Of a stretch of DNA of 64,000 nt, positions 1-64,000 are shown one piece after another. A program made the translations under genes and the position numbers. Numbering within the stretch: position 1 is the first letter of the stretch; each line of letters starts with the position of its first letter. The notes below the pieces were generated by a model. That model worked only from the letters and a program-made list of their open reading frames with translations, did not search any database and had not been told where the DNA came from. The stretch comes from a virus (taxonomy: Duplodnaviria > Heunggongvirae > Uroviricota > Caudoviricetes), in the IMG/VR virus record IMGVR_UViG_3300042346_001601. One strand, given 5' to 3'.

Positions 1-123
1 GTCGGGACTTAATCCCAATTTAGACTGGAGTTTTTTCACGTCCTCTCCTTTGGACCCAATTTTTAGTAACATAGAGTTTTTACTTTATATATCAGAAATT
101 CGTCTCAACGCTGGGAAAAAAAC

Positions 124-134
124 GATATATAAAG
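124..134 (+). promoter_or_regulatory. putative promoter -10-like element TATATAAAG 13 nt upstream of the plus-strand gene
   Basis: Sequence gaTATATAAAg at 126-134 immediately precedes the ATG at 147; resembles AT-rich phage late-type -10 boxes. Not verified. Confidence 0.25.
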
Positions 135-146
135 AAAAAAAATTTC

Positions 147-455
147 ATGGCTTACCGTATAGTTCTCCGTCAGGACACCTCAACCAACTGGACCTCCAAT
201 AACCCAACTCTGTTGAGTGGAGAATTTGGGTTTGAAACCAACACTTATAATCTTAAATTAGGCAACGGGGTTTCAACCTGGACATCTTTACCTTATTGGA
301 ACTCGATTGTAGCTGGTCCTGCTGGGGCTCCTGCCACCGGAGGATCTACTGGAGCAACTGGACAAATGGCTTTCACTGGTAGTTCTACCGGAGGGTATCT
401 TTATGTCTGTGTTGCAGGTTCTACCTGGTTGAGAACAGAATTGACTAGTTTTTAA
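147..455 (+). CDS. phage tail-fibre-like small protein (conserved fibre-type N-terminal domain plus Gly-rich stretch)
   Basis: N-terminus MAYRIVLRQDTSTNWTSNNPTLLSGEFGFETNTYNLKLGNGVSTWTSLPYW matches the widespread phage tail-fibre N-terminal motif (RxDTxxNWTxxNP..GExGxETdT..KiGdG.t.W..LPY), followed by Gly/Ala/Thr-rich collagen-like segment. Only plus-strand gene in the first 57 kb. Confidence 0.5.
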   Translation: MAYRIVLRQDTSTNWTSNNPTLLSGEFGFETNTYNLKLGNGVSTWTSLPYWNSIVAGPAGAPATGGSTGATGQMAFTGSSTGGYLYVCVAGSTWLRTELTSF

Positions 456-649
456 ATTCGGTTTTTGACTTCCTGCTTTTTCCACCAAAGGCGGGCTAAA
501 TCCCTTTTCAGATTACTACAGCTAAAAAGCTGCCCAACCCCTAGTAATAAAGTCACTATTGCCCAGATTTTTGGCAAAAAGATGAGGCACAGAAGCCACA
601 CAAAAAAACCCAGAGCATAGGCTGGGAAATTTTCTTTAAGATTTTTCAT
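452..649 (-). CDS. hypothetical small membrane protein
   Basis: ORF in minus-strand tiling, hydrophobic stretch; no motif recognised. Confidence 0.3.
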   Translation of the reverse strand: MKNLKENFPAYALGFFVWLLCLIFLPKIWAIVTLLLGVGQLFSCSNLKRDLARLWWKKQEVKNRI

Positions 650-839
650 GTTTGGAGGAAAGATATTGTTGTGCTGCTCTGCCCATCCACTGTAAGGGAT
701 CTTCTAGCTTGGGCTCGCCCTTCACGGATCCGGAATGAAATCCTGAATTGGGAGTGGCATTTGGACTGCCGGTGGAGGCCAGATTGAGTCTTTCCAATTT
801 GGAAACAATCTGTTTTAAATATTCTGGATTTGAATACAT
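636..839 (-). CDS. hypothetical protein
   Basis: minus-strand tiled ORF; no motif recognised. Confidence 0.3.
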   Translation of the reverse strand: MYSNPEYLKQIVSKLERLNLASTGSPNATPNSGFHSGSVKGEPKLEDPLQWMGRAAQQYLSSKHEKS

Positions 840-882
840 AGGCCTTGAATTGGCTTATATATCTTTCATCAACTCTGGTTTT

Positions 883-1140
883 TTATTCCCTCCCCTGTGA
901 TTCCACCAGTGAAATCACCTGGTCCAGAGTTTTAAAGATCATCATAGATGGATCCTGGTCGTCCTGGATACCCAACAGCATCTCTCCAGATTCTGATCTA
1001 CCCACTCCCAGGGTGCCTAGACCCTCGCAGATCAAAGGATAGAATTCATTCGGCTGAAGTTTTTCCCAGATTTCTGCGTAGTCGAAATCATGCCAATCAA
1101 AGTTAAATGCTTCTTCGTATTGCTTGCTAAATTCTGCCAT
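883..1140 (-). CDS. hypothetical protein
   Basis: minus-strand tiled ORF, acidic; no motif recognised. Confidence 0.4.
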   Translation of the reverse strand: MAEFSKQYEEAFNFDWHDFDYAEIWEKLQPNEFYPLICEGLGTLGVGRSESGEMLLGIQDDQDPSMMIFKTLDQVISLVESQGRE

Positions 1141-1256
1141 TTGAGGAGAGGTGGGTTAATTTTTTGTAATTTCGGATGAATGTGAGTGGATAAGTTAAGA
1201 AGAAATCCCGTGTTTAAAATACAAGATCCCTTGTAAGAGTTTTTGGGTTTAGATCT

Positions 1257-1439
1257 CTAGTCCTCGTAGAAAGAAAAAGCACCATCGGTGTCCGTGTAGT
1301 CCAGAAAGTATTCCGTTTCGGATTCAAAAAGGTCTGTTTTTAAAGGGATAGCGGAAACTTCTGACTGCTGCTGGTGAGAGTCAGCAGAAGATGATTTTTG
1401 GGGTCCGTTCTGTAGAGGTGGAAGAGAATCAAGAGACAC
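1257..1439 (-). CDS. hypothetical protein
   Basis: minus-strand tiled ORF abutting next ORF (shared coordinate 1439). Confidence 0.35.
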   Translation of the reverse strand: MSLDSLPPLQNGPQKSSSADSHQQQSEVSAIPLKTDLFESETEYFLDYTDTDGAFSFYED

Positions 1440-1639
1440 TAGTTGTCAGATGATTTTTGGGTCTGCTCTTTTTGGACTTGATTCAATAAAGTCACAAGGA
1501 TCTCCCCTAATTCATAGTAGTTGGGACAGCTAGAGGTTAACTTTTGGGCTACCTGAATAAAGTCACCGGGTCCGAACAGAGGGGAGTTGTTGATAATTTC
1601 TTTGCATTCGGCTAAGACAAGATCTTTTTCTGGTTTCAT
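1439..1639 (-). CDS. hypothetical protein
   Basis: minus-strand tiled ORF. Confidence 0.4.
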   Translation of the reverse strand: MKPEKDLVLAECKEIINNSPLFGPGDFIQVAQKLTSSCPNYYELGEILVTLLNQVQKEQTQKSSDN

Positions 1640-1651
1640 ATGATTGTGGAA

Positions 1652-1915
1652 TTAAGAAGTGATGTATTCTAAGATGTCTGACATCTTTGCTCTTCCCGAT
1701 TCCTCTGGGAAGAACCAGGATTTTCCTCGACTATCTATGATAGCAAAATTTCCTTCTAGCCATTCTCCTAATGCGGTGGGGGTAAGCGTATAACATTTTT
1801 CATCCCACTGATCGTACACGTCGAAATAATTCTTAGTGCCTGGAGATTTAACAATTCTTAAATTATCTCCTTCGTAGTTGATGAGGGGAGTGCCTTTGGC
1901 GGAAGAATGCTTCAT
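1652..1915 (-). CDS. hypothetical protein
   Basis: minus-strand tiled ORF. Confidence 0.45.
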   Translation of the reverse strand: MKHSSAKGTPLINYEGDNLRIVKSPGTKNYFDVYDQWDEKCYTLTPTALGEWLEGNFAIIDSRGKSWFFPEESGRAKMSDILEYITS

Positions 1916-1973
1916 TCTTATGTTTTTTTTTATATATTTATTTTTAAAAAGAAGTTTCGGATTTTTTGGCAGT

Positions 1974-2210
1974 TCATGAAACTATTTTCACCTCCGAGTC
2001 GGTTTCTATGACGACTCTGGCCCCACAAGAAATGAGGGGCTTGGTCTCGGTGCCCGATCCGCAGTAGGTAATCTTACTTGGCCCTAAAATCTCAACCTCA
2101 TTACAGTAGGTATTTTTTTTACCTTGTTTCACTGTAATAACTGGTAAATCCGTTCCTTTTGTTTTGTTGGAACGAATGTGATGTTGGTTGACGTGGATTT
2201 TAGTTTTCAA
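1974..2210 (-). CDS. hypothetical protein
   Basis: minus-strand tiled ORF. Confidence 0.4.
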   Translation of the reverse strand: MKTKIHVNQHHIRSNKTKGTDLPVITVKQGKKNTYCNEVEILGPSKITYCGSGTETKPLISCGARVVIETDSEVKIVS

Positions 2211-2222
2211 AATTCAAAAGAT

Positions 2223-2396
2223 TTAATTGTTGGGTGTGATTGATTTTTTAATCTCTTCTAATAAAAAATCTACTTGTTCATCTAACATACTTATACCATG
2301 TATTTCTTTTATTGATTGGTATTCATTTACACTAATTATTGCTTTAGCTTCTTTTTCACCATCTGTGATTGTAATTTTAATTTGTAAATTTTTCAT
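2223..2396 (-). CDS. hypothetical small protein (57 aa, below ORF-track cutoff)
   Basis: ATG (cat at 2394-2396) to TAA (tta 2223-2225) fills the 2211-2480 gap: MKNLQIKITITDGEKEAKAIISVNEYQSIKEIHGISMLDEQVDFLLEEIKKSITPNN. Confidence 0.25.
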   Translation of the reverse strand: MKNLQIKITITDGEKEAKAIISVNEYQSIKEIHGISMLDEQVDFLLEEIKKSITPNN

Positions 2397-2480
2397 AATT
2401 TAAATTTTTAATTTGATAAAGGTATTGTTATTTTTTAATATCTTTCTTATAAATCTGCTTTAAATATTGTTTTTCATTAT

Positions 2481-2738
2481 CTAATAAATATGTACAAGTT
2501 CAGTATTTATATCATCGAGTTTTATCCCTTTTTCTAACACATTTTGAATGAAATTAAGAGCATCATCATAATTATAAAATCTAGTAAGGCCGGTATATTC
2601 CCCACCATCATAATGTCTTATAGACTTCCAATAAGGTATTCCTATAAAGGTTTTCCTTTTTTTAATCCAAAAAAATGGTGTACCTTCTTTACCATACTCA
2701 TCTACATACACACTTTTAAATATTTTGTAGTTGCTCAT
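2481..2738 (-). CDS. hypothetical protein, paralog of 25296..25565
   Basis: C-terminal ...YDDALNFIQNVLEKG resembles ...LKDAIDFVENVHSG of ORF 25296..25565. Confidence 0.45.
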   Translation of the reverse strand: MSNYKIFKSVYVDEYGKEGTPFFWIKKRKTFIGIPYWKSIRHYDGGEYTGLTRFYNYDDALNFIQNVLEKGIKLDDINTELVHIY

Positions 2739-3304
2739 AAAAAATCAGGTTTTTTGTAATACTCCCATACTTCATCCAATTGTTTTGGGTCTTTTACCCA
2801 CATAATCCAATCATCTTTTTTAATTTCTTCCTCCAACACATCAATGTAAAATGTTTTTGGTGTAAATGGAAATCCTTTAATTTCCAAAGAACTATGAAAT
2901 CGGTTTGTATTGTTGATAGCATCCTCTCGAGTCATGTAAATAGGTCCTGACCAAGTTGTTCCATTAGGACATCTTTTGATAATAGCGTCATTATATGTAA
3001 CCCTACCATCCTTATCCTTAAACAATCCACCCTCTCTTTTGTTTTGATACCAAGGTTTACCTGCTAAATCACTAACATTTCCCCACTCTTCATCTTTACC
3101 TGTAATAGGCCCCAGTGGTTTGTAGTTAGCTAATTTGTGAAATAAAGAGGCTACAATCGGTGCTGAACCACCTGAGTGTCCTTGTTTTTCAAATACCTCC
3201 ATTAGTTCCATAACTGCCTCTCCGATGGCTCCTCCATAGTCAGAATCTTCTCCAAAGAAGCCTGCTAATTCTAATTCAAATTTTGCGTGTGATGTTGTGC
3301 TCAT
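2735..3304 (-). CDS. hypothetical protein
   Basis: 189-aa ORF, ATGA start/stop overlap with downstream gene; no motif recognised. Confidence 0.5.
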   Translation of the reverse strand: MSTTSHAKFELELAGFFGEDSDYGGAIGEAVMELMEVFEKQGHSGGSAPIVASLFHKLANYKPLGPITGKDEEWGNVSDLAGKPWYQNKREGGLFKDKDGRVTYNDAIIKRCPNGTTWSGPIYMTREDAINNTNRFHSSLEIKGFPFTPKTFYIDVLEEEIKKDDWIMWVKDPKQLDEVWEYYKKPDFL

Positions 3305-3334
3305 AACTTATATTTTTTTAATTGCTGGATGTGA

Positions 3335-3898
3335 TTATAGTACCGCATATCGTAATGTACACCCAGTATATCCCATAGGTCTATACTCTTCAGGATTATC
3401 TAATACTCTTTCTAACATATTACGAATCATTTGTTTATCATCTTCATATGTTCTTTTAGGCGCGTCAATATCTTGAGGAAACTCAGGTGACCAAGTTAAT
3501 GTTATACTTTGTTTTGGTTCAAAGGTTTCTGGGTTAAATGTTATAGGTGCAAACACACACCCATCTTTTACTGGCTTATACATCTCTTCTGGTTCGTATA
3601 TTTTTGGAGTAAATGATATAGTATAAACATATCCTACTTTATGTTTATAAGTTGGATTTTCGGAATCTGATATTTTAATAGATTTCGCAACAATGGGAGT
3701 TGTCTTGTCTTCAGTAAGACCTGAAGGTAATTCCATCCATATAATCTTATCAAACTCAAAATGTTTAATTAGTTCTGCTTCTACTTGAATACGTTGTTCT
3801 TCTGATAGTTTAGTTATCGATTCAATATCATTATAACCATAAGTTTTATCTGCACTTCCGCAGATTGATAGTAGTTTTTCTGTTAAATTTGATTTCAT
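3335..3898 (-). CDS. hypothetical protein
   Basis: 187-aa ORF; no motif recognised. Confidence 0.5.
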   Translation of the reverse strand: MKSNLTEKLLSICGSADKTYGYNDIESITKLSEEQRIQVEAELIKHFEFDKIIWMELPSGLTEDKTTPIVAKSIKISDSENPTYKHKVGYVYTISFTPKIYEPEEMYKPVKDGCVFAPITFNPETFEPKQSITLTWSPEFPQDIDAPKRTYEDDKQMIRNMLERVLDNPEEYRPMGYTGCTLRYAVL

Positions 3899-4003
3899 AA
3901 ATTATATTTTTAATTTCATAAATGTTTCTTTTTGTGTTGTACTAGATTACCATACCCACCAATTTGTTTGCTACAAATATCACAAACAAATTTTTCTAAA
4001 GTT

Positions 4004-4573
4004 TTACCTTTGTTCCATGTAGGTTTTCCCTTTTTTGGTTTCACTTATTTTGTTACTATGTTCTTTTGTTCTTGGTGGTTTTGGTTTCCTTAATTTTTCT
4101 CTATTCTCTCCTTTTTTCATTGGATTATTATCACCTGATAATGCAATGCTCATTTTATATCTATACTCATCAGATTTATGAAATCCATGTGATATTCTTT
4201 TTTGTATTGTTTCTTCGGATTGCGTTACCCCAATTTGATATTCTCTTAATTTTTGTTTTTGCTCTTCTGTTCTTGCGTATCTTAACTTTTCTCTAACTTC
4301 ATCTGATGGATTGAATAACCCCTCACCCCCATCTGTCATATTTGTCAACATATCTCTACCATATTTTTGAATTAAATATTTTTCAGTGTCACATGCACCT
4401 TCCCATTCAATATCCGATTCAATAATTTCAACATCATATCCATATTTAGCAACAACGTTTTTCCAATGTATGTTTCTATTTCTATAAGAATAAGCTCTTT
4501 CTTCATAAAGGCCAATCCCAACATAAAAAACTTCATTAGTATTTTTCTTTTTGTGTAAATAAACAACTGCCAT
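4004..4573 (-). CDS. GIY-YIG family homing endonuclease (freestanding, I-TevI/Seg-like) with C-terminal NUMOD-like basic tail
   Basis: N-terminal VVYLHKKKNTNEVFYVGIG...YSYRNRNIHWKNV...KYG fits the GIY-(x10)-YIG..R..H..N motif; lysine-rich DNA-binding C-terminus. Sits 71 nt downstream of thyA C-fragment, like I-TevI and td in T4. Confidence 0.8.
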   Translation of the reverse strand: MAVVYLHKKKNTNEVFYVGIGLYEERAYSYRNRNIHWKNVVAKYGYDVEIIESDIEWEGACDTEKYLIQKYGRDMLTNMTDGGEGLFNPSDEVREKLRYARTEEQKQKLREYQIGVTQSEETIQKRISHGFHKSDEYRYKMSIALSGDNNPMKKGENREKLRKPKPPRTKEHSNKISETKKGKTYMEQR

Positions 4574-4587
4574 ATATTATTTCTTTT

Positions 4588-4601
4588 GGTATAAATATAT
4601 G
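4588..4601 (-). promoter_or_regulatory. putative promoter element (sense strand CATATATTTATACC) upstream of GIY-YIG gene
   Basis: Plus-strand GGTATAAATATATG; near-identical 14-mer GGTATAAATATACG recurs at 28877-28890 upstream of another gene; member of recurrent CGTATATTT(G/A) family. Confidence 0.3.
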
Positions 4602-4644
4602 AAAGTTGTGAAAAAGGTGTTTTAATTGTAGGTTATTTTTCATG

Positions 4645-5445
4645 TCAATTGGACAGGGGCGCTTTAATTGTTGGATGTGATACATAATTTTCTAAAATAA
4701 TATCTCCTGGCATAAATGATTCGATACCATCTCTAACGTGAACATTTGGTAGTCTAAATGGTTCTCTTTTTATTTGCTCTTTTGCTTGTTCAATATGATT
4801 TAAATACAAATGTGTATCTCCTAAATTACCAATCAATTCATCAGGTATCATTTGTACTTCATCTGCAATCATTTCCAATAATAATCCATAAGAAGCAATG
4901 TTGAATGGTAAACCCAAGAATGTATCTACTGAGCGTTGATTCCACATTAGAGAGATTGCTCTGGTTGGAACTTCGGCTTCATTCATTATTTTAATATTTA
5001 ACTCTTTAATATGTTCTCGGGTTTCCATTTTAAATCTTTCTGTTGATTGAAATATATTACACCGTTCTTCATAACTTAACTCTCTTGTATAAACTTGAAA
5101 TCCATAATGACAAGGTGGGAGAACCATTTGGTCTAATTCACCTACATTCCAAGCCGAAACCATTAATCTCCTACTATCAGGATTTGTTTTAAGGTCGTTG
5201 ATTAGGTTTTGGATTTGGTCAATATACTGTGTTCCTTTTACATATAAGGGTTCAATATCATCACCATCATCAATTTTTAATGTTGTTGGAATAGCAACTT
5301 CGGTTTTCCATTTTCTCCACTGTTTACCATAAATTGGTCCCAAATCACCCCACTTCTTAGCAAACTCATCATCTGTTTTGATTTTGTTGATGAATTCTTC
5401 TTGGGTGTATGGTCTTCCATCTGGGTGTAAGTGTTCTTTATTCAT
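4645..5445 (-). CDS. thyA: thymidylate synthase ThyA, C-terminal fragment (from GDLGPIYGKQWR to C-terminus) with own ATG and 30-aa N-extension
   Basis: Contains canonical TS motifs DLGPIYGKQWR, DSRRLMVSAWN, LPPCH (catalytic Cys), QRSVDTFLGLPFNIASY, GDTHLY. Lacks first ~85 residues of TS, which are encoded by ORF 6454..6771. Confidence 0.9.
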   Translation of the reverse strand: MNKEHLHPDGRPYTQEEFINKIKTDDEFAKKWGDLGPIYGKQWRKWKTEVAIPTTLKIDDGDDIEPLYVKGTQYIDQIQNLINDLKTNPDSRRLMVSAWNVGELDQMVLPPCHYGFQVYTRELSYEERCNIFQSTERFKMETREHIKELNIKIMNEAEVPTRAISLMWNQRSVDTFLGLPFNIASYGLLLEMIADEVQMIPDELIGNLGDTHLYLNHIEQAKEQIKREPFRLPNVHVRDGIESFMPGDIILENYVSHPTIKAPLSN

Positions 5446-6409
5446 AACTTTTTATTTCATTTTTTAATTGTTCTAAATCAATATCACATCTTTTACTTTT
5501 AGTTCTATTACTACTCCATTCTATCATTTGTAGATTACAGTGATGACTAATAATTTCAGGTTCTACATTATTCAAAAATCCTTCAATTATTGAGTATTTG
5601 TGGTCTAATTGGAACCCAATTTTTCCATTTGTTACTCTTTCTAAATTATTTGGGTTTATAATGTTTTTATACATTTTATATGTTGTTTCAGTTAATCGTT
5701 TAACTTTTTTTCTATAAATTTGGTAATCCGACAAAAACTCATCAGGTATTATCCATCCTCTTTCGATTTTTGTTTTAATACCATTACCAATTCTATTTTC
5801 CGAGTTAATATTAGCGGAATTATTAACCCCGTATTTATCTTTTAATACTTGCTTTATTTTCTCTTTTATACTGTGAGATTTAAACGGGTTGTCAACACCA
5901 TACTTTTTAATCCAAGTATTTAACGCTTTTTGTTTTATTGCATCACTATGAAAAGAATGTTCAACACCATATTTTTTAATCATAGTTGATTTAATTTTCT
6001 TTTTTAGTTCAGGACTTTGTAAAGTATAACCACCGTATTTTTCATTAACAGTTTTACGTCTTTTATTATTTCTTATGATTTTATCTGTTTCCGATAAACT
6101 ATTATATCTTTCTCTAAATTTATTTTTAGTTAGTTCCGAATTGTTATTACACTTTGCAGAACAAAATTTTCTATTCAAATCAATAATTGGGTTACCACAA
6201 TGGAAGCAAGTATTAACGGAGTTTCTATCTTTCAAGATATACCTTATCCTATCAACCAATTTAGGATTGTAAATAGTTAGATATTGAGTACTATCAATAA
6301 TATCCTGTTTAAGTGATGATTCAATTACTCTTAATTTTTGAGACAATATTTTATACTCATTATTTTTTATAACACACAAGGTTGTTTCAATTTTAGTTTT
6401 TAGACACAT
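5438..6409 (-). CDS. HNH homing endonuclease with NUMOD-like KYG repeats, inserted between the two thyA fragments
   Basis: C-terminal QLDHKYSIIEGFLNNVEPEIISHHCNLQMIEWSSNRTK = HNH motif (DH..N..HH.NL); repeated KYGV.NPF/KYGVEHSF modules; Cys cluster CFHCGNP..CSAKC. Stop overlaps thyA-C start (TATGAATAA). Confidence 0.8.
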   Translation of the reverse strand: MCLKTKIETTLCVIKNNEYKILSQKLRVIESSLKQDIIDSTQYLTIYNPKLVDRIRYILKDRNSVNTCFHCGNPIIDLNRKFCSAKCNNNSELTKNKFRERYNSLSETDKIIRNNKRRKTVNEKYGGYTLQSPELKKKIKSTMIKKYGVEHSFHSDAIKQKALNTWIKKYGVDNPFKSHSIKEKIKQVLKDKYGVNNSANINSENRIGNGIKTKIERGWIIPDEFLSDYQIYRKKVKRLTETTYKMYKNIINPNNLERVTNGKIGFQLDHKYSIIEGFLNNVEPEIISHHCNLQMIEWSSNRTKSKRCDIDLEQLKNEIKSYE

Positions 6410-6453
6410 TTTGGTTTCTTTTATAATAAATATCTAAAAACCAACAAAAGTCA

Positions 6454-6771
6454 TTATTTTTCCTCATCTTTCTTTAACTTCTCACATTCTTTTAGGTATG
6501 CTTGATAAGCATCCCCCGTCCAAATGTTACAGTCATTTTTAAGAAGATACTCTATTGATGTATCGCCTCTTAAAAACCAAAGTAATTCTGTACATATTGA
6601 CTTCCACGCCATTTTCTTGGTTGTAAGAAGTGAAAACCCTTCACTCATTTTATGACGGATTTGTCTACCAAATACTGAAATAGTACCAGTACCTGTTCTA
6701 TCTTTCTTTTCCACTCCATTATCTAATATATCTTGGAGTAGTGATTGATACTGTTTATCGAGGTTGTTCAT
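6454..6771 (-). CDS. thyA: thymidylate synthase ThyA, N-terminal fragment (residues ~1-85) ending in its own stop codon
   Basis: [84 protein letters not shown] aligns to E. coli ThyA 1-85 (KNDRTGTGTLSIFG...FPLVTTKR...ELLWFLQGDTNIAYL...NVTIWD). Confidence 0.9.
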
Positions 6772-6943
6772 AATGTTCTAATTGTTGTTCGTTAAAAATG
6801 TGTAATAATCCATATTCATCCATTTCGGCTACTAATCTAATTTCACCTTTTATTGTTGTGAATACGGATACAATTGTGCAAGGAAATTTATATCCTTTCG
6901 GTTTCCACGCTTTATCTCCTACTTTAAATTTTGTGTTATTCAT
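6755..6943 (-). CDS. hypothetical protein
   Basis: minus-strand tiled ORF. Confidence 0.4.
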
Positions 6944-6947
6944 ATAT

Positions 6948-7241
6948 TTAATAATTTATTCCATTTTCATATTTGTTAATTGTATCTTCCATCTGATGGA
7001 ACATTTGTTTAATTCTCATCCCAAGTTCATATGGGTCGGCATGCTTAACACCTTCTAATGTTATTCTATGGTTGGCTTTAAACCATTGTGGTGTTTTAGA
7101 CCATTTTTCTTCGCCTAAAAATCCTTCATATTTTCTGTATGCCACATCATGCATTGTAACCAAACAATCAAATCTGATTTCACATACTCGTTGTGTATTT
7201 GCAACAATTTCAGGTACAGGTGTTATTTCTATTTTATTCAT
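6948..7241 (-). CDS. hypothetical protein
   Basis: minus-strand tiled ORF. Confidence 0.45.
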   Translation of the reverse strand: MNKIEITPVPEIVANTQRVCEIRFDCLVTMHDVAYRKYEGFLGEEKWSKTPQWFKANHRITLEGVKHADPYELGMRIKQMFHQMEDTINKYENGINY

Positions 7242-7268
7242 GACTTTCTATAGTTTTGTTGTTGTATG

Positions 7269-7724
7269 TTAAGATAACTGGAGTAAAATTCTATCTTCTT
7301 TTTTAAAACATTCCCCATTTATTATCATATCGCCACTTTCATTTTTTTCAGTTTCAACGGTACAATAAATCCATCTGAGTTGTTGAAGGTGAGATACAAC
7401 GCTAGATATTTTACACCATTTAGGTTTAAACATATCACTTGCCGTGTCGATATCATCTAACAACTTAAACATAAATTCAAGTTTATGTGTTAATGTTGCA
7501 ATATTAATACCTCTACGTTGTGATAAATCAATAGCATAAGTGTCTTCAGTCATTTTAACTAATTCATCATCAACAGAGTGAGCTTCTTTTGCTTTGTTAT
7601 AGCAATACTTCACATAATTTTTATTACCTTCTATCCCTTCATACCCTTCGAGAATATCTTCAATTGATGATAACACATCTCTTAATTTGTTTGCTGAATA
7701 TAGCATTTTGTGTTTGTCGTTCAT
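7269..7724 (-). CDS. hypothetical protein
   Basis: 151-aa ORF; no motif recognised. Confidence 0.5.
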   Translation of the reverse strand: MNDKHKMLYSANKLRDVLSSIEDILEGYEGIEGNKNYVKYCYNKAKEAHSVDDELVKMTEDTYAIDLSQRRGINIATLTHKLEFMFKLLDDIDTASDMFKPKWCKISSVVSHLQQLRWIYCTVETEKNESGDMIINGECFKKEDRILLQLS

Positions 7725-7827
7725 AACTTTCTAGTGTTTTAGATGTTTTTTCCAAATGTTTACTACCGCTTCTGCTCTTGGGCCTTTTAGTTTTGACCAA
7801 CGATTAATCCAGTGTTGTATTTCTTCT

Positions 7828-8589
7828 TTATTCATCATCTTTTTTTTCATGTCTAAACCAATTAATCATTCCATCATAAAAAACACTACCATGATTTATC
7901 GAACCATAATCTTTATGTTCTGCAAAATGTTCAGCATCCAGCAAATCATCTTCGTTTTGTGTTGAGTTTGGTGGTTTCACATTTGATTTTCTTTTTTCCA
8001 ACTCATTCCACCATTCATCCGATGTCATATAACTCAAATCGGGATTAATCCTAATTTCTCCGGGTTCATATCCCAATAAGATTGTGGCCGGTAATCCATA
8101 ATACCATATTTTTCTTCCAATCTCTTTTTCTGGGTTTATGAAATTAAAAGGATGTTCTGATATTTTACTTATCAAAGAATGTGCTTCAGCCAATGCCCCT
8201 CCTAAATCTCTCCAATGAAATTTATAAACTTCCTTACCATTTGCTTTAATTGTACATATCCCACCATTTCTGATGCTCCACTCATCCCACTTATATTTGG
8301 TTGAATTAAATTGTCTATAATTTATTTCCCAGCAAACTCTATGAACACCCGTATCGATGTATGGGATAAGCTCTCTCATGGTTGGTACTTCATCATCATT
8401 ATCCGAATGATAAACTGAGTAGTCTAACCACCATGTATCAGGACACCCATTCCATTTACCTAAATTGTGTTCATATCCATCAATTGAGTAAACTGGATAA
8501 AGTCTATCTCCTATTTGAATATCAAATATTTTATGCGGTTTTCCAAATTTTTCGGCGGCCTGTTCTAATGTGTAATTTTGTTGTTCCAT
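7828..8589 (-). CDS. hypothetical protein
   Basis: 253-aa ORF, Trp-rich; no motif recognised. Confidence 0.5.
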   Translation of the reverse strand: MEQQNYTLEQAAEKFGKPHKIFDIQIGDRLYPVYSIDGYEHNLGKWNGCPDTWWLDYSVYHSDNDDEVPTMRELIPYIDTGVHRVCWEINYRQFNSTKYKWDEWSIRNGGICTIKANGKEVYKFHWRDLGGALAEAHSLISKISEHPFNFINPEKEIGRKIWYYGLPATILLGYEPGEIRINPDLSYMTSDEWWNELEKRKSNVKPPNSTQNEDDLLDAEHFAEHKDYGSINHGSVFYDGMINWFRHEKKDDE

Positions 8590-8592
8590 AAC

Positions 8593-8811
8593 TTATTTTT
8601 CAAATTTTTTTAATTCATCGTATAAATCTTGATTTAACTCTTTGAGTTTATTTCCCAACTCTAAAAGAGCATGTTCGTTCCAATACCCTTTTTCATCTTC
8701 GGGTCTAAAATAGTAAAATCCATCAATATCAGGCACAAAATAACCTATCAATTTTCCACCATGTGTGGTGGTAATTTTATAACTATGTTCTACTAATTCG
8801 TAATTTAACAT
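8593..8811 (-). CDS. hypothetical protein
   Basis: minus-strand tiled ORF. Confidence 0.4.
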   Translation of the reverse strand: MLNYELVEHSYKITTTHGGKLIGYFVPDIDGFYYFRPEDEKGYWNEHALLELGNKLKELNQDLYDELKKFEK

Positions 8812-8867
8812 TGAGTTTAATTTTGGTTTTCAAAATAGGTAGTCTTGTGTGTGAATTAGTTTGTGTG

Positions 8868-9140
8868 TCATAACAAGTTTTTTAAAGTATATTCAATAGC
8901 TGCTTCATATGCTTCTGTTGGTGAATCATAGTGTGTGTCTGTAGGTTTAAATTCAGCATTCCTCTTCTCTTTCAAATTAAAATGCTCAAAATACCAAGAC
9001 CCCATAATGTTCACATTCACTACAGTCCAAATCCCATGCTTCTCATACAACCACATTACTACGTCTGATATAGTTGACAATAATACTCCATGTTTTTTAA
9101 ACAGAATTTCAGCAATTTCAAATTTTACTGGTGTGTTCAT
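8868..9140 (-). CDS. paralog-family protein (MNTPV.FEIA...TPTEAYEAAIEYTLNNL family), short form
   Basis: Shares N-terminus MNTPVKFEIAEIL and C-terminus SPTEAYEAAIEYTLKNLL with ORFs 9137..9571, 9568..9954, 12323..12688. Confidence 0.55.
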   Translation of the reverse strand: MNTPVKFEIAEILFKKHGVLLSTISDVVMWLYEKHGIWTVVNVNIMGSWYFEHFNLKEKRNAEFKPTDTHYDSPTEAYEAAIEYTLKNLL

Positions 9141-9571
9141 ATTAAATTATTTAGCGTGTACTCAATAGCTGCTTCGTATGCTTCTGTTGGTGTTTTGAAA
9201 TTTTCTCCTGATGTAAACTCTTTTTTATCAGTATCAATAGACCAATAAAATTCTTTTTGGTCTATCCTATGTGCATAAATCCAAATCCCATGTTTCTCAT
9301 ACAACCACATCACAACTTCTGCAATGGTTGGTGCTGAGTAGTAGATTGCATTATCATCATTCGGGTATGGAATTTTTTTTAAAAGCATACCTGATTTACC
9401 ACCATTCAAGTTCCAATCCCAAATACAATCTTTATCGGATTCATATTCTGTACCTGTTGTTAAATAAAATTCTTTATCGTACTTACTTTTGCGATAAAAG
9501 TGACGACATTCCCAAGAAAATCCTTTTTCTTTTAGGAGTTTTGCAATTTCAAAATTTACTTCAGTGTTCAT
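9137..9571 (-). CDS. paralog-family protein (same family), long form
   Basis: MNTEVNFEIAKLLKEKGF...YYSAPTIAEVVMWLYEKHGIW...TPTEAYEAAIEYTLNNLI. Confidence 0.55.
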   Translation of the reverse strand: MNTEVNFEIAKLLKEKGFSWECRHFYRKSKYDKEFYLTTGTEYESDKDCIWDWNLNGGKSGMLLKKIPYPNDDNAIYYSAPTIAEVVMWLYEKHGIWIYAHRIDQKEFYWSIDTDKKEFTSGENFKTPTEAYEAAIEYTLNNLI

Positions 9572-9954
9572 ATTAAATTATTTAGCGTGTATTCAATAGC
9601 CGCTTCGTGTGCTTCTGTTGGTGAATTATAGTGTGTATCTGTAGGTTTAAATTCAGCATTCCTTTTCTTTTTCAAATCAAAATGTTCAAAATACCAAGAC
9701 CCCATAATGTTCACATTCACTACAGTCCAAATCCCATGTTTCTCATACAACCACATCACAACTTCTGCAATGGTTGGTGCTGAGTAATATCCAGCATTTC
9801 TTTTATGCATAGATGTATCTCCAATAGTATGATTATTCCAATCTCCAAGTTCAAAAGTATAAAGATTTAAAGATGAATAATAACTCCAACATGGTATATC
9901 AAACCCTTTCTCTTTTAGCAACTTTGCTATCTCAAAACTTACTGGCGTGTTCAT
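9568..9954 (-). CDS. paralog-family protein (same family)
   Basis: MNTPVSFEIAKLLKEKGF...YYSAPTIAEVVMWLYEKHGIW...SPTEAHEAAIEYTLNNLI; ~40 nt at 5' end identical to ORF 12323..12688. Confidence 0.55.
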   Translation of the reverse strand: MNTPVSFEIAKLLKEKGFDIPCWSYYSSLNLYTFELGDWNNHTIGDTSMHKRNAGYYSAPTIAEVVMWLYEKHGIWTVVNVNIMGSWYFEHFDLKKKRNAEFKPTDTHYNSPTEAHEAAIEYTLNNLI

Positions 9955-10306
9955 TGGTTAGTGCTTTAATTAGTGCATCCGCTTTCATTACTTTAATTTT
10001 TGCCTCTACAAGCATCCACCATTTCATTCTTTCTAAATCAGGAGAACGCGGAATATCTGAATCCATTAACGGCCTAACCGTGTCATAGGTATAATCATCC
10101 ACCGGCATAATAGAAGCAAAGTACTCGCGCTTGGTTAATTTGCCATGAATAAAATCGTCTGGGTGTGTTTCGTTATTGCTCATAGTGGGCAATTCAATAG
10201 GGGTTACATACTCGTCAATGTATTGCATGATGTGTTTTGCGTCTATCATTGACACCTCGCATTTTTCAGCGGCAGTTAAAAACATCTCTTTTGTGTATAG
10301 TTTCAT
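9932..10306 (-). CDS. hypothetical protein, MKLYTKE-family
   Basis: Starts MKLYTKE with conserved nucleotide leader (plus strand ttttgtgtatagtttcat) shared with 10330..10662 and 15212..15475. Confidence 0.5.
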   Translation of the reverse strand: MKLYTKEMFLTAAEKCEVSMIDAKHIMQYIDEYVTPIELPTMSNNETHPDDFIHGKLTKREYFASIMPVDDYTYDTVRPLMDSDIPRSPDLERMKWWMLVEAKIKVMKADALIKALTNEHASKF

Positions 10307-10329
10307 AGTTTGGTTTGGTTTAGGTTGGG

Positions 10330-10662
10330 TTACACGATTCTACCCTTAATCGCACCTGCATAATGTTTGACAAATTTTTCGACTTCAACTTTTAATTCGT
10401 CAAGAGTATCGGTTTTAAACTCTTTCCTCAAAATTTCATCATCAAGGAAATACACTTGGACTGTTCCTTCCCAAAAATTACCAATGTTTTTATGTGGTGG
10501 ATAAAACCTGCTGCTAATTGACAGCAAGGAGCCATCAAAGTCCAATTTAAATCCACAGTCCCATTTCCATTTTGGTTCATTGTGTATTTCCTTTTTTTCG
10601 TTTGCTTTGGCTTCCCAGAGCATTGCAAAATCCCAATCCAATTCTTTTGTGTATAGTTTCAT
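10330..10662 (-). CDS. hypothetical protein, MKLYTKE-family
   Basis: Starts MKLYTKE; identical 18-nt start region as 9932..10306. Confidence 0.5.
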   Translation of the reverse strand: MKLYTKELDWDFAMLWEAKANEKKEIHNEPKWKWDCGFKLDFDGSLLSISSRFYPPHKNIGNFWEGTVQVYFLDDEILRKEFKTDTLDELKVEVEKFVKHYAGAIKGRIV

Positions 10663-10675
10663 AGGTTAGTTTGGT

Positions 10676-10936
10676 TTAGGTTGGCATGTAATCTTCAAAG
10701 TCCTTTTTTGCTTTTTCCATTTTTTCTTTCAATCGGTTTTTTTCATCCACGATAATTGCAGACGCTTGCTCTCTTGAGATTTTAAATTCATAAATTTTCG
10801 TTCCATGGTTATAAAGCGTAATTTGAGGAGTAGTGTATTGTTGGTTTACTCCTGCAGCAAAGGATTCGTAATCAGCGACAGCCCTGTTGAGCTTATCCAT
10901 AAGCTCTCTTGCGTGGTTTAATTGATGGTGATTCAT
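10676..10936 (-). CDS. hypothetical protein
   Basis: minus-strand tiled ORF. Confidence 0.45.
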   Translation of the reverse strand: MNHHQLNHARELMDKLNRAVADYESFAAGVNQQYTTPQITLYNHGTKIYEFKISREQASAIIVDEKNRLKEKMEKAKKDFEDYMPT

Positions 10937-10949
10937 GGTTTAGTTTGGT

Positions 10950-11690
10950 TTAGTAAATGTATTTCCCTACCCATTGGGTATGACCTTCGGGGGTTGTTGT
11001 TTCCTTATGTACTTTTTTCAAAGGACAGGTAGGTATTTCTTTTCTGATAGATTCATATTGAGACTCATCAAACTTAACCCAACCGGCTTCTGTGCCATAA
11101 TAATATTCACTTGACATATAAAAATATTGTATCTCACATTCAAACGCAGTAGGTAATTCGGGTTGTGATAAAGATTCAACATAATTATCAAACCACTTAG
11201 TATATTTTGAAATAGCTTGAATCATATCCCACGCCGTAACATCTCCTGTTGGAAGTAGAGTAACTAAATTGTTTCTAATTGTAAGCATATCCTCATTGGT
11301 GTACTTGTACTTCTCTTTGGCCTTGTTGTAGCCATTTATAAAGCCAGCCTTTAAGTAACCAGTATAATTAAAAAATTCGTTTGGATCATCATCACATGAT
11401 TGACTCTGCTCGCTGTATTCTCTTTCCGCTAACTCTTCAACTTCATCTTCAAGCGGTGGTAGCAAATCCACACCTTCAAGGATTGGAAAGTCATTAAGTG
11501 GTAGATGAGCAATGATTTTTTTGAAATTAAGTCCATTTTTCCCATTATCTGAGATTACATTTTTGTTGACTCTACCGATTTTAGCATTAAACAGAGAAGT
11601 CTCACCAAGAAAACACCAATCACCCTCTTTAATCTCTGAATCATCAACCACCAACAGGTAGTCTTTTGTGTGAATTAGGTTGTGTGGCAT
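10950..11690 (-). CDS. hypothetical protein
   Basis: 246-aa ORF; no motif recognised. Confidence 0.5.
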   Translation of the reverse strand: MPHNLIHTKDYLLVVDDSEIKEGDWCFLGETSLFNAKIGRVNKNVISDNGKNGLNFKKIIAHLPLNDFPILEGVDLLPPLEDEVEELAEREYSEQSQSCDDDPNEFFNYTGYLKAGFINGYNKAKEKYKYTNEDMLTIRNNLVTLLPTGDVTAWDMIQAISKYTKWFDNYVESLSQPELPTAFECEIQYFYMSSEYYYGTEAGWVKFDESQYESIRKEIPTCPLKKVHKETTTPEGHTQWVGKYIY

Positions 11691-11714
11691 AACTTTTATT
11701 TTTTTATTTATGAT

Positions 11715-11725
11715 GTAAATATACG
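11715..11725 (-). promoter_or_regulatory. putative promoter element (sense CGTATATTTAC) ~25 nt upstream of ORF 10950..11690
   Basis: member of recurrent CGTATATTT(G/A) motif family, Bacteroidetes -7 like (TAnnTTTG). Confidence 0.3.
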
Positions 11726-11738
11726 AAAATTATTTCAA

Positions 11739-12326
11739 TCATCCAAATTGTTTGAAACAACTTATCAAATTTTCTGTTAATCCATCCCAATCTCTTTCCT
11801 CAATTATTTTATAATCAAATTCATTCCTTTCGATAGATTGGTTCTCTAAAACACCCAAAATACGTTCTTTAAGGGAAATTGAAGGAAGTACTTTGAACTC
11901 ATGCTCAAATTTTTGATAAAATGGTTCGGAGGGTATGATTACTTCTATCGTTAATATTTGTTTCTCTTTTACAATTTCAATTAACTTCCTAAGACAAGCA
12001 AGTTCTGCTTCTTCGTGACTTTGGAAACCAAAACCTTTTGTCCAATTTATTTGGTAATAATAGAATGCAAACTCTTTGTCTTCGTCATCTTTAAATCCGA
12101 CATGAGAATTTATTTTATACTTCTCTCTAATCCACCTAAATGCTTGTGAGAATGTTGGTGCGGGGTAATAATATTCTCTATTGAATTGTTCTCCATCATT
12201 CAAATACCCAATCCATAATTTTAATGTTTCCATATCATAACTACCAAAACAAGGTTCATCAAACCCAAGTTCTTTAAGTGCTAATGCTTCTTCGTAGGGG
12301 ACAAATTCTTTTTTTAATGTGTTCAT
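11739..12326 (-). CDS. hypothetical protein, distant relative of the MNTPV paralog family
   Basis: Contains YYYPAPTFSQAFRWIREKYKI resembling YYSAPTIAEVVMWLYEKHGIW of the family. Confidence 0.5.
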   Translation of the reverse strand: MNTLKKEFVPYEEALALKELGFDEPCFGSYDMETLKLWIGYLNDGEQFNREYYYPAPTFSQAFRWIREKYKINSHVGFKDDEDKEFAFYYYQINWTKGFGFQSHEEAELACLRKLIEIVKEKQILTIEVIIPSEPFYQKFEHEFKVLPSISLKERILGVLENQSIERNEFDYKIIEERDWDGLTENLISCFKQFG

Positions 12327-12688
12327 AACAAGTTTTTTAAAGTGTATTCAATAGCTGCTTCGTATGCTTCTGCTGGTGAATTAAATGGATTGATATTGAG
12401 TTGTACTATTGAATTTGTTGATCTGGATTTTTGACTTTGGATTGTAAATTGAAATTTTGAAACATTACCTAAATGTGAATACAATCCTCCATTAATCCAA
12501 ATCCCATGCTTCTCATACAACCACATCACTACTTCTACAATGGTTGGTGCTGGATAATTATTACCTCTATGATTTTCAGTCAATTCTCTTGTGTCTGGGA
12601 AATAAAATTTTTGATTATCGCCAAAATCTAATTTATATCCCTTTTCTTTTAGCAACTTTGCTATCTCAAAACTTACTGGCGTGTTCAT
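12323..12688 (-). CDS. paralog-family protein (MNTPV...AYEAAIEYTL family)
   Basis: MNTPVSFEIAKLLKEKGY...NYPAPTIVEVVMWLYEKHGIW...SPAEAYEAAIEYTLKNLL. Confidence 0.55.
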   Translation of the reverse strand: MNTPVSFEIAKLLKEKGYKLDFGDNQKFYFPDTRELTENHRGNNYPAPTIVEVVMWLYEKHGIWINGGLYSHLGNVSKFQFTIQSQKSRSTNSIVQLNINPFNSPAEAYEAAIEYTLKNLL

Positions 12689-12912
12689 TTTATATTTGTT
12701 AATGGATAAGCGTTTAAAACGGCCTCTTCAACTTCATCATAAGTTGCAATATCAGTACTAGAACCTAAACAGGGTATACTTTCAAGAGAAGCTTTTAAAG
12801 CGGCTTCAACATGAAGTTTGGCAAATTCAATCATTGCTGTTTTAACATCTTTATGATTGATAATACAACCTGTTACTTTAGTGTATGTTTCTTCTGCTGT
12901 TGGTATTTTCAT
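12685..12912 (-). CDS. hypothetical protein
   Basis: minus-strand tiled ORF preceded by conserved leader motif. Confidence 0.45.
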   Translation of the reverse strand: MKIPTAEETYTKVTGCIINHKDVKTAMIEFAKLHVEAALKASLESIPCLGSSTDIATYDEVEEAVLNAYPLTNIK

Positions 12913-12914
12913 TT

Positions 12915-13199
12915 TTATTTGGTGTTAAAGGTTTCGTTTTTTATTGTGTCTAAAACTGCTAAGACACCATCCAAGTAGATTATGTCTCTAAAAGATGATG
13001 AATTGGTTTTTGCTTCTTCAAATTTGTCAATTGCTTTTTGGATTTTAACATTCATCTCATTATTATGCATCTCTTTTGCTTGATTAAATAAGTCAACACG
13101 GGTAACACCATATTGGCCAAGTGTTATTTCCTTGTTTTCAAATCGAATTAGCAGGTCCCAGACTTGGCGTTCATACCACTCTATACTACTTTGTTTCAT
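12915..13199 (-). CDS. hypothetical protein
   Basis: minus-strand tiled ORF. Confidence 0.45.
   Translation of the reverse strand: MKQSSIEWYERQVWDLLIRFENKEITLGQYGVTRVDLFNQAKEMHNNEMNVKIQKAIDKFEEAKTNSSSFRDIIYLDGVLAVLDTIKNETFNTK
12917..12932 (-). promoter_or_regulatory. conserved leader motif (sense CCTTTAACACCAAAT) directly upstream of start codon
   Basis: plus-strand atttggtgttaaagg immediately 3' of cat(12910-12912); repeated at 13444-13459, 13670-13684, 13888-13901. Confidence 0.35.
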
Positions 13200-13438
13200 T
13201 TACTGTCAATTTTAAGATTTTCAATTTCGTGCTTTACTTGCATAAGATATGGGCTTAGTGTTAATTCGGCAATATCTTTTGCAATACCCATAGAGTGAAG
13301 TGCTGAAGCATATACCTCCATCATCTCATCAATTGCAATTAATGAACATTTTTTAGCATTATCTTCGGGATATGGTCCATCTGCGACCAGCTGATAATAT
13401 TTGTAGTAAAGTTCTTCTGATTTTTCTTTAGGTGTCAT
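13196..13438 (-). CDS. hypothetical protein
   Basis: minus-strand tiled ORF preceded by conserved leader motif. Confidence 0.45.
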   Translation of the reverse strand: MTPKEKSEELYYKYYQLVADGPYPEDNAKKCSLIAIDEMMEVYASALHSMGIAKDIAELTLSPYLMQVKHEIENLKIDSK

Positions 13439-13665
13439 TTCTCTTTGGTGTTAAATGGTTGATTTCTGATTTCAGACTCAAGTTTCATCATATCAATAAA
13501 ACATTGTCTTAGATGTGAATACATTCGTCCAAGTTCAAACCCATATACAATATCGTCCCTTTCACCACTACATAAGTCTAGAACTAATTGGGCATTGAAT
13601 TCAAACATTTTCTTGAAGTGTTCAAGTTTTTCTATTTGTTCTTGAGTAATAAGATATTCTTTCAT
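13435..13665 (-). CDS. hypothetical protein
   Basis: minus-strand tiled ORF preceded by conserved leader motif. Confidence 0.45.
   Translation of the reverse strand: MKEYLITQEQIEKLEHFKKMFEFNAQLVLDLCSGERDDIVYGFELGRMYSHLRQCFIDMMKLESEIRNQPFNTKEK
13444..13459 (-). promoter_or_regulatory. conserved leader motif copy 2
   Basis: plus-strand ctttggtgttaaatgg right after start codon of 13196..13438. Confidence 0.35.
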
Positions 13666-13669
13666 GTTT

Positions 13670-13684
13670 ATTTGGTGTTAAAGG
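13670..13684 (-). promoter_or_regulatory. conserved leader motif copy 3
   Basis: plus-strand atttggtgttaaagg right after start codon of 13435..13665. Confidence 0.35.
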
Positions 13685-13690
13685 TTTGAT

Positions 13691-13882
13691 TTATCCCCAT
13701 CCTATTAGTTTGCTAACTTCGCTGGGATTGGGGTGTTTATGCTTCTTTTCACGCATCACTTCGAGATAGTATTTTCCACATTCTCCCATAAACATAGGGT
13801 CTCCAGCTGAAGCAAATCTATATGTGCTAAGAAGTTGTTCATAGTTAGCAGAATCAATCCACTCTTTTTGTTCTTGTGTCAT
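13691..13882 (-). CDS. hypothetical protein
   Basis: minus-strand tiled ORF preceded by conserved leader motif. Confidence 0.4.
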   Translation of the reverse strand: MTQEQKEWIDSANYEQLLSTYRFASAGDPMFMGECGKYYLEVMREKKHKHPNPSEVSKLIGWG

Positions 13883-13887
13883 TTCTA

Positions 13888-13901
13888 TTTGGTGTTAAAA
13901 T
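13888..13901 (-). promoter_or_regulatory. conserved leader motif copy 4
   Basis: plus-strand atttggtgttaaaa right after start codon of 13691..13882. Confidence 0.35.
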
Positions 13902-14540
13902 TTAGTAAGCTTCAGCGTAGATTTCCATATTTCGAAAGTCTGAATAATAACCATCAGTCCAACTTACTCTACGATTGCCACATTGGCACCGGTGGTATTG
14001 TGGATTCCAACCATCACATTCATCTTCACAGTTCTGACCTGAAAAGCCAATGTAACCATCGCCGATTTCAACTTTACGTTTCTCAACTTCTTTTTGGAAT
14101 GCAATATCGTTGGCGATTGAGATTGCAGTTTCTACCGAAAGACCATCACCAAAGGTTCGTCCATTGACCAAACAAAAGGCGATAGCTTCATTGACCAAAT
14201 TAGATTTTTCAGCTTCTCGTTGTTTTAGGAGCTCTGCTTGTTTCTCTTTCTCTTCCTTTTCTTTCACCATTCTCTCACGCATTTCGTAAGTGGATTTGGT
14301 GTTGTAGTAGGAACGAGCCGCTGATTGCAGACGGTCATAAACCTCATTTGGAGTTTTCAACTTTTCCAACTTAGCTTTACTTAAACCAAAGGTACGGCCC
14401 GGAAATTCTTTATTAGCGTTCTTCAATAGTTCGTTGAATTGATTTAGATATTCCTTAGCTTTATCTTCATAAGCTTTAGACAATTCCAAATTTTCTTCTT
14501 TAGTTAGGGTTTCTTTAATTTGATAATACATAACTCTCAT
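13902..14540 (-). CDS. hypothetical protein with coiled-coil middle and Cys-rich C-terminus
   Basis: 212 aa; KEKEEKEKQAELLKQREAEK charged helix; C-terminal CEDECDGWNPQYHRCQCGNRR. Confidence 0.5.
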   Translation of the reverse strand: MRVMYYQIKETLTKEENLELSKAYEDKAKEYLNQFNELLKNANKEFPGRTFGLSKAKLEKLKTPNEVYDRLQSAARSYYNTKSTYEMRERMVKEKEEKEKQAELLKQREAEKSNLVNEAIAFCLVNGRTFGDGLSVETAISIANDIAFQKEVEKRKVEIGDGYIGFSGQNCEDECDGWNPQYHRCQCGNRRVSWTDGYYSDFRNMEIYAEAY

Positions 14541-14745
14541 TTTTTAATTACAAAGTAAAGATAAGTTATTTTTTAATTCCACCCAAACTTTCTATATTAA
14601 TTTTGTGTTAAATTTTTCTATTTTAATTGCTCTTCCACCACAGGATGTAATCATTTTATCACACCAAAATGGTAAAGTAACCCAATTGTAAATAAGATAA
14701 TAAGTCCCACCTTTCCATTTACGATACCATCTATACTGCATTAAT

Positions 14746-14979
14746 TCAAATTTCATTTGCTATACAATTAAAAGTTTCGTTGTAATATTGCTCGTAGGAT
14801 TCCCATTTTTCTTTTTGAACTGCATCAATAGCGCTGTTCCAAGTTTCAGCGTGTTCCTCTTTGTGCATCTCATGGGACTGTACAAATATCCCAATTGTTT
14901 GCATGATTTGCTGGTGTGTTAATATGGTCTCTAATGCCTGTTGTAACCATAAAATACTACTTTGTTTGGTGTTGTTCAT
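14746..14979 (-). CDS. hypothetical protein
   Basis: minus-strand tiled ORF. Confidence 0.4.
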   Translation of the reverse strand: MNNTKQSSILWLQQALETILTHQQIMQTIGIFVQSHEMHKEEHAETWNSAIDAVQKEKWESYEQYYNETFNCIANEI

Positions 14980-15215
14980 TGTTGTTTTAATTTCATTTTA
15001 TGCCCGAAATAAATAAATTCCGTTATGTTATTATCGGGACTAAATATATTCACACCGTCAAATGGTGGTTGTAAATAATGATTAGCTAATTCGTTGAAAA
15101 AAATTTGTAACTCTTGGCTATCAAATTCAAATGTTAAATTTTCCGGAATATCAATTCCAGCCGACTTTAATTGATTGATGAATTTTATCAATGCACTTTC
15201 CGAATCAACCCTCAT
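14976..15215 (-). CDS. hypothetical protein
   Basis: minus-strand tiled ORF, ATGA overlap. Confidence 0.4.
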   Translation of the reverse strand: MRVDSESALIKFINQLKSAGIDIPENLTFEFDSQELQIFFNELANHYLQPPFDGVNIFSPDNNITEFIYFGHKMKLKQQ

Positions 15216-15475
15216 TTGTTACCTCCTTGTATTTGATCACGCATCCATTTCGCTCCCTCAATAAAACTACCAAGGTTATCTCCTGCTGTATCATCATTGT
15301 TTGACCATTTCATTGAGTTTTTATCAAATACCCAATTACTTGCATTGTGATATATCTCATCCTCATTTGGTAGTTCGATGGGTTTAAGTGTAACCATTAA
15401 TAAATATGCTAGCTCAGGGTTAGCTTTTGCTTGAGCAATTGCAATACTCATTTGTTCTTCTGTGTATAGTTTCAT
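15212..15475 (-). CDS. hypothetical protein, MKLYTKE-family (start moved to internal Met)
   Basis: Internal MKLYTEEQ with the same conserved nucleotide leader as 9932..10306; the start at 15475 creates an ATGA overlap with the stop of upstream ORF 15472..15753. Confidence 0.45.
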   Translation of the reverse strand: MKLYTEEQMSIAIAQAKANPELAYLLMVTLKPIELPNEDEIYHNASNWVFDKNSMKWSNNDDTAGDNLGSFIEGAKWMRDQIQGGNK

Positions 15476-15753
15476 AGATTTTGTTTTATCTTTTGATCCC
15501 AAAAAAATCTTAAACATCCCCAGTAAATAAGCACCAAACATTGCCACTTGGGTACCCATCCGGCCATGGGGGATTCAGTTTTCCACAAAAAATAGGTGTG
15601 GATGTTTTCAGAGTCATTCCAATGTCTCTCAGAGGGTGCAAATTCAATGAGAACAGTGGACCACCTTGCTCTAAAATAAAAATAGTGGTTTAAAAATTCT
15701 CCCTCTGCCTGGATAGGACACTGACCGGAGGGTTTGTAGAGCCATTTTATCAT
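15472..15753 (-). CDS. hypothetical protein
   Basis: minus-strand tiled ORF. Confidence 0.4.
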   Translation of the reverse strand: MIKWLYKPSGQCPIQAEGEFLNHYFYFRARWSTVLIEFAPSERHWNDSENIHTYFLWKTESPMAGWVPKWQCLVLIYWGCLRFFWDQKIKQNL

Positions 15754-15818
15754 TTTTTTTGGATATGCCGGACGTAGTTAAGATTTCCAAATTATTCGCA
15801 GTACTTTGACAAGATCTA

Positions 15819-16178
15819 TCAAATCTTTTTCCTCCGTGATAGACATATCTTCTCCTTCAAAAGGAAATCCGGATTTTTAGCAACGCACTCCCAGAATTCT
15901 TGCTCGGTCATCAGACGAGTGCAATTGTTGACTGGATCATCGACGTGGAGTGAATAGTCTACCTCTTCCATCCCTCCGGCCACGCGAACATACTCTTGAT
16001 ACAGGTTTTCGGAGGGTGTAACGGGCTCGTGGTCATTTAATAGATCTACTTCTAGACCTTCACTGAATAGATCTAGACCTTTATAATCAGGGTTGTTCTC
16101 GTGCATGTAGGTTATGCCTTTTACCCAGAGTAGGGTAATCACCACGGCAGCAATAAAAATTATCAGAAAAGGAGACAT
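15819..16178 (-). CDS. hypothetical membrane-anchored protein
   Basis: N-terminal TM helix MSPFLIIFIAAVVITLLWV. Confidence 0.45.
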   Translation of the reverse strand: MSPFLIIFIAAVVITLLWVKGITYMHENNPDYKGLDLFSEGLEVDLLNDHEPVTPSENLYQEYVRVAGGMEEVDYSLHVDDPVNNCTRLMTEQEFWECVAKNPDFLLKEKICLSRRKKI

Positions 16179-16197
16179 GAAAAAATGTTTTAATTTG

Positions 16198-16437
16198 TTA
16201 TAAACTGTCAGGAGGGATAAATTTATTTTTCTTCAAATGTATTAAATAATTTTCAGATTCCTCCAAAGAACTTAAAGAAGTCAAGTAAATTTTTATATCA
16301 TCTCTTAAAAGAGAACACCTGTACTCTTTTTCAAAATGAGTGCTGGTAGAATTGTGGTAGGTGTCGGTAAGAATTAGAATCTCTCCCATGACTCCATCTT
16401 CTAAATCAAGATATCTAACGTTTTCTTCTTTCTCCAC
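16198..16437 (-). CDS. hypothetical protein
   Basis: minus-strand tiled ORF. Confidence 0.4.
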   Translation of the reverse strand: MEKEENVRYLDLEDGVMGEILILTDTYHNSTSTHFEKEYRCSLLRDDIKIYLTSLSSLEESENYLIHLKKNKFIPPDSL

Positions 16438-16438
16438 T

Positions 16439-16723
16439 TTAGGAATTTAGAGCAATGTAGGTGGGTCCTTGACCAGGATAAGTTTGGGCCGGAGCATCTT
16501 CCACAACCTCGACTATTTTCCAATTTTTGTTCATCTCTTCTAAAAGTGATCTGTGAAATTTTTTCGTTTCCGGGGGTGAATCTAGATCTTCTAACAGAAT
16601 AGAACACTTGGTGATTTCTGCAACCCTTATCTTCTTTAAATTAGAAGGAAATCCGGCAGCGTCTTTCAGATCCACCAATCTGCCGATAATGTAGATCTTG
16701 TTGAGATTGAACTGATTAGTCAT
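16439..16723 (-). CDS. hypothetical protein
   Basis: minus-strand tiled ORF, 8-nt overlap with rpiB stop. Confidence 0.4.
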   Translation of the reverse strand: MTNQFNLNKIYIIGRLVDLKDAAGFPSNLKKIRVAEITKCSILLEDLDSPPETKKFHRSLLEEMNKNWKIVEVVEDAPAQTYPGQGPTYIALNS

Positions 16724-17156
16724 TGAAAATAGGAATTAAATTAACTCTTTGTTCGTGTCTTCCCCCTTCGAAGGGAGTTTCTAAGAAGGTCTTTACTATT
16801 TTCCAGGCCTCGCTGGAGGAGATAAACCTGGCAGGTAGACATAAAATGTTGGCGTCGTTGTGGCTTCTGGCCAGTCTAGAAACTTCCTCGTTCCAACACA
16901 AAGCTGCTCTGGACCTATTCCACTTATTAGCAGCCATGGTCATTCCGTTGCCCGAACCACAAATTAGAATTCCAATGTTGTTATAAAGGGTTCCTGACAG
17001 TGAATGAGCGATGTTTGGATAGTCTACTGACTCTTCAGAATGGGTACCGAAATCTCTGACCGTGAATTCGTTTTCTTGAAGCTTGTCGATGATAAAACTT
17101 TTGAGCTCATAGCCTGCATGATCCGAGCCAATGTAAATTGTTTTTTTATTTGTCAC
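16716..17156 (-). CDS. rpiB: ribose-5-phosphate isomerase B (RpiB/LacAB family)
   Basis: IYIGSDHAGYELK...DFGTHSEESVDYPNIA...GILICGSGNGMTMAANK...RAALCWN...ARSHNDANILCL...PFEGGRHEQRV closely matches RpiB family signature. Confidence 0.85.
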   Translation of the reverse strand: MTNKKTIYIGSDHAGYELKSFIIDKLQENEFTVRDFGTHSEESVDYPNIAHSLSGTLYNNIGILICGSGNGMTMAANKWNRSRAALCWNEEVSRLARSHNDANILCLPARFISSSEAWKIVKTFLETPFEGGRHEQRVNLIPIFND

Positions 17157-17227
17157 GTGGGATTTATTTTTTATGAATTTGAATAAGGTATTTATCTTAT
17201 AGGAGAAATATTCTGATTATTTCTTAC

Positions 17228-17479
17228 TTAGTCCTCTGTCCTGCAATTTTTTCTGAATAAATGAACTAATTGGATCAATTCATCGTCAAATTCAATTCTT
17301 AAATGAGAAGAAAAAGTAGAAATAACAAACCAGGAATTGGAATCGTCTGTGAAAGGCAGGCCCTGCAAGGTAAAATCTGGAAAATTGAGCACATAGTGGG
17401 GACAGCACGTTTCCCCGGTCTCGTCATCGATCATGTAATCTTTGTCAAATCCCAGGGAGATGAGGGTTGATTCTAGCAT
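17228..17479 (-). CDS. hypothetical protein
   Basis: minus-strand tiled ORF. Confidence 0.4.
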   Translation of the reverse strand: MLESTLISLGFDKDYMIDDETGETCCPHYVLNFPDFTLQGLPFTDDSNSWFVISTFSSHLRIEFDDELIQLVHLFRKNCRTED

Positions 17480-17481
17480 GT

Positions 17482-17694
17482 TTATTCGGGATTTAGGGCT
17501 TGTTTTTGACCTTCGGAAATACCCATCTCGTAGGCTTTTTGGAGATCTGATAAAGTCTGTTCGTATAATTCCCTGTAAATAGACAGGATTTCATTTTTCT
17601 TGTCGTCCGGAATTTCTCGGAGGGCTTTGAAAATCAACTTCGTGATCGGGATTCCCGTCAGGGAAAGATCCTCTAGATAAACTAATTTTTTCAT
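17482..17694 (-). CDS. hypothetical protein
   Basis: minus-strand tiled ORF. Confidence 0.4.
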   Translation of the reverse strand: MKKLVYLEDLSLTGIPITKLIFKALREIPDDKKNEILSIYRELYEQTLSDLQKAYEMGISEGQKQALNPE

Positions 17695-17713
17695 TTTTTT
17701 TATTTTTTTAATA

Positions 17714-18247
17714 TTAATCCCACCAAGATTTCAACCCAGTGTTTGTATCCTTTAATATTTCAAATAGTTCATCCCATTCATCGTTTTCTATTTTAAGTGA
17801 ACACTCAGATACTTTAGAATTATGTTCACTCTCTTCTTTAGTTAGGTTATCTTTCAATGTAAATAATTCAGAATTATCGGTTAGTGGAACAAACTTAAAT
17901 TCTCTATGAACTAATTTACCACACTCTTTTTCGGCCAATTCAATATAAGAATCATCTAAGTGATTAGACAAAATTTGGATAGCCCTTCGCATTTTGGTAA
18001 TTTTTACAAGCCGTGTCTCATTAACCTCCGAACCTTTGGTTTCTATACCATTTGCCATATCACTAATTCCTATTTTCATAAAATGTAATAAACTATGATT
18101 ATCCCACCATTTAAACTCATATAGGGGTTTTCTGAACATCCAAATGTTCTTAAAGAAGTTGATACACATTTTAATAGGGTATATAAAATCGTTATAGTAA
18201 TACTTAACCATATAGCTGTTTAAATATTTGCATTCGTTCTTCCTCAC
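17714..18247 (-). CDS. hypothetical protein
   Basis: 177-aa ORF. Confidence 0.45.
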   Translation of the reverse strand: MRKNECKYLNSYMVKYYYNDFIYPIKMCINFFKNIWMFRKPLYEFKWWDNHSLLHFMKIGISDMANGIETKGSEVNETRLVKITKMRRAIQILSNHLDDSYIELAEKECGKLVHREFKFVPLTDNSELFTLKDNLTKEESEHNSKVSECSLKIENDEWDELFEILKDTNTGLKSWWD

Positions 18248-18581
18248 TCATTGCTCGGGGTAACTCATAATCATCAGTTCGATTTTCTTCCAAGTATTGG
18301 TGTAGTTCTTCTACCGTTCGACATAATTCGTCCCCATCTTTATCTGTCATTTTCAAATCCATTCGTTCTCCCCATTCTTTTTCCCAACACCACCAATCAA
18401 ATGTTTCTTTACCTTCTTTGCCATAGATTGAACCAATTAACATAGAGATAGCACTTTCTAATGGGTCAACAAAATTTATAAGGTCAACACCTGATTTATA
18501 CGCTTTATCTAAGCTTTCTTGTTGTTCTTTAAGTTTAGAAACAATTTCTTTGAACACTTCTAGTTTTATGCTGTAATCCAT
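18204..18581 (-). CDS. hypothetical protein
   Basis: 125-aa ORF. Confidence 0.45.
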   Translation of the reverse strand: MDYSIKLEVFKEIVSKLKEQQESLDKAYKSGVDLINFVDPLESAISMLIGSIYGKEGKETFDWWCWEKEWGERMDLKMTDKDGDELCRTVEELHQYLEENRTDDYELPRAMSEEERMQIFKQLYG

Positions 18582-18871
18582 TCTGTTTTACTTTTAAGTT
18601 GGATACTTTCACTTCCATCATATTCATTGATAATAAAATCTTCTCCTTCATCTACCCACACTACGACTAAATCTTCAACCCCACCGATGTACGTGTCCAT
18701 ATAGGTATTTCTAGCATACTCGTTTGCACCATCAAAATCTTCTGATCCAACCAACTCTACTAACTTTGGATCAAATATTGCCTCAATGGGCGCTCCCCAA
18801 GTGTAGAACCCAGCTCCGTATCCACGGGAAATAAGAACTGCTACTTTACCATCTTTAATTAATTTATTCAT
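18566..18871 (-). CDS. hypothetical protein
   Basis: 101-aa ORF. Confidence 0.45.
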   Translation of the reverse strand: MNKLIKDGKVAVLISRGYGAGFYTWGAPIEAIFDPKLVELVGSEDFDGANEYARNTYMDTYIGGVEDLVVVWVDEGEDFIINEYDGSESIQLKSKTEWITA

Positions 18872-18875
18872 AGTT

Positions 18876-19193
18876 TTACATATTTTTAATTTCTTTTTCT
18901 ACCTCCACCCAGAATGTTGTTTTGGGATGGTTTGCCCAATAACAGGTTTCCGATTCTTCGTCATCATCTTTCATAAACTGGAATATTTCACCAACAACAG
19001 CAAGAGCTGATTCTTTCCATTTTGGATTTGAATAGAAACTTTTGTATTCACCGGTTGTTACTTCATAAACTTTATTAGTTGAAAATCCAACCGACCCGAC
19101 TATTTGAAGTGCCTTTTCTTTTGGTGTAATTGTGATTGGTTTGTATTTAGACATAGAATTTTTTTGAGTTAAAGAGCTTATTTTCAAGCTCAC
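18876..19193 (-). CDS. hypothetical protein
   Basis: 105-aa ORF. Confidence 0.45.
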   Translation of the reverse strand: MSLKISSLTQKNSMSKYKPITITPKEKALQIVGSVGFSTNKVYEVTTGEYKSFYSNPKWKESALAVVGEIFQFMKDDDEESETCYWANHPKTTFWVEVEKEIKNM

Positions 19194-19573
19194 AGAACAA
19201 TTTCGAATCTTTCCTTCATTTGGAGGATTCTTTCGTCAGGTACTCCGTGGACATTCTTTCCCCCGTGTCTGTTTTCAACAATCAATGAAAAAACGGTGAA
19301 TCCGTATTTTTCTGCAAGTTCATAATAGGCCGACATTTCCCATTTTCTGGTGAAAGTGTTGGACACGACTACCTTATCTTCTCCTCTACTCATAGCAGTT
19401 TCTGCAGTTTTTTTGCACCACTCGTGAGCTTCTTTGAGCAGAAGAGGATCAAATTTATATTCGTTGTCTTTCATGAAGAACATATCAGCCTCGACGTGAG
19501 AACCCCCGATTGCTTTGGCTAGGGTGGATTTTCCAGCCCCTGGGCAGCCTCTTAATAAAAATAAAGATTTCAT
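19190..19573 (-). CDS. P-loop polynucleotide kinase-like protein (T4 Pnk kinase-domain-like, stand-alone)
   Basis: Walker A LLRGCPGAGKSTLAK, compare T4 Pnk N-terminus LTIGCPGSGKSTWA; small (127 aa) kinase encoded directly downstream of the HAD phosphatase. Confidence 0.6.
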   Translation of the reverse strand: MKSLFLLRGCPGAGKSTLAKAIGGSHVEADMFFMKDNEYKFDPLLLKEAHEWCKKTAETAMSRGEDKVVVSNTFTRKWEMSAYYELAEKYGFTVFSLIVENRHGGKNVHGVPDERILQMKERFEIVL

Positions 19574-19591
19574 CCTTTTGTCGAATTTGTT

Positions 19592-20047
19592 TTAGAATGC
19601 TCCGTAGTTAACTTGAAAACAGGCAATACCTTGGTCCCTCCACATTTTTACTACTTTATCTCTATCATCATAAACGCACATTATTTCATTTCCCTCCGAG
19701 ATAAATTTATCCATCCATGCCTTCTTCAAGACCTCGTCCGGGGTGTAATCGTGATGTGATCTCATTTGGAGGAAATCAGGCACGATCCCTTGATCACCCA
19801 ACCACTGCTCGGTTTCTTTTCTGGAAATCTCATCTCTCCCCGAGAAAATCCCTACCTTTAATCCTGCCTGCTTTAAAAACTGAAAAGTTCGGATAACTGG
19901 TAAATTGGGCTCATCCAATTGGATGTTCTCAGGAGCAAAAAATTCTTTCCAGTTCAATTTGCCAGTTGGCAGAGTAGCCTTGGATCTTCTTTTTTCGATC
20001 AGAGCCAGGGTTCCATCCAGATCGAAAATAACCGATAATTTTTTCAT
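19592..20047 (-). CDS. HAD-superfamily phosphatase, polynucleotide 3'-phosphatase-like (Pnk phosphatase-domain-like, stand-alone)
   Basis: Motif I VIFDLDGTL (DxDxT), motif II FSGR, motif III K...YDDRD; same architecture as T4 Pnk C-terminal domain. Confidence 0.7.
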   Translation of the reverse strand: MKKLSVIFDLDGTLALIEKRRSKATLPTGKLNWKEFFAPENIQLDEPNLPVIRTFQFLKQAGLKVGIFSGRDEISRKETEQWLGDQGIVPDFLQMRSHHDYTPDEVLKKAWMDKFISEGNEIMCVYDDRDKVVKMWRDQGIACFQVNYGAF

Positions 20048-20054
20048 GATTTTA

Positions 20055-20747
20055 TTAATTTGATAAACTTAAAGGCAAAAAGAGAAGTGTGGGATTTTTC
20101 TTTTGAATGTCGACATCTGGATATTTTTTTCTAAATTCCATAACGTCAAACTTTTTGGTGATTAAATGGTGGCCGTTTTTGGTGGGGATAATAGCCTCTA
20201 TTTTCGGACCCACCTTGTGGCCGACAGGAAACCCAGCTTCATCAAAGTCGACTACGGTGATGGGTTGGCATCGATACTCCAAATAGGACATCATCATAGG
20301 ACTTGGAGTTTGTGACCCATCAACATCCACAATCCATCTTTTCTCGTGGGTTTGGATTTGGCCAACAACAGAATCGAAAAGATTTTTTTGGTTCGCTTGA
20401 CCATTTCGAATTCTTTCTGCCAAGGCAACCATCATGCTCAAAGAAACATCTTGGTGATTTTGCTTTTGAACATGAATATAAGCACGGGCTTTAAACAGCT
20501 CGCACAATTGTTTAATTTCATCGTATCTACGGTCTAAGTGGTCAACACTTTCGATACAGTAGGTTTTGATTGTTCTGACCGATTGGTGGTTGTCCCTTTC
20601 TTCTCCGGGCTGGTCCTTTTTTCTCTTTAACACATAGAGCATGTAAAAATCTCCAGTTTTCTCAAAATTGAGCAGAGGTTTTATTAGATGAAGGTTGTCG
20701 ATCATGGTGTTGTAATTTGTAGCAAATATACGAAAAAGATCCGACAA
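20055..20747 (-). CDS. hypothetical protein
   Basis: 230-aa ORF immediately downstream of kinase/phosphatase pair; no motif recognised. Confidence 0.5.
   Translation of the reverse strand: MSDLFRIFATNYNTMIDNLHLIKPLLNFEKTGDFYMLYVLKRKKDQPGEERDNHQSVRTIKTYCIESVDHLDRRYDEIKQLCELFKARAYIHVQKQNHQDVSLSMMVALAERIRNGQANQKNLFDSVVGQIQTHEKRWIVDVDGSQTPSPMMMSYLEYRCQPITVVDFDEAGFPVGHKVGPKIEAIIPTKNGHHLITKKFDVMEFRKKYPDVDIQKKNPTLLFLPLSLSN
20723..20732 (-). promoter_or_regulatory. putative promoter element (sense CGTATATTTG) upstream of ORF 20055..20747
   Basis: exact match to Bacteroidetes -7 consensus TAnnTTTG (TATATTTG). Confidence 0.3.
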
Positions 20748-20825
20748 AAAATAAAACCAAAAAAGGTTTAAATTTGGATCGGCAAAAATTATTCCATTTC
20801 AGAATTTACTTAAAGAGTCTTATTT

Positions 20826-21215
20826 TTAGTTTTGGTCTTTTTGAGACTCAGCGTTTTTGAAAATAAATATAAGATGCATTACTAACATTAAGAAGTTTAA
20901 TAATTTAAAAAATACATCTCCAACACCGATATTTTCAAATACCAGGACACACCCGATTACAACACTCACCCCGGTCCATAGATTAGCATTTTTAGAATCA
21001 ATAGCATTTGCTCTTTTATAAATGGTCGCAAAGGTATACCAATAAACTAAAAATAACATACCACATCCTAATAGTAACACTATTATATTTAACTCCCATC
21101 CCACACCACATGTGAACCCAGCTAGGTACTGCAAAATATTTGCAAGAATAGACCTTAAAAAATAAGTGGTACCGCCAATTCGACCAGAGAAGTCAAAATA
21201 TTTATTTTTAATCAT
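20826..21215 (-). CDS. hypothetical multi-pass membrane protein
   Basis: 3-4 predicted TM helices; start placed at internal Met (MIKNKYFDF) to avoid 98-nt overlap with upstream ORF. Confidence 0.45.
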   Translation of the reverse strand: MIKNKYFDFSGRIGGTTYFLRSILANILQYLAGFTCGVGWELNIIVLLLGCGMLFLVYWYTFATIYKRANAIDSKNANLWTGVSVVIGCVLVFENIGVGDVFFKLLNFLMLVMHLIFIFKNAESQKDQN

Positions 21216-21603
21216 CGTTTCTTTCTTTGATTGAATCTGATGAAGAATCAGGAGGAATTGCACCCCATATTTTCGCAAAATCCTTGTCTGATATTGAACG
21301 AGCAATAAAGTCGGATTTCGTGAGTGGATCGTTCAGAGTGTACATCCAGGCGTTGTAGTACTTTTGGTAGGCAGAATCCATTCTTGATATTTGTGAATTG
21401 GAGGTTGCCAAATCAATCCCGTGATGCACTCCCCTAATAAATTCTTCAATCTCCTGGTTTGAAATTAGGGGCAGGGATTTACCTAAAGCCAAGCCTACCT
21501 CGTTGCCTAAATCCGACACTTCACCATTAGGGTAGGAAACATTTTTTAAGTGGTCTGAAATTTCCTCTGTTATCCTTTTGAAGTCGAAGTTTTGGTAGGT
21601 CAT
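21208..21603 (-). CDS. hypothetical protein
   Basis: 131-aa ORF. Confidence 0.45.
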   Translation of the reverse strand: MTYQNFDFKRITEEISDHLKNVSYPNGEVSDLGNEVGLALGKSLPLISNQEIEEFIRGVHHGIDLATSNSQISRMDSAYQKYYNAWMYTLNDPLTKSDFIARSISDKDFAKIWGAIPPDSSSDSIKERNDD

Positions 21604-21620
21604 TTTTTATGATAACTTTC

Positions 21621-22261
21621 TTAATTTATTTTCTGAAATGTGGTAACCAGATCTGTTGTAAGTGGAGATGGACTGCACTGAACCTGCTGAACGATCTTAA
21701 AACCAAGTCGATGAAGTTCTTTGTTAAGTTCTTCATGATCTAGATTTGCTCTGCCACCCTTGTTTTTAAAGGACAGATCTTCACCTCCTCCAAACCAGGC
21801 GTGATGCAAAGTTGCCTTTCCCCCTATATTTAAAACTCGATGCATTTCCGGCAGATAATCTCGAATAATATCCCAGTGAATATGAACAAAAGAATCGAAG
21901 GAAACAATTGCATCGAAGGATGAACTTGGGAAGCAGGTCAAAGATTTTCCATCGTTCATGTGGTAACCGTGGATTCTATCTCCAAATCTATCTAAACAAA
22001 ATTTAAGAGGAACAGAGTTGTATTCAACCAAACTCAGGGAAGGACAGTGATTCAAGAAAAATTCTGTGATTCTACCACCTCCGGCGCTATTTCTAAATTT
22101 CTATTTCCCAGATGGGGAACATAAAGAGGATAAATTAGATCAGTCCAAAGCTGCTCAGGGGAAGAAAAATTAGTTGACCAGTATTTAAGATCGTTTTTAT
22201 TTTCCCAAATTGCAGGATCATTCCAGAATTTCTGCTCTTCTAAATTGATATGGACTTGCAC
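21621..22261 (-). pseudogene. class I SAM-dependent methyltransferase interrupted by a frameshift inside motif I
   Basis: ORF 22052..22261 ends ...NRNLEIAPEVV and alternate frame continues SAGGGRITEFFLNHCPS... into ORF 21621..22055 (..FDAIVSFDSFVHI..VLNIGGKATL). Joining them restores motif I (N)LEIGAGGG. Either sequencing error, programmed frameshift or decay. Confidence 0.5.
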
Positions 22262-22264
22262 TAG

Positions 22265-23335
22265 CTATTCGTTTTTAAGTAAAAATCTGTTGCTGATGAC
22301 CTTGAAAGAAATAGTTGTGTCCATGCTGCGAATGACCAATCCTTCCCTCTCGGCATTGGGGTTGAGAACAGATTTCCCTTCAGTCTGCTGTAAGAGTTCT
22401 TCGATGGTGTCTGGTAGAAGAAACTCAGTCCCGAGAATCGGTACGGTCTCAAATCCTAAGTCTTCCATAAGGGAGATAAAAGATCTGAGGTTGAATCTTT
22501 CCTGTTTATCAATGTCAAAAGCATTGTAGAAACGAACGGTATGACCTTTGAGCTTGTAAGGATTCTTCTGAATTCCTTCCCCGATCAATTCACCCTGAAT
22601 GCAAAGGTTAAGACCAGTATCCAGTAGCTTCTTCTTGATGTCCATTTCACGGGCCACTTTCCAGAAAGTGTTTTCCCGCTTAGGCCGTTCGATCCCATCA
22701 TCGCACAGTTCCGTTCCTGACACAAATTCACCTGGTTCTGCCAACTCGAGATTTCTAGAGCAAACCCCAAATTCACCGTCTTTGACATAAAATGATGCGG
22801 AACTGCCGTCCAACTTTTCGGTTGCATAGAACTGGTGTTTACTGGTGATCTTCCATTCTTCGTATTCTCTAGACAAATTTTGGACCCTTTCCTCATCGGT
22901 TCGGCGGAGAAAAGAAGGAAAGTAGCCTTTTACTTTGCCAGCCAGTTCGGCGGGAATGGGTGGTTCGTATTTAATCACCCCAAGAATTTCGGTTACATCC
23001 ATGCCAAGATATACATTTCCCCTAACGGGAAGCACATTCAGGGGCATGAGCAATCCCTGGGATAATTCTCCTTTCAAACGGATGGTCTTGAGTCTAAATC
23101 CCTCGACATCTCCCATTTTCTTGAAAGATGATTTTCGGAGAAACTCAAATTCATCCCGGACCGGAAGAAAAGAATCAATCTCAAAATAAACACAGGTATC
23201 TCCAGGTTTAAACTCTCCTTTCTTGGTTACCACCTGCCACCCATCAACAACAGCCAATTCGATGGCGTCTGCTCCTTTGATGGACTTGATCTCCTTGACC
23301 AATCTGATGGAAGCTAATTTTCTGGTTTGTTCCAT
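22265..23335 (-). CDS. ATP-dependent RNA ligase, DraRnl/NgrRnl (Rnl5)-like with N-terminal OB-like domain
   Basis: N-terminus LASIRLVKEIKSIKGADAIELAVVDGWQVVTKKGEFKPGDTCVYFEIDS typical of this ligase family; nucleotidyltransferase motif I ATEKLDGSSASFYV (KxDG). Confidence 0.8.
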   Translation of the reverse strand: MEQTRKLASIRLVKEIKSIKGADAIELAVVDGWQVVTKKGEFKPGDTCVYFEIDSFLPVRDEFEFLRKSSFKKMGDVEGFRLKTIRLKGELSQGLLMPLNVLPVRGNVYLGMDVTEILGVIKYEPPIPAELAGKVKGYFPSFLRRTDEERVQNLSREYEEWKITSKHQFYATEKLDGSSASFYVKDGEFGVCSRNLELAEPGEFVSGTELCDDGIERPKRENTFWKVAREMDIKKKLLDTGLNLCIQGELIGEGIQKNPYKLKGHTVRFYNAFDIDKQERFNLRSFISLMEDLGFETVPILGTEFLLPDTIEELLQQTEGKSVLNPNAEREGLVIRSMDTTISFKVISNRFLLKNE

Positions 23336-23348
23336 ATTATGTAATCAA

Positions 23349-23543
23349 TTAAGACTCGGTTGAAACGGAAGAATCACTTCCTGAAGGAGCAGAAGCCAAA
23401 ATCCACACAAAAAGAGAAATAAGCACCAGTCCAAATCTGTCGTCGTTACTCCAATTTGAAATCATCAGATCCCATCTGATAAATCCAATAATTAAATAGA
23501 GGGAAAATAAAGATTTTAGAGGAGTGATAAACCATTTTTTCAT
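23349..23543 (-). CDS. hypothetical small membrane protein
   Basis: two hydrophobic helices. Confidence 0.35.
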   Translation of the reverse strand: MKKWFITPLKSLFSLYLIIGFIRWDLMISNWSNDDRFGLVLISLFVWILASAPSGSDSSVSTES

Positions 23544-23618
23544 AAGACAATTTTTTTTTATTCTTCTAAACGATTTGAAAGGAGAAAAGTTCCGAATAAT
23601 CTTTCAGATCCTTTCTTT

Positions 23619-24068
23619 CTAAACGCTATGCGGGATGTTAACTCGAACACAGGATTGAGACTGTCCCTCATTCATCAAAAAATTGTTGATGTATCCCATG
23701 ATGTTAGCAGAGCCAATTGGATTGGCCGAATGGGTGTAAACTAAGGGGAAAATAATGCCCGATGATTTTTTCCCTACCCTGCCCTCGAGGGTGTCGTATT
23801 TATTCAGGTAGTAATCGACCAACCATTTTGCACAGTCCATCTCAGTCTTTTCAAGGATGTTTGAGTAGTTGAGCTCGTAATTAGGTTTAACATTGTTGAA
23901 ATATTCCTCCATGACAGTATCACCCAGATCGTGGTCCAGTGAAATGATCTCAATGTTTTCTAATCCTATATCAGTGACAACTTTTACAAACTGCTCGTAA
24001 TTTCGAACAACTATCCAGTTTTCATCGTTTGGGGTTCGAATATCATCTAAGTAAATTCTTTTTTTCAT
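23619..24068 (-). CDS. hypothetical protein, copy A of duplicated gene (paralog of 27968..28417)
   Basis: ~75% aa identity and ~80% nt identity to ORF 27968..28417 (MKKRIYLDDIRTP...ISLDHDLGDT...YTHSANPIGSANIMGYINNF). Confidence 0.55.
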   Translation of the reverse strand: MKKRIYLDDIRTPNDENWIVVRNYEQFVKVVTDIGLENIEIISLDHDLGDTVMEEYFNNVKPNYELNYSNILEKTEMDCAKWLVDYYLNKYDTLEGRVGKKSSGIIFPLVYTHSANPIGSANIMGYINNFLMNEGQSQSCVRVNIPHSV

Positions 24069-24098
24069 TTTTTGTGAGCTATTTTTTGCATTCTTGTG

Positions 24099-24230
24099 TA
24101 GTCAGGACAGGATTCGAACCTGTACGTGGGTTGAGTCCTTTGAGAATAACACCTTTCGGTCTCTTGAGTCTCTCCTGCAACATCCCCCACAGCTTTAGCT
24201 TACTTGCTTCTACCATTCCGCCACCTGACT
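24099..24230 (-). tRNA. tRNA-like element, 132 nt: canonical acceptor stem and T-arm, noncanonical/expanded centre
   Basis: Minus-strand RNA 5'-AGUCAGG UG GCGGAAUGGUAGAAGC...ACAGG UUCGAAU CCUGU CCUGACU A-3': 7-bp acceptor stem, U8, tRNA-Leu-like D-loop GGAAUGGUAGA, perfect T-arm GGUUCGAAUCC; but ~80 nt between D- and T-arms (possible intron or long extra arm closed by GUGGG/CCCAC). No anticodon arm could be assigned by eye. Confidence 0.45.
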
Positions 24231-24310
24231 ATAATTCACCTGCCTTTTATCTCCTCATATATTCCGCCCAAAATTATTATTATAATTATAAGTAAAAACG
24301 TCTGCATATT

Positions 24311-24601
24311 CTAAAAATGCTCCCCGAAGCCGTGTTGAGTGGCTACCAACTGTGGGTTTTCCAAGTAGCGACCAATCTCTTTGTATCCAGCCTCGATGCT
24401 TGTAAATGCAATACTCTTACATCCAACCTTGACGATACATCCTCTGTCTAGCGCGTGAATGCCAATCTCCCAGCGTTTAAGGTTTTCAATCCTTCTGCGT
24501 TGCTCTCCTTGTTCTTTGCTTTCGCATTGCTCTGTTGACTTTTCAAAGCACTGTGGCATTTCTCCGACAGGTTCTACTCTTAATGTTTGTTCTTCGTTCA
24601 T
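24311..24601 (-). CDS. hypothetical protein flanked by the two tRNA-like elements
   Basis: 96-aa ORF. Confidence 0.4.
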   Translation of the reverse strand: MNEEQTLRVEPVGEMPQCFEKSTEQCESKEQGEQRRRIENLKRWEIGIHALDRGCIVKVGCKSIAFTSIEAGYKEIGRYLENPQLVATQHGFGEHF

Positions 24602-24635
24602 TTTGATTGGGTTTAAATTGTTTTTATATTTTTAG

Positions 24636-24715
24636 TAGTCAGGACAGGTACTGCCCCTGTTGCTTGTTCTTTTGCTTTTATGCTCACACATGAGTTACTT
24701 TTACTCCACCTGACT
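24636..24715 (-). ncRNA. degenerate tRNA-like element (80 nt) sharing acceptor-stem and T-stem sequence with element at 24099..24230
   Basis: 5'-AGUCAGGUGG...ACAGG GGCAGUA CCUGU CCUGACU A-3': identical 5' 10 nt and 3' 13 nt to the first element; internal region does not fold into D/anticodon arms. Confidence 0.3.
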
Positions 24716-24720
24716 GTTTG

Positions 24721-25284
24721 TTAATCTAATTTACATTTTATTTTATCAAAATCCTTTGTTCCCAAATGAACTGAACTATCTACAGTCATATTAGAACGGG
24801 TTTCATCTTGTTTCCAAAATTCATGGCGAATAACTTGAACAATATCATAAGTTACTCTTGCACTTTCATCTACTACATCGGGATTGTAAATACCAAAACT
24901 TCCGCCATTAGCAAAGTTTTCTTGTAAAAGCATGTTAGCAGCATTATGTAATATTTTATCTGCTTCATCTCTAATACTGTGGTATTTTTCATAATCAATA
25001 GATAATTTTACATCCCCAACATCAGTCCAAGTACGAATTTCTTCTCCATTACCCCAATGACCTTTGGTTTTAATGTAACCATCTCCAATTTCTATCACCT
25101 CACCACGTTCGGTACTATCACCAACTTCTATTTCTTTTTTAGGTCGGAGTTTATCCCGTAGAACATTGTAATATGTTGGATGGTCTTTAATTACCCATAA
25201 TTGGCCGATACCGATACGGGAGTACATATCTAACGCCTGTTGAATTAGTCTAAGTTGTTCGTTTGTAACTTCTAATGTTGCCAT
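24721..25284 (-). CDS. hypothetical protein
   Basis: 187-aa ORF. Confidence 0.5.
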   Translation of the reverse strand: MATLEVTNEQLRLIQQALDMYSRIGIGQLWVIKDHPTYYNVLRDKLRPKKEIEVGDSTERGEVIEIGDGYIKTKGHWGNGEEIRTWTDVGDVKLSIDYEKYHSIRDEADKILHNAANMLLQENFANGGSFGIYNPDVVDESARVTYDIVQVIRHEFWKQDETRSNMTVDSSVHLGTKDFDKIKCKLD

Positions 25285-25295
25285 AATTTTTATTT

Positions 25296-25565
25296 TTAAG
25301 ATTTTGCGTAAATTATTTTATTTTGAAAATTTCCACTATGGACGTTTTCAACAAAATCAATTGCGTCTTTTAAAGTATTAAAAGTGTTTATCCCATTCCT
25401 AAAGTTCATTTGAGCCCAAAAAGGCCACCACCATCTCCATACTTGACATTCATAACCATGATAGCTGTCGTCTACAATTCTATATTTAATAGTTTTGTAA
25501 CCTAAAAAAGATTTTGAAGGCAATTTTTTCATAATAGTATTTTTAAAATCCCAAACGATATCCAA
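25296..25565 (-). CDS. hypothetical protein, paralog of 2481..2738
   Basis: Trp-rich; shared C-terminal motif. Confidence 0.45.
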   Translation of the reverse strand: MDIVWDFKNTIMKKLPSKSFLGYKTIKYRIVDDSYHGYECQVWRWWWPFWAQMNFRNGINTFNTLKDAIDFVENVHSGNFQNKIIYAKS

Positions 25566-25632
25566 AATAATATAACAATGAATGCAAATGCTACCGTAAA
25601 ATAATAGAATTTATCTTCCGATTTTAGATTTT

Positions 25633-25818
25633 TCATTTATTAAATAGTCTTGAAAAAAATTCAATTGTAAAAGCCACACAAAAAGGAATCCAAAGTGGAG
25701 ACGTTACCCACCACCAAGACCAATTGGCAACTACCCCGGCATCTGATAGTTTTAGAATTAAAAATATCAGAAAAATTATCCCTGCAATACCTAAACTCTT
25801 GTTTGTTTTCTTTTCCAT
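25633..25818 (-). CDS. hypothetical small membrane protein
   Basis: two TM helices. Confidence 0.35.
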   Translation of the reverse strand: MEKKTNKSLGIAGIIFLIFLILKLSDAGVVANWSWWWVTSPLWIPFCVAFTIEFFSRLFNK

Positions 25819-25846
25819 AACTTTTATTTTTATAGCGTAAATATAC

Positions 25847-25857
25847 TAGAAATTTTC
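25847..25857 (-). promoter_or_regulatory. putative promoter element (sense AGTATATTTAC) upstream of ORF 25633..25818
   Basis: member of recurrent motif family. Confidence 0.25.
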
Positions 25858-26262
25858 TTACTTTTCATCAATTTTAAAATTTTCGAAAAAAAATTTCACC
25901 TCCCTTCCTGTTTCTTCAATCAGCCCATATCTTTTTATGAATTTGTATTGTGTACTGTACTGGTTGAGCGAATTTAAAAAACCTTGAATATTGGATCTAA
26001 ATTGTTCTAACGTGAAAGAATTTTTTTGAATATTACAACTAGAGCAAGCTGGATTATAGTTTTCTAAAATCTCATTTTCTGGATACCTACATGTTCCACT
26101 ATTTACAAACTTACCTTTTTTTCTGTCCCATTTACTGTCCCTGACAATTGGCTGGATATGGTCCGCGTGCCAACTTTTTGTCAAATCACAGCCACAATAT
26201 GCACATTTTCCACCATACTTCTCAAAAATTTTAATCCTATCAGATTTTTTCATCTGTTTCAA
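25858..26262 (-). CDS. HNH endonuclease (small, freestanding)
   Basis: CAYCGCDL...WHADHIQP...NYNPACSSCNIQK = HNHc motif with zinc-binding Cys pairs. Confidence 0.7.
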   Translation of the reverse strand: MKQMKKSDRIKIFEKYGGKCAYCGCDLTKSWHADHIQPIVRDSKWDRKKGKFVNSGTCRYPENEILENYNPACSSCNIQKNSFTLEQFRSNIQGFLNSLNQYSTQYKFIKRYGLIEETGREVKFFFENFKIDEK

Positions 26263-26617
26263 TCTTTCTGATTTTCAGAATAGCCTCTATAGGCATTGTT
26301 TTCACACAATATTCAACGATATGTTTGAATTCTTCCAAAGGAAAAACTAGAAGTTCTAGGGAGAAGACTTTTGAATCTCGGTGTTCTTCTACCTGTAAAT
26401 GTTTATTGACCTTACCTACAATCTGCTCGGCCAATCGTTGGGTTATTTGTTTGAGAATAATACAATCGATATCTGGTGATAGGTAGTGTTCTAATATTTC
26501 TCGAGATAAGGTGTGTTGACATTTGTGATGGGAATTTTCTAACATTAACGCTTGTTTGGCGGTCTGTAGAGATCTGACGAGTTCTCTAGAAACATGATCG
26601 AAATCTTGTGTGTTCAT
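26240..26617 (-). CDS. hypothetical protein
   Basis: 125-aa ORF. Confidence 0.45.
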   Translation of the reverse strand: MNTQDFDHVSRELVRSLQTAKQALMLENSHHKCQHTLSREILEHYLSPDIDCIILKQITQRLAEQIVGKVNKHLQVEEHRDSKVFSLELLVFPLEEFKHIVEYCVKTMPIEAILKIRKIETDEKI

Positions 26618-26621
26618 TGAT

Positions 26622-26996
26622 TTATGTTTTTGGGTTTGATCTTTCCAATCTGAAACAAAATTCAGTATGAAAAAAACTTTTAGTGCTCGACAGAGAGTTT
26701 TTCCAATCTACAAATGCTCTAGTAAATGCCTCGAAATCCATTTTGTCATAATGGTTCAATTCGGCCAGACGAACTAACTCATTGTAGTCCATGTCTCTTA
26801 AATATCCTTTTAGTGGCATTACTCTACCCACACAAGTGCTCCAACGAAAATCTCTACCATTAAAAGTAATATAGTAGTAATCTTCGCCATCGTCTCCTAT
26901 TGCAACTAATCTTTCTATCTCGCTATATGATATAATCACAAATTGTCCCTTGAGTAGTTCAAATTCTTTTAAAATTTTCTCTAAGTTACTGTCCAT
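26622..26996 (-). CDS. hypothetical protein
   Basis: 124-aa ORF. Confidence 0.45.
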   Translation of the reverse strand: MDSNLEKILKEFELLKGQFVIISYSEIERLVAIGDDGEDYYYITFNGRDFRWSTCVGRVMPLKGYLRDMDYNELVRLAELNHYDKMDFEAFTRAFVDWKNSLSSTKSFFHTEFCFRLERSNPKT

Positions 26997-27228
26997 TTTT
27001 TGCTTGGTTTTTAATATTTTGATTATGTAGTGCTACAATATGCTCTACTATTTCTTTGCTTAGCTCTCCACCTACTAGAATATGATATTCCTCTTGAAAG
27101 TCTCCATCTTTAAATAAAATAGGTTCAACTGGACTGATAGTACGGCACCAACATTGCTCTCCCTGAGAGCAAGTGCCAATCTTCCACTCGACTAGGAGTG
27201 ATTTTTCTTTAGCTTGAGAGTAGTCCAT
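26986..27228 (-). CDS. hypothetical protein
   Basis: 80-aa ORF. Confidence 0.4.
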   Translation of the reverse strand: MDYSQAKEKSLLVEWKIGTCSQGEQCWCRTISPVEPILFKDGDFQEEYHILVGGELSKEIVEHIVALHNQNIKNQAKNGQ

Positions 27229-27239
27229 TGTGTTAAACT

Positions 27240-27938
27240 TTAGGAATGTATTTGAACTTCAAATATCTGACTTTCGTGTGCATCCGATACATAACAACCC
27301 ATAACGAGCAAAAATGTTTTTTCTCCGGGTATTCCAAAAAAACACCTATAATCGTTGGTGGAAAAGATTTCCAATTCAGATATTCCAACGAACAAAAGAT
27401 TATCAATCAATTCCCTTGTAGTCTTCATAGACAAGTAAACTCCATCCACATTAAAGTAATGATTTTCTGGTAAGTGGTAATGTCCAGTTTCCTCCGTGCC
27501 TGAGGGTATTTCACCTTCGCCATCACATTTTTCACAATCAGATTCTGAACCACAACAGTCACACTCTATAGTTCCAAATCCATCACACTCAGAGCATTCT
27601 ATGTATTTTTCCGAAAATTCTGGAATTAATTTGATTTTCTCAAAAACTTCTTCAAAATCCTTGATTTTGATTCTACCGATAGGTCGAGGCACACCCTCGT
27701 AAAATTCGGAGAATTTCTCAACAACTGGAAGTGCCTTGATCCCCTCTGTATCCGAATAAATGTATCTGTTTTCAAAATTTTTATAATCAGGATCGTACGT
27801 CCAAATTAATTTGTAGGTGTCCGTAGCGCAGACCCATCCATCGTCAAAACAAGTTGGTTTCAACATTTGTGTTCTATATGAATCCTTAGAACACCAGGAT
27901 TCAATGAACGTTTGATATTTTGGATTTTCTCTAATCAT
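27240..27938 (-). CDS. hypothetical protein with Cys-rich CxxCxGxG zinc-finger-like segment (start moved to internal Met)
   Basis: CSECDGFGTIECDCCGSESDCEKCDGEGEI; the start is placed at MIRENP (27938) so that the promoter-like motif at 27949-27960 lies upstream and the overlap with 27968..28417 is removed. Confidence 0.45.
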   Translation of the reverse strand: MIRENPKYQTFIESWCSKDSYRTQMLKPTCFDDGWVCATDTYKLIWTYDPDYKNFENRYIYSDTEGIKALPVVEKFSEFYEGVPRPIGRIKIKDFEEVFEKIKLIPEFSEKYIECSECDGFGTIECDCCGSESDCEKCDGEGEIPSGTEETGHYHLPENHYFNVDGVYLSMKTTRELIDNLLFVGISELEIFSTNDYRCFFGIPGEKTFLLVMGCYVSDAHESQIFEVQIHS

Positions 27939-27948
27939 TATTTTTTTT

Positions 27949-27960
27949 ACAAATATACGG
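27949..27960 (-). promoter_or_regulatory. putative promoter element (sense CCGTATATTTGT)
   Basis: exact TAnnTTTG match (TATATTTG) 11 nt upstream of ATG at 27938. Confidence 0.3.
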
Positions 27961-27967
27961 AAAAATC

Positions 27968-28417
27968 TCAAACAAAGTGTGGAATGTTCACACGAACACA
28001 AGATTGAGGTTGACCCTCATTCATCCAAAAATTATTAATGTATCCCATAATGTTGGCAGATCCGATTGGATTTGCCGAATGGGTATACACTTGTGGAAAA
28101 ACGATACCAGATGATTTTTTTTCTGACCTACTTTTCTGAGTAAGGTAATTGTCAAGATAGTGATTGACCAACCACTTAGCACAATCCATTCCCGTCTTTT
28201 CAAGGATGTTATTGTAATCCAATTTGTAGTTTGGACTCACGTTATTGAAATATTCATTCATCGCTGTATCACCCAAATCGTGATCCAAGGAAATTACATC
28301 TATGTTTTCTAATCCTATATTTGTTACCGCTTCCACGAACTCGTCATAATTCCTCACAACCACCCAAATATCTTCTTTGGGGGTTCTAACATCATCTAAG
28401 TAAATTTGTTTTTTCAT
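27968..28417 (-). CDS. hypothetical protein, copy B of duplicated gene (paralog of 23619..24068)
   Basis: MKKQIYLDDVRTP...ISLDHDLGDT...YTHSANPIGSANIMGYINNF. Confidence 0.55.
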   Translation of the reverse strand: MKKQIYLDDVRTPKEDIWVVVRNYDEFVEAVTNIGLENIDVISLDHDLGDTAMNEYFNNVSPNYKLDYNNILEKTGMDCAKWLVNHYLDNYLTQKSRSEKKSSGIVFPQVYTHSANPIGSANIMGYINNFWMNEGQPQSCVRVNIPHFV

Positions 28418-28418
28418 T

Positions 28419-28856
28419 TTAAAGTTTGTTTATGACTTCACCCTTTGAGTTTTCATAGTAAGTTTCATATCCTTTGGAGTTATACTCTATTCTTTCCCAC
28501 ATCCCATTGGAATCCTCTGTTCGACAACCATTATTTGAATATGTAGTTTGTTTCCAATACCCTGTCGAATCTTCATACAAAGTTATATCCCGTTCAGAAT
28601 TGTATTCATACCTTGCCCAAAACCCATTTGACGTAGTTTCTTTAATCCGATTATCATTAGAATCATATTCATATCGTTCCCAACGGTTCTTTGAATTTTC
28701 CCAATAAATTTGGTTACCTCTATCATCTCGTTCACTACTTTCCCAATAACCGGTGGCATCTTCGCTATAAGCAACCTGCCCGTCTTTAGTTTCAATTACC
28801 AAGTCGCCATCTATTTCAAAGTTCCATTTAAGCAACTGTCCAATTGTTTGTGTCAT
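28419..28856 (-). CDS. MORN/YwqK-like repeat protein
   Basis: Repeated units GYWE..ER...G..IYWENS...WERYEYDSN..., ~6 tandem ~22-aa Tyr/Trp/Glu repeats typical of MORN_2 (YwqK) proteins. Confidence 0.5.
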   Translation of the reverse strand: MTQTIGQLLKWNFEIDGDLVIETKDGQVAYSEDATGYWESSERDDRGNQIYWENSKNRWERYEYDSNDNRIKETTSNGFWARYEYNSERDITLYEDSTGYWKQTTYSNNGCRTEDSNGMWERIEYNSKGYETYYENSKGEVINKL

Positions 28857-28876
28857 ATTTTTTATTTTTATTTATG

Positions 28877-28890
28877 GTATAAATATACGA
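28877..28890 (-). promoter_or_regulatory. putative promoter element (sense CGTATATTTATACC) upstream of ORF 28419..28856
   Basis: near-identical to 14-mer at 4588-4601. Confidence 0.3.
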
Positions 28891-28931
28891 ACGAATTTTC
28901 GTGTCTCCAAATGACGGAGTTATAACCAATG

Positions 28932-29279
28932 CTAAACAAGCACTGCATATTCATAGCCAAAATTAGTTGCCCCATCAGTTACGACATACTTCCAATCAAC
29001 TTCGAATTGTTCAAGTTCACATACAGGCTTGTTGAATTTTTGGACAAGTAGTAAATCTGCAATTTGCTCGCTTTCTTTTTCAAGTTCATAAATTGGTAAG
29101 CAGTGATGCCAGTTGTTTTCTCCAGCAGGTTCAGTAATGTAATCAACAAACCATTTTCCATTTGCTTTGGTTAGTTTTCCTTTGTTTATTTCGGTTGTAA
29201 TGTTTGACATAAATTCCATATTTGTATTATTTAAGTTTAAAAATTCGTAAAAGCACTGGTTATAACAGCACATAAGCAA
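28932..29279 (-). CDS. hypothetical protein
   Basis: 115-aa ORF. Confidence 0.4.
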   Translation of the reverse strand: MLMCCYNQCFYEFLNLNNTNMEFMSNITTEINKGKLTKANGKWFVDYITEPAGENNWHHCLPIYELEKESEQIADLLLVQKFNKPVCELEQFEVDWKYVVTDGATNFGYEYAVLV

Positions 29280-29339
29280 AAGCCCAAATCCAACAGCACA
29301 ATGCCCACGCTATTTGTGCCTTCGCTTATCTGCAAAACG

Positions 29340-30059
29340 TTATGACATATTACCAACTTTAAGTTCACCATCATAAATCAAATATTGCTTTGATGGTAAA
29401 GCATCTATCATATAATATCTACCACCCATGTGTTTATTCATACCATTCAAATCTATTTCTTTAATTTGAGTATGTCCAAATATTTGAATAAAACGTTTTT
29501 TGATTGCGTTTTCATTTCTTCGTTTGTTAGACATTAACAATGAAGTAGGTCTTATCCACACAGGAGTTTGAGTTACATTATCCCCATAAGCATTAAATCC
29601 ATTAAAAGCAAAAGCATGAGGCCTGTGTTTAAATAGCTCATTGATTTCATCAACCAAAGTATCTACATTACAACGACCAAAAGTTTCTACAACCCAATAA
29701 TGGCTTACTCCTGCGTGAGTGCAAAGAAAATCATCAAATGAGTATGCCATTTGCAACAGGTCCATATTCTCTGATAAAACATGGCTGATATCAAACTGAA
29801 GAGCGGGTTGAAAACCTGAATAAGTTTCGTTGATATGCATATAGTGTAGGTCATGATTACCTGTCAATAGAATCACTTCCTTGTCGGAGTTTCGTTTAAA
29901 CTCACATATCTCCTTAAAGTTATGTATTTGGTCAACACCGGGTATATCAAAAGAATCAAAGTAATCTCCAACAAAGATTATTCTATCTGCGTTTTCTTTT
30001 GCTACAATGTCCTTCCAAATTGGACGGCCGTGGATATCTCCAATGAATATTGTTTTCAT
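29340..30059 (-). CDS. calcineurin-like Ser/Thr phosphatase (PPP family, lambda-phosphatase/PrpE-like)
   Basis: GDIHG, VGDYFD, LLTGNHD, ...THAG motifs of PPP metallophosphatases. Confidence 0.75.
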   Translation of the reverse strand: MKTIFIGDIHGRPIWKDIVAKENADRIIFVGDYFDSFDIPGVDQIHNFKEICEFKRNSDKEVILLTGNHDLHYMHINETYSGFQPALQFDISHVLSENMDLLQMAYSFDDFLCTHAGVSHYWVVETFGRCNVDTLVDEINELFKHRPHAFAFNGFNAYGDNVTQTPVWIRPTSLLMSNKRRNENAIKKRFIQIFGHTQIKEIDLNGMNKHMGGRYYMIDALPSKQYLIYDGELKVGNMS

Positions 30060-30475
30060 TTGTTAGTAAAGTTTATATCTCCATTAGTCATACCAACAGC
30101 GGTGTTAGTGGTAGTAGTACCGATTACTCCAGTTCCATATTTTTTTGGGTTAGGGACCATCTTATTACCCATAATACAACCACATAAACCACTTCCACCA
30201 TTTTTTGGATTACAAGAGCAAATACTTGCATAAGGAACTTCATCAGGTTCTGAACTTGTTAAACTTATACTGAACCCACCGGGATGACTTTTGTCCCAAG
30301 TTGGGATATTTGGAATATTTTCATCGTGTGGAATAGATTTATCATATTGAATTGTTTCAAGAGCATCCAACTGCTTTTTGAATGCTTTTCTTTCAGTTTC
30401 TAAAACTAAAATATCCCTATCAAGTGATTTGATATGTGATTTGATATCACTAATTGCTCTTTCAATCTTGTTCAT
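30056..30475 (-). CDS. hypothetical protein (N-terminal coiled coil, Gly/Thr-rich C-terminus)
   Basis: 139-aa ORF. Confidence 0.4.
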   Translation of the reverse strand: MNKIERAISDIKSHIKSLDRDILVLETERKAFKKQLDALETIQYDKSIPHDENIPNIPTWDKSHPGGFSISLTSSEPDEVPYASICSCNPKNGGSGLCGCIMGNKMVPNPKKYGTGVIGTTTTNTAVGMTNGDINFTNK

Positions 30476-30728
30476 AGTTTTTATGTGTTTTTAATCCCAA
30501 TAATAATAATATTTGATAATTACAATAATCAAAATAATCAACTAATTCTTTATGCCTTTCAGTTGTAAGTTCAGGATTAAGAATTAATCTTGCCGCTTCT
30601 GCTCTGTGTGAAAGAAGATTGAATAATGAGGGTTTAATTGAATTATCCCACATATCTCTATTAAAATGGGATGACTGTACAATTCTATGTTGAGTGCCCA
30701 GCGTCTCTAATGTGTTTGATTTAATCAT
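30462..30728 (-). CDS. hypothetical protein
   Basis: 88-aa ORF. Confidence 0.4.
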   Translation of the reverse strand: MIKSNTLETLGTQHRIVQSSHFNRDMWDNSIKPSLFNLLSHRAEAARLILNPELTTERHKELVDYFDYCNYQILLLLGLKTHKNYEQD

Positions 30729-31078
30729 ATTGTATTTTTGCTATCTTCCATTAACTTTTTAAGTTCTTTATTAAAATCTAAATAATCTAATTCCATATCA
30801 CACACATTTTCAACCAAAACCTCATATCCAAATACTATTCGCATATGAATATGAGATATATTTTTTTGATAATAATCCATATAGTATTCCCAGCTAAACT
30901 TGTCAGTATCTTCGCAGTGCTCTATAATCCCCATAAATTTTTCATCACCTTCCCAATCAGATTTGAAAGATTTCCATTCGTTTTTGTTGGTAGGATCAAT
31001 TGTACATAGTTCATCGTTGAATTTCATCCAATGCATTAAACAATTAATATGTTCCTGCGGTGCTCTTGCCATTCTCAT
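30725..31078 (-). CDS. hypothetical protein
   Basis: 117-aa ORF. Confidence 0.4.
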   Translation of the reverse strand: MRMARAPQEHINCLMHWMKFNDELCTIDPTNKNEWKSFKSDWEGDEKFMGIIEHCEDTDKFSWEYYMDYYQKNISHIHMRIVFGYEVLVENVCDMELDYLDFNKELKKLMEDSKNTI

Positions 31079-31088
31079 AACTGTAAAA

Positions 31089-31307
31089 TTAATGTTTCCA
31101 TCCCATTCTCATTTTGCTTATGGGAGTTAAAGCAGATGTGTAATTCATAAAGTTATCCCAATCTCCCCCACAACTATATACAACCCGTACTTCAGTATTT
31201 GTATGATCGGGGATTTCTTTTACCATTCCGTTTTCGCAGTCATCACATCCTTCGAATGGTATGTAATGAACCTTGTCTCCGATTTTCAATTTAGCAATAT
31301 CTATCAT
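31089..31307 (-). CDS. hypothetical protein
   Basis: 72-aa ORF. Confidence 0.35.
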   Translation of the reverse strand: MIDIAKLKIGDKVHYIPFEGCDDCENGMVKEIPDHTNTEVRVVYSCGGDWDNFMNYTSALTPISKMRMGWKH

Positions 31308-31316
31308 TTTTTTGTT

Positions 31317-31526
31317 TTAAAGGTCATACCAATACATTCCTAAACATACTTTCATAAAAGTACGATGAATCCAATTAGGTCTATAAGTTAAGTTTAATTG
31401 TACATAATGGGTGGATTGATTGCCAAATCTATACCCACCCACACATTTTGGTATTTCAGGACTTAGTACCGATATATTAGACTTTTCAAAATCCTTTGGG
31501 TGTAGGTTAAATGTTTCTCGTTTCAT
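31317..31526 (-). CDS. hypothetical protein
   Basis: 69-aa ORF. Confidence 0.35.
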   Translation of the reverse strand: MKRETFNLHPKDFEKSNISVLSPEIPKCVGGYRFGNQSTHYVQLNLTYRPNWIHRTFMKVCLGMYWYDL

Positions 31527-31547
31527 TAGTAAATCCTTTTTTCATAA

Positions 31548-32408
31548 TTATTTTCCTAAATTATACATCATATTAGTTCCACTACCCAATTGAGTAGTGG
31601 GTAAAACTCCATTCCATTTATTGATATACTCAAGTTGTAATAGTAATGGTGTTAAGGTTTGTTGTTTCATCCTGTTAGCTTCTGCTTCAGCTTTGGCTGA
31701 TGTTAGCATTGCTTGAGCATTACCTTCAGCTTGTGCGATTTTGATTTTGGCTTCAGCTTCAGCTTGCTTTACCCTATTTTCGGCTGTAAGTGCGGATTGA
31801 ACTGCGTTATTTTTAGCTTCAATGGCTTTCTTAAATGTTTCAGGATATACAAGATTTGATGTAAATTGAGCCAACATGAATCCTTCAGGTAGTAAGTGTG
31901 ATTCTAATACCTTTCTAACTTTCACTTCAAATTGTTCACGATTTGAAATAAGTTCATCGGCAGTATATGAGTTAGCAACCACACGAAACGCATCATATAC
32001 CGCAGTTTTTAAGAAACCTGATTCAATCTCATCCAATGTAACTCGGTATTTACTAAAAATATAGGGTACTCGTTCTCGTTTAACTGAATAGTTTAATAAT
32101 GGTGAAACGTGAAATTCTGAACCATCTTTTGAGTTTACCACAAATGATTCATCGGGATTATCTTCGCCATTGTTTTTATATTCTTTGTGCTGAACAAATG
32201 TTGGGAACTCAATGATTTTTGTGGTAAATGGATTGTAAAATACCCAACCAGTTACCTCAGTAATATCATCTACACCTTTACCATCTCCATAGAGATTTAC
32301 TTTAACACCAACGTGACCCGCATCAATGCGTTCACAACTTGATAGACTGAAAATGATTAATCCTAATGCTAGCAATGCTACTGATACAATTTTAAAAGGG
32401 TTTTCCAT
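31548..32408 (-). CDS. SPFH/Band-7 (prohibitin/HflC-like) domain lipoprotein
   Basis: Signal peptide + lipobox FSLSSC; SPFH-like core followed by Ala/Glu-rich coiled coil (AENRVKQAEAEAKIKIAQAEGNAQAMLTSAKAEAEAN). Confidence 0.7.
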   Translation of the reverse strand: MENPFKIVSVALLALGLIIFSLSSCERIDAGHVGVKVNLYGDGKGVDDITEVTGWVFYNPFTTKIIEFPTFVQHKEYKNNGEDNPDESFVVNSKDGSEFHVSPLLNYSVKRERVPYIFSKYRVTLDEIESGFLKTAVYDAFRVVANSYTADELISNREQFEVKVRKVLESHLLPEGFMLAQFTSNLVYPETFKKAIEAKNNAVQSALTAENRVKQAEAEAKIKIAQAEGNAQAMLTSAKAEAEANRMKQQTLTPLLLQLEYINKWNGVLPTTQLGSGTNMMYNLGK

Positions 32409-32422
32409 AGTTTTTTGTTTTT

Positions 32423-32629
32423 TTAGTTTTGTTTTGTTGTGGTTTTTGGTTTAAAAATGAATTGTAAGGTTAAAAATAAAAAATAAATACCAATAAATAA
32501 GGTTATTACTCCGAAGAAAAAAGCAATGGTAGATGGCATATTCATTAACGAGAAACTAAACTTCATTAGTTCTGAAAATGCTAATCCAAGTAGGATGCAG
32601 GAGAATGTTTTAATTAAAATGTTTTTCAT
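32423..32629 (-). CDS. hypothetical small membrane protein (possibly NfeD-like partner of SPFH protein)
   Basis: two TM helices, directly upstream of SPFH gene. Confidence 0.35.
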   Translation of the reverse strand: MKNILIKTFSCILLGLAFSELMKFSFSLMNMPSTIAFFFGVITLFIGIYFLFLTLQFIFKPKTTTKQN

Positions 32630-33257
32630 AGTTTATATTTTGTAAAGTTCTATTCAATTTTCCATAGTTTGTTTTACCATCAAATGCTCTACCAATACGA
32701 TACAAATGATTAGGTGATAATCCAAAGTAACCATCGCAATGATAAAATTTATCCATTTGTTCTGGAAGCATATCTGAGTCATCATCTAAAATTGCATAAT
32801 CCTCAACTTCAGGTCTTTTATCTAGCCATTCCTTTATTTCTTCTCCTCTCATACCAAACCCACCTCCTGTGATACCAACAAAAGTTCCCTCATTAAATCC
32901 AAAATGAACCAATGCGCGTTCCCACCACTGGGGAATTACGTTTTTCTCCGTTCCAAAATGGCGTTTCCAAACAGATGAAATACAAATTTTAGTTCCAGTC
33001 CTATTACAAAAATCAGAAAGCCACTGCCATTTTTGGGGGCAAGTCTCTTCAATCAACCTTTTAAGTTGGTATTCATAAGTGTAATGGCTATCGGGTGTTT
33101 TGTAATTTGCTAAACTCACAGGTTTTGATTTAATACCTAAAAACTTTCTGATTAGGTAGTAGTAAGTCCTGGGTTTCAACCACCTTTTTTTGTGTCGGTT
33201 CTCGTAAAAAATATGGGAGTTCATAACTCCATCAATATCTAAAAATATAACTTTCAT
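32610..33257 (-). CDS. HAD-like phosphatase-fold protein (RNA-repair-associated HAD type)
   Basis: N-terminal MKVIFLDIDGVMN (DxDGV motif I) typical of HAD domains found in RNA-repair loci. Confidence 0.5.
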   Translation of the reverse strand: MKVIFLDIDGVMNSHIFYENRHKKRWLKPRTYYYLIRKFLGIKSKPVSLANYKTPDSHYTYEYQLKRLIEETCPQKWQWLSDFCNRTGTKICISSVWKRHFGTEKNVIPQWWERALVHFGFNEGTFVGITGGGFGMRGEEIKEWLDKRPEVEDYAILDDDSDMLPEQMDKFYHCDGYFGLSPNHLYRIGRAFDGKTNYGKLNRTLQNINYEKHFN

Positions 33258-33266
33258 ATCAAAGGT

Positions 33267-33983
33267 TTATTTTGTAAGTAATTCTTTAAATCTTTTTCTT
33301 AACATTCTAACATATACATCATTGGATAGTCCGTAATTTCCGATAGCCCACATATCATTGTATTCAATAACTACGTTCTGACCCCCACTCAAAACACCTA
33401 TATCAATTGTGTAGGCCGATGGAAAAGTATTTCTATTGTTTTGGATTATTTTTTCTAAATACGAACTATCAATCGAAACATAAAGATTACCAGAGTAGTT
33501 TGCTAGATATTCAATGCGGTGATCGTTGATATAGCATCTCCATTCACTCTCAATTGGTTGATCAAAAACATCATAAACCATAACTCGTGTTTCTTCAGGA
33601 ACATTAGAAATTGATGTGTTCTGCATTTGATCAATCACAAAACCAGTGAATAATTTTATGTCAAATGGTTTTATGAAAAACTTTTGACCTAGTTGTGCTA
33701 ATCTCTTAATTTCCCCTAAGGTTTGTATGCTGTGTTTTCTATCGGAATTCATAGGTAGTCTAGGATCTTCAACACCAGCGATTTGAAACACAACTCTCAT
33801 GAACTCAACAGAACCAACAAATAAATTGTTAGATGTTACTAATTTATTAAACTTGCCGGAAATTAAATCATCATAAGTAATAAGTCTAAAGTCCTGTCCA
33901 GTATCCATAGCACCATACATAGCACAAGAAACATCAAAGTGATGTGGTAACTCTCGGTTGCTGTCTTTTTGTAAATAAATCAT
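33267..33983 (-). CDS. possible ATP-grasp-fold protein
   Basis: C-terminal VVIEYNDMWAIGNYGL resembles the ATP-grasp C-terminal strand; weak, by eye only. Confidence 0.35.
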   Translation of the reverse strand: MIYLQKDSNRELPHHFDVSCAMYGAMDTGQDFRLITYDDLISGKFNKLVTSNNLFVGSVEFMRVVFQIAGVEDPRLPMNSDRKHSIQTLGEIKRLAQLGQKFFIKPFDIKLFTGFVIDQMQNTSISNVPEETRVMVYDVFDQPIESEWRCYINDHRIEYLANYSGNLYVSIDSSYLEKIIQNNRNTFPSAYTIDIGVLSGGQNVVIEYNDMWAIGNYGLSNDVYVRMLRKRFKELLTK

Positions 33984-33990
33984 AATGGTG

Positions 33991-34000
33991 CAAATATATA
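33991..34000 (-). promoter_or_regulatory. putative promoter element (sense TATATATTTG) upstream of ORF 33267..33983
   Basis: TAnnTTTG match. Confidence 0.25.
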
Positions 34001-34079
34001 CATTTTGTAACTAAAAACAAAATTTTTTAGAAAAATTACCAACCTCAACTATTTTGAATATCTAAGAGTATAACTTTCA

Positions 34080-35156
34080 TTAAATTTTATAAAATTGGGG
34101 TTTTATTATTTTCCAAATTAATGAGGAGTATTCCTTACGATCGTACATTTTAAATAAAAGGGAAGGATTTTTGTATTTTTTTGCTTCTTCGGCAAAACTA
34201 GCTCTCCACTTGAAATCTTTTATGCTCTTGAGGGTGTCGAAGATAGCCAAATACTCCTTCTCTACCTCCTGGTATTGACTTATCAGCTCGTTGGCATATC
34301 CTGTCACCTTTCCATAAAACTCATCGGGGGTGTCGACAAGGATGGCTGACATGTCACCTCCGGTAGACAAGACCTCCCAGATCGAAGTGGAAGTAACATT
34401 TGTCATTATTCTGTGCAACCTGAGATACTCCTCAAATTTAATTTTCATCCGAAAGTTACCAGGTTGAAATCTAAGAACGAAACCCTCCTTGTTAACATCG
34501 TTCTGTGCCTTCAAACTACGGTATAACTGATCGGAAAAGTTAAAATGCTGCTTTGTTTGGGTGATGTCTTTATCAGAGACACCGTTGAACTTAAAGACAT
34601 CACAGGCCATAGACCAATGTAATTCTTCTTCGTTGGTTTGTTTGTAAAAATTATTGGGGACCGCAGATAAAAATATGACTTTTTCTTCCCCGTAATTTAC
34701 AACGATACGATTTTCCGGGTAGATGATCTCAACCAAGTACGCGTATTCTTTTATCCAACTATCCAACTTGTATTTGGATTGAACCATCTCTAATCCCTTT
34801 ATTGCCTGGTCTGAGGTAAAAGAACCCCGGGTAGCCATAATCCATTCACCCTCGTAGTAAAACAGTATGCCTAAAGAGCCATCCGCCTTTTCCTGCACAT
34901 ACACACAGTCTCCTTGGGTTGGAATTTGTCCTTTGTTCACAATTTCTTCGTAGTTGAAAAACTTTGGAAAGGGTTTAACAAGGATCCCGCCGGTAACATC
35001 ATCGGTAATAAGACCTCTACACATAAGGGTCACATCGTCCCATAATCCATCGTATTGAACCTTTTCGCTGTAGTTCCAAATTGTCAGCGGAAAGCGAGGA
35101 TGGGACTGGGAGTGGAGCAGGCCCCTTTCCTTATAATCTTCTAGTACGTTTCTCAT
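34080..35156 (-). CDS. RNA ligase, T4 Rnl1-like
   Basis: MCRGLITD / PFPKFFNYEE / VQEKADGSLGILF align with T4 Rnl1 ECRGIMFE / PMEKFFNLNE / LTKEDGSLVSTY (motif I lysine KxDGSL). Confidence 0.8.
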   Translation of the reverse strand: MRNVLEDYKERGLLHSQSHPRFPLTIWNYSEKVQYDGLWDDVTLMCRGLITDDVTGGILVKPFPKFFNYEEIVNKGQIPTQGDCVYVQEKADGSLGILFYYEGEWIMATRGSFTSDQAIKGLEMVQSKYKLDSWIKEYAYLVEIIYPENRIVVNYGEEKVIFLSAVPNNFYKQTNEEELHWSMACDVFKFNGVSDKDITQTKQHFNFSDQLYRSLKAQNDVNKEGFVLRFQPGNFRMKIKFEEYLRLHRIMTNVTSTSIWEVLSTGGDMSAILVDTPDEFYGKVTGYANELISQYQEVEKEYLAIFDTLKSIKDFKWRASFAEEAKKYKNPSLLFKMYDRKEYSSLIWKIIKPQFYKI

Positions 35157-35205
35157 TCCCCAAATATAAGAATAAATTCTAAAATTAATTCACAAAAAAT
35201 CGAAC

Positions 35206-35433
35206 CTATCCATTAAAAAAAGTTTCCCTCTGAATCTTCTCCACAAAAGACAGAAAATATTCAGAAGGCAAAACTTTTTCCAAATCAGACACAAGAACCA
35301 CATCCCGGCCAGAAACCGATTGGATTTGAAGAGATTCCCCGCATTTCTCTAACAACTGGCCGTCAAAGAAATTTGAAACCAATCCCACGGGAACTAACTC
35401 AGGAATGTTCAGTGCTTCCATTAATTTGGTCAT
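35206..35433 (-). CDS. hypothetical protein
   Basis: 75-aa ORF. Confidence 0.35.
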   Translation of the reverse strand: MTKLMEALNIPELVPVGLVSNFFDGQLLEKCGESLQIQSVSGRDVVLVSDLEKVLPSEYFLSFVEKIQRETFFNG

Positions 35434-36055
35434 TAATTCTTTTTATTTTATTCATCTTATGAATTTCTAGATATTTTGCCAAATCCTCATTACTCATCCA
35501 CTTATTGAAATCCGGTTCAATTTTTTTGATTTGTTCGGTTAAATCTTTTTTGTAACCTTTTCGATAGTAATAATCTTCAATGGAATCAGCAAGGTCCTGA
35601 ATGTATTGAGGTGCAGCAACTGAGATTCTTAAATCATACCATTCCCACTTTGTTTTATAATCTACAAATGTAATTCCTTTGGTTAGTTTTCTATGTAAAT
35701 TATGTAGTGCCCTATTACGAACCCTTACAATAGATTTATCGTTACCAAACACATCGAGAAATCTAAGAAACCAACGAGGACACCACCAAGGTTTTGCTTC
35801 ATAGTCCATAGCCAAAACTAATGGGACCATAGCTTTATTACAGTTATTGTAATCAGGTACAGAACCTAAATACCCATACTTTTCAGAAAAATCTTTAGGA
35901 AAGAAAATATAACGAATATCATCCCACTCCAAATCACGAGTATGTACTATACCTTTCTTTCTACCCTTCCAAAATAGGAGAGATTGTCCAAAGTCTTTAG
36001 CTTTTGCACTAAATGGGCGATTGTCCTTAAAAGGACCAAATTTACTTTTTTTCAT
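35399..36055 (-). CDS. hypothetical protein
   Basis: 218-aa ORF. Confidence 0.45.
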   Translation of the reverse strand: MKKSKFGPFKDNRPFSAKAKDFGQSLLFWKGRKKGIVHTRDLEWDDIRYIFFPKDFSEKYGYLGSVPDYNNCNKAMVPLVLAMDYEAKPWWCPRWFLRFLDVFGNDKSIVRVRNRALHNLHRKLTKGITFVDYKTKWEWYDLRISVAAPQYIQDLADSIEDYYYRKGYKKDLTEQIKKIEPDFNKWMSNEDLAKYLEIHKMNKIKRINDQINGSTEHS

Positions 36056-36180
36056 ACTATTTGGTTAACAAATCATAAAGGATAATTCCAAGTCCTATCA
36101 ATAAAATCGTGGAGGTTACGAAAGAAATTACTGAAGAAAGGAGGAGCAAATAAAATTTTTTGTGTTTTAGTTTCATGAGT

Positions 36181-36501
36181 TTATGGTTTTAGTGAATCCT
36201 GGATTGAGCTTTTCTCTATTGTTGTGTCCATGTGCTGACAATGTATTTTTCCACATTTTTCAGTCACCAATTTGGTAATGTAAATAGTATCTGTTGTTTT
36301 TATAGGGGGTTCTTCCTTTTTTATTTCATGAATTACTGTTCCTTCTATATCCTGTGTGGAGCTGGATCTAAAAAAATCAGAGGTGGCAACTTTATAAATA
36401 AAATAAATGCTGAAGAAACAAAAAATAAAGAAAAGCAAAAAACCCAGGCTTAGAAAAAGGGTAAAATTGTGATTTTTAGTGTTTTTGGGTGATTTCATCA
36501 A
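36181..36501 (-). CDS. hypothetical membrane-anchored protein
   Basis: N-terminal TM helix. Confidence 0.4.
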   Translation of the reverse strand: MMKSPKNTKNHNFTLFLSLGFLLFFIFCFFSIYFIYKVATSDFFRSSSTQDIEGTVIHEIKKEEPPIKTTDTIYITKLVTEKCGKIHCQHMDTTIEKSSIQDSLKP

Positions 36502-36901
36502 GGAGATTTTTAAGTGAATAACGGATATTAGCGGTGATGTCAGCCTCTAGAGAATGCCTTCTTTCTTCAATTTCCAAATTATAAGAATGAATTAATCTCT
36601 GCCAAGCTCTTTCCCGAAGGGTAACGGAGTAGCTGTGGATATTGTCTATAATTTGGACCTGGTTGGAGTCCATAATAACATAAATCTTTAACCTCTCGTT
36701 TTTTAAAAATCTTTTGTCGGTCAAAGGTGTCATTAAGAGAATAGAGTCTGACATTTTAGCCAGCTTTTTACACAGCATGACACACTGCGCCTCGTGGGGC
36801 AAAGGTGATTCTTTGCGGTCGCTGGTGGAGTCTAGACGCCTGAGCAAATAGATAGACAATTTTTGCATTCTACGTCTGAAGTTGTGAGTAATTAGTTGCA
36901 T
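36476..36901 (-). CDS. hypothetical protein
   Basis: 141-aa ORF. Confidence 0.4.
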   Translation of the reverse strand: MQLITHNFRRRMQKLSIYLLRRLDSTSDRKESPLPHEAQCVMLCKKLAKMSDSILLMTPLTDKRFLKNERLKIYVIMDSNQVQIIDNIHSYSVTLRERAWQRLIHSYNLEIEERRHSLEADITANIRYSLKNLLDEITQKH

Positions 36902-36968
36902 GGAGAATTTGGTTTAGACCCCAAATATAGAAAAATTCCTCCAATAGTTGATACTTCGAATAAAAAAA

Positions 36969-37886
36969 TTAGGCGGTAGTAGATAAGTCTTTGACCTCAA
37001 TGTTTTGGGCAAAATCTAGAGCTTTTCTGGTACCCTCTCCGATAATTCCGGCATCTACATTATTTCCTGGACCCGCATTGGCATTGTTAACTGCTCTAAC
37101 TGCAGTTTTTAAATCTTGAAAATCGTTCTCGTTGGAGTTGGAATACTTCTCCTTGATAGTTGGGTTGTTCAAAGTGATCTTAAAGAAGAGGGCTGCTACT
37201 TCGGCGGCAATTTTTGAATTCTTTTCTAAAGTTTCAGGATTAGCTACTAGATCAACATTAGTTCCAGCTTTTTTGAGTAAGTCTGTGTATACTCGGTAGT
37301 TTGCTTTCCCTGTGAGCCCGTTGTATCCTCTACCTCGATATTTCCAGCCGTCACCTGGCTGATCGTTGCCTAGATCCTTACCCGTACTAGTTGGACAATC
37401 TACGCCGTATACTCTATCCCAGAATTTAGCATCATCCTTTCTTAATTCTTCAATCTGAGCATCTGTTAGATCCTTGACCCTCCGTCCGAAAACATCTCTA
37501 ATCCTACTAGCCGGTGTGTTTCTATAAGAAATTTCAGCAACGCTGGGGTTGAACCCGCTTTCTTTATTCACAACTCCCAAGACCGCTCTTTGGACGTAAG
37601 GGTTTGTGAGACCGTGTTTATTGAGAGCTTCTACGAGCTCTTGCATTGCCTGCTTTTGATTAGCAGGGGCACTGGGCAGAATTAATTCTCCCGATACAGG
37701 AGATTCAGTATCAGAAGCTTTAGAAGCTGAAACTAATCCCGAATCGGAAGTGATGGTGGATCCAAAAGAGCTTCTAATTTCGGAATCCATCCATTTGTCA
37801 AAAGATTCCTTCCCCCTCTCTGAGTTCGATTTTGGTGTATTTTCATACAAGTCCCTAAAAGATTTGAGATATTTCATTTTTTTCAT
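36969..37886 (-). CDS. peptidoglycan hydrolase, GH19/lysozyme-like (putative endolysin or virion lysin)
   Basis: ...GVVNKESGFNPS...YRN...RDVFGRR...DGWKYRGRGYNGLTGKANY resembles GH19 catalytic region (YYGRGPIQL.WNYNY). Confidence 0.5.
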   Translation of the reverse strand: MKKMKYLKSFRDLYENTPKSNSERGKESFDKWMDSEIRSSFGSTITSDSGLVSASKASDTESPVSGELILPSAPANQKQAMQELVEALNKHGLTNPYVQRAVLGVVNKESGFNPSVAEISYRNTPASRIRDVFGRRVKDLTDAQIEELRKDDAKFWDRVYGVDCPTSTGKDLGNDQPGDGWKYRGRGYNGLTGKANYRVYTDLLKKAGTNVDLVANPETLEKNSKIAAEVAALFFKITLNNPTIKEKYSNSNENDFQDLKTAVRAVNNANAGPGNNVDAGIIGEGTRKALDFAQNIEVKDLSTTA

Positions 37887-37990
37887 TCTTTTGTTCTAAC
37901 TTTGAGATTTCTGTTGAAAGCCCTTGTTTTAATGTATAACGAGGGGGTCGGTCTATATATCCACAAGATAGTGCACACTTTTCATGTAGA

Positions 37991-38794
37991 CTACCAGTTT
38001 TCTAGACTGGGGTAGTACGTATCGCTATCAATGAACTGGTAAAGAAATGCATTTTCTCTAATTCTTGCTTCCATGTTTCTAACTTTCTGGTGATGATCCG
38101 ACATTGACAGAAATTCCCGGGTTACCATGGGCCAAATGGTGTAATTGTGAATATTTGTTTCAGGTGATGTAACGAAATGGTCAAAATCTTTTATACCAAC
38201 AACTGTGTCCCTCTTCTCGATATTCGCTTCTATCTTGTCAACAATGGTTCTTCTGAATATCCCAAAATTCAGGGTCGAGGCTGTGCCCAATGGTTTTGCT
38301 AGATGGTCTGTTAAGATCTCGATCCTGCCTATAAAATAGTGGTTCCCGATAAGACAATCCCAATCCTCAGGCAGGTCTTCAAAAGCTAAACGAATTTTAT
38401 CCATAGCTCCTGCAACGAGATACGAATCATCTTCCATAATAATAATGGTTTCTTCATCCTTTAGATGCTCAGTCAGACAAGTTGAGAAGGAGGCAAAAAT
38501 TCCATCTACTGGGGATTTTTTTTCTAGGGCAGAAAATCTGGTGATCTGAAAATTGGCCAAAGAGTTCTGATTCAATTTCATGAAATTCTCCCATCTATCC
38601 TCTCTTCTGTCAAGGTTGATCACATAAACTGAAGTTGGGAATTGACAGGGATTTTTCTTGAATTCTTGGGAACTTAGACGGGAGTTTTGAATTTTTTGTA
38701 GATCCGATAACCTGTTTTTATTGGACATGATTCTGAAATACCCTTTGGAGGGTCCTGAAGAAAGAGGATTGTCCATGCCTAATCCTCGGTCCAA
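37991..38794 (-). CDS. glycosyltransferase family 25-like protein
   Basis: VYVINLDRREDRWENF matches GT25 (LPS glycosyltransferase) N-terminal signature. Confidence 0.45.
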   Translation of the reverse strand: MDRGLGMDNPLSSGPSKGYFRIMSNKNRLSDLQKIQNSRLSSQEFKKNPCQFPTSVYVINLDRREDRWENFMKLNQNSLANFQITRFSALEKKSPVDGIFASFSTCLTEHLKDEETIIIMEDDSYLVAGAMDKIRLAFEDLPEDWDCLIGNHYFIGRIEILTDHLAKPLGTASTLNFGIFRRTIVDKIEANIEKRDTVVGIKDFDHFVTSPETNIHNYTIWPMVTREFLSMSDHHQKVRNMEARIRENAFLYQFIDSDTYYPSLENW

Positions 38795-39180
38795 ATGTTC
38801 AGATCCATGTCCTCGTAGAAATCGTCTTTCTCCTCAAATTGAATTTCCCATTCGTATTTATTTTTTTTCCATCCTTTGGAATAGAATGGAAAATTGTAAG
38901 TCCAAATGATTTTAGAATGGTCTGCAAATTCGCACAGTTCTTTTTCCACCTTTGTGACACACTCAAAAAACTCCTCTGCATTGGACATCTCGATTTCACC
39001 TTCATCAATGTAGATCTCCAATTTACCAGACTTACCAATAACAGAGGACTCGGAAACAGCTTCTTTCATCTCAGGGGGAATGTCTAATTTTTTCAATTTT
39101 TGTAAGAACCTCGCCAAAGATTCGGGGTTGACCTGACAGGTACTGATCAGATCCAGATGATAAATTCCAGTTTCTTCCAC
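38779..39180 (-). CDS. hypothetical acidic protein
   Basis: 133-aa ORF. Confidence 0.4.
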   Translation of the reverse strand: MEETGIYHLDLISTCQVNPESLARFLQKLKKLDIPPEMKEAVSESSVIGKSGKLEIYIDEGEIEMSNAEEFFECVTKVEKELCEFADHSKIIWTYNFPFYSKGWKKNKYEWEIQFEEKDDFYEDMDLNIWTED

Positions 39181-39194
39181 TTGTTTATTTTTTT

Positions 39195-40730
39195 TTAAAC
39201 TGAGGCAACAAAAGTTATTTTCATGCCTTCGGAGGGATGAATCAGATAGGCTTGAAGAGCTCTATTGGATCCTTCAAACCCGTGTTGGTGATGCCATCTA
39301 TCAGAACCAGACAGACTCGGCATTTGATAAACCTTCACCCCATTGAAGTCCTTCACCATCTCATGATGCAGGTGTCCAGTAAAGAAGAATCTGTGTTTGG
39401 TTCTGGACCAAAAATCAGGAGCTTCTCTGGCCATAAGGTAAGGAAGCTCTGAAAGTTTGGTTCCGTCACCGTGCGTGAATCCCATGAGATTTTCACCGTA
39501 TTCGTAGTACTGACGGAATTTATGACATTTAATCACCTCTACATCTTCACAGCTCCTATAATAGGCTCCCAAATACTCCAAAAGAACATGAGAAAGTTTG
39601 AAGTCGTGATTGCCCGCAGTTAATAAAATCTCAACGGGAGCCACCCCTCTCAGGATATCGATGAATTCTACCATCAGTTGCTGGCCCTCCACCATGATCT
39701 GGATAAAAGTACCATCGCAGTCCTGAGGTGTGCCTTTGGTCGTGGTTCCACCGAGGGTATCAACATGAAAAAAATCGGATCCTACAGGAATAATAATTTT
39801 CTCAATCTGATACTTAACAACATCGGACAAGATGGAGGCAGTTTTTCCGAGTAATAAATCCCGGGCCATTTGACGGTTGTATTCATCCCTCACCTCTCCT
39901 GACCAGGCATATTTCCCGTAGTGCAGATCAAAGGGAGAAATAACGAGGGAATGAGGTTCTCCGGGAGGCAGGGTCAATTTAGGAACCTCGTACTGGGCAA
40001 AAACCTGGGATAATTTTTCGGCCAAAGGATTGATAACCAGACCCTTAAAAGCCCACCAATTTGAGGCTGCCTCTTTGATCATTTTTTCCTCTTGCCGGGT
40101 GTATTTCTGGAAGAATGAAAATTTTCTTTTTTGTAGAGCATCTGAAACCATCTCTTCCTCGTCTCGGACGAACATTTCTTCGTCGGTATAGGGTTCGGAG
40201 TCGTGGGTCCAGCCCAGAATAGATTTAAGGGCGGTAAATATGTTTCTAGGTATTTCGAAATTCCGACAGATTTCGTTGATGGTTTCTGCACTGCCGGTCA
40301 GAGAAGAATAACGGGATTTCATGTCCCTAATGATGGTGCCGGTAAATCGATAGGCTTTGTTCTTGATGTACACTATATAGAGATCTTTTGCCTCATCATA
40401 GTAGTAGTTGGTGTTGTGCTTGTATTTTTTGTAGGCAGACCGGGCTATTTTTTCCTCCTCTTTGTCGATTTCTAATTCCATAGAAGGAGGAATTTCCTCC
40501 TGCCTGAATTTTTCCTCGATCGATTGTCTTAGAACATCTTCCGGTAATTCTTCTGACAGCTTGGCAGAGATTGCTCTTCTAAAAGAATCAATGGCCGAAG
40601 TGCCCAGATTTAGAAATTTTTCGGAAACCAATTTTTTGGCTATCTCAGTATGAGAAAAACCTTGACCGTGTAAAGACCAGATTTCCTCTGAGAATTTTTC
40701 GGCTAGGTCCTTGAGTGAAATTTGACTCAT
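39195..40730 (-). CDS. large metallophosphoesterase (calcineurin-like/Mre11-SbcD-like motifs in C-terminal half) with N-terminal HTH-like region
   Basis: ISPFDLHYG, VGSDFFHVD, TAGNHDF, GHLHHE motif series; N-terminal GFSHTEIAKKL helix-turn-helix-like. Confidence 0.6.
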   Translation of the reverse strand: MSQISLKDLAEKFSEEIWSLHGQGFSHTEIAKKLVSEKFLNLGTSAIDSFRRAISAKLSEELPEDVLRQSIEEKFRQEEIPPSMELEIDKEEEKIARSAYKKYKHNTNYYYDEAKDLYIVYIKNKAYRFTGTIIRDMKSRYSSLTGSAETINEICRNFEIPRNIFTALKSILGWTHDSEPYTDEEMFVRDEEEMVSDALQKRKFSFFQKYTRQEEKMIKEAASNWWAFKGLVINPLAEKLSQVFAQYEVPKLTLPPGEPHSLVISPFDLHYGKYAWSGEVRDEYNRQMARDLLLGKTASILSDVVKYQIEKIIIPVGSDFFHVDTLGGTTTKGTPQDCDGTFIQIMVEGQQLMVEFIDILRGVAPVEILLTAGNHDFKLSHVLLEYLGAYYRSCEDVEVIKCHKFRQYYEYGENLMGFTHGDGTKLSELPYLMAREAPDFWSRTKHRFFFTGHLHHEMVKDFNGVKVYQMPSLSGSDRWHHQHGFEGSNRALQAYLIHPSEGMKITFVASV

Positions 40731-40784
40731 GAATAAATTTTTTTACTGTAGTGTAAATCTTAAAACTGTTTCTATCCCGGCTAA

Positions 40785-41057
40785 TTATTTCTCGGTTTTT
40801 GATTCTTTGGTCAAGGTTAAAATTTGACTGAGTAGAATATCTTTCTCCAGCTTGGCGAAAAAGTTTGTGATGTACTGACATTTTTCATACTCCTCTGTCG
40901 ACTCATAGTATCTCAACAAACTAGCTTTAATGTCTTCTCTCTTTTCGAGAAGATGAGGATGGTTAATGGCGCTGCTGCCCATTTTTTCCATTCTAGATAA
41001 GGCTTTTTCGTACACCTTACGCTCTATCCTCGGTTCGGTTTTCAAATTCTGAATCAT
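40785..41057 (-). CDS. hypothetical protein
   Basis: 90-aa ORF. Confidence 0.35.
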   Translation of the reverse strand: MIQNLKTEPRIERKVYEKALSRMEKMGSSAINHPHLLEKREDIKASLLRYYESTEEYEKCQYITNFFAKLEKDILLSQILTLTKESKTEK

Positions 41058-41259
41058 TTTTTTTCAGTTTAGACTGGGTGCGCTCTACTGGGTGGATCTG
41101 ATGAAGATCCATACATTTTTCATATTCCTCGAAATCTTCTAAAACTTTAATACATTCTTCCCGCTGGGAAAAGGCAAGACTTTTCTCGCCAAATTTTACG
41201 ATGTCACTATAGACTTCTAAAGCCCTATTCAATCGGTCTATATTCTGATGATTTTTCAT
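41017..41259 (-). CDS. hypothetical protein
   Basis: 80-aa ORF. Confidence 0.35.
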   Translation of the reverse strand: MKNHQNIDRLNRALEVYSDIVKFGEKSLAFSQREECIKVLEDFEEYEKCMDLHQIHPVERTQSKLKKNDSEFENRTEDRA

Positions 41260-41554
41260 TTCTGATTCAGAAGTATATATGTTTTGACCAGAATGAATTT
41301 TCTGAGTTTAAAGTGCAAAAGACAATTTACAGCAATCTTTCTTGCCAGAATTTTTTAGGTCAGAAATTGAAAGCTATCCGGCGATTTTTGAAAGGGCACT
41401 CCAAAAGAGCCTGGAGCATTATATTCCACCAGTAACTCCACTTTCCCTTCATTATTTTTAAGTACATTCAATACCTTGACAGTTTTTTGGGAAGATTTCT
41501 CTCTTAAGATGTCACCCTTTTCTATTCTCATATCGTTCAAGTAGTGTGAACTGA

Positions 41555-41866
41555 TTAGTCTAAATCCTGAGTTTTCCATTTTTTTAGAAGTTGTAAAGTT
41601 TTTTTTATTTGCCCACACGCCTCGTAATTTTCAGTCCTTTCGTTCCAGAGTTGGCAGTTGACAAGGAATTTTTCATAGTCTTTTTTCTCAATGATTACGG
41701 AATAGCTGGGACCATCCGTGTTGAAATCTTGACCCATCGTAAAAAGAACTGCGAAATTATACCTTTGTTCTACAGCTTCGGTAATCTTTTCACGGAAGAG
41801 TTCCCAAAATCTGTCTTTATCTTTGAACTGAAGTGCTTCTTTGAACGGCGGGTGGGAATCGTACAT
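41555..41866 (-). CDS. hypothetical protein
   Basis: 103-aa ORF. Confidence 0.4.
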   Translation of the reverse strand: MYDSHPPFKEALQFKDKDRFWELFREKITEAVEQRYNFAVLFTMGQDFNTDGPSYSVIIEKKDYEKFLVNCQLWNERTENYEACGQIKKTLQLLKKWKTQDLD

Positions 41867-41875
41867 GAATTTAGT

Positions 41876-42928
41876 TTATTCTAATTCCTCGAGAGAGTTG
41901 GAGAGATATTTGGTGATTTTATAAGGATCCGCATTTGATCCTGGTCTCCTGTCTTCAAGATAACCCAACCACTTATCAGAGGTAGAAATGGGTATTCTGA
42001 TTGATGCTCCTCTATCACTTACACCCCAACTGAATTTCGAAATGCTTTGGGTTTCGTGCTTGCCGGTAAGTCTCAGATGATTGTCCGATCCATAGAGGGA
42101 AATAGCAACATCGTGGGTTTTTTCCAGCACTTGACAAATGCTGTTAAAAAATTCTTCCCCTCCTGTTTCTCTCATTCTATTATTTGAAAAATTGGTGTGC
42201 ATTCCTGATCCGTTCCAATCTTCCTCTGCTCCCATGGGCTTGGGGTGAAAGTCAACTTTGATCTGGTAATTTTCTGCAATTCTCATGAGCAAAAATCTAG
42301 ATATCCAAAGATCATCTGCGGCCGTCTGTTCTCCCTGGCCAAAAACCTGATATTCCCACTGACCGAGCATCACTTCGGCATTGGTGCCTGTGATCTGAAT
42401 GCCACAAGAAAGACAGGCATCCAAATGTTCCTCTGAAATATTTCTGCCAGCGGAATAAGGATGACCGACTGAACAATAATACTTGCCCTGAGACTCGGGT
42501 GGGTTGAAATTTTCAAATCCTACCGGCCGATTACTATTTTTATTGAACCACCTGAGCACATACTCTTGCTCAAACCCAAACCAAAGAGCATGAGAATCCT
42601 TTCCGATCAAGGCTCTAGTATTGGAAGAATGTGGGGTGCGGTCTGGATTTAGAACCTCACACATTACGAGATAGCAAAAGCCCATTCTGAGAGGATCTGC
42701 ATAAACCCTCACTGGTTTTAGAATCAAATCTGAGAAATTACCTTCAGCCTGCCGGGTGGAACTTCCATCAAAAGACCATTCTGGAAGTTCTTCTGGTCTA
42801 GGTTTTGCGTGTTGGGGCGAAAGAGTGTTCAGATTTGACGGGGTATAATCGAAAATCTTTACTTTTGATCTCAAATTTGGTTCGGGTTGATATCCATCTA
42901 ACCAAACATACTCCAATTTTAATTTCAT
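41876..42928 (-). CDS. glnII: glutamine synthetase, type II (eukaryote-like GSII)
   Basis: Near-collinear with eukaryotic GSII: YVWLDG, LPEWSFDGSST, FGFEQEY, YYCSVG, ITGTNAEVMLGQWEYQ, KPMGAEEDWNGSGMHTNFS, SIRIP, YLEDRRPGSNADPY. Confidence 0.9.
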   Translation of the reverse strand: MKLKLEYVWLDGYQPEPNLRSKVKIFDYTPSNLNTLSPQHAKPRPEELPEWSFDGSSTRQAEGNFSDLILKPVRVYADPLRMGFCYLVMCEVLNPDRTPHSSNTRALIGKDSHALWFGFEQEYVLRWFNKNSNRPVGFENFNPPESQGKYYCSVGHPYSAGRNISEEHLDACLSCGIQITGTNAEVMLGQWEYQVFGQGEQTAADDLWISRFLLMRIAENYQIKVDFHPKPMGAEEDWNGSGMHTNFSNNRMRETGGEEFFNSICQVLEKTHDVAISLYGSDNHLRLTGKHETQSISKFSWGVSDRGASIRIPISTSDKWLGYLEDRRPGSNADPYKITKYLSNSLEELE

Positions 42929-43020
42929 GTTAAATTTGTTTTAATGAACTCCTGTTTATAGCCCAAAAATTCAAAAAATTTCAATTTTTCAAGGGTATTG
43001 AAAGAAATTGTAAAGAAAAA

Positions 43021-43206
43021 TTATTTAGATTGGAGGCTCGAGAAAGTCTTTTTGAACTCTTCAAACTTCATGAGCTTACCAACCGTGGCCTGCTTCATAC
43101 CCAGAGAGCCAACTTTCGAACTGTAAGCCCTTTGATCGTACCACTTGACGAAATTATCGTCGGTGGTGTGTTTAGGGTCTGGAGCAACTGTTTGTGGATT
43201 TGACAT
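43021..43206 (-). CDS. hypothetical protein
   Basis: 61-aa ORF. Confidence 0.35.
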   Translation of the reverse strand: MSNPQTVAPDPKHTTDDNFVKWYDQRAYSSKVGSLGMKQATVGKLMKFEEFKKTFSSLQSK

Positions 43207-43215
43207 GGTGTTTTT

Positions 43216-43617
43216 TTAATTTGTATCAGATAGGAAAAAGATTTTTGCTAAAATCCCAACCAAAGTGGTGAAAAAGATCCACATAGCTTTGGTGATCCCC
43301 CCTTTCCACTTCATGAGGTCAGAGTGTTCTAGTAAGAGGTTCCGGTATTCAACCTCATCTTTCTCCTTCTGTCTCTGTTGTTCTAGTCTGAATTTGGTGT
43401 TTTCGTTTACTTTGACGATCACACCATCATCTGGATCCAGAAGTTTTTTCTTTAGCTCCGAGAGATCTTTTTTCATTTCAGACTGAGCTGCTTTGAGTTC
43501 CTCCATGCTGATCTGGATGATCCTTAGATCGTGGCCTGGAGATCTTTCCCTCATAGAGTTTAATTCATCCTGTAAAACCTCCCTGATGATCTCTGAAATC
43601 GGTTTTTGAGTTTCCAT
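43216..43617 (-). CDS. hypothetical coiled-coil protein with C-terminal TM helix
   Basis: 133 aa; C-terminal MWIFFTTLVGILAKIFFL. Confidence 0.45.
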   Translation of the reverse strand: METQKPISEIIREVLQDELNSMRERSPGHDLRIIQISMEELKAAQSEMKKDLSELKKKLLDPDDGVIVKVNENTKFRLEQQRQKEKDEVEYRNLLLEHSDLMKWKGGITKAMWIFFTTLVGILAKIFFLSDTN

Positions 43618-43652
43618 AACTGAGATTATATATCTGCATCAGGACTCATTTT

Positions 43653-43859
43653 TTACTGGATTTCCTTGTTCCAGTGAACTTTTATGTCGGGAATTAGAAT
43701 AAAATCATCAACGTAGATAGGTAGACTTTCTAGTAAAAAAAAACTATAAAATCCTTCTTCATCAAATTTGTTTTCTAAGATTTCAACCTTATGAAGATTA
43801 ATAAGGGAACAAACTTCCAGATGTGTTCTGGGCGAGGTGGTAAGAATCTTAATCTTCAA
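43653..43859 (-). CDS. hypothetical protein
   Basis: 68-aa ORF. Confidence 0.35.
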   Translation of the reverse strand: MKIKILTTSPRTHLEVCSLINLHKVEILENKFDEEGFYSFFLLESLPIYVDDFILIPDIKVHWNKEIQ

Positions 43860-44130
43860 CTTCTGGCTCTCCTAAAATTGATTTTGTAACGGGATCAATG
43901 GACATGATAAAGTATTCGGAGGTGGATTTTTTTTCAACCACAACTTGAACGGGACTGGTACTACCCCGAAGACAGTATTTTTCACCTTCCAATAGAAATT
44001 CTTGATCTAAGTGTTCTGGCAAGAGTTTGGATCTTCGAATCCACTTGTTTTGATTTCTGACGTATTGTTCCTGATAATGTTTCATCAGAGAATCCTCTGG
44101 CTTTCTGATTCTTTTAGGGGGGATTTGCAT
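43849..44130 (-). CDS. hypothetical protein
   Basis: 93-aa ORF. Confidence 0.4.
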   Translation of the reverse strand: MQIPPKRIRKPEDSLMKHYQEQYVRNQNKWIRRSKLLPEHLDQEFLLEGEKYCLRGSTSPVQVVVEKKSTSEYFIMSIDPVTKSILGEPEVED

Positions 44131-44141
44131 GCTGTTTATTT

Positions 44142-44876
44142 TTAAAATTTTTCGGACGATAATTTCATGCTCATTAGGTCATCTAAAATAGGACCCATAA
44201 GGTAATACTCTGCTGAAGGTTGGCCCTTATCACAAACTCCAGGCTGGGAATACCAGTGGACGTTATAGTGATAATGATTGTGAACTTTGCTGCTCATTCT
44301 TTTAGACCCTTCAACCTCGTTTGTCCAGGGATCTTCTCCATCAACAATGTTTTGGATTAAGTACTCTCTATTCCAGATAGTTGCATTATGAGAGTGGAGA
44401 TAATTTTCTCCTTGACTGTGCTTCATGATCCTAACCTTGTTAATGACGTAAGGGGTAGGATCTAGGCGGTAGGCATCGTAATAGTGTAATTTGGTGTGAA
44501 TCTTGATGGATTCCGCCTTTTGGACTTCTGCGAACAGCAAAAGTTGTTCTAAAACGGGATAGGGAAAAGAAGATTTTAGCCACATATCTTCCTGGAGATA
44601 AATGATCCATTTTGAGGTAATTTCGGATAAGGTTTTTTTCATTCTGGTGGAAAATCCATTTTTATCCGTCTTTCCGGTCAAAATGCTTTGCATCGCGGAG
44701 TTAGGCTTGAAGAGGTGACCCCTGCACGAAAGTTCAAAATCCTTGACATTCCGTTCTTCGGATGCCCAATAAACAGGGATTTTTTCAAAATCCCAGTACA
44801 GGTCTAAGGAATACAACATACCAAACCAAAACTGATGGTACGAATCACACGTGTGAACAACCAAAGAAAGATCCAT
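44142..44876 (-). CDS. hypothetical protein (first gene of glycan cluster)
   Basis: 244-aa ORF. Confidence 0.45.
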   Translation of the reverse strand: MDLSLVVHTCDSYHQFWFGMLYSLDLYWDFEKIPVYWASEERNVKDFELSCRGHLFKPNSAMQSILTGKTDKNGFSTRMKKTLSEITSKWIIYLQEDMWLKSSFPYPVLEQLLLFAEVQKAESIKIHTKLHYYDAYRLDPTPYVINKVRIMKHSQGENYLHSHNATIWNREYLIQNIVDGEDPWTNEVEGSKRMSSKVHNHYHYNVHWYSQPGVCDKGQPSAEYYLMGPILDDLMSMKLSSEKF

Positions 44877-44877
44877 G

Positions 44878-45879
44878 TTATAAAGTGTTAAAATAATTAG
44901 ATTGCTGGAGATGTTTCAAATAATCTAAAATTTTCAGAAATTCTTCCGGTCTTTTCTCGCCGTGGAGAACCTTGATGTCCCTTTTAGAAGGAGGAATTCT
45001 ATAAAAATTAAGAGAATAGTCCTTATTTTCCTCCGACATCCAGGTGGAAAATCCTGGATGTCCCTCTTCATAAAAATGACAAACCGTGTTGATCCCATCT
45101 CTTAAATTTATATAGCATAGTGGAAATCCTTCGTTGGTTTTTTTCCACGATAAAACGTTGTAGATTGTCTCTTCGTGAAAAGCGGCAACCCTAGATAAAC
45201 TAATTTTCAATTTGGGAAGCAGAAAACAGAATTCCCTCCATGTTTTAACAAAATTCAAACAAGATGAATTACAGAGTATAACGTTGGTTGTTCTGTAGGT
45301 TCCCCTAGATTCCGCAGGCATTTCTAAAAATTGCATTAAAGGCCATTCTAGGGTTTTGGTTAAATCGGCCTTTGGCCAGCACCCTTCAAATGGATTTCCT
45401 CTTTCAAACCCATTTGGCTCGACTATGATCATATATTGATGAATGCCCTCCGTGCAAACTGGGTAGTCTTTTACGATGGGCATCCAATCGAACATTTCGT
45501 CGATTATAGGAGAAGCTATACAATCCGAATCTAAGTAGCAGAGCTCTTCGAAACCTTCTTCTAAAGCCAGCTGCATAGCCATAGTCTTAGCACATAAAAT
45601 TTTATAAATTTTTGGATTTTCTCTGGTAACGTAAAAATTACCATTAGCTTGATGAGTAAAATTATCTAGGTAGTCTTCATCCAGTTCTAGATCTAAATTT
45701 CTAAAGATAACTTTTTCCAGTCCTTTAAAGAAAAGGGACGCATCAGGAGAGCAATTTACACCGCAAACAATAATAGGAAATTTAGAGAAGAGTTCTATAC
45801 TTGTAGCTAAATTTTTGGCTATGTCTAGATAATTTTCAGTGGCATGTGTAATAAAAGCTCTTTTCATACAAATTCCCAT
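44878..45879 (-). CDS. possible GT-A fold glycosyltransferase
   Basis: N-terminal Rossmann-like FITHATENYLDIA... and DxD-like YLDSDCIA. Confidence 0.4.
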   Translation of the reverse strand: MGICMKRAFITHATENYLDIAKNLATSIELFSKFPIIVCGVNCSPDASLFFKGLEKVIFRNLDLELDEDYLDNFTHQANGNFYVTRENPKIYKILCAKTMAMQLALEEGFEELCYLDSDCIASPIIDEMFDWMPIVKDYPVCTEGIHQYMIIVEPNGFERGNPFEGCWPKADLTKTLEWPLMQFLEMPAESRGTYRTTNVILCNSSCLNFVKTWREFCFLLPKLKISLSRVAAFHEETIYNVLSWKKTNEGFPLCYINLRDGINTVCHFYEEGHPGFSTWMSEENKDYSLNFYRIPPSKRDIKVLHGEKRPEEFLKILDYLKHLQQSNYFNTL

Positions 45880-46790
45880 CCTCCTCCTGGAAACTTTTCG
45901 GCTTGATCCAAAACGTCAAAAATTTTACCATTTCTCCAAAACTCGAATTTTTGTAAACTAGGATCAATCTCAAATTGTTGGAACTCTGATATTGTCATCT
46001 TTTGGATATCGTTATCCTTTCTTATAAAGATTTCCAAGGGTTGTTTCACATCGTAAACCAAACAGTGTTGGGGATCTGCGGTGCCAACATTTTTGGAGAA
46101 ATAAATTTTGAATTCCTGCCAGGGAGAATAATTGTAAAAATCTTCGTGCCAATTACGAAAAGTGTAAATATGATCTTCGATAATAAAATCCCTGTTAATT
46201 GAAACATTAATTTTTTGGGCAAGATCTGCCCAAAAGTGTTCCGCACAATCAAACTCCAAACATCTTTCCCAAATAAATTCAGATTCTAGATTTTCTAATT
46301 TTGATTGTGAGACGGAAAAAAATTGGGAAGCACAATCATTAATTAATTTTTTTCCATTTTCGGTTGTTCTAAAAGCAAAAAAAGATTCTTGGTTTTTGTA
46401 TTTGATGAAATTTAAAATTTGATTATCGATGACCAAATCATATAGCATAAAATAATTCATGTCATAATTTAGAATCCTTGCAAGTTGAACTAATTTCAGA
46501 ACCTGAGAAAACCCAGCAAAACGGTTATTTCTCCAAAATCTGTAAAATTTAATTTTTTTCGCTCCAAAAAATTCTTCTTTCCAAAAAAGGTTAGAAGAAT
46601 CCTCTTTTAATGGGTTATTTGGGTTGAAAAAATAAAAATCAACTAAGTTTAGAATGTCTCTTTCCAGATGAATAGACGAATAAAGCAAAATAGATGTGTC
46701 TATTTGCCTTAAAAGTTCCAAATTAATTTTTAGAACTTTTCTTTTTTCTTCTGAATCACAATGAGAACTAATTAAAACTAATTTTTTCAT
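45864..46790 (-). CDS. uncharacterised family protein (paralog 1 of 3 in cluster)
   Basis: N-terminus KKLVLISSHCDSEEKRKVLKINLELL...SIHLERDILNLVDFYFFNPNN aligns with N-termini of 49799..50920 and 56003..56983. Confidence 0.45.
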   Translation of the reverse strand: MKKLVLISSHCDSEEKRKVLKINLELLRQIDTSILLYSSIHLERDILNLVDFYFFNPNNPLKEDSSNLFWKEEFFGAKKIKFYRFWRNNRFAGFSQVLKLVQLARILNYDMNYFMLYDLVIDNQILNFIKYKNQESFFAFRTTENGKKLINDCASQFFSVSQSKLENLESEFIWERCLEFDCAEHFWADLAQKINVSINRDFIIEDHIYTFRNWHEDFYNYSPWQEFKIYFSKNVGTADPQHCLVYDVKQPLEIFIRKDNDIQKMTISEFQQFEIDPSLQKFEFWRNGKIFDVLDQAEKFPGGGWEFV

Positions 46791-46797
46791 AATTCTT

Positions 46798-47439
46798 TTA
46801 AAAATTAATTTTTTTTAAATATCCATTTGGATTAAAAGTGACATTGTAACCATAAAAATCACACCATTTTCTATCTATTTCGAATTGTGGATTTTGTGGT
46901 AAAAATTCTTCTATCGCTCTAAGAGGACCTCCGTCATAGTTTTTTTCGATGCCCATCCAATTCACAGTTCCGTCTTCAACGATCATATAGGAATCTTCGC
47001 TGATTAAATCTTTGAATTTATTCATCACAGACAAAACATCGTTATAGTTGTGTGACCCATCTTCAATCAACATAATTTTTTTAAATGAGGATGCATAATC
47101 CAAGTTGTATTCTTGATAACCTCCCAAGAATCTCTGAATTCTTGGATGTCGATTAATCAAACCCCTCTTTTCTTCGGAATTTGATAAAAAAGTTTCATCC
47201 TGAATATCCACAGTATGAACCATACCTTTACCTATATTATTTAAAATATCACCCAAATACAGACACGATCCTCCATAATTAGTCCCTATTTCTATTATCA
47301 AATCGGGTCTTATTTCATTAATTATCATTTGATACATTACGTAATCAAATGGGGATTTTTCAGTTATAATTCCTCTATATAAAGTTTTTAGATGTCCATC
47401 CATGATACCATCTAAATTTAAGTTGTATGAATTGTTCAT
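46798..47439 (-). CDS. class I SAM-dependent methyltransferase, CmcI/rhamnosyl-O-methyltransferase-like
   Basis: DLIIEIGTNYGGSCLYL motif I; MVHTVDIQDE; family architecture of CmcI-type sugar O-MTases. Confidence 0.55.
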   Translation of the reverse strand: MNNSYNLNLDGIMDGHLKTLYRGIITEKSPFDYVMYQMIINEIRPDLIIEIGTNYGGSCLYLGDILNNIGKGMVHTVDIQDETFLSNSEEKRGLINRHPRIQRFLGGYQEYNLDYASSFKKIMLIEDGSHNYNDVLSVMNKFKDLISEDSYMIVEDGTVNWMGIEKNYDGGPLRAIEEFLPQNPQFEIDRKWCDFYGYNVTFNPNGYLKKINF

Positions 47440-47449
47440 TTTTTTTATT

Positions 47450-47854
47450 TTAAAGATCCACTCTCATAGTATTGCACTCCCTGAAAAATCCACATCTTTC
47501 ATAGAAATTAATTCTCTCATCGAAACAGGATAGAATAACCTTATAACATCCAAGATCCCTGGCTTTTTCCAAAGCTTTTTGAACCAATAAAAAACCAATT
47601 TTATTACCTCTAAATTTTTCTTTCACCGCCACATCTTCAATGAATCCTGCTAACCCGCCATTTCGGATTAATTTTCTTTGGAGATGGAGTGTAATTGTTC
47701 CTATGATTTCTTGTTCTTCAACCGCAACAAAATTGTAATTATTTGTCATCCATTCAGATAAAACGTTTTCTTGTATTTCTGTGATGTACCAGGTCTCCTT
47801 CAAGATTTCCAGTAATCCAGCTTCATCTCCCTTCTGAAATTCGCGAATGGTCAT
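47450..47854 (-). CDS. GNAT family N-acetyltransferase
   Basis: motif A VAVKEKFRGNKIGFLLVQKALEKA (Q/R-x-x-G-x-G/A). Confidence 0.8.
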   Translation of the reverse strand: MTIREFQKGDEAGLLEILKETWYITEIQENVLSEWMTNNYNFVAVEEQEIIGTITLHLQRKLIRNGGLAGFIEDVAVKEKFRGNKIGFLLVQKALEKARDLGCYKVILSCFDERINFYERCGFFRECNTMRVDL

Positions 47855-47859
47855 AAATG

Positions 47860-49020
47860 TTATTTTTGTGATTCGATAACGTTTTGAATCACAAATTCAA
47901 TATCATCATCGGTTAAAAATAAATGTAAAGGTAAACTAATAATTTTCTCGCTCAGGTTCAATGAATTCGGATTCAACCCAAATTGTGATTTGTACATATC
48001 ATAATGGGTATTATCACGATAATGAACTCCTGGATATATCCCACGAATATTTAAAAATTCCATAGTTTTGTTTCTTTCTTCCACAACAATTTGATACAAA
48101 TGCCTAGAAGAAAGTTCTGTGTACGGAGAAACTTTAACTGACTGGATGCCTGCAGATTGAAATGACTTTTCATACATTTGGCAGATTTCTCTTCTTCTGG
48201 TGTTATCCTCTTCAAGATATTTCAAACCAACTAAAGCCATCGAAGCCATCATAGAATTACCATGATATTTGAAACCAACATCAACGAGATCATATTCCCA
48301 TTTATAACTTCCTTTGTCGTGTGATCTTTGGTAAGTGTCTTTAGAAATTCCAAGCCAAGATAATTTTCTGGCTAATACGTCATAATCTTCATTCTTGAAA
48401 CAGATCATTCCCGAATCTGCGGTCGGAAGATTTTTGACCGCCTGAAAACTAAAAATAGAAACATCAGCATCTAAACCAACATGATCTTTCGAGTAACCAA
48501 CACCAACCTCTGTTTTGTTTTTTATCCAGGTTCCAGCCATATGTGCGGCATCTAAAATAATTTTAAGGCCTTTGCGTTGGCAAAAATTTACTATTTCATC
48601 GAACCTCCCGGCATTACCCCCAATTCCCACAAATAAAACAGCTTTGGTTTTTTTGGTGATTTTTGATTCTACTGATTTTGGATCCAGACATAGAAATTCA
48701 TCTACGTCTGCAAAGATTGGTCTCAGTCTTTCGTACATTATTGCGTGATTTGAAGACACAAAAGTTAAGGGGGACGTGATAATCTCGTCTCCTTCTTTCC
48801 ATTTATTGGCGTCTTTTAAAATTTTTAAGGCAAGATGCAAACCAGAGGTGTTCGAATTTAGAAAATGCGCATGCTTAAATCCGGTGTATTTTTTCCATTC
48901 TTCTTCAATCTGCTGAGTTTTAAAACCTAAACCTGTCCATCCTATTTCCATACACTCTTGCATATGTTCCCAGATTTCTGATGTTCTGAACTTAGGTTTG
49001 AATAATTGAATATTTTTCAT
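47860..49020 (-). CDS. DegT/DnrJ/EryC1/StrS-family PLP-dependent sugar aminotransferase
   Basis: 386 aa; DAAHMAG...; PLP-lysine context SIFSFQAVKNL; overall collinearity with ArnB/FdtB-type enzymes. Confidence 0.85.
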   Translation of the reverse strand: MKNIQLFKPKFRTSEIWEHMQECMEIGWTGLGFKTQQIEEEWKKYTGFKHAHFLNSNTSGLHLALKILKDANKWKEGDEIITSPLTFVSSNHAIMYERLRPIFADVDEFLCLDPKSVESKITKKTKAVLFVGIGGNAGRFDEIVNFCQRKGLKIILDAAHMAGTWIKNKTEVGVGYSKDHVGLDADVSIFSFQAVKNLPTADSGMICFKNEDYDVLARKLSWLGISKDTYQRSHDKGSYKWEYDLVDVGFKYHGNSMMASMALVGLKYLEEDNTRRREICQMYEKSFQSAGIQSVKVSPYTELSSRHLYQIVVEERNKTMEFLNIRGIYPGVHYRDNTHYDMYKSQFGLNPNSLNLSEKIISLPLHLFLTDDDIEFVIQNVIESQK

Positions 49021-49031
49021 TCTTAAAAAAT

Positions 49032-49802
49032 TTAAAAATTATGAAATTTTTGATTGAAAATCGATTTAATTTCATCTAAATCTTTTTCTGTTATTTCAGT
49101 TTGAGCTTTAGATGACATTGAATCTTCTTTTTTTTCATAAACAAATGATGGATAATCAAGATATCCTATTCTACCGCGAAGAGATAATTCAAAATTGGTA
49201 GCCCAATCTATGAAATGCTTATTTTTAACATAACTTAAATCAATGTCAGTGAAATTTCTAAAAAATCTTGATGATGAGTAGCACAAGTTACTATGATGTA
49301 AAAGTTTTTTGTCAATTTCTCCGTCACTAATTGGATGTAAAACGGAGTTATACTCTGTCATAGCAGCAATCCAAAAGCTCCCATCCGCCGAGGGAACCAA
49401 TTTTCTTCCTTCACTAATCAAATATCCAGTGCTAACGAGAGAAAAATCAGGATTATTTTCTAAAAAATCAAATTGTTTTTTTAGTTTATATGGATCTATC
49501 CAATAATCATCTGGGTCTATATAAGCAACATAAGAAGTTGAACAATTTTTGAGAAGAAAAATAACGGTTTCTATAAATCCTTTGTTTTCTTTATTGGAAA
49601 ATATCGAAATTTTAAAATTTTCGTTTTCAAAATTTTTTAATCTGTGTAAAATAGCCAGACTTTGATCTGTAGAACAGTCATCGCAGGCTATAAAATGAAT
49701 ATTGCAGTCGATTTTTTGCACGTAAACGGAAAAAAAAGCACGATCTAAAAAATAAGCATAATTGTAGACCGGCATTATAACACTTATTTCTTTTCTTTTC
49801 AT
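49032..49802 (-). CDS. glycosyltransferase family 2
   Basis: ISVIMPVYNYAYFLDRAFFSV...IACDDCSTDQS...YIDPDDYW (DxD). Confidence 0.8.
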   Translation of the reverse strand: MKRKEISVIMPVYNYAYFLDRAFFSVYVQKIDCNIHFIACDDCSTDQSLAILHRLKNFENENFKISIFSNKENKGFIETVIFLLKNCSTSYVAYIDPDDYWIDPYKLKKQFDFLENNPDFSLVSTGYLISEGRKLVPSADGSFWIAAMTEYNSVLHPISDGEIDKKLLHHSNLCYSSSRFFRNFTDIDLSYVKNKHFIDWATNFELSLRGRIGYLDYPSFVYEKKEDSMSSKAQTEITEKDLDEIKSIFNQKFHNF

Positions 49803-50920
49803 TCGATTTTATAGTAATTTTTTACCAAAGCATATTTAGACAAGTTTTCTCTTTTAATTTTTATAGAATCTGTGAATTGACATGTTTCATCTTCTATATT
49901 ATGTAATTTTTTTGTGAAAACTACAGAGTCCCCATCTACAAACAAATCATTCAATTTTTCTTTGTACCACCCTCCCTTTCCTAGAATTATTTCGCGATGG
50001 AAAATTTCTTCTGAATTTTCAGTAATAATCTTAATGGAGAAGCTGACTTCATTACAAGGGCAACCTGGTTCAACATTTAAAAGTAAATAACAATCCGATA
50101 GATCTTCCTTCCAGAATAGTGAAGAAGTTGTGGTGAAATGTAAAGCGCTTGGCCCAGGTTTTATGATCGAACTTACTGTATTCCAATTTCCGAATCCGAA
50201 AAATTTATCCATCTCGGAATGTTCATCAACTAGATTATTATCCCCGCCAAAAAGTTTTAGCATCACATCTTCAAGACCACAATTGGGAAAAATCTTTTGA
50301 AAATTGGAATTATCCGAAAAATCGAGATTTGGAATTTTTTGAATCAAACTTTCGTCCAAAGTAAACCCAAAAAGGTGTGGGCAATACCAGCTACTAAAAT
50401 TTGGATTATTTTTTATAAAGTAATTTTTGTGCTCCCCTAAATTCGAAAAAATTTCAGAGAATTTTTGTTGAATATTATCCGGACATTTGAAATCTCCAAC
50501 AAAATAAAAGGCAAATTCATATCCCTTTGACCACAAAAATTTAATCGAATTAACAAATTGGGAGACAATGGAAACCGACCAACCGGTAACAACCAAATGG
50601 TCTCTAAACATTTCATTTCCTATTTGAATGTATTTCAGGTAAACTGGATTTTGTATTCCCTCTAGATTGTAATTTAGAATGTCTGAATCAAGGAAATGAT
50701 AATTGTTTTTCCTTTCAAAAATAAAATAAGTAGTGTTTTCAATAATCTCGGGAGTACATGGATGGTGGCTAGTTAAAAGAACGTCTATCTCATTTTGTTG
50801 AAAAATTTTTAGATTGGCCAGAAGAATTTCTTGTTCCTCCGTGGTTTGGGGATATGCATCTATGATGACACAGAACTTTTTATCTGATATTTTTTCTCCT
50901 ATTAAATTATCAGAATTCAT
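49799..50920 (-). CDS. uncharacterised family protein (paralog 2 of 3)
   Basis: N-terminus KKFCVIIDAYPQTTEEQEILLANLKIF...TSHHPCTPEIIENTTYFIFERKNN. Confidence 0.45.
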   Translation of the reverse strand: MNSDNLIGEKISDKKFCVIIDAYPQTTEEQEILLANLKIFQQNEIDVLLTSHHPCTPEIIENTTYFIFERKNNYHFLDSDILNYNLEGIQNPVYLKYIQIGNEMFRDHLVVTGWSVSIVSQFVNSIKFLWSKGYEFAFYFVGDFKCPDNIQQKFSEIFSNLGEHKNYFIKNNPNFSSWYCPHLFGFTLDESLIQKIPNLDFSDNSNFQKIFPNCGLEDVMLKLFGGDNNLVDEHSEMDKFFGFGNWNTVSSIIKPGPSALHFTTTSSLFWKEDLSDCYLLLNVEPGCPCNEVSFSIKIITENSEEIFHREIILGKGGWYKEKLNDLFVDGDSVVFTKKLHNIEDETCQFTDSIKIKRENLSKYALVKNYYKIE

Positions 50921-50921
50921 G

Positions 50922-51851
50922 CTAAGACAAGATCTTTTTATTCTGCCAAGCCCAGATCATATTTCCAGTGTGGTGTGTTTGAAATCCATTTTCTGAAAAG
51001 ATAAGCAATAATTGATCCGGAGGATGAATATGATATTCCAAAACTATCTTTGGTATAGACTTTAAAAATTCAGAGCTCATGTTTGGAAAAATTTCCCATT
51101 CACCTCCCTCGCAGTCTATTTTTAAAAAATCTATTTTTACCTCATTTTCTTTTGCCCATTCTTCCAGGACAACTCCTTGACAAAAAACACTTTCATCGGT
51201 GTGATCGAACGAAACAGAAACTGAATTCAAAACACTTGACTCATGAATATTTAGTTTCAAATCCTTTTTTTCCGACCACACAGCTAAATTGTGGACATGA
51301 ATTGGCAAATCACCGAAGTTTGTTTGAATAAAACTTGATAGCTTGGGGTCTGGTTCAAACGAGTGAACTTGTGCAGCTCCTTTTGTAATCGAAAAAAAGG
51401 AAAAGAAACCGATGTTTGCCCCAATATCAACAACAACATCTCCAGGTTCCACTTTACAATGTTCGTGGTTGTATTCCCCACTTAAAAAAATCTCCCAAAG
51501 TACAAGCCCTGTTACTAAGTCTTTTTTTGAAAGATTACTTCCTATATTTTTCAACCTGTTCTTTGGGTCCAAATTTCTTATATCATGCCTAAAAGTATCT
51601 GAGTAATCACAAACTTCGAGTAGGATTTCTCCAGTTTGCAAATCCTCTACTACAAAAGTGATAAATTTTGTGATTCTACCGCTATATGCTACCCAGTATG
51701 AACATTTGGGAAAAACATTAATTATGTCACCCCAATAACACAATCTTGTGTGAGAATCTATAAACTTAATTACAATTTCCCTTTCCTCGTCAAAATGACT
51801 GGTAAAGTCTATCCCGTTTCTATCCGGTAAAATGTGATTTAGAGAGATCAT
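50922..51851 (-). CDS. FkbM-family methyltransferase
   Basis: VVDIGANIGFFSFFSITKGAAQVHSFEPDPK matches FkbM (Methyltransf_21) signature. Confidence 0.7.
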   Translation of the reverse strand: MISLNHILPDRNGIDFTSHFDEEREIVIKFIDSHTRLCYWGDIINVFPKCSYWVAYSGRITKFITFVVEDLQTGEILLEVCDYSDTFRHDIRNLDPKNRLKNIGSNLSKKDLVTGLVLWEIFLSGEYNHEHCKVEPGDVVVDIGANIGFFSFFSITKGAAQVHSFEPDPKLSSFIQTNFGDLPIHVHNLAVWSEKKDLKLNIHESSVLNSVSVSFDHTDESVFCQGVVLEEWAKENEVKIDFLKIDCEGGEWEIFPNMSSEFLKSIPKIVLEYHIHPPDQLLLIFSENGFQTHHTGNMIWAWQNKKILS

Positions 51852-51858
51852 AATTTTT

Positions 51859-52635
51859 TTATTTATTATTTTGTCTTAGAACTTCTTTCTCCTTATTGAA
51901 ACAATGCAAAGAAGTGATGTGCATGGTAAAAAATCCAGGTTTAACCTCGCCCCAGGATTCGGGATTTCTTTCCCTCAATTTTTCTAGAACCCAAAAAACT
52001 TTCCGACAAGCCATATAGATATCGTCTCTAAAGTGGCGGAGATAGTCACAGGACCTGATGTAATACACGATGTGTAGATAATCCGCTCTTCTCATAAAAT
52101 GATAGCCGATTGTACAAGGAACTCGTTCCCCGTGGACAGATCCAGTGTCTTCCGGGAACCACAGGGGCAGAAAAGCCTGTCTAGTGAAAGGTTCTCTTGC
52201 CAACAAATCAATCACATCACCAAAGTCACCGTAGTTGTACCTAATGCCAAACATGGTCGAATTGGGTTCTTCTGATGCAAATTTAGGCCAGAGTCTTTCT
52301 GGATAAGTGTGAGAAAATTTCTCCTCTGTTTTGAATTGGGAATTCTTCTTTTGGTTGAAAGGCCACCATTCGTTAGAAGGAGGTGGATTCAGCGGCTGGC
52401 CCCCGATTCTTTCTTCAAAATGATCGTCCGCCCAGGGAAGATTAGGTCTGACCTCATCACGTAGTTCTTCGAGTGTGTGGGGGACAAACATAGAGAAAGA
52501 AGTATTTAAGGTTTCCCACATGTCGTCAGGGGAAGGTATACCCTGCCATCTCTCGGTCTGTACGACATATCCGTGATCGATCAATTTTTCCTTAGCCCAC
52601 TTGATGGCTTGTGAGGGCTTTTGAAATGTTTTCAA
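51859..52635 (-). CDS. thymidylate synthase-fold paralog: putative pyrimidine (dCMP-type) 5-hydroxymethylase/methylase
   Basis: C-terminal 120 aa collinear with ThyA: REPFTRQAFLPLWF~NDPDSRRIIVSAWN; ERVPCTIGYHFM~MALAPCHAFFQFY (catalytic Cys kept); YYIRSCDYLRHFRDDIYMA~LYQRSCDVFLGLPFNIASY with Asp replacing the ThyA Asn177 (the dCMP-hydroxymethylase-type switch); GFFTMHITSLHCF~GDFVWTGGDTHLY. Long divergent N-terminus. Confidence 0.7.
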   Translation of the reverse strand: MKTFQKPSQAIKWAKEKLIDHGYVVQTERWQGIPSPDDMWETLNTSFSMFVPHTLEELRDEVRPNLPWADDHFEERIGGQPLNPPPSNEWWPFNQKKNSQFKTEEKFSHTYPERLWPKFASEEPNSTMFGIRYNYGDFGDVIDLLAREPFTRQAFLPLWFPEDTGSVHGERVPCTIGYHFMRRADYLHIVYYIRSCDYLRHFRDDIYMACRKVFWVLEKLRERNPESWGEVKPGFFTMHITSLHCFNKEKEVLRQNNK

Positions 52636-52695
52636 TGGGATGAATTTTCAAATTATACGGCCTAATCTGAATTAGTTTTCGATGGATTTTAAGTT

Positions 52696-53328
52696 TCAAT
52701 CTAAAATCCAGGAAGATATTTTTTCAGGGGAAATTAAATTCAAATCTCTGGTTCTATTTTGCTGGAAAATTTTATACTCAAAATATGGGTTATCGAAAGG
52801 AACGAGCTCTTGGCTTTCCCTTTTGATCAGTCCAACACCTTCGTCGGTATTAACAGTACAAATATTCAGATCTGGCCTGGTTGCCTTTAACTTATAGATA
52901 GTTTTCCAAACTGTTCCATTCCATGCTACTCCAAGATAATCTTCGATGACCCGAATGTAATTTACTTCATACATAAAAGGATCACAATCATGAAGAACTA
53001 TAACTCCCTCTTCTGTCAAGTGATTCAAAGAATTTAAGATGTCTTTTTCTACCTGGTAAGAAAGGTGTAATCCGTCGATAAAAATAAGATCCCACTCATA
53101 ATCAGGAGGTAAATCCAACAGATTATTTTCTAGCCTGGAAAAAAATTCATCAGAGGTAAACGGATACTTGACCGGATTTTCAGGATTTTCTAGACCTGGA
53201 TCGACCCCAGATTTCTCTTCGCATTGAATTAAATCGTAACAATCCTCAGGCCATCTTACTCCTATCTCCAAGTAGGTGCTAAATTTTTTGGTACTGATAA
53301 TCTGATTGATCACTTCTGATCTATGCAT
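52696..53328 (-). CDS. class I SAM-dependent methyltransferase (Methyltransf_24/CmcI-like)
   Basis: STYLEIGV motif I; DLIFIDGLH; VIVLHDCDP. Confidence 0.55.
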   Translation of the reverse strand: MHRSEVINQIISTKKFSTYLEIGVRWPEDCYDLIQCEEKSGVDPGLENPENPVKYPFTSDEFFSRLENNLLDLPPDYEWDLIFIDGLHLSYQVEKDILNSLNHLTEEGVIVLHDCDPFMYEVNYIRVIEDYLGVAWNGTVWKTIYKLKATRPDLNICTVNTDEGVGLIKRESQELVPFDNPYFEYKIFQQNRTRDLNLISPEKISSWILD

Positions 53329-53353
53329 AAGTTCAAATTTGTAAATTAATCAC

Positions 53354-53379
53354 AAAAAACCCAGCCGAAGCTGGGTTGA
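53354..53379 (-). terminator. rho-independent terminator after small lipoprotein gene
   Basis: minus-strand AACCCAGC-UUCG-GCUGGGUU followed by UUUUUUG. Confidence 0.6.
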
Positions 53380-53392
53380 AGAGAAGAAATCT

Positions 53393-53553
53393 TATTGAGC
53401 TGAAACTGTATCAACAGGGGCGGTAGCTTCTGTTGTAGTGTCAACTGGAGTGGTTTCTTCAACTACTGCCGGTTCATCAGTTGTAGTTTCTACTACAGGA
53501 CCGCAGGAGCTTAGGATGGAAATGAGAGCGAGCGTAAGCAGGGATTTTGTCAT
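53393..53553 (-). CDS. small lipoprotein (53 aa, below ORF-track cutoff)
   Basis: MTKSLLTLALISILSSCGPVVETTTDEPAVVEETTPVDTTTEATAPVDTVSAQ: signal peptide + lipobox LSSC, Thr/Pro-rich; followed by terminator. Confidence 0.4.
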
Positions 53554-53618
53554 TGTTTTTTTTGTTTTTTGTTTTAACTTTCTTTATATATTGAATCACC
53601 AACAAGGTTTCAAATTTT

Positions 53619-54206
53619 TTAATTTGCTATTTGAAATTTTTTAGGATCTGTAAAGGCCGGCTTACGATTTGGAAAATAATAAGTTATTTTTTCTTTCTTG
53701 TCGATGGTTAGGATTTTCCAAAAACCAGTTGGAACTGTTGCTCCCGTACTTAATTTTTCAGGAGACCCTGAAAAATCTAGTTTAATGAGAACGTCGACCT
53801 GATGAAATTCTGCTACCAATTGTCTCTCTTTGGCCTCTAAAATTCTCCAAACCCCCCGATTTAAATCTTGGTGTTGGAGAGCACAGTTGAGGTAGGAGAA
53901 AGTTCTTACTAGTGACTCCTTAGAACAACTGAAAGTAGCCGCCGGGGCTAGGTGCCCTTTGTCCCAGATATTCTTTTCGTAATCCGCATGATCAGAGGTA
54001 ATGATGGAATCAACCCGGTAAAAATCCAATCCTTGTCTGCTCTCCTTTGCCGCAGTACATCTGACCGAGTATGATAATTCTAGAGGTTGCTGATATATTT
54101 CAGAGTAAACGAGAGAGTATTCCCCCGCATTAACCGCTACAGATGCTCTTTGTGAATATGTACAAAAAGGAAAAAAAAGGACAAAAAGTAAAATTCTTGA
54201 TAGCAT
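53619..54206 (-). CDS. secreted non-specific DNA/RNA endonuclease (Serratia NucA/EndoG family)
   Basis: N-terminal signal peptide MLSRILLFVLFFPFCTYSQ; active-site motif DKGHLAPAA (DRGH motif). Confidence 0.7.
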   Translation of the reverse strand: MLSRILLFVLFFPFCTYSQRASVAVNAGEYSLVYSEIYQQPLELSYSVRCTAAKESRQGLDFYRVDSIITSDHADYEKNIWDKGHLAPAATFSCSKESLVRTFSYLNCALQHQDLNRGVWRILEAKERQLVAEFHQVDVLIKLDFSGSPEKLSTGATVPTGFWKILTIDKKEKITYYFPNRKPAFTDPKKFQIAN

Positions 54207-54249
54207 TGGATATTTTTTCCTTTATATATCCAATCTGGGTGTCGTGAAC

Positions 54250-54498
54250 CTATCTAGAGGCTAAAGATTCGTACTCTTGCTCCAAGAAAGACATCTCAAT
54301 CTCGGCGGATCTCTGATCCAAGCCCATTTCAGCCATAATTAAATTTACCCCAAAATCAGTCCATTCTTTTTTAACCGAGCCTTTTAAGGGATGGTTCAGC
54401 ACCCAGAGGTGATCTTTCTTAATTTGCTCATCGTGTAATCCAGTGTAAAGCTGATGCCTTTTTTTGAGAGAATTAATAATGTGATTTTTCGTCTCCAT
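54250..54498 (-). CDS. hypothetical protein
   Basis: 82-aa ORF. Confidence 0.4.
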   Translation of the reverse strand: METKNHIINSLKKRHQLYTGLHDEQIKKDHLWVLNHPLKGSVKKEWTDFGVNLIMAEMGLDQRSAEIEMSFLEQEYESLASR

Positions 54499-54503
54499 TG
54501 ATT

Positions 54504-55289
54504 CTATTGTTTATTCTGATTTTTCTGAAATTCTTCTTTTCTCCTGGTAAAAATCAGGGACTTTTGATCAAGCCATTCTTTTTCACTTGTTTCATCCACT
54601 TTTTCTATTTCTTTAGGATGAGTTAAAGAATTCGAATGTTTCCTATAAATGTAGCTAGGGTAATGATCGTAGTTAATCTTACCCCTTAAGCTTAATTCAT
54701 AATTCATGGGCCAATCTGAATACGGAAATTCGAAAAAGTAAGGCTGAAAAAGATCCTCATAATTTCTAAAAAAACGGGAGGATGCATATACACAGTTCCT
54801 GCCGGTAGAAATAAATTCAGGGGAGGTGAAATTTTTATCCATAAATTCTTCGGGAACTCCAAAAAATAAATCTCCTTCTGGATGTGGACAAAATCCATAC
54901 TCTCCTTCTAAAGTTAAATAACCGGTAGAAGACGCGGAAAATTCTGGATTACTCTCAAGAAAATCAAATTGTTTCTGTAATTTATAAGGATCTATCCAAT
55001 AGTCATCACCATCAAGATAGGCTATATAATTTCCTTTAGCTTTAGAAAGTAATCTTTTAACTGTTTCTACTTCTCCCTTATTTTCTGTGTTGATAAAAAA
55101 GTCGAATTTGTCCTGCCCGTAAAATTTTTTGAACCGTGTTAAAATACCAGCGCTCTGATCTTGAGAAGAATCATCCCCCACTAATACTTGCACGTCGAAA
55201 TTGGTGATCTGCGAAAAAACGGAAAAAAGAGTCGTATCAAGAAATTCAGAGAAGTTGTAATTTGGAATTATGACGGTAACGGAGCTCAT
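54504..55289 (-). CDS. glycosyltransferase family 2 (paralog of 49032..49802)
   Basis: VTVIIPNYNFSEFLDTTLFSV...VGDDSSQDQS...YLDGDDYWIDPYKLQKQFDFLESNPEF (cf. YIDPDDYWIDPYKLKKQFDFLENNPDF). Confidence 0.8.
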   Translation of the reverse strand: MSSVTVIIPNYNFSEFLDTTLFSVFSQITNFDVQVLVGDDSSQDQSAGILTRFKKFYGQDKFDFFINTENKGEVETVKRLLSKAKGNYIAYLDGDDYWIDPYKLQKQFDFLESNPEFSASSTGYLTLEGEYGFCPHPEGDLFFGVPEEFMDKNFTSPEFISTGRNCVYASSRFFRNYEDLFQPYFFEFPYSDWPMNYELSLRGKINYDHYPSYIYRKHSNSLTHPKEIEKVDETSEKEWLDQKSLIFTRRKEEFQKNQNKQ

Positions 55290-55306
55290 TTTTCTCTACT
55301 CAATTT

Positions 55307-55693
55307 CTATTTTTGTGAATCACCTTTCCAAACACGATAAGAATCCTCGTCAAAGTGTTGGGTGGAAACCTCGAAGATTATCCCATCCGTTATTGCTTCC
55401 AGTTGATGTGGTTGGCCGGGCATTTGTCTGACCGAATCACCTTCTATTAAATTTTTTTCAACCACTTCTGCGTTGCGGGTGTCTATATACCGATAAATAA
55501 AAGTGCCTTCCTTTACGTACCAAGTTTCATCTTTGATCAAATGATAGTGCATTGAAAATTTGGCTCCTCCCTTAAAACATAGAAGTTTTCCACAATACAG
55601 TTCGTTATTTTCGAAGACAACCTCATGACCCCATCCTTTAGGGATGTTGCACTCATCGCAGGAGGGTACATGATATATAATAGGTGGTTCCAA
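55307..55693 (-). CDS. cupin-fold sugar isomerase/epimerase-like protein (WxcM/FdtA-like)
   Basis: 128 aa; HYHLIKDETWYVKEGTF cupin motif; size and context (next to GT2, aminotransferase, acetyltransferase) as in Fdt-type pathways. Confidence 0.5.
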   Translation of the reverse strand: MEPPIIYHVPSCDECNIPKGWGHEVVFENNELYCGKLLCFKGGAKFSMHYHLIKDETWYVKEGTFIYRYIDTRNAEVVEKNLIEGDSVRQMPGQPHQLEAITDGIIFEVSTQHFDEDSYRVWKGDSQK

Positions 55694-55781
55694 GAGATTT
55701 GTCAGTCAAATTAAATATGGACCTTTTATGAAAAAGAAAGAAATGATTTCGAATTATTTCTTAAATTTGTAAAAAAAAACA

Positions 55782-55988
55782 ATGGAAGTTAACAAGTGGA
55801 CCAATCGGATCAAGAATTTAATTCTAGATCTGGAGCTGAACCAAGACCCTGAGAAAAAGAGTGAAATTCTCGGTCGGTTAAAAGCTCATGTAGAAGATCT
55901 AAATAAAGAGCTGGAAAAATTAGAAGAGCATCACACTTTGGTGGTTTCGCAGCTAAAACAGGAGATCTCCAGATTGAATGGCCTGTAA
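55782..55988 (+). CDS. hypothetical coiled-coil protein (plus strand, in intergenic gap of minus block)
   Basis: 68 aa helical; alternative to overlapping minus ORF 55810..56019 which looks like a frame shadow. Confidence 0.3.
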   Translation: MEVNKWTNRIKNLILDLELNQDPEKKSEILGRLKAHVEDLNKELEKLEEHHTLVVSQLKQEISRLNGL

Positions 55989-56002
55989 GAAGAGATATTA
56001 AA

Positions 56003-56983
56003 TTAATAGATAGAACCATATCCGCCGTTTAAATCTGCAAACTCATACAGTTCTAAAAATCCTTTGGCACTGTAAAACTTTTCGTTCTCTTCGGTCAATT
56101 CGAATCTTTTTTCTAAGGAATATTTGCCATCCACGATTCGAACTTCCATTTTTTCAGAGGCTGGGCAGTACCAATAACCCCCAAGTGTAAGAACAATTTG
56201 ATTCTCTCCGACGTAATATATTATTTCTCTTGAGGTGTTGTTCATTAAAAAAAGATAGTAGCCAGTTTGAGATGGGAGGACTTCACACACTATCCCAATA
56301 GCGGAAATTCTATTCATCTCGCTAGTTCTAAATCCTTCCATAGCACCATCTTCGTAACATTCCTTAATCAAAAAATCAGATTCATTTACACCCAAATGCT
56401 CATAAAAATCTCTTTCGAGAATACCAGTGATATTAAAGGCATGATAGGCATCATAATTTGTGGGTAATTTGATTTTCTGCACAAAATATTCAGCATTTCC
56501 TCCAAACAAGAGAGTGTGATAATTGTAACCCTCGTTAAATTGGTATCTATGAAAGATCATTTTTTTTTCGGCATGAATCATTTCTTGCAGAAAATTATCA
56601 AAAGTAGAAAGATCTTTTTCAGAAATTAAATTGTCACATTCCAAAAAATAGAAATACTCATAGCCCATTCGGTGGGCGGCAGAAATACTAGTGTCCATAT
56701 TTTTACAGATAGCAAGCATGTGACCTATGTTCCACAGAGTTGCCTTAATAAAAGAATTAGCAAACCAACTGAATGAATGGGATCCTAAGAGTGGATTTTC
56801 TGAATCATAAATAAAATAGTCTATTTCCTTCTGCACATCAAGGGGCAGAGGTAAATGTGAAACAACCATCAGTTTGTAGTCAAGCCCCTTGAGTCTGACA
56901 ATACATTCTTTCAGAATTTGTAAATGGTAGTCACTAGAAGGAAAACAATTTATAATGAAAATTTTTTTAAATGGATAATTCAT
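56003..56983 (-). CDS. uncharacterised family protein (paralog 3 of 3)
   Basis: N-terminus KKIFIINCFPSSDYHLQILKECIVRLKGLDYKLMVVSHLPLPLDVQKEIDYFIYDSENP. Confidence 0.45.
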   Translation of the reverse strand: MNYPFKKIFIINCFPSSDYHLQILKECIVRLKGLDYKLMVVSHLPLPLDVQKEIDYFIYDSENPLLGSHSFSWFANSFIKATLWNIGHMLAICKNMDTSISAAHRMGYEYFYFLECDNLISEKDLSTFDNFLQEMIHAEKKMIFHRYQFNEGYNYHTLLFGGNAEYFVQKIKLPTNYDAYHAFNITGILERDFYEHLGVNESDFLIKECYEDGAMEGFRTSEMNRISAIGIVCEVLPSQTGYYLFLMNNTSREIIYYVGENQIVLTLGGYWYCPASEKMEVRIVDGKYSLEKRFELTEENEKFYSAKGFLELYEFADLNGGYGSIY

Positions 56984-57014
56984 AATAAATAATTCAAGGC
57001 GTAGTTCTGCGATT

Positions 57015-57407
57015 TTATCCCTCTGTCTGGGAATTTTTTTTGTTTGAAATATCGTTGAACCTCATTTGGCTCAACTCGTAATTTGCATTCACCTGAGCCC
57101 AGAGCTTATCGCATCTGGAATCCAACTGCTTTTGTAGAGATTCAAATTGTTCTCTTCCCGATCTGATTCCGACTTCTTCTCGTTTATTGATTTCGTCGAG
57201 AACTTCATCGATCCGATTGTGGATGTAAGAATCATCGGAGTGTAAATTGTTCCTTGTAATTTCAATCTCTTTCATGACCGATTCGATGTGGTCGGAGATT
57301 TTGGTTCTGATTTTTCGGTCTAAATCCGAATTCATCTTAAACACACCCGCCACGGTGACCAAGACCACCACGGTAAGCGCACCTAAAAGAAAATAAAGTA
57401 TTGCCAT
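57015..57407 (-). CDS. hypothetical membrane-anchored coiled-coil protein
   Basis: N-terminal TM helix MAILYFLLGALTVVVLVTVAGV. Confidence 0.45.
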   Translation of the reverse strand: MAILYFLLGALTVVVLVTVAGVFKMNSDLDRKIRTKISDHIESVMKEIEITRNNLHSDDSYIHNRIDEVLDEINKREEVGIRSGREQFESLQKQLDSRCDKLWAQVNANYELSQMRFNDISNKKNSQTEG

Positions 57408-57471
57408 AATTTTTAATTTTTTTTGAAGCAGAACTACGCCTTTCGAATTTCTATAAGAAATTACACAAAAG

Positions 57472-57504
57472 TTTCAAAAAAAAGTTTGTCTTACGACAAA
57501 CTTT
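57472..57504 (-). terminator. rho-independent terminator downstream of tmRNA
   Basis: perfect 10-bp hairpin AAAGUUUGUC-GUAA-GACAAACUUU followed on minus strand by UUUUUUUUG. Confidence 0.65.
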
Positions 57505-57944
57505 TGGTGGAGCTGGGCGGATTCGAACCGCCGTCCTGCTAGGTAATTCCATGAAACTCGTTCACAGGCTTAGTCCATTTTTCTAAACAGACAAATCTTT
57601 ACCTCCTAGTTTTTGACTGTGATAGGAGATAATCCACATCATCGATCCCTACAGCGATCTGAAGGGTATTGGACCGGAGCCCGCAGGGTTACTGAGGATC
57701 GACGGATTGTGTGGTACTGTTAACCCTTTTTCCCACCCTCGTGACTTTCTGTTCCTGGGTGTCACCCCCCGAGGTTTAGGCTGCCAAGGCAACTTCAACC
57801 GGCTCCGCTGAACCTAGTCCAGCCAAAGCAAAAAATGGATTTTCGCCATTTAAGAAGTACTTAGGATATTTAGGTGCTTCCAAAGCTAGCACCGCCTGCA
57901 TCATGTCAAAGAACTTATGCCTCCAGTCGATTCCTTTCAGCCCC
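57505..57944 (-). ncRNA. ssrA: tmRNA (ssrA), ~440 nt
   Basis: 5' end GGGGCUGAAAGGAAUCGACUGGAGG (cf. E. coli GGGGCUGAUUCUGGAUUCGACGGG), 3' tRNA-like end GGUUCGAAUCCGCCCAGCUCCACCA, internal tag reading frame ...GSAEPVEVALAA-UAA ending in the canonical ALAA degron. Confidence 0.85.
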
Positions 57945-58048
57945 ATTTTTTATATATTTCATCATTCTAAAAAACCCCGAATTTTTCTCTGAGATGGAAC
58001 GGAACCGTTTACGAGAATGAATATATAGTGCAAATGTAAAAAAAATTT

Positions 58049-60514
58049 ATGAAAAGAATATCCAAGAATTACAAAAAATTAAGATTATTCGAATCTGAGG
58101 AAGAACTAAAAGTCCCAGATGATGAAAAGCTTTGGCAAGCATACGGTGAGGATATGACCAAAGCAGCGAAGGAGGGAGAGATAAATGAAGTAATTGGAAG
58201 GGATAAGGAATTGGAACAGTTGCTTCGCATTCTGGCCAGGAAAACCAAGGATAATCCAGTTTTGGTTGGAGAGCCGGGCGTTGGAAAAACCGCTATTGTG
58301 GATAAGCTTGCTCTTTTAATGGCAAGCGATAAATGTCCCGGTTTTTTAAAGGGGAAAAAGTTAATAGATTTGACCTGGGCATTTAAAAAAATAGTTAATG
58401 GAGGTTATTTACCCCTTTTGGCCCGTGAAATTGAGGAAGATAACTTGATTATTTTTGTGGACGAACTCCATTCTCTACCTAAAGCAAGTTACGATGAACT
58501 CAAACCCTTTTTGGCTAAAGCCAAACTTCATATGATCGGTGGTTCCACTTATAGTGAATATGGTCAAACTATTGAGAAAGACGGAGCCATGGAAAGAAGA
58601 TTTCAACCGATCAAAGTTGAAGAGCCTACCTACGAGGAATGCATGGAAATACTTAGAGAAATCCAAGAAAAATATGGGGATTGGCATCATGTTAATTATT
58701 CACCAGAAGCCTTAGAATCCTTTTATAAACTATCTAAGCAGTATATTAAAGACCGATTTTTGCCAGATAAAGCTATCGACTTGATGGACGAATCCGGTGC
58801 ACGAATTCGCATTAAAAATGCCCCGGATGCGGAGGTTGCGAATCTAGAAAAGAAAAATTTAGAACTCCTAGACCGGATCAGGCAAAAGACGGCAGAAGGT
58901 GACTATGATGCTGCTGCAGATCTATCAGATGAAAAAGAAAAGATAGAGAGTCGGCTTGAAAAAATGGCTGCGAAAGGTCAAATGGGACCTAAAATTACCG
59001 TCACTAAAGAAATGGTGGAAAAACTAGTGGCAGATAAAACAGGGATTCCTGTTGAAACGATGAAAAAGGGCAGTAAGGCAATCCTAAAAGGAATGTCAAG
59101 CAGACTGAAATCAAAAGTTATCGGTCAAGACGAGGCGGTAGAGACCGTTGTTAGAACAATTAAAAGAAACAGGTCGGGTCTTAAAGACCCTAATAGACCT
59201 GAAGGGGTATTTTTATTCGTGGGCCCTACTGGGACAGGTAAAACCTATTTGGTGAAAAAATTGGCTGAGGAGCTTTTTGGATCTAGGGAATCTAAATTGA
59301 TTAGGATTGATATGAATGAATATTCGGAGGCTCATACAGGATCTAAATTGTTTGGATCACCTCCCGGTTATGTAGGTTATTCGGAAGGAGGCAAACTAAC
59401 AGAGCAAGTCAGAAGAAACCCTTATTCGGTAATTTTGCTAGATGAGATCGAAAAAGCAAACCCTCAAGTTATACAATCCCTGCTAGGGGTGCTAGAAGAT
59501 GGAAGGATGACGGACGGGCAAGGGAGAACGGTTGACTTTACAAACTGTGTTATTATCATGACTTCTAATGTGGGATCAAAAACAGGATCTAAAAAGGTTA
59601 AATCAAAGGAACCCAGAAAAGCGATTGGTTTTTTGGTTAAAGATGAACCAGAAGATGAAACAAAACAGACTGGAGCAGAATCACCTGAGGAAATCAAAGC
59701 AAGAGTCGATGCAGCGATCAAAAAAGAGTTTTCGCCCGAATTTATTAATAGAATAGATGATATTGTTATTTTTCAGTCAATAGACCAAGAATCAATAAAA
59801 AAGATTGCAGAAAAAGAGCTCGAGAAGGTGGCAGATAGGATTAAAAATACCCAAGACATTAATCTGACTTGGGGAACTTCGGTTTACAAGTTGTTACTTA
59901 AACACGGATTTGACCCTGAATATGGGGCTAGACCCCTTAGAAGAGCAGTGGAGAAATATATCAAGGACCCTCTAGCCAATTTTATAATCGAGGAAGAGAT
60001 TGAGGAAGGATCCAACCTCAAAATTGATTACGATTCCTTGGCAGATGAGTTAGTCATTAACGGAAAGAAAATTTCAGAGTTATCTGAATCTAGACTCAGA
60101 AAAATCCACAAAAGTTTTTCTTTGTTCGAATCTACAAGTCCTAGAAGAATCAATAGTTTTTCAGAATTTAGCGATAGATTAGACGAGGCGGAAACAGAAA
60201 GGGAGAAAGAAGAGGAAAAGGGAAAACCAGCTCCTTTGCCTAAACCACTGCCTAAACCACTGCCTAAACCTACGCCTAAACCACAGCCTAAGCCTACTCC
60301 TAAACCTACACCCAGTGAGGATGAAGATGAGGATGAGGATTTTGATCCAGATGCAGAACCGGTCCGAAGAATAACTCCTCATCCGTCAATTGCACCACGA
60401 ATTAAAGTTCCTTCTCATGCTCCTGGACCCCAAGCAATAAAGAAAAAAGCTTCAGAGATGGATGTGATCAAAAGGTACATATCAGAACTCAAAAAAAGAA
60501 AACCATTTTACTAA
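58049..60514 (+). CDS. ClpC/ClpB-family two-ring AAA+ unfoldase lacking the N-domain, with short middle coiled coil and proline-rich acidic C-terminal tail
   Basis: D1: IGRDKELEQLLRILARKTKDNPVLVGEPGVGKTAIVDKLA; D2: VIGQDEAVETVVRTIKRNRSGL...FLFVGPTGTGKTYL...ILLDEIEKANPQV; sensor-2 GARPLRRAV; C-terminal PKPLPKPLPKPTPKPQPKPTPKPTPSEDEDEDEDFD. Confidence 0.85.
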   Translation: MKRISKNYKKLRLFESEEELKVPDDEKLWQAYGEDMTKAAKEGEINEVIGRDKELEQLLRILARKTKDNPVLVGEPGVGKTAIVDKLALLMASDKCPGFLKGKKLIDLTWAFKKIVNGGYLPLLAREIEEDNLIIFVDELHSLPKASYDELKPFLAKAKLHMIGGSTYSEYGQTIEKDGAMERRFQPIKVEEPTYEECMEILREIQEKYGDWHHVNYSPEALESFYKLSKQYIKDRFLPDKAIDLMDESGARIRIKNAPDAEVANLEKKNLELLDRIRQKTAEGDYDAAADLSDEKEKIESRLEKMAAKGQMGPKITVTKEMVEKLVADKTGIPVETMKKGSKAILKGMSSRLKSKVIGQDEAVETVVRTIKRNRSGLKDPNRPEGVFLFVGPTGTGKTYLVKKLAEELFGSRESKLIRIDMNEYSEAHTGSKLFGSPPGYVGYSEGGKLTEQVRRNPYSVILLDEIEKANPQVIQSLLGVLEDGRMTDGQGRTVDFTNCVIIMTSNVGSKTGSKKVKSKEPRKAIGFLVKDEPEDETKQTGAESPEEIKARVDAAIKKEFSPEFINRIDDIVIFQSIDQESIKKIAEKELEKVADRIKNTQDINLTWGTSVYKLLLKHGFDPEYGARPLRRAVEKYIKDPLANFIIEEEIEEGSNLKIDYDSLADELVINGKKISELSESRLRKIHKSFSLFESTSPRRINSFSEFSDRLDEAETEREKEEEKGKPAPLPKPLPKPLPKPTPKPQPKPTPKPTPSEDEDEDEDFDPDAEPVRRITPHPSIAPRIKVPSHAPGPQAIKKKASEMDVIKRYISELKKRKPFY
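60235..60312 (+). repeat. tandem ~12-nt repeats (cctaaaccactg-like) encoding (PKPx)n
   Basis: cctaaaccactgcctaaaccactgcctaaacctacgcctaaaccacagcctaagcctactcctaaacctacaccc. Confidence 0.7.
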
Positions 60515-60518
60515 GAAT

Positions 60519-61535
60519 ATGTCACTAAAAGCCAATTTCACAAAGAATTTTGCATCCTTTAATGAGGCTATTAGGGTTAAAGACATGGTGAGTATTCCCC
60601 CCGACTACCTAGAGGATGTCACGAGAAGAGCTAAAGAAAAACTCGGCATCGGGAAAACTCCCGAGGGATCCCCGCAAGGAATCAGCCAAGCCGTTAGCCA
60701 GTTGATGGGAAATTTTTCGAGATCCCAGCAACTTTCTAGAGGGTATGAAAAGGAGCTAGAAGATCTAGCAAGAGAAATAATTACAGATCTATACAAGCCC
60801 CTCATTGATTACTACGACATAAAGCTTGAAATTAAACTAGTACAGGGACCAGAAATAAGGAGGATGTTGGATGACAGCTTTAGAAAAACAAGACAAAAAA
60901 ACAGACCTCGACCGGATTCTAAACCAGTAATTAAAGCTTTAGGAGCGGATTTCAGCATGCTGATTCATGAGGCAGTCAAAGGAATTTGGAGGGTTATGTC
61001 AATGTCTGCAGTACCAGATGACCCTGAACTAGCCAAGGCTATTGAAGATCAATTCGGATTGATAGACGAACCGGACGAATGGAGATATGGTCCTCAAATG
61101 GCCGAAGATCTAAGAAAATTTATCTTTGAGAATCCCAAGGTCATCAAATATTCTAATTTGAGAGAGGAACTTTGGAAATATATGGTGGATCCAGAGAATT
61201 TACCCACGGCTGAATTTTTACCTCTGATGACAGGAATTTTTAGAAAAACTCCAGAAGCCAGAAAAAAAATCGATGAATTGATTGATGTAGTCATTGAGAG
61301 GGTGGAAGCCAGAGATGCCTGGCTGGAGCAGGATAGAGCCGATAAGGCTGAGTATGAAAGGAAATTAGCAGCATGGAAAGCCAGACAAGCTGCCAAATCC
61401 CCAAGTGGTTCAGAATCACAGATCACCAAAGATTACGCTAGTATGTCCCAAGAAGAACTAAAAAGGGAATACAGAAAGGCCGACGAGGAGGGAGATTTTG
61501 ATAAAATGATGGAAATCTCTGATTACATAAAATAA
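60519..61535 (+). CDS. hypothetical protein co-transcribed with ClpC-like gene
   Basis: 338 aa, starts 4 nt after clpC-like stop. Confidence 0.5.
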   Translation: MSLKANFTKNFASFNEAIRVKDMVSIPPDYLEDVTRRAKEKLGIGKTPEGSPQGISQAVSQLMGNFSRSQQLSRGYEKELEDLAREIITDLYKPLIDYYDIKLEIKLVQGPEIRRMLDDSFRKTRQKNRPRPDSKPVIKALGADFSMLIHEAVKGIWRVMSMSAVPDDPELAKAIEDQFGLIDEPDEWRYGPQMAEDLRKFIFENPKVIKYSNLREELWKYMVDPENLPTAEFLPLMTGIFRKTPEARKKIDELIDVVIERVEARDAWLEQDRADKAEYERKLAAWKARQAAKSPSGSESQITKDYASMSQEELKREYRKADEEGDFDKMMEISDYIK

Positions 61536-61543
61536 ATTTTACT

Positions 61544-61822
61544 ATGGATAAATTCATGTCAGAAACAGAGAAAAGGAAGATGCTGAATTTGATTGGCCAG
61601 GGAGAAGCAAAGAACACCAAAAAAATCTTGCAGTTACCCGAGATAAAAAACAAATTGAAAAAAATTATGGGGGATGAAAAAGGTCAGGAATTAGCTAATT
61701 GTCTATTGGAACTTGCCAATTCAGCAGATAGACTAGATTGGTTGGATTGGACAGAAAACAGAGGCAGACAGATGGAACACGGAACATCATTTGGCGGGGG
61801 TTATTATGTTGAATGGGAATGA
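61544..61822 (+). CDS. hypothetical protein
   Basis: 92-aa ORF. Confidence 0.4.
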   Translation: MDKFMSETEKRKMLNLIGQGEAKNTKKILQLPEIKNKLKKIMGDEKGQELANCLLELANSADRLDWLDWTENRGRQMEHGTSFGGGYYVEWE

Positions 61823-62139
61823 AAGATCTACAGAAATTTTTCGGCACAATTAGGGTCAAAATGTTTTGGCTCTGCCGAGAGCTAGTTTACATGTACAGTC
61901 CCAAGAAATCTTTTTTTTCAAAGAAAAGAATAGAATCTAGTTTGGCTTTTGTTATTGGGCAATGGGGCATGATCTTCTGGATGTTAGAAAAACACTCTGA
62001 ATTGTCTGCCTCTGATGTTGCCATCTGGGCGGGGATCGAATTTGCGATTGCCGGGTACATCATGACCGAAATCCAGAAAGAAAAAAAGGAGGTTTCTCGA
62101 AACGCTGATGATTTCGAAGAACCTCCTATTCACTCTTAA
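61813..62139 (+). CDS. hypothetical membrane protein
   Basis: 108 aa, two TM helices. Confidence 0.4.
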   Translation: MGMKDLQKFFGTIRVKMFWLCRELVYMYSPKKSFFSKKRIESSLAFVIGQWGMIFWMLEKHSELSASDVAIWAGIEFAIAGYIMTEIQKEKKEVSRNADDFEEPPIHS

Positions 62140-62146
62140 TATCCCT

Positions 62147-62707
62147 TTAAATCAGAGAACGGTTGACTGTTCGGTTACTCACCCCACCTACACCTGGGTA
62201 GGAAGAGTACATGTTTTTAGGATCTTTGATGGTGTTGTCCGTTGGAGAATGTGTATTTTCAGTCAGGTCCATGTGCTTTTTGATGAAACGATAAAGTCTT
62301 TGGCATTCATCATCGATATCCGCCAAATCCAATTCACTTCCTCCCCATCTGATGGAAGGGTCTTGTGGATCGCACATAACAGACAGATTTCTAGGTCCCA
62401 GATGGCAAATTAAAGCCGGATATTCTCCACTGATGTCTCTGACGTTGGAGATATAACCTTGATAGGGAGGATTTTCAATTTCTTTGTAAATTTGTCCTAA
62501 TCTTTCCCGATCCTTGCTTGATTCAATACCAAACAGGCTTTTTGTTTTTCTTTTCATGGTTTGTAACATGCCTGGGGGTTGGTACCTTTTGTAGCCATAG
62601 CCGGCATCTTTCCATCCCTCCTGTAAAGGATCAGAAGATTCTGGAGTAAAATTGTCGTAAGAGATAATATTTTTCATAAAGTCTTTTTTTTTAAGAATGA
62701 GTGTCAA
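62147..62707 (-). CDS. hypothetical protein
   Basis: 186-aa ORF. Confidence 0.45.
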   Translation of the reverse strand: MTLILKKKDFMKNIISYDNFTPESSDPLQEGWKDAGYGYKRYQPPGMLQTMKRKTKSLFGIESSKDRERLGQIYKEIENPPYQGYISNVRDISGEYPALICHLGPRNLSVMCDPQDPSIRWGGSELDLADIDDECQRLYRFIKKHMDLTENTHSPTDNTIKDPKNMYSSYPGVGGVSNRTVNRSLI

Positions 62708-63008
62708 TTAATTTTTGATAGAGGTCGAGGTTTTTTAAGCCCGTAGCTCTTTCTACTTCTTGACCGTCTTTGATGAGCAGTACGGTCGGGAGAGATCTAA
62801 CCCCAAATTCAATGGCAGTTTCTCTGTTCTCGTCTACGTTGATTTTGTGGATGACTAGGTCTGGATTTTTGGTCTTGATTTGGTCCAGAATAGGATGGAG
62901 CATTCTACAAGGGCCGCACCATTCAGCCCAAAAATCGAGCAGGGTTAATTCAGTAAAATCTTCGGAAGTAATAGTTGATAAGTTCATATAATTTATTTTA
63001 GTAAACAA
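62691..63008 (-). CDS. trxA: thioredoxin
   Basis: LLDFWAEWCGPCRML active site (WCGPC), ~105 aa thioredoxin fold length. Confidence 0.85.
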   Translation of the reverse strand: MFTKINYMNLSTITSEDFTELTLLDFWAEWCGPCRMLHPILDQIKTKNPDLVIHKINVDENRETAIEFGVRSLPTVLLIKDGQEVERATGLKNLDLYQKLIDTHS

Positions 63009-63354
63009 TTGTTTGGGTCATATCGGGATTGGTCCGGTAGATAATTTCAGGACCCGGGGACATAATAACTGACATACCATCAGACAGAGTTTGAAGACTC
63101 TGAATGAAATTCTGAACGTCTTCTTTTTTAGAAGAGGGAAAGTTAAAGTGGGTCATCACATCTTTAACTAATTCATCTAAAGAAGATTCAAAATCTCCCG
63201 TGTCATGAAAATTCATGTATTTTTCGTATTTTTTAACGAAATCTTTGATTTCTTCCTGTTGGACTTCACTGAGAGACAGATTTGAAACAAAATCGTCGAA
63301 TTCTAGAATTTTTTTCTTATACATAGTGAGATATATATCTGAATTAAAAACCAA
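62998..63354 (-). CDS. hypothetical protein
   Basis: 118-aa ORF. Confidence 0.45.
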   Translation of the reverse strand: MVFNSDIYLTMYKKKILEFDDFVSNLSLSEVQQEEIKDFVKKYEKYMNFHDTGDFESSLDELVKDVMTHFNFPSSKKEDVQNFIQSLQTLSDGMSVIMSPGPEIIYRTNPDMTQTIVY

Positions 63355-63359
63355 AAACT

Positions 63360-63854
63360 ATGCAAACTTCTTTAGCAGAAAAAGACAAAGATTTTTACCT
63401 TCAGGATTCAACTTCGGAATTTGAAATAGAAGAAGCTGAAGTGGAAATTTCTCCCGAAGAAATAGAAGATCCTTCTGAAGAACCAGAAGATCTGGGTACA
63501 ATCGATTTCCAAATTTCATCAGATGAGGAAGAGGATCCGGATGAAAGAGAAGAAGACAAAGGGGAAGAGGACGAAGAGGAGAGCGACGAAGAAGAAGAGG
63601 TCCAGAGTATAGAATATAGCGAAGTCGATGACGAGGATGATGATGAAGATGATGAAGATGATGAAGATGATGATGAAGATGAAACAGATTACGAAGAAGA
63701 GGAAATGCTAACTGAACCTTTTCTCGGAGATGAAGATTCCGAAGAAGAGGACGAAGAAGAGGACGAAGAAGATGAAGAGGACGAAGAATCTTCATCGGAT
63801 GAAAGAACCCCAATCCTAAGTTTCAAAGATTTTATTAAAAAAACTAGGAAATAA
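63360..63854 (+). CDS. highly acidic Asp/Glu-rich protein
   Basis: 164 aa, >50% D/E (DDEDDDEDDEDDEDDDEDETDYEEEE...); divergent from upstream minus gene; minus-strand mirror ORF (His/Leu-rich) judged a shadow. Confidence 0.4.
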   Translation: MQTSLAEKDKDFYLQDSTSEFEIEEAEVEISPEEIEDPSEEPEDLGTIDFQISSDEEEDPDEREEDKGEEDEEESDEEEEVQSIEYSEVDDEDDDEDDEDDEDDDEDETDYEEEEMLTEPFLGDEDSEEEDEEEDEEDEEDEESSSDERTPILSFKDFIKKTRK

Positions 63855-63862
63855 TCCTAGAA

Positions 63863-64000
63863 TCAATCGTCGGAGGTTGTGCTTCTGCCCAGGTCTCTCC
63901 GAATCAATTTTCTAACGTAGTGAGAAATAGAAACCGGAGGATCGCCCTTGGTTAGAGCTTGCTTTGAGATCTTTTTGCCAAGTTCTTCCAGATCTTCAGA
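63863..64000 (-). CDS. partial CDS (C-terminal fragment; gene continues beyond window end)
   Basis: ...ALTKGDPPVSISHYVRKLIRRDLGRSTTSDD then TGA at 63863-63865. Confidence 0.3.
   Translation of the reverse strand, partial: SEDLEELGKKISKQALTKGDPPVSISHYVRKLIRRDLGRSTTSDD

Follow-up and report, generated by a model that had tools for sequence, protein, structure and literature searches.

The window analysed here is a 64,000-nt stretch of phage DNA, carried by a large uncultured phage that probably infects Bacteroidota. Positions 32610–35156 on its minus strand are filled exactly by three intact ORFs, encoding an RNA ligase, an ATP-grasp protein and a phosphatase, and two further genes follow downstream:

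34080–35156 (−): T4 Rnl1-family RNA ligase, 358 aa
33984–34079 (−): spacer between the Rnl1 and R2K genes, 96 nt
33267–33983 (−): R2K clade family 2 (R2K.2) ATP-grasp protein, 238 aa
32610–33257 (−): stand-alone HAD_SAK_2 phosphatase, 215 aa
32423–32629 (−): small TM ORF, 68 aa, two hydrophobic segments; its first 20 nt overlap the end of the HAD gene, and it forms a pair with the SPFH gene
31548–32408 (−): SPFH/Band-7 protein, 286 aa; PF01145 E 7.8e-20, phrog_200 E 2.4e-68; follows the TM ORF after 14 nt

The R2K and HAD_SAK_2 genes are separated by 9 nt and form a tight block with the TM ORF and the SPFH gene, from which Rnl1 is kept apart by the 96-nt spacer. Within the spacer, TATATTTG (33991–33998) is found 8 nt ahead of the R2K ATG and may be a separate promoter for R2K, of the −7 type TAnnTTTG known from Bacteroidota. 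Three successive gene starts have a motif of this type 5–21 nt upstream (33998, 35168 and 36929); across the whole window it is not enriched (8 matches vs. 5.0 expected). An identical R2K protein is found on 35 contigs, and the gene order is alike in all six listed places. Because these come from independent JGI and ENA assemblies, the three-gene arrangement is not an assembly artefact. A similar pair of TM ORF and SPFH gene recurs behind unrelated genes in another phage locus (L021), so the pair is considered a unit of its own. The SPFH protein is possibly a membrane scaffold, and a bacterial rtc locus with an embedded SPFH gene has been reported (PMC13086221). SPFH genes are found within 8 kb of Rnl1 in seven loci of related ligases, and four of the 102 R2K loci have one at a distance of up to 6 kb from R2K.

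Ligase, phosphatase and ATP-grasp protein

The preliminary description of this locus, which was made by eye, had named a T4 Rnl1-like ligase with the motif KADGSL, a DxDGV HAD domain of the HAD_SAK type and a possible ATP-grasp protein, and profile searches bear out all three. The ligase matches RNA_lig_T4_1 (PF09511) over residues 46–243 (E 1.4e-17, 64.7 bits against a gathering cutoff of 28.3) and phrog_562, annotated as "RNA ligase and tail fiber protein attachment catalyst", over profile positions 19–366 of 377 (E 5.6e-63). When aligned to T4 Rnl1 (PDB 2c5u; E 1.1e-10), its motif I, K90-A-D-G-S-L (residues 90–95), falls on T4 K99-E-D-G-S-L, with K90 as the lysine nucleophile. Loss of motifs III–V had been named as grounds for rejecting this description; in the same alignment motifs III (E143), IV (E224-G225) and V (K238, K240) are all found. 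Beyond motif I, the residues of T4 Rnl1 reportedly essential in mutagenesis by the Shuman laboratory are R54, K75, F77, G102, K119, E159, E227, G228, K240 and K242. Ten of the 11 T4-essential residues are identical in the ligase (R47, K65, F67, G93, E143, E224, G225, K238 and K240, together with K90), the sole exception being the replacement of T4 K119 by R110. The ligase scores 60.7 bits against TIGR02308 ("T4 RnlA family RNA ligase"), below the NCBIfam equivalog cutoff of 242.25, and by this score it is therefore a divergent member of the family rather than a T4-enzyme equivalog. Towards the C-terminus, the part that would carry the tRNA-specificity domain of T4 Rnl1, the profile matches reach position 366 of 377 (phrog_562) and 357 of 373 (TIGR02308), while the pairwise alignment with the T4 structure stops at residue 288.

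The phosphatase matches HAD_SAK_2 (PF18143) over profile positions 1–138 of 139 (E 2.3e-19, 70.6 bits against a gathering cutoff of 27.5) as well as phrog_1818 (E 4.4e-26). Its HAD motifs D7-I-D9 (within DIDGV, residues 7–11), S94-S95 and D159-D160 and the family-conserved R137 are kept in 10 homologues, and it is predicted to be an RNA 3′/2′-phosphate phosphatase. It is a single-domain protein whose neighbours are separate genes, and not a multidomain "Swiss-army-knife" protein. Together, the ligase and the phosphatase are ordinary phage tRNA-repair equipment.

The protein encoded between them matches R2K_2 (PF18299; E 1.7e-27, 96.5 bits against a gathering cutoff of 26.2) and also R2K_3 (PF14243; E 1.1e-16, 62 bits). 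Residues R82 (in NSxR), K105, K110, E147, R149, D194 and E207-x-N209 are invariant or nearly so in 14–40 homologues, and R82, K105 and K110 presumably correspond to the conserved Arg and two Lys positions described for the clade; E207-x-N209 would be its metal-binding ExN motif. A search of the PDB with its AF2 model (pLDDT 89.7, pTM 0.84) using Foldseek returned 346 matches at E ≤ 1e-3, the best being Ddl, LysX/ArgX, RimK and PsnB (E about 1e-7 to 1e-8). The protein looks like an active ATP-grasp ligase of the carboxylate-amine (or carboxylate-hydroxyl) kind, and it showed no recognisable nucleic-acid-binding feature. Bacterial genomes are nearly free of this R2K subfamily (two matches in 185,579 species). 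The literature searched yielded neither a characterised R2K.2 member nor a paper linking R2K to RNA repair; published predictions make R2K.2 a peptide ligase for the modification of host proteins and treat it apart from RNA repair (PMC4431377; PMC7824862). The reading of the locus as an RNA-repair neighbourhood stands for the ligase and the HAD protein, which are backed by context both here and in relatives. The match that had been drawn to published "HAD + ATP-grasp + ligase" neighbourhoods needs correction, since "ATP-grasp" in the RNA-repair literature describes how the RNA ligase itself is folded (PMC7824862), whereas the separate ATP-grasp here is an R2K.2 protein.

The probable RNA-repair island around the three genes

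At least nine RNA-end-processing genes lie in a 16-kb part of the window. We lean slightly towards placing the three genes in a mosaic island of ~16 kb (about 19.2–36 kb of the window) for the repair of RNA/tRNA breaks, of which they would be the most ligase-proximal part. The island further comprises:

35399–36055 (−): orf218, a conserved ORF upstream of Rnl1; no Pfam domain, 3566 homologues
29340–30059 (−): calcineurin-like phosphoesterase, 239 aa; PF00149 E 9e-10
27968–28417 (−): cREC_REC (cyclic-phosphate processing receiver), copy 2; PF20274 E 7.7e-20
23619–24068 (−): cREC_REC, copy 1; PF20274 E 5.3e-18
22265–23335 (−): second RNA ligase, NgrRnl/DraRnl (Rnl5) type; PF21189 E 1.9e-38 (N-terminal PHA02142 OB domain) and PF09414 E 1.7e-24
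20055–20747 (−): orf230, phrog_14949 (unknown function) E 6.6e-28; heads the HAD_PNKP and kinase genes
19592–20047 (−): HAD_PNKP-type polynucleotide 3′-phosphatase as a separate gene, 151 aa; PF25109 E 2.6e-30, DLDGT motif
19190–19573 (−): P-loop polynucleotide-kinase-like protein, 127 aa; AAA_33 E 7.7e-14, Walker A GCPGAGKS

The second ligase matches NgrRnl (PDB 5cot; E 1.7e-73), exceeds the TIGR02306 cutoff (188 bits against 151) and carries its nucleophile motif, KLDGSS, at residue 174. The calcineurin-like protein aligns with the phosphoesterase portion of phrog_8238, a family of phosphoesterase–RNA-ligase fusions, and is a candidate for the island's 2′,3′-cyclic or 3′-phosphate esterase. 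Homologues of orf218 travel with Rnl1, R2K or HAD_SAK_2: they adjoin Rnl1 in L079, lie upstream of the HAD_SAK_2 region in L086, and directly precede R2K in L113 and L185. The AF2 model of orf218 was unusable (pLDDT 37). The window ORFs scanned included no nucleotidyltransferase of the RlaP or CCA-adding type. Of the ligase, kinase, phosphatase and nucleotidyltransferase that would make up a complete repair system, the three-gene unit itself supplies a ligase and a phosphatase only, and the only candidate for a 5′-OH-end kinase is the P-loop protein, 14.5 kb from Rnl1 in the same island.

The count of two RNA ligases and two HAD phosphatases in 15 kb was correct, as all four genes are located within 19592–35156. 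Its description as an unusual investment in RNA repair was not: as many as three RNA ligases have been reported in jumbo phages (PMC7824862), and Rnl1 and Rnl5-type ligases are found together in six of the related loci.

Gene neighbourhoods of related Rnl1 ligases

Across 80 related Rnl1 loci, P-loop kinase homologues are found near the ligase in 58, and the slot beside Rnl1 is normally the kinase's. A cREC gene is near Rnl1 in 33 of the 80, mostly directly downstream, and orf230 in 28, usually immediately upstream or downstream. A calcineurin-like phosphoesterase adjoins Rnl1 in L004. HAD_SAK_2 is rare beside Rnl1 (about 3/80), and R2K is beside it in none of the 80, its place being held by other genes in L021, L079 and L086. 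R2K is missing even from L086, which carries the closest relative of the HAD gene (87% identity). Since the usual partners of Rnl1 are a P-loop kinase, cREC and an ORF without an assigned function, and never R2K, the Rnl1–R2K–HAD trio is lineage-specific and not a conserved operon; the preliminary description as an operon needs correction on these counts and for the 96-nt spacer. From the absence of R2K in all 80 loci and in L086, it clearly follows that RNA repair does not need R2K.

The same loci bear on whether RNA repair is involved at all. The Rnl1 homologue could instead serve in tail-fibre attachment, like T4 gp63, or in some other ligation, with the HAD protein acting as a nucleotide or metabolite phosphatase and the clustering coincidental. 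The annotation of phrog_562 includes this second function of gp63, HAD phosphatases are chemically promiscuous, and the ligase falls under the T4 RnlA equivalog cutoff. However, its active site is fully conserved and its neighbours in the 80 loci are kinase and cREC genes rather than tail genes. HAD_SAK_2, one gene from Rnl1 in the window, also occurs within tight repair clusters; in L087, Rnl1, kinase, Rnl5-type ligase, two HAD_SAK_2 genes, cREC and orf230 form a single cluster. Given also the number of RNA-end-processing genes packed into the island, we regard this as the least probable of the explanations considered, and very improbable.

Gene neighbourhoods of R2K in other phages

RNA/tRNA-end-processing genes were scored within 6 kb of R2K at 102 distinct loci from 63 lineages. 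At least one is found in 28 of the 102 loci and, when only loci flanked by 8 kb or more are considered, in 20 of 51. The families found are HAD_SAK_2 (seven loci), Pnkp-type proteins (six), a second calcineurin-like family (six), CCA-adding enzyme (five), Rnl1 (three or four), cREC (three) and YqeY (three). Their density is about four times higher within 1 kb of R2K than at 1–6 kb: with three start/stop-overlapping cases left out, 18 genes fall in the near and 17 in the far interval, where the share of near genes would be expected to be 0.233 (binomial p = 2.7e-4; p = 5e-4 once lineages are de-duplicated). Minus the calcineurin-like families the skew is weaker, with 14 near and 15 far (p about 0.003, a rough estimate). 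The commonest other R2K neighbour (unk138; 14 loci) shows no near-R2K skew. Calcineurin-like families scored as repair could be protein phosphatases.

HAD_SAK_2 directly follows R2K in L097 and L098. In L182, the order is tRNA array, ART, RNase_T, R2K, kinase with a tRNA-ligase-type CPD, one unidentified ORF, Pol-beta/RlaP-like NTase, NUDIX, tRNA and Rnl1, so that R2K lies inside a complete kinase-CPD/NTase/NUDIX/Rnl1 operon. R2K is likewise beside a Pnkp-type or kinase-CPD gene in L110, L120 and L172, and a remnant of it is found in L004 between a tRNA array and cREC. The accessory genes of large phages cluster in any case, often by tRNA arrays. A glutamyl (M42) aminopeptidase gene adjoins R2K in six loci. 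About 70% of R2K loci have no recognisable RNA-repair neighbour, and none is annotated in the cultured jumbo phages with distant R2K homologues.

R2K might have nothing to do with the repair carried out by Rnl1, HAD_SAK_2 and the distant kinase, cREC and phosphoesterase genes. It would then be an unrelated host-takeover enzyme, a peptide or amino-acid ligase with a host protein as its target, whose gene happened to land in the same hypervariable accessory island. Such a role would match the published prediction for R2K.2 (PMC4431377; PMC7824862), and it is favoured by the exchange of R2K for other genes in related Rnl1 loci, the possible promoter box in the spacer, the adjacent M42 peptidases, the resemblance of the fold to the amino-acid ligases Ddl, RimK and LysX, and the majority of R2K loci without a repair neighbour. 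Against it stand the roughly fourfold concentration of RNA/tRNA-end-processing genes within 1 kb, spread over many lineages and partner families, the position of R2K in the middle of the L182 operon, and the recurrence of the pair with HAD_SAK_2. Even then, the tagged host protein might be a translation factor, and this would blur the line with the explanation preferred below. We consider this alternative a serious one, albeit rather less likely to be right than wrong.

A further possibility is that R2K and HAD_SAK_2 are a Pnkp-like end-healing pair, the ATP-grasp protein acting as a 5′-OH polynucleotide kinase or other RNA-end activator and the HAD protein as the 3′-phosphatase, which would make the trio a self-sufficient heal-and-seal cassette. 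Some ATP-grasp-fold proteins are kinases. The trio lacks a P-loop kinase, the very gene that fills the Rnl1-adjacent slot in most related loci, and the stand-alone R2K–HAD_SAK_2 pairs mirror the kinase and HAD layout of Pnkp. Yet a P-loop kinase and HAD_PNKP are already present in this genome, the Pnkp-type or kinase-CPD genes beside R2K in L182, L110, L120 and L172 speak against a replacement, and the structural neighbours of R2K are amide or ester ligases rather than kinases, with no nucleic-acid-binding feature identified. This proposal is improbable.

Proposed repair pathway and comparison with known systems

We judge, at slightly better than even confidence, that the best explanation is an island that repairs RNA or tRNA breaks, with R2K.2 as an accessory acting on the same pool of damaged substrates. 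We infer the pathway, with all of its enzymatic steps, from what is known of T4 Pnkp/Rnl1 and PrrC and from the cited family assignments; co-transcription of the genes and any role of R2K are proposed in the same conditional sense. RNase effectors of the host or of rivals would cleave tRNA or other RNA, leaving a 2′,3′-cyclic phosphate and a 5′-OH. The cyclic phosphate may be opened by the two cREC proteins, the calcineurin-like phosphoesterase, or both, and the remaining 3′/2′-phosphate would be removed by HAD_SAK_2 and, redundantly, by HAD_PNKP. The P-loop kinase would phosphorylate the 5′-OH, after which the Rnl1-type ligase, self-adenylylated at K90, would transfer AMP to the 5′-phosphate and seal breaks in single-stranded loops; nicks in duplex RNA would be handled by the NgrRnl-type ligase. 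The substrate of R2K.2 could be tRNA or a translation factor from this pool, to which, for example, an amino-acid-type group might be re-attached or added, and its position beside repair genes would not be accidental.

In T4, tRNA repair by Pnkp and Rnl1 counters the anticodon nuclease PrrC. As in T4, one genome encodes a P-loop kinase, a Pnkp-type HAD and an Rnl1-family ligase whose catalytic residues are those of the T4 enzyme, and the same heal-and-seal logic would be expected. Unlike in T4, the kinase and HAD are separate small genes 14–15 kb from a ligase that matches the T4 protein only distantly (E 1e-10) and falls below the NCBI equivalog cutoff, and HAD_SAK_2, two cREC proteins, a calcineurin-like phosphoesterase and a second ligase are additional. 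The calcineurin-like phosphoesterase, kinase, ligase and HAD_SAK classes recall the Clostridium thermocellum Pnkp/Hen1-type and "Swiss-army-knife" proteins, as does the phosphoesterase–ligase fusion of phrog_8238, but each activity here is a separate small gene, no fusion was found and no Hen1 methyltransferase was identified.

The island shares its component families with the repair sets of jumbo phages (Iyer et al., 2021; PMC7824862), for which stand-alone SAK-type HADs and cRec–RNA ligase linkages have been described, along with Rnl1 and other ligases, calcineurin-like phosphatases, several ligases per genome and a modular, shuffled organisation. These sets differ in that R2K ATP-grasps are listed separately, as predicted host-protein modifiers, whereas R2K here lies between a ligase and a SAK-type HAD and its relatives are enriched beside repair genes; an RlaP-type nucleotidyltransferase is also missing from the window ORFs scanned. 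Within the R2K clade (CDC123/R2K.1, R2K.2 = DUF4343 and R2K.3; Burroughs et al., 2015; PMC4431377), the protein passes the R2K_2 model, keeps the conserved Arg, two Lys and ExN, and shares the small size, stand-alone form and phage origin noted for R2K.2. The published contexts of the clade are bacterial R2K.3, GNAT and ADP-ribosylglycohydrolase genes, in contrast to this aquatic-phage subfamily, whose neighbours are HAD_SAK_2, Pnkp, CCA-adding enzyme, YqeY, Rnl1 and M42 peptidase. The single new lead from this locus is that the R2K ATP-grasp family is found repeatedly beside RNA/tRNA-repair genes in other phages.

Three adjacent genes for a ligase, an ATP-grasp protein and a HAD protein

The window is phage-like, with nearly all ORFs on the (−) strand and a G+C content of 30–41%, and ARAGORN found no tRNAs in it. 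The segment 32610–35156, which the preliminary description took for an RNA-repair-like operon of a HAD protein, a possible ATP-grasp protein and an Rnl1-like ligase, corresponds exactly to three ORFs:

34080–35156 (−), Rnl1-type ligase, 358 aa
33267–33983 (−), R2K.2 ATP-grasp protein, 238 aa
32610–33257 (−), HAD_SAK_2 protein, 215 aa

The ligase gene is separated by 49 nt from orf75 and by 96 nt from the ATP-grasp gene, which in turn lies 9 nt from the HAD gene. The HAD gene overlaps by 20 nt a 68-aa ORF with two transmembrane (TM) segments, and 14 nt separate this TM ORF from an SPFH gene (31548–32408). Given these spacings, the tight block comprises the R2K, HAD, TM and SPFH genes, with the ligase gene just upstream. 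Scans for sigma-70 promoters (promoter-like sites were fewer than in shuffled sequences) and for terminators (none in the Rnl1–R2K spacer) were uninformative. Copies of TATATTTG, at 33991–33998, 35161–35168 and 36922–36929 (−), lie 5–21 nt before the starts of three genes in succession, R2K, Rnl1 and orf141, and are similar to TAnnTTTG, the −7 promoter box of Bacteroidota. The box was rejected as a motif for promoters in general, there being no window-wide enrichment upstream of genes, and it is a weak local observation only. In the related phage locus L021, the C-terminus of a 695-aa protein resembles a type IX secretion sorting domain (judged by eye, without a profile test). Together, the −7-like boxes and this C-terminus hint at a Bacteroidota host. 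The phage is large: an identical R2K protein was found on 35 contigs, the longest of 267 kb, and gene order was the same in all six places listed for that protein.

The ligase matches PF09511 (RNA_lig_T4_1; E 1.4e-17), phrog_562 (E 5.6e-63, with the profile covered almost end to end) and the T4 Rnl1 structures 2c5u, 5tt6 and 9do4 (E ~1e-10). Aligned to T4 Rnl1, it has motif I at K90-ADGSL (T4 K99), motif III at E143 (E159), motif IV at E224-G225 (E227-G228) and motif V at K238 and K240 (K240 and K242), so that the proposed Rnl1-like identity stands with motifs III, IV and V all present. Residues R47, K65, F67 and G93 correspond to T4 R54, K75, F77 and G102, and T4 K119 is replaced by R110. The protein is a divergent member of its family, scoring under the NCBI equivalog cutoff; its closest match among 50,697 phage records is 37% identical and comes from Streptomyces phages, where a polynucleotide kinase is found near the ligase.

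The ATP-grasp assignment, previously only possible, is borne out by a match to PF18299 (R2K_2; E 1.7e-27), by conserved residues and by the modelled fold. Alignments of 14–40 homologues show no variation at K105, K110, E147, R149, D194, E207 or N209. Sequence searches alone detected no solved structure; the AlphaFold2 model (pLDDT 89.7) resembles classical ATP-grasp ligases, namely D-Ala-D-Ala ligase, LysX/ArgX, RimK and PsnB. At E ≤ 1e-3 the family has 1592 cluster representatives, and nearly every one is a stand-alone protein of ~240 aa. With a narrower alignment as query, the subfamily is essentially phage-borne (2 hits among 185,579 bacterial and archaeal species), and neither of these two loci has repair genes nearby. 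In cultured jumbo phages with distant R2K homologues, nearly all neighbours are annotated as ‘hypothetical’.

The third protein matches PF18143 (HAD_SAK_2; E 2.3e-19), in keeping with the HAD-type phosphatase of the preliminary description, and D7-x-D9, S94-S95, R137 and D159-D160 are kept in 10 homologues. The related locus L087 places HAD_SAK_2 firmly in repair, because its cluster consists of Rnl1, a kinase, an Rnl5-type ligase, two HAD_SAK_2 genes, a cyclic-phosphate processing receiver (cREC) gene and orf230. That HAD_SAK_2 lies inside this repair cluster speaks against the reading in which the three genes have no repair role at all, which we consider highly improbable. A role for SPFH as a repair scaffold was rejected, since the TM ORF and SPFH pair moves independently of HAD_SAK_2 and is found close to Rnl1 or R2K in occasional cases only. 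A defence-system reading was likewise set aside, as PADLOC gave no convincing hits for the three proteins, SPFH, cREC or their neighbours.

The surrounding putative RNA-repair island

Judged from their sequences, the surroundings of the three genes appear to be an RNA-repair island of roughly 16 kb on the same strand, which also includes:

19190–19573 (−), P-loop kinase (AAA_33)
19592–20047 (−), Pnkp-type HAD, a separate gene (E 2.6e-30)
20055–20747 (−), orf230 (phrog_14949)
22265–23335 (−), NgrRnl/DraRnl-type (Rnl5-type) ligase with an N-terminal OB domain (5cot, E 1.7e-73; TIGR02306 above cutoff)
23619–24068 and 27968–28417 (−), two cREC_REC genes
29340–30059 (−), calcineurin-like phosphoesterase

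The earlier count, which put two ligases and two HADs within ~15 kb, is correct, but such an investment is not exceptional (Iyer et al., PMC7824862) and cannot be called unusual. The product of orf230 has neither a Pfam nor a PDB match. Its gene heads the HAD_PNKP and kinase genes in the window and is among the commonest Rnl1 neighbours, mostly directly upstream or downstream of the ligase gene (28 loci, among them loci of L007–L033 and L071–L084), and it is a candidate uncharacterised RNA-repair component. Upstream of the ligase, orf218 (35399–36055, −) is a member of a highly abundant family (3566 homologues) that lacks a Pfam domain; orf218 is found with Rnl1, R2K or HAD_SAK_2 in several relatives. 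Pfam, NCBIfam and PADLOC searches with it gave nothing meaningful, and its AlphaFold2 model (pLDDT 37) was unusable.

The interval between the Rnl5-type ligase and a cREC gene holds a stretch of 132 nt that matches the Rfam model for tRNA (24099–24230, −; 31.5 bits against a gathering score of 29). It has good acceptor, D and T arms (GGUUCGAAUCC), ~79 nt are inserted at the expected anticodon and variable region, and ARAGORN gives no call. Folding is unexceptional (z = −1.2), and no counterpart was detected in L086 or L087. Possible identities are a tRNA with an intron, a tRNA-like RNA and a decayed tRNA. Elsewhere in the window are a full-length phage tmRNA gene (57505–57944, −; Rfam RF00023, 72 bits) adjoined by a ClpB-like AAA+ chaperone gene (58049–60514, +), a glutamine-synthetase-like gene (41876–42928, −) and a sugar-modification cluster (46798–52635, −) encoding a CmcI-type methyltransferase, a DegT aminotransferase, a GT2 glycosyltransferase and an FkbM methyltransferase.

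Conservation of the gene order around Rnl1

The comparison from the side of the ligase covered 80 IMG/VR loci with an Rnl1 42–64% identical to that of the window and a few other Rnl1-bearing loci, 83 altogether. A P-loop kinase is near Rnl1 in 58 of these, cREC in 33 and orf230 in 28, with SPFH (7) and the Rnl5-type ligase (6) as occasional neighbours. HAD_SAK_2 occurs in only about three of the 83, and a full R2K gene in none. The order in L079 is orf218, Rnl1, cREC, other genes and phosphoesterase; in L021 it is orf230, Rnl1, phosphoesterase, kinase, PurA, the large 695-aa protein, TM ORF and SPFH. In L086, whose HAD is 87% identical to that of the window, orf218 is followed by a run of orf145-like genes, HAD_SAK_2, cREC, other genes and the Rnl5-type ligase. 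The region is thus mosaic in close relatives, and the order Rnl1–R2K–HAD_SAK_2 is therefore lineage-specific; R2K and HAD look like a cassette that was inserted with Rnl1 on one side and the TM–SPFH pair on the other.

Some of these loci have features of their own. The orf145-like run of L086 (5731–7923) consists of ~8 tandem paralogues between orf218 and HAD_SAK_2, in the slot held by Rnl1 and R2K in the window. In L079 (8001–9255), the match of the Rnl1 homologue is in two pieces (residues 3–146 and 149–358) ~178 nt apart; a frameshift, a pseudogene and a small insertion could each account for this. L064 carries a GOLLD RNA (12376–12787, +; Rfam RF02032, 313 bits) beside tRNAs and a tmRNA, a few kb from a pair of Rnl5-type and Rnl1 ligases.

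RNA-repair genes around R2K in other phages

IMG/VR, metagenome and exact-match look-ups yielded 102 distinct R2K loci in 63 lineages at 70% identity, whose flanks were screened with profile HMMs; recurrent clusters of neighbouring genes were also scanned against Pfam. The profile HMMs detect divergent HAD_SAK_2 near R2K that tblastn with the window proteins misses. An RNA/tRNA-end-processing gene lies within 6 kb of R2K in 28 of the 102 loci, and in 20 of the 51 with a flank of at least 8 kb; ~70% of R2K loci are without any recognised neighbour of this kind.

Gene families found near R2K, with number of R2K loci
HAD_SAK_2, 7
Pnkp-type, 6
Second calcineurin-like family, 6
CCA-adding enzyme, 5
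Rnl1, 3–4
cREC, 3
Window-type phosphoesterase, 3
YqeY, 3

The partners change from lineage to lineage, a displacement pattern typical of repair systems. The closeness of RNA/tRNA-end-processing genes to R2K is not random: there are 18 of them within 1 kb and 17 at 1–6 kb, against a near fraction of 0.233 predicted from the searchable sequence (binomial p 2.7e-4; 5e-4 once de-duplicated by lineage and family), in a test that covers flanks rather than whole genomes and omits three more instances in which start and stop codons overlap. Of the other neighbours the most frequent, unk138 (14 loci), is for the most part distant from R2K. The calcineurin-like families may be something other than RNA enzymes, and in big phages accessory genes and tRNA arrays cluster in any case.

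Some loci show the association most clearly. In both L097 and L098, HAD_SAK_2 directly follows R2K and there is no ligase up to 6 kb away. YqeY is immediately upstream of R2K in L095 and one ORF further upstream in L094, where SmpB and two HAD_SAK_2 genes are nearby. The locus L182 (1–10825) carries a tRNA array, ART-PolyVal, RNase_T, R2K, a P-loop kinase with tRNA_lig_CPD, one ORF without identity, a Pol-beta/RlaP-like NTase, NUDIX, a tRNA and Rnl1; by its annotation, it is a textbook phage RNA-repair operon between tRNA arrays. One could also suppose that R2K is the kinase of a Pnkp-like pair for end healing, with HAD as its partner. This is improbable, because Pnkp-type genes often adjoin R2K and the fold neighbours of the R2K model are ligases.

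Two other neighbours were recorded, the first of them a caveat to the link with RNA repair. A gene for an M42 glutamyl aminopeptidase (PF05343, E 1.6e-70) is beside R2K in six loci, including L095, L111 and L175, and lies within 1 kb downstream in four of the six; the pairing suggests that amino-acid residues are added and trimmed. In L114 (3632–5299; the same protein occurs in L200), a 555-aa calcineurin-like phosphoesterase adjoins R2K and has a weak internal match to LAGLIDADG_3 (E 0.0023), which may be an intein or a homing-endonuclease insertion.

A possible role for R2K.2 in RNA repair

The identities of the proteins, their intact active sites, the gene arrangement and the association statistics are shown by computation; each mechanistic step is inferred from what is known of the families concerned. 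The best-supported reading, which we favour by a modest degree, is a heal-and-seal system for broken RNAs bearing 2′,3′-cyclic phosphate and 5′-OH ends, with R2K as an accessory. The cyclic phosphate would be opened by cREC and/or the calcineurin-like esterase, and the phosphate then removed by HAD_SAK_2 and HAD_PNKP. The P-loop kinase would phosphorylate the 5′ end, after which Rnl1 would seal loops and the Rnl5-type ligase duplex nicks. R2K would serve as an ATP-dependent ligase that forms amide or ester bonds, its target being a tRNA or a translation factor. There is a substantial, if lesser, chance that R2K is instead an unrelated modifier of host proteins, as in the published prediction; the founding R2K paper (PMC4431377) describes gene contexts other than RNA repair.

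All three families have been described before, and the ligase and HAD part is not new in kind. Together with the rest of the island, it adds one more uncultured large phage to a known picture, that of redundant, shuffled tRNA-repair kits directed against host RNases in big phages. Among the papers searched, R2K and RNA repair were both found in PMC7824862 only, in separate sections, and an earlier mention in Burroughs & Aravind 2016 is possible. The lead worth keeping is R2K.2, an orphan enzyme family related to CDC123, which is next to varied RNA/tRNA-end-processing genes here and in many unrelated phage lineages. We tentatively suggest, with rather low confidence, that phage R2K.2 belongs, so far unrecognised, to the systems that repair tRNA/RNA damage, as an ATP-dependent ligase beside end-healing enzymes. 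Such a ligase could restore or add an amino-acid-type group on damaged tRNA (for instance at the 3′ end or a modified anticodon base) or on a tRNA-binding translation factor, or could directly activate an RNA end. The context of R2K.2 thus offers the hypothesis of a translation- or tRNA-directed ligation step in repair, with the window, L182 and L097/L098 as defined loci. If R2K.2 does act in repair, the prokaryotic sister family of CDC123, a eukaryotic eIF2-assembly factor, would gain its first functional handle.

Follow-up and report, generated by a model that had tools for sequence, protein, structure and literature searches.

A predicted type II glutamine synthetase maintained in a conserved gene block of a probable Bacteroidota jumbo phage

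A glutamine synthetase (GS) gene among phage repair genes and arrays of small open reading frames raises the question of whether it belongs to the phage, to which GS class it has to be assigned and what it may contribute to infection. The gene studied here lies in a stretch of 64,000 nucleotides from the IMG/VR record IMGVR_UViG_3300042346_001601, which is called the window in the following. We consider it quite likely that the product of the gene is a catalytically competent enzyme of type II (GSII), that the gene belongs to a jumbo phage with a genome of at least 267 kb, probably infecting Bacteroidota, and that it was captured long ago and sustains the supply of glutamine.

Class and active site of the glutamine synthetase

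The coordinates of the gene, its domains and its neighbours are compiled in Table 1. Among the NCBIfam models, GlnII (NF041605) was the top match of the protein with 350 bits (E 1e-104), about 300 bits ahead, while the models of GSI (TIGR00653) and GSIII (TIGR03105) yielded 53 and 27 bits against cut-offs of 429 and 470 bits, respectively. By these scores, identities as GSI, GSIII or gamma-glutamyl-polyamine synthetase were ruled out. The value of 350 bits is below the GlnII equivalog cut-off of 500 bits, which is a threshold for automatic naming and not a definition of the enzyme class, and thus the protein reads as a divergent GSII. Its length fits the class of two-domain GSII chains (about 330-380 aa), whereas GSI and GSIII chains comprise about 470 and 730 aa, respectively. 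A sequence search of the PDB aligned residues 2-343 with residues 3-331 of the Streptomyces coelicolor GSII 4BAX (E 1.5e-84), and structures of plant, yeast, insect and mammalian GSII aligned as well. The best 16 matches were all GSII (E 1e-75 to 1e-84), GSI followed with E 1e-7 or worse. An AlphaFold monomer model (pTM 0.86) was superimposed by Foldseek on GSII structures with TM scores of 0.80-0.86 (4BAX, 0.85). The first-pass annotation of a full-length GSII is therefore confirmed by the reading frame, both Pfam domains and the end-to-end structure alignments.

Table 1. Features of the GS locus (positions in the window)
Feature	Position	Strand	Remark
SbcD/gp47-like DNA repair exonuclease, phage anchor of the conserved block	39195..40730	-	phrog_704, E 1e-61
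Four small ORFs without known function, directly downstream of GS	40785..41866	-	syntenic in relatives
GSII gene	41876..42928	-	ATG-to-stop ORF, 350 aa
Catalytic domain Gln-synt_C of GS (PF00120)	41921..42586	-	aa 115-336, above Pfam cut-off
ATP-binding signature loop P229-K-P-M-G-A-E-E-D-W-N-G-S-G-M-H-T-N-F-S248	42185..42244	-	2-residue insertion
Gln-synt_N beta-grasp domain of GS (PF03951)	42644..42916	-	aa 5-95, above Pfam cut-off
Expanded loop on the N-domain surface, from strand 2 to the LPxW strand (about aa 28-47)	42788..42847	-	
Three small ORFs without known function, upstream of GS (61, 133 and 93 aa)	43021..44130	-	syntenic in relatives

For the analysis of the active site, 17 positions were transferred from maize GS (2D3A) by alignment. 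These residues of the metal, ATP, glutamate and ammonium sites are kept without exception: D56, E129, E131, Y158, E192 and E199 of maize correspond to D54, E120, E122, Y151, E185 and E192 of the phage protein, N244, G245, G247, H249 and S253 to N239, G240, G242, H244 and S248, and R291, E297, R311, R316, E330 and R332 to R286, E292, R306, R311, E325 and R327. Thus, the six metal ligands (E120, E122, E185, E192, H244, E325) are present, and so are the substrate and transition-state residues D54, S57, Y151, E292, R286, R306, R311 and R327. By homology, Y151 is the tyrosine of the ammonium site and E292 the glutamate of the flap, while the four arginines bind glutamate and phosphate. The 17 residues are invariant in all sequences of the five groups compared (259 relatives and five solved GSII structures), and the protein keeps 108 of the 111 columns whose conservation outside its own clade reaches 97% or more. 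The N-terminal domain contains the motif D54-G-S-S-T58, in which D54, G55, S56, S57 and T58 are all invariant. By homology, it should contribute the aspartate and a serine of the ammonium site to the active site of the neighbouring subunit.

Two insertions distinguish the protein from its cellular counterparts. The ATP loop has two additional residues, visible as a gap in 4BAX and plant GS opposite residues 233-236 (GAEE), and the surface loop of the N-terminal domain, modelled as coil with lower pLDDT, is expanded, a property common to the virus-associated GSII clades. The spacing between RSK and W.[FY]DGSS is mostly 26-30 residues (median 28) in the clade of the window protein (clade A, see below) and 29-30 in a group of marine viral GSII sequences (P0054 group). 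Of 81 genome copies, 69 have a spacing of 18 residues (range 16-22), and those solved GSII in which the motif was recognized have one of 16. Such clade-specific insertions near both loops could alter regulation or kinetics. The statement of the first-pass annotation that all catalytic signatures are present holds for the 17 residues. By contrast, what we take to be the PROSITE patterns PS00180 and PS00181 are each narrowly missed, the first by F65 at one degenerate position and the second since the ATP loop reads KP-x6-NG where x3-5 is allowed. None of these mismatches touches a catalytic residue. The first pattern is also missed by many cellular and viral GSII of the data set, the PS00181-like pattern by 35 of the 56 sequences of clade A, while all sequences of the other groups match it.

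Phage setting, relatives and age of the gene

Phage genes were found for tens of kb on both sides of GS, which bears out its placement in a phage-like block. The gene is part of a co-directional array of phage genes and is surrounded by long one-strand arrays of short ORFs without assigned function. The exonuclease gave tblastn matches to phages of Tunturiibacter, Flavobacterium and Cellulophaga. PNKP-type RNA repair genes and RpiB belong to the same context, and the window also contains two T4-type RNA ligases (one Rnl1-like, one of the PHA02142 type), homing endonucleases, a ClpB-like ATPase among cellular-type genes and a thymidylate synthase gene interrupted by a homing endonuclease. No group I intron was detected in this split gene, neither at the Rfam gathering threshold nor by a permissive scan of positions 5200-6700. 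The contig, 118 kb in length, extends beyond the window and carries, close to its border, genes for PolB, a topoisomerase IV-type subunit, thioredoxin, Tad3, Mtd_N and an endolysin-like GH19/peptidoglycan-binding protein. Rfam revealed one tmRNA and one marginal tRNA in the window; in contrast, ARAGORN called neither tRNA nor tmRNA. In about 85 kb inspected around GS, no cellular housekeeping gene was detected, and genes for capsid, portal, terminase or tail proteins were not encountered either. The locus thus presents a metabolic-gene homologue with viral genes on both sides, the location expected of an auxiliary metabolic gene (AMG). A giant virus as origin was rejected in view of the tmRNA, the peptidoglycan-directed genes and the PHROG matches, which point to a bacterial host. 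Due to the resemblance of the exonuclease to genes of Flavobacterium and Cellulophaga phages and the nearest cellular GS relatives, this host probably belongs to the Bacteroidota. The Bacteroidota -7 promoter motif TAnnTTTG was not enriched (79 observed, 81 expected), and scans for sigma-70-like promoters and terminators around GS gave the values expected from shuffled sequences.

A protein identical to the window GS is encoded on 25 contigs, the longest of which measures 267,006 bp, and the window sequence recurs in many independent assemblies. Contigs bearing relatives of the gene reach 219 kb and about 400 kb (IMG/VR, JGI). Megablast of 24 kb around GS against 50,697 phage records gave no match, so a close cultured or deposited phage relative does not exist among them. 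In IMG/VR, at least 593 GS relatives were confirmed, and the identity of the window GS to phage relatives is 66-98%. In a distance-based neighbour-joining tree (292 sequences, 331 columns, 100 bootstraps), the protein belongs to clade A, which has 56 members and a bootstrap value of 92. This clade consists of metagenome or IMG/VR sequences only and includes no GTDB genome. A second viral clade (clade B, 114 sequences) is characterized by a C-terminal extension, and in 19-25 of its loci GS is followed by thioredoxin and glutaredoxin. The nodes joining clades A and B to the cellular sequences have bootstrap values of 23 or less.

The small ORFs upstream and downstream of GS occur in the same order in the relatives L005-L012 and L177, where the homologues of the upstream ORFs are 35-64% identical. 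This neighbourhood is kept in all relatives examined, even where GS itself is only 64-73% identical. A search of IMG/VR for the exonuclease (70-77% identical) recovered six loci with an alignment-based query and one with a single-sequence query, and GS was found at the same position in all of the six. Compared to the 98% identical copy L173, the window GS gene revealed 31 synonymous and eight non-synonymous differences, corresponding to a dN/dS of 0.06 for this one close pair; in comparisons with relatives still 64-70% identical in protein, synonymous sites were saturated. The gene is under strong purifying selection, as would be demanded of a maintained AMG. Because the clade lacks cellular genomes, the neighbours are syntenic and dN/dS is low, the gene is most readily understood as an old, vertically inherited phage gene and not as a host island. 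The viral clade and the syntenic phage neighbours likewise sustain its designation as a virus-borne AMG candidate, and the position within a host clade that the first-pass annotation had named as the sign of a host island was not found, GS lying outside the host clades.

The GTDB genomes were scanned with exact 8-residue patterns taken from the window GS, and the cellular sampling is therefore biased towards similar sequences. The best 80 matches came mostly from Bacteroidota, chiefly Saprospiraceae, besides Cyclobacteriaceae, Flavobacteriales and Chitinophagales. Chromosomal GSII of Bacteroidota is 54-64% identical to the window GS, and among the GTDB species representatives covered by this pattern-based scan none exceeded about 64%. 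Three of the loci were checked; they are situated on contigs of 0.5-7.9 Mb with cellular neighbours (BamA, Lhr helicase, TonB-dependent receptor, sulfatase and similar). Since plant, yeast and Streptomyces GSII show only 45-49% identity, the proposed label eukaryote-like is not supported. Equally unsupported is the expectation that GSIII would be the usual enzyme of a Bacteroidetes host, as the closest cellular GSII sequences of the scan come mostly from genomes of this phylum. Judged by these genomes, GSII is a normal enzyme in part of the Bacteroidota and likely the source pool of the phage gene.

Possible role and competing explanations

We assume that a bacterial GSII gene, most likely of the Bacteroidota type, was captured long ago by an ancestor of the phage lineage and has been stably retained since then. 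In the infected cell, the protein would form the usual double pentamer (a decameric architecture is presumed by homology) and would produce glutamine from glutamate, ammonium and ATP without depending on the regulated GS of the host. The synthesis of purines, pyrimidines, NAD and amino sugars draws its nitrogen from glutamine, and the phage product may sustain the glutamine-dependent amidotransferase steps of these pathways for the replication of a very large genome. The genes for thymidylate synthase (ThyA), RpiB and thioredoxin around GS fit a theme of nucleotide supply. The destination of the glutamine can only be inferred, since a phage glutamine-consuming amidotransferase was not found in about 85 kb. 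A phage-supplied and probably unregulated GS can keep glutamine flowing in a nitrogen-limited or shut-down host, and a rewiring of host nitrogen assimilation is plausible. A biochemical characterization of any phage GSII does not appear to exist.

It had also been suggested that the enzyme feeds a glycan cluster. At a distance of about 1 kb, a cluster of ThyA-like, glycosyltransferase, methyltransferase and aminotransferase genes was indeed detected. At its end, the cluster encodes another, divergent member of the ThyA superfamily (positions 51859-52635; phrog_160, E 9e-26) and a nuclease. In the relative P0002, whose GS is 89% identical, this cluster differs and includes an epimerase and another methyltransferase; in L005, L011 and L012 it is missing. 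A conserved functional link between GS and the cluster was rejected on this ground. Moreover, the annotation of about 85 kb around GS includes no glutamine amidotransferase, and the amino donor of DegT-type aminotransferases is generally glutamate and not glutamine. The suggestion thus found no support.

The closeness of this modification-type cluster with its divergent ThyA-superfamily protein and nuclease, the clade-specific insertions in the N-domain and ATP loops and the score under the GlnII equivalog cut-off would suit a neofunctionalised amidoligase which uses the GSII scaffold to ligate another amine or carboxylate, e.g. in DNA-base or sugar modification. GS-like amidoligases do occur in phages (BFVD matches named 'Amidoligase enzyme'; Iyer et al. 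2009, cited in PMC7824862). We nevertheless regard this explanation as quite improbable: all ammonium, glutamate, metal and ATP residues including D54, S57, Y151, E185 and E292 are invariant, the identity to chromosomal GSII amounts to 54-64%, the adjacent cluster is not conserved together with GS, and the known phage amidoligases match the GS model weakly (TM at most 0.37). Strict conservation of the active site in all viral copies also indicates that catalysis is the selected function, and this makes it highly improbable that the main role of GS is that of a regulator or decoy, for instance by titrating GS-binding nitrogen-regulatory proteins of the host. In some bacteria, GS has a second function as the partner of a regulator, and the expansion of a surface loop is common to the viral clades; however, no candidate partner is encoded nearby.

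That the gene is a mere passenger (moron) from a host without adaptive role in infection has a very low probability. Accessory genes are numerous in phages of this size, and the GC content of GS (42.5%) is somewhat higher than the window mean (36%). On the other hand, a passenger is difficult to reconcile with a dN/dS of 0.06, a position conserved in all syntenic relatives examined, the large number of relatives in IMG/VR (at least 593) and the gap between an identity of up to about 64% to the GTDB representatives of the pattern-based scan and 66-98% to phage relatives. Finally, the stretch might be non-viral, i.e. a bacterial island, a plasmid-like element or mis-assembled or mis-binned host DNA in which GS is a host gene. 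The structural genes missing from about 85 kb and the cellular-type genes (ClpB-like ATPase, GS, RpiB, tmRNA) would agree with this, yet it is extremely unlikely in view of the gene set of a large lytic phage (RNA ligases, PNKP, split thymidylate synthase, PolB, topoisomerase, phrog_704, Tad3, GH19), the one-strand arrays of short ORFs, syntenic relatives catalogued in IMG/VR and the recurrence of the same sequence in many independent assemblies. Furthermore, none of the 80 GTDB loci compared has a non-GS gene in common with the window.

Besides the preferred reading of an old phage GSII that sustains glutamine supply, a wider one can be formulated which we hold to be rather unlikely. Viral GSII would represent old virus-specific lineages tuned beyond host nitrogen control and tied to nucleotide supply or DNA hypermodification. 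These lineages may comprise clade A (56 sequences), clade B (114) and the P0054 group, with the expanded N-domain loop as marker and the ATP-loop insertion of many clade-A copies as a possible second mark. The tie to nucleotide supply may be reflected by the adjacent thioredoxin and glutaredoxin genes in clade B and by ThyA and RpiB in the window, whereas the hypermodification variant may draw on the ThyA-like hydroxymethylase and the neighbouring transferase cluster. If this were true, widespread phage GSII could carry the long-debated lateral GSII transfers between bacteria and eukaryotes.

Comparison with known systems

The fold, the two domains and the ligands of the window GS are those of the enzymes from Streptomyces (4BAX), maize (2D3A), yeast (3FKY) and human (2OJW/2QC8), from which it differs by an N-domain loop 12 residues longer than in 4BAX and eukaryotic GSII and by two inserted residues in the KP...NGxG ATP loop. 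Chromosomal GSII of Bacteroidota (Saprospiraceae, Cyclobacteriaceae and Flavobacteriales MAGs) agrees with it in length class and catalytic residues. Unlike the window GS, these enzymes are encoded on Mb-scale contigs among cellular neighbours, have a short N-domain loop and fall outside clade A. The amidoligases of the phage COOH-NH2 ligase family have a distantly related catalytic fold and also occur in phages; with TM values of at most 0.37 and 9-15% identity to the GS model they are clearly set apart from the window protein, which is a canonical GSII.

In the UniProt-derived set of viral structures (BFVD), no phage GSII was found. The sole GSII-class matches among the 50,697 GenBank phage records were LR756501 and LR756503 (735 kb), LR756502 (642 kb) and LR745206 (635 kb). 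These huge phages of the Al-Shayeb type encode a full-length GSII as does the window. Their enzymes, however, are 49-59% identical to the window GS, lie outside clade A and lack the expansion of the N-domain loop (15-17 residues), and one weak methyltransferase match is the only neighbour that the loci have in common with the window.

Reports from 2025-2026 already describe GS genes as recurrent in huge and jumbo phages (10.1101/2025.02.27.640493; PMC12619734; PMC13172472; PMC13037316). The HPGC preprint (10.1101/2025.02.27.640493) counts 248 GS genes in 247 huge phages, according to PMC13172472 the glnA of large phages clusters with prokaryotic homologues, and the moraphages (PMC12619734), a clade defined by TerL, MCP and PolB trees with genomes of 200-307 kb and predicted Bacteroidota hosts, possess GS in nine of 25 genomes. 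The idea that phage GS rewires host nitrogen assimilation is likewise contained in 10.1101/2025.02.27.640493 and PMC12619734. As in the phages covered there, the window GS belongs to an aquatic-type phage whose genome exceeds 200 kb and whose host is probably a member of the Bacteroidota, and it can be read as a nitrogen AMG. The agreement with the moraphages extends to size class (at least 267 kb), GS and probable host, while the window contains no hallmark gene; it does contain RNA-repair genes and a tmRNA, and the words 'tmRNA', 'RNA ligase' and 'thymidylate' are absent from the text of PMC12619734 considered here.

The window GS is thus a well-supported and fairly ordinary case of an already reported virus-borne nitrogen-assimilation gene, which bears on the influence of large aquatic phages on nitrogen flow, and the general picture drawn by the recent huge-phage surveys stays unchanged. 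The survey passages do not state GS type, conservation of the active site, synteny or selection, all of which are given here for the window GS. What is added is that the phage enzyme is of the bacterial GSII type and closest to that of Bacteroidota, that the gene appears old, syntenic and strongly constrained in a jumbo-phage lineage and not recently picked up, and that structural insertions are common to the viral GSII copies.

Identity and active site of the glutamine synthetase

The open reading frame of the glutamine synthetase (GS), encoding 350 amino acids from ATG to stop codon, is located exactly where the first-pass annotation had placed it. The GS beta-grasp domain (residues 5-95) and the catalytic domain (residues 115-336) were both detected by Pfam above cut-off. 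The best NCBIfam model was the GlnII equivalog with 350 bits (E 1e-104), a score below its curated naming threshold of 500 bits, while type I and type III models reached 53 and 27 bits. In a sequence search of the whole PDB, the top 16 matches were all type II enzymes (GSII), led by S. coelicolor 4BAX (E 1.5e-84) and followed by plant, yeast, Drosophila and mammalian enzymes; type I matches were weak (E 1e-7 or worse). An AlphaFold model built with 34 homologues (pTM 0.86, mean pLDDT 82) matched 4BAX, human, maize, yeast and other GSII structures with TM values of 0.80-0.86.

Active-site residues were transferred by HMMER alignment to maize GS1a (2D3A), whose residue types agreed with the numbering. 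From plant and human structures, we take the maize site to comprise D56, E129, E131, Y158, E192, E199, N244, G245, G247, H249, S253, R291, E297, R311, R316, E330 and R332. All 17 positions are identical in the phage protein (in the same order D54, E120, E122, Y151, E185, E192, N239, G240, G242, H244, S248, R286, E292, R306, R311, E325 and R327) and invariant in all sequences of the five groups compared in a 292-sequence alignment. When the protein's own clade is left aside, 111 columns of this alignment reach a conservation of 97% or more, and the protein retains 108 of them. The earlier statement that all catalytic signatures are present thus holds for the site residues, but two PROSITE-style patterns are narrowly missed, one at F65 and one because the K230-P...N239-G loop has two extra residues, neither involving a catalytic residue.

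Relatives and inheritance of the viral GSII genes

Thousands of GS homologues were found in a collection of 5.8 billion proteins, the best 120 being 56-98% identical, and relatives are encoded on at least 593 IMG/VR contigs. Among GenBank phage records, GSII occurred only in four huge-phage assemblies (LR756501, LR756503, LR756502, LR745206), with 44-56% identity in that search; a UniProt-based viral structure set contained none (best TM 0.37). Cellular genomes were searched with one genome per GTDB species. The best 80 matches came mostly from Bacteroidota, chiefly Saprospiraceae, and included Cyclobacteriaceae, Flavobacteriales, Chitinophagales and a few other phyla. Three of the GTDB loci, on contigs of 0.5-7.9 Mb, were checked and had BamA, Lhr helicase, NamZ, aldehyde dehydrogenase, a TonB-dependent receptor, a sulfatase and a solute symporter as neighbours, indicating genuine chromosomal genes. 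The presumed contrast to Bacteroidetes hosts normally using GSIII therefore fails for Bacteroidota groups with chromosomal GSII. Two GSII genes side by side were seen in Saprospiraceae and other Bacteroidota MAGs (L113, L132, L163) and in Roseibacillus (L155).

A neighbour-joining tree (292 sequences, 331 columns, Kimura distances, 100 bootstraps) placed the phage protein in a clade of 56 members, here clade A (bootstrap 92), which consists of metagenomic and IMG/VR sequences only. Two further groups likewise contained no GTDB genome sequence: clade B, with 114 virus-associated members (bootstrap 92), and a smaller marine group with 10 members (bootstrap 100). The branching order of the viral clades relative to Bacteroidota sequences received bootstrap values of 23 or less. 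Identity to the phage protein was 66-98% within clade A, 57-64% for clade B, 54-64% (median 60%) for genome copies, 49-59% for the four huge-phage assemblies and 45-49% for Streptomyces, yeast and plants. The nearest cellular relatives are thus bacterial, of Bacteroidota type, and the description as eukaryote-like cannot be upheld; it is merely the historical name of the GSII class. One 24.5 kb viral contig (L007, IMG/VR 3300020183_000447) harbours a clade A and a clade B gene about 7 kb apart (10001-11059 and from about 18157 onward). GSII proteins 56-58% identical to the phage copy were also found on Patescibacteria and Paceibacterota MAG contigs (L121, L156) and on L165, branching near the viral clades without support; apart from GS, the 5 kb on either side contain nothing in common with the window. 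For these CPR-binned contigs, either mis-binning of phage sequence or a real transfer may be the explanation.

The viral copies differ in the loop between the RSK and W.[FY]DGSS motifs, which in the AlphaFold model is an unstructured surface segment (about residues 28-47). It comprises mostly 26-30 residues in clade A (median 28), 29-30 in the marine group and 16 to 29 in clade B (mode 26). Of the 81 genome copies, 69 have 18 residues here (range 16-22), and the solved structures matching the motif have 16. A PS00181-like ATP-loop pattern, which the window protein misses because of its two-residue insertion, is missed by 35 of the 56 clade A sequences and matched by all sequences of the other groups. 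Clade B proteins are extended at the C-terminus by 20-60 residues.

Whether GS belongs to the phage or to a host island can be judged from its neighbours. In clade A loci (L005-L012, L177), the flanking genes are homologous to those of the window and in the same order: three small ORFs upstream, four downstream and then, in loci that contain them, the exonuclease followed by three more genes. Their identities of 30-77% correspond to a divergence about that of GS. IMG/VR loci retrieved by exonuclease alignment had GS at the same position in six of six cases, whereas none of 80 bacterial loci shared a gene other than GS. Together with the virus- and metagenome-only clade, this argues for a phage gene and against a host island. 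Compared to the 98%-identical L173, GS showed 31 synonymous and eight non-synonymous differences (dN/dS 0.06); against relatives of 64-70% identity, synonymous sites were saturated. Conserved synteny and the low dN/dS indicate that GS is an old, vertically inherited and constrained component of this phage lineage.

Genomic setting

The window is low in GC (about 36%); most of its ORFs are short, and almost all read on the minus strand. Its large RNA-repair set consists of the two RNA ligases, the R2K ATP-grasp, HAD_SAK_2, the metallophosphoesterase, HAD_PNKP and the AAA_33 kinase; two cREC_REC proteins and RpiB are encoded in addition.

Features of the window discussed in the text
Feature	Position	Strand	Remarks
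Tad3-family (anti-defence) protein	2735-3304	-	
Second homing endonuclease	4004-4573		
ThyA, split	4645-6771	-	N-terminal part 6454-6771; C-terminal part 4645-5445
Homing endonuclease between ThyA parts	5438-6409		323 aa; phrog_3339; DUF7487
RpiB	16716-17156	-	
Large RNA-repair set	19190-35156	-	
AAA_33 kinase	19190-19573	-	
HAD_PNKP	19592-20047	-	
Rnl2/PHA02142-type RNA ligase	22265-23335	-	
cREC_REC protein	23619-24068	-	
Rfam tRNA match, marginal	24099-24230	-	132 nt; 31.5 bits (cut-off 29)
cREC_REC protein	27968-28417	-	
Metallophosphoesterase	29340-30059	-	
HAD_SAK_2	32610-33257	-	
R2K ATP-grasp	33267-33983	-	
T4 Rnl1-like RNA ligase	34080-35156	-	
Endolysin-like protein	36969-37886		
SbcD/gp47-like exonuclease	39195-40730		phrog_704, E 1e-61
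GS (GSII)	41876-42928	-	
"Glycan cluster"	44142-54206	-	two GT2 genes, FkbM-type and CmcI-type methyltransferases, DegT aminotransferase, GNAT, unknowns
Divergent second ThyA-superfamily protein	51859-52635		cluster boundary; phrog_160, E 9e-26; below Pfam cut-off
Endonuclease_NS nuclease	53619-54206		cluster boundary; adjoins second ThyA-like protein
tmRNA	57505-57944	-	Rfam RF00023, 72 bits
ClpB-like ATPase	58049-60514		
Thioredoxin	62691-63008	-	

Just beyond the window, the same 118 kb JGI contig encodes PolB, a topoisomerase IV-type subunit and an ATP-grasp protein; PG-binding/GH19, LysM and YkuD proteins lie beyond the window start (L171). A Mtd_N protein at the same end suggests a diversity-generating retroelement target. 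The identical GS protein was present on 25 contigs (longest 267,006 bp), relatives reside on contigs of 219 kb (IMG/VR) and about 400 kb, and the exonuclease had its best database matches in a 309 kb Tunturiibacter phage and in Flavobacterium and Cellulophaga phages. No virion gene was seen in the roughly 85 kb inspected, so the phage assignment is based on gene content, syntenic IMG/VR relatives and genome architecture. The phage-like block proposed earlier is borne out by RNA ligases, the phrog_704 exonuclease, homing endonucleases, tmRNA and PolB, and ribosomal or other cellular housekeeping genes were not seen in about 85 kb around GS. We consider it probable that a functional GSII is carried as a stable jumbo-phage gene.

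Both ThyA parts match one continuous ORF in L008, L010 and L049. No group I intron was detected there by Rfam; the interruption may be an intron, or the homing endonuclease may have split the gene. The tmRNA, not called by ARAGORN, has a likely tag frame ending in GENPFFALAGLGSAEPVEVALAA followed by a stop. The tRNA match, also without an ARAGORN call, could reflect a tRNA with an intron or have arisen by chance.

Possible role and relation to known phage enzymes

By homology, the protein would assemble into the double pentamer of GSII enzymes and catalyse the ATP-dependent synthesis of glutamine from glutamate and ammonium. The most likely benefit to the phage would be the availability of glutamine during infection: the enzyme would keep feeding the amidotransferase reactions that lead to nucleotides, NAD and amino sugars when the host GS is down-regulated or its expression shut off. 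Circumstantial support comes from the nucleotide-supply genes of the window (ThyA, RpiB and thioredoxin, the latter 20 kb from GS) and from clade B, where GS is followed by DUF3310, thioredoxin and glutaredoxin genes within 1 kb (about 0.2-0.8 kb) in 19-36 loci (L018, L025, L039, L053, L063 and others). On the other hand, a glutamine amidotransferase was not among the genes of the approximately 85 kb inspected, which counts against over-reading this role. The suggestion that GS feeds the glycan cluster found no backing: in the 89%-identical relative the cluster has a different make-up, L005, L011 and L012 lack it near GS, and no glutamine-dependent step was identified in it. The cluster may be a module for DNA pyrimidine hydroxymethylation and glycosylation rather than a surface-glycan pathway; the second ThyA-superfamily protein is 67-93% identical in relatives. 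With an intact GSII, phage genes around it and synteny kept in viral relatives, the reading as an auxiliary metabolic gene stands. The GSII observation is confirmed and its initial interpretation as a whole partly supported.

Full-text literature searches yielded no paper that characterises a phage GS biochemically or types viral copies as GSII. Phage-borne GS is already known as a kind. Among 7,295 huge phages, a 2025 preprint counts 248 GS genes in 247 genomes, predominantly freshwater and marine, and already proposes the same nitrogen-supply role (10.1101/2025.02.27.640493); nine of 25 moraphages, which are jumbo phages of 200-307 kb whose predicted hosts are Bacteroidota, encode GS (PMC12619734); a 2026 study groups large-phage glnA with prokaryotic homologues (PMC13172472), and a jumbo-phage list of auxiliary metabolic genes includes glnA (PMC13037316). 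Compared to these reports, the present analysis adds incrementally the GSII typing, a virus-only clade, evidence from synteny and selection, and the loop insertions.
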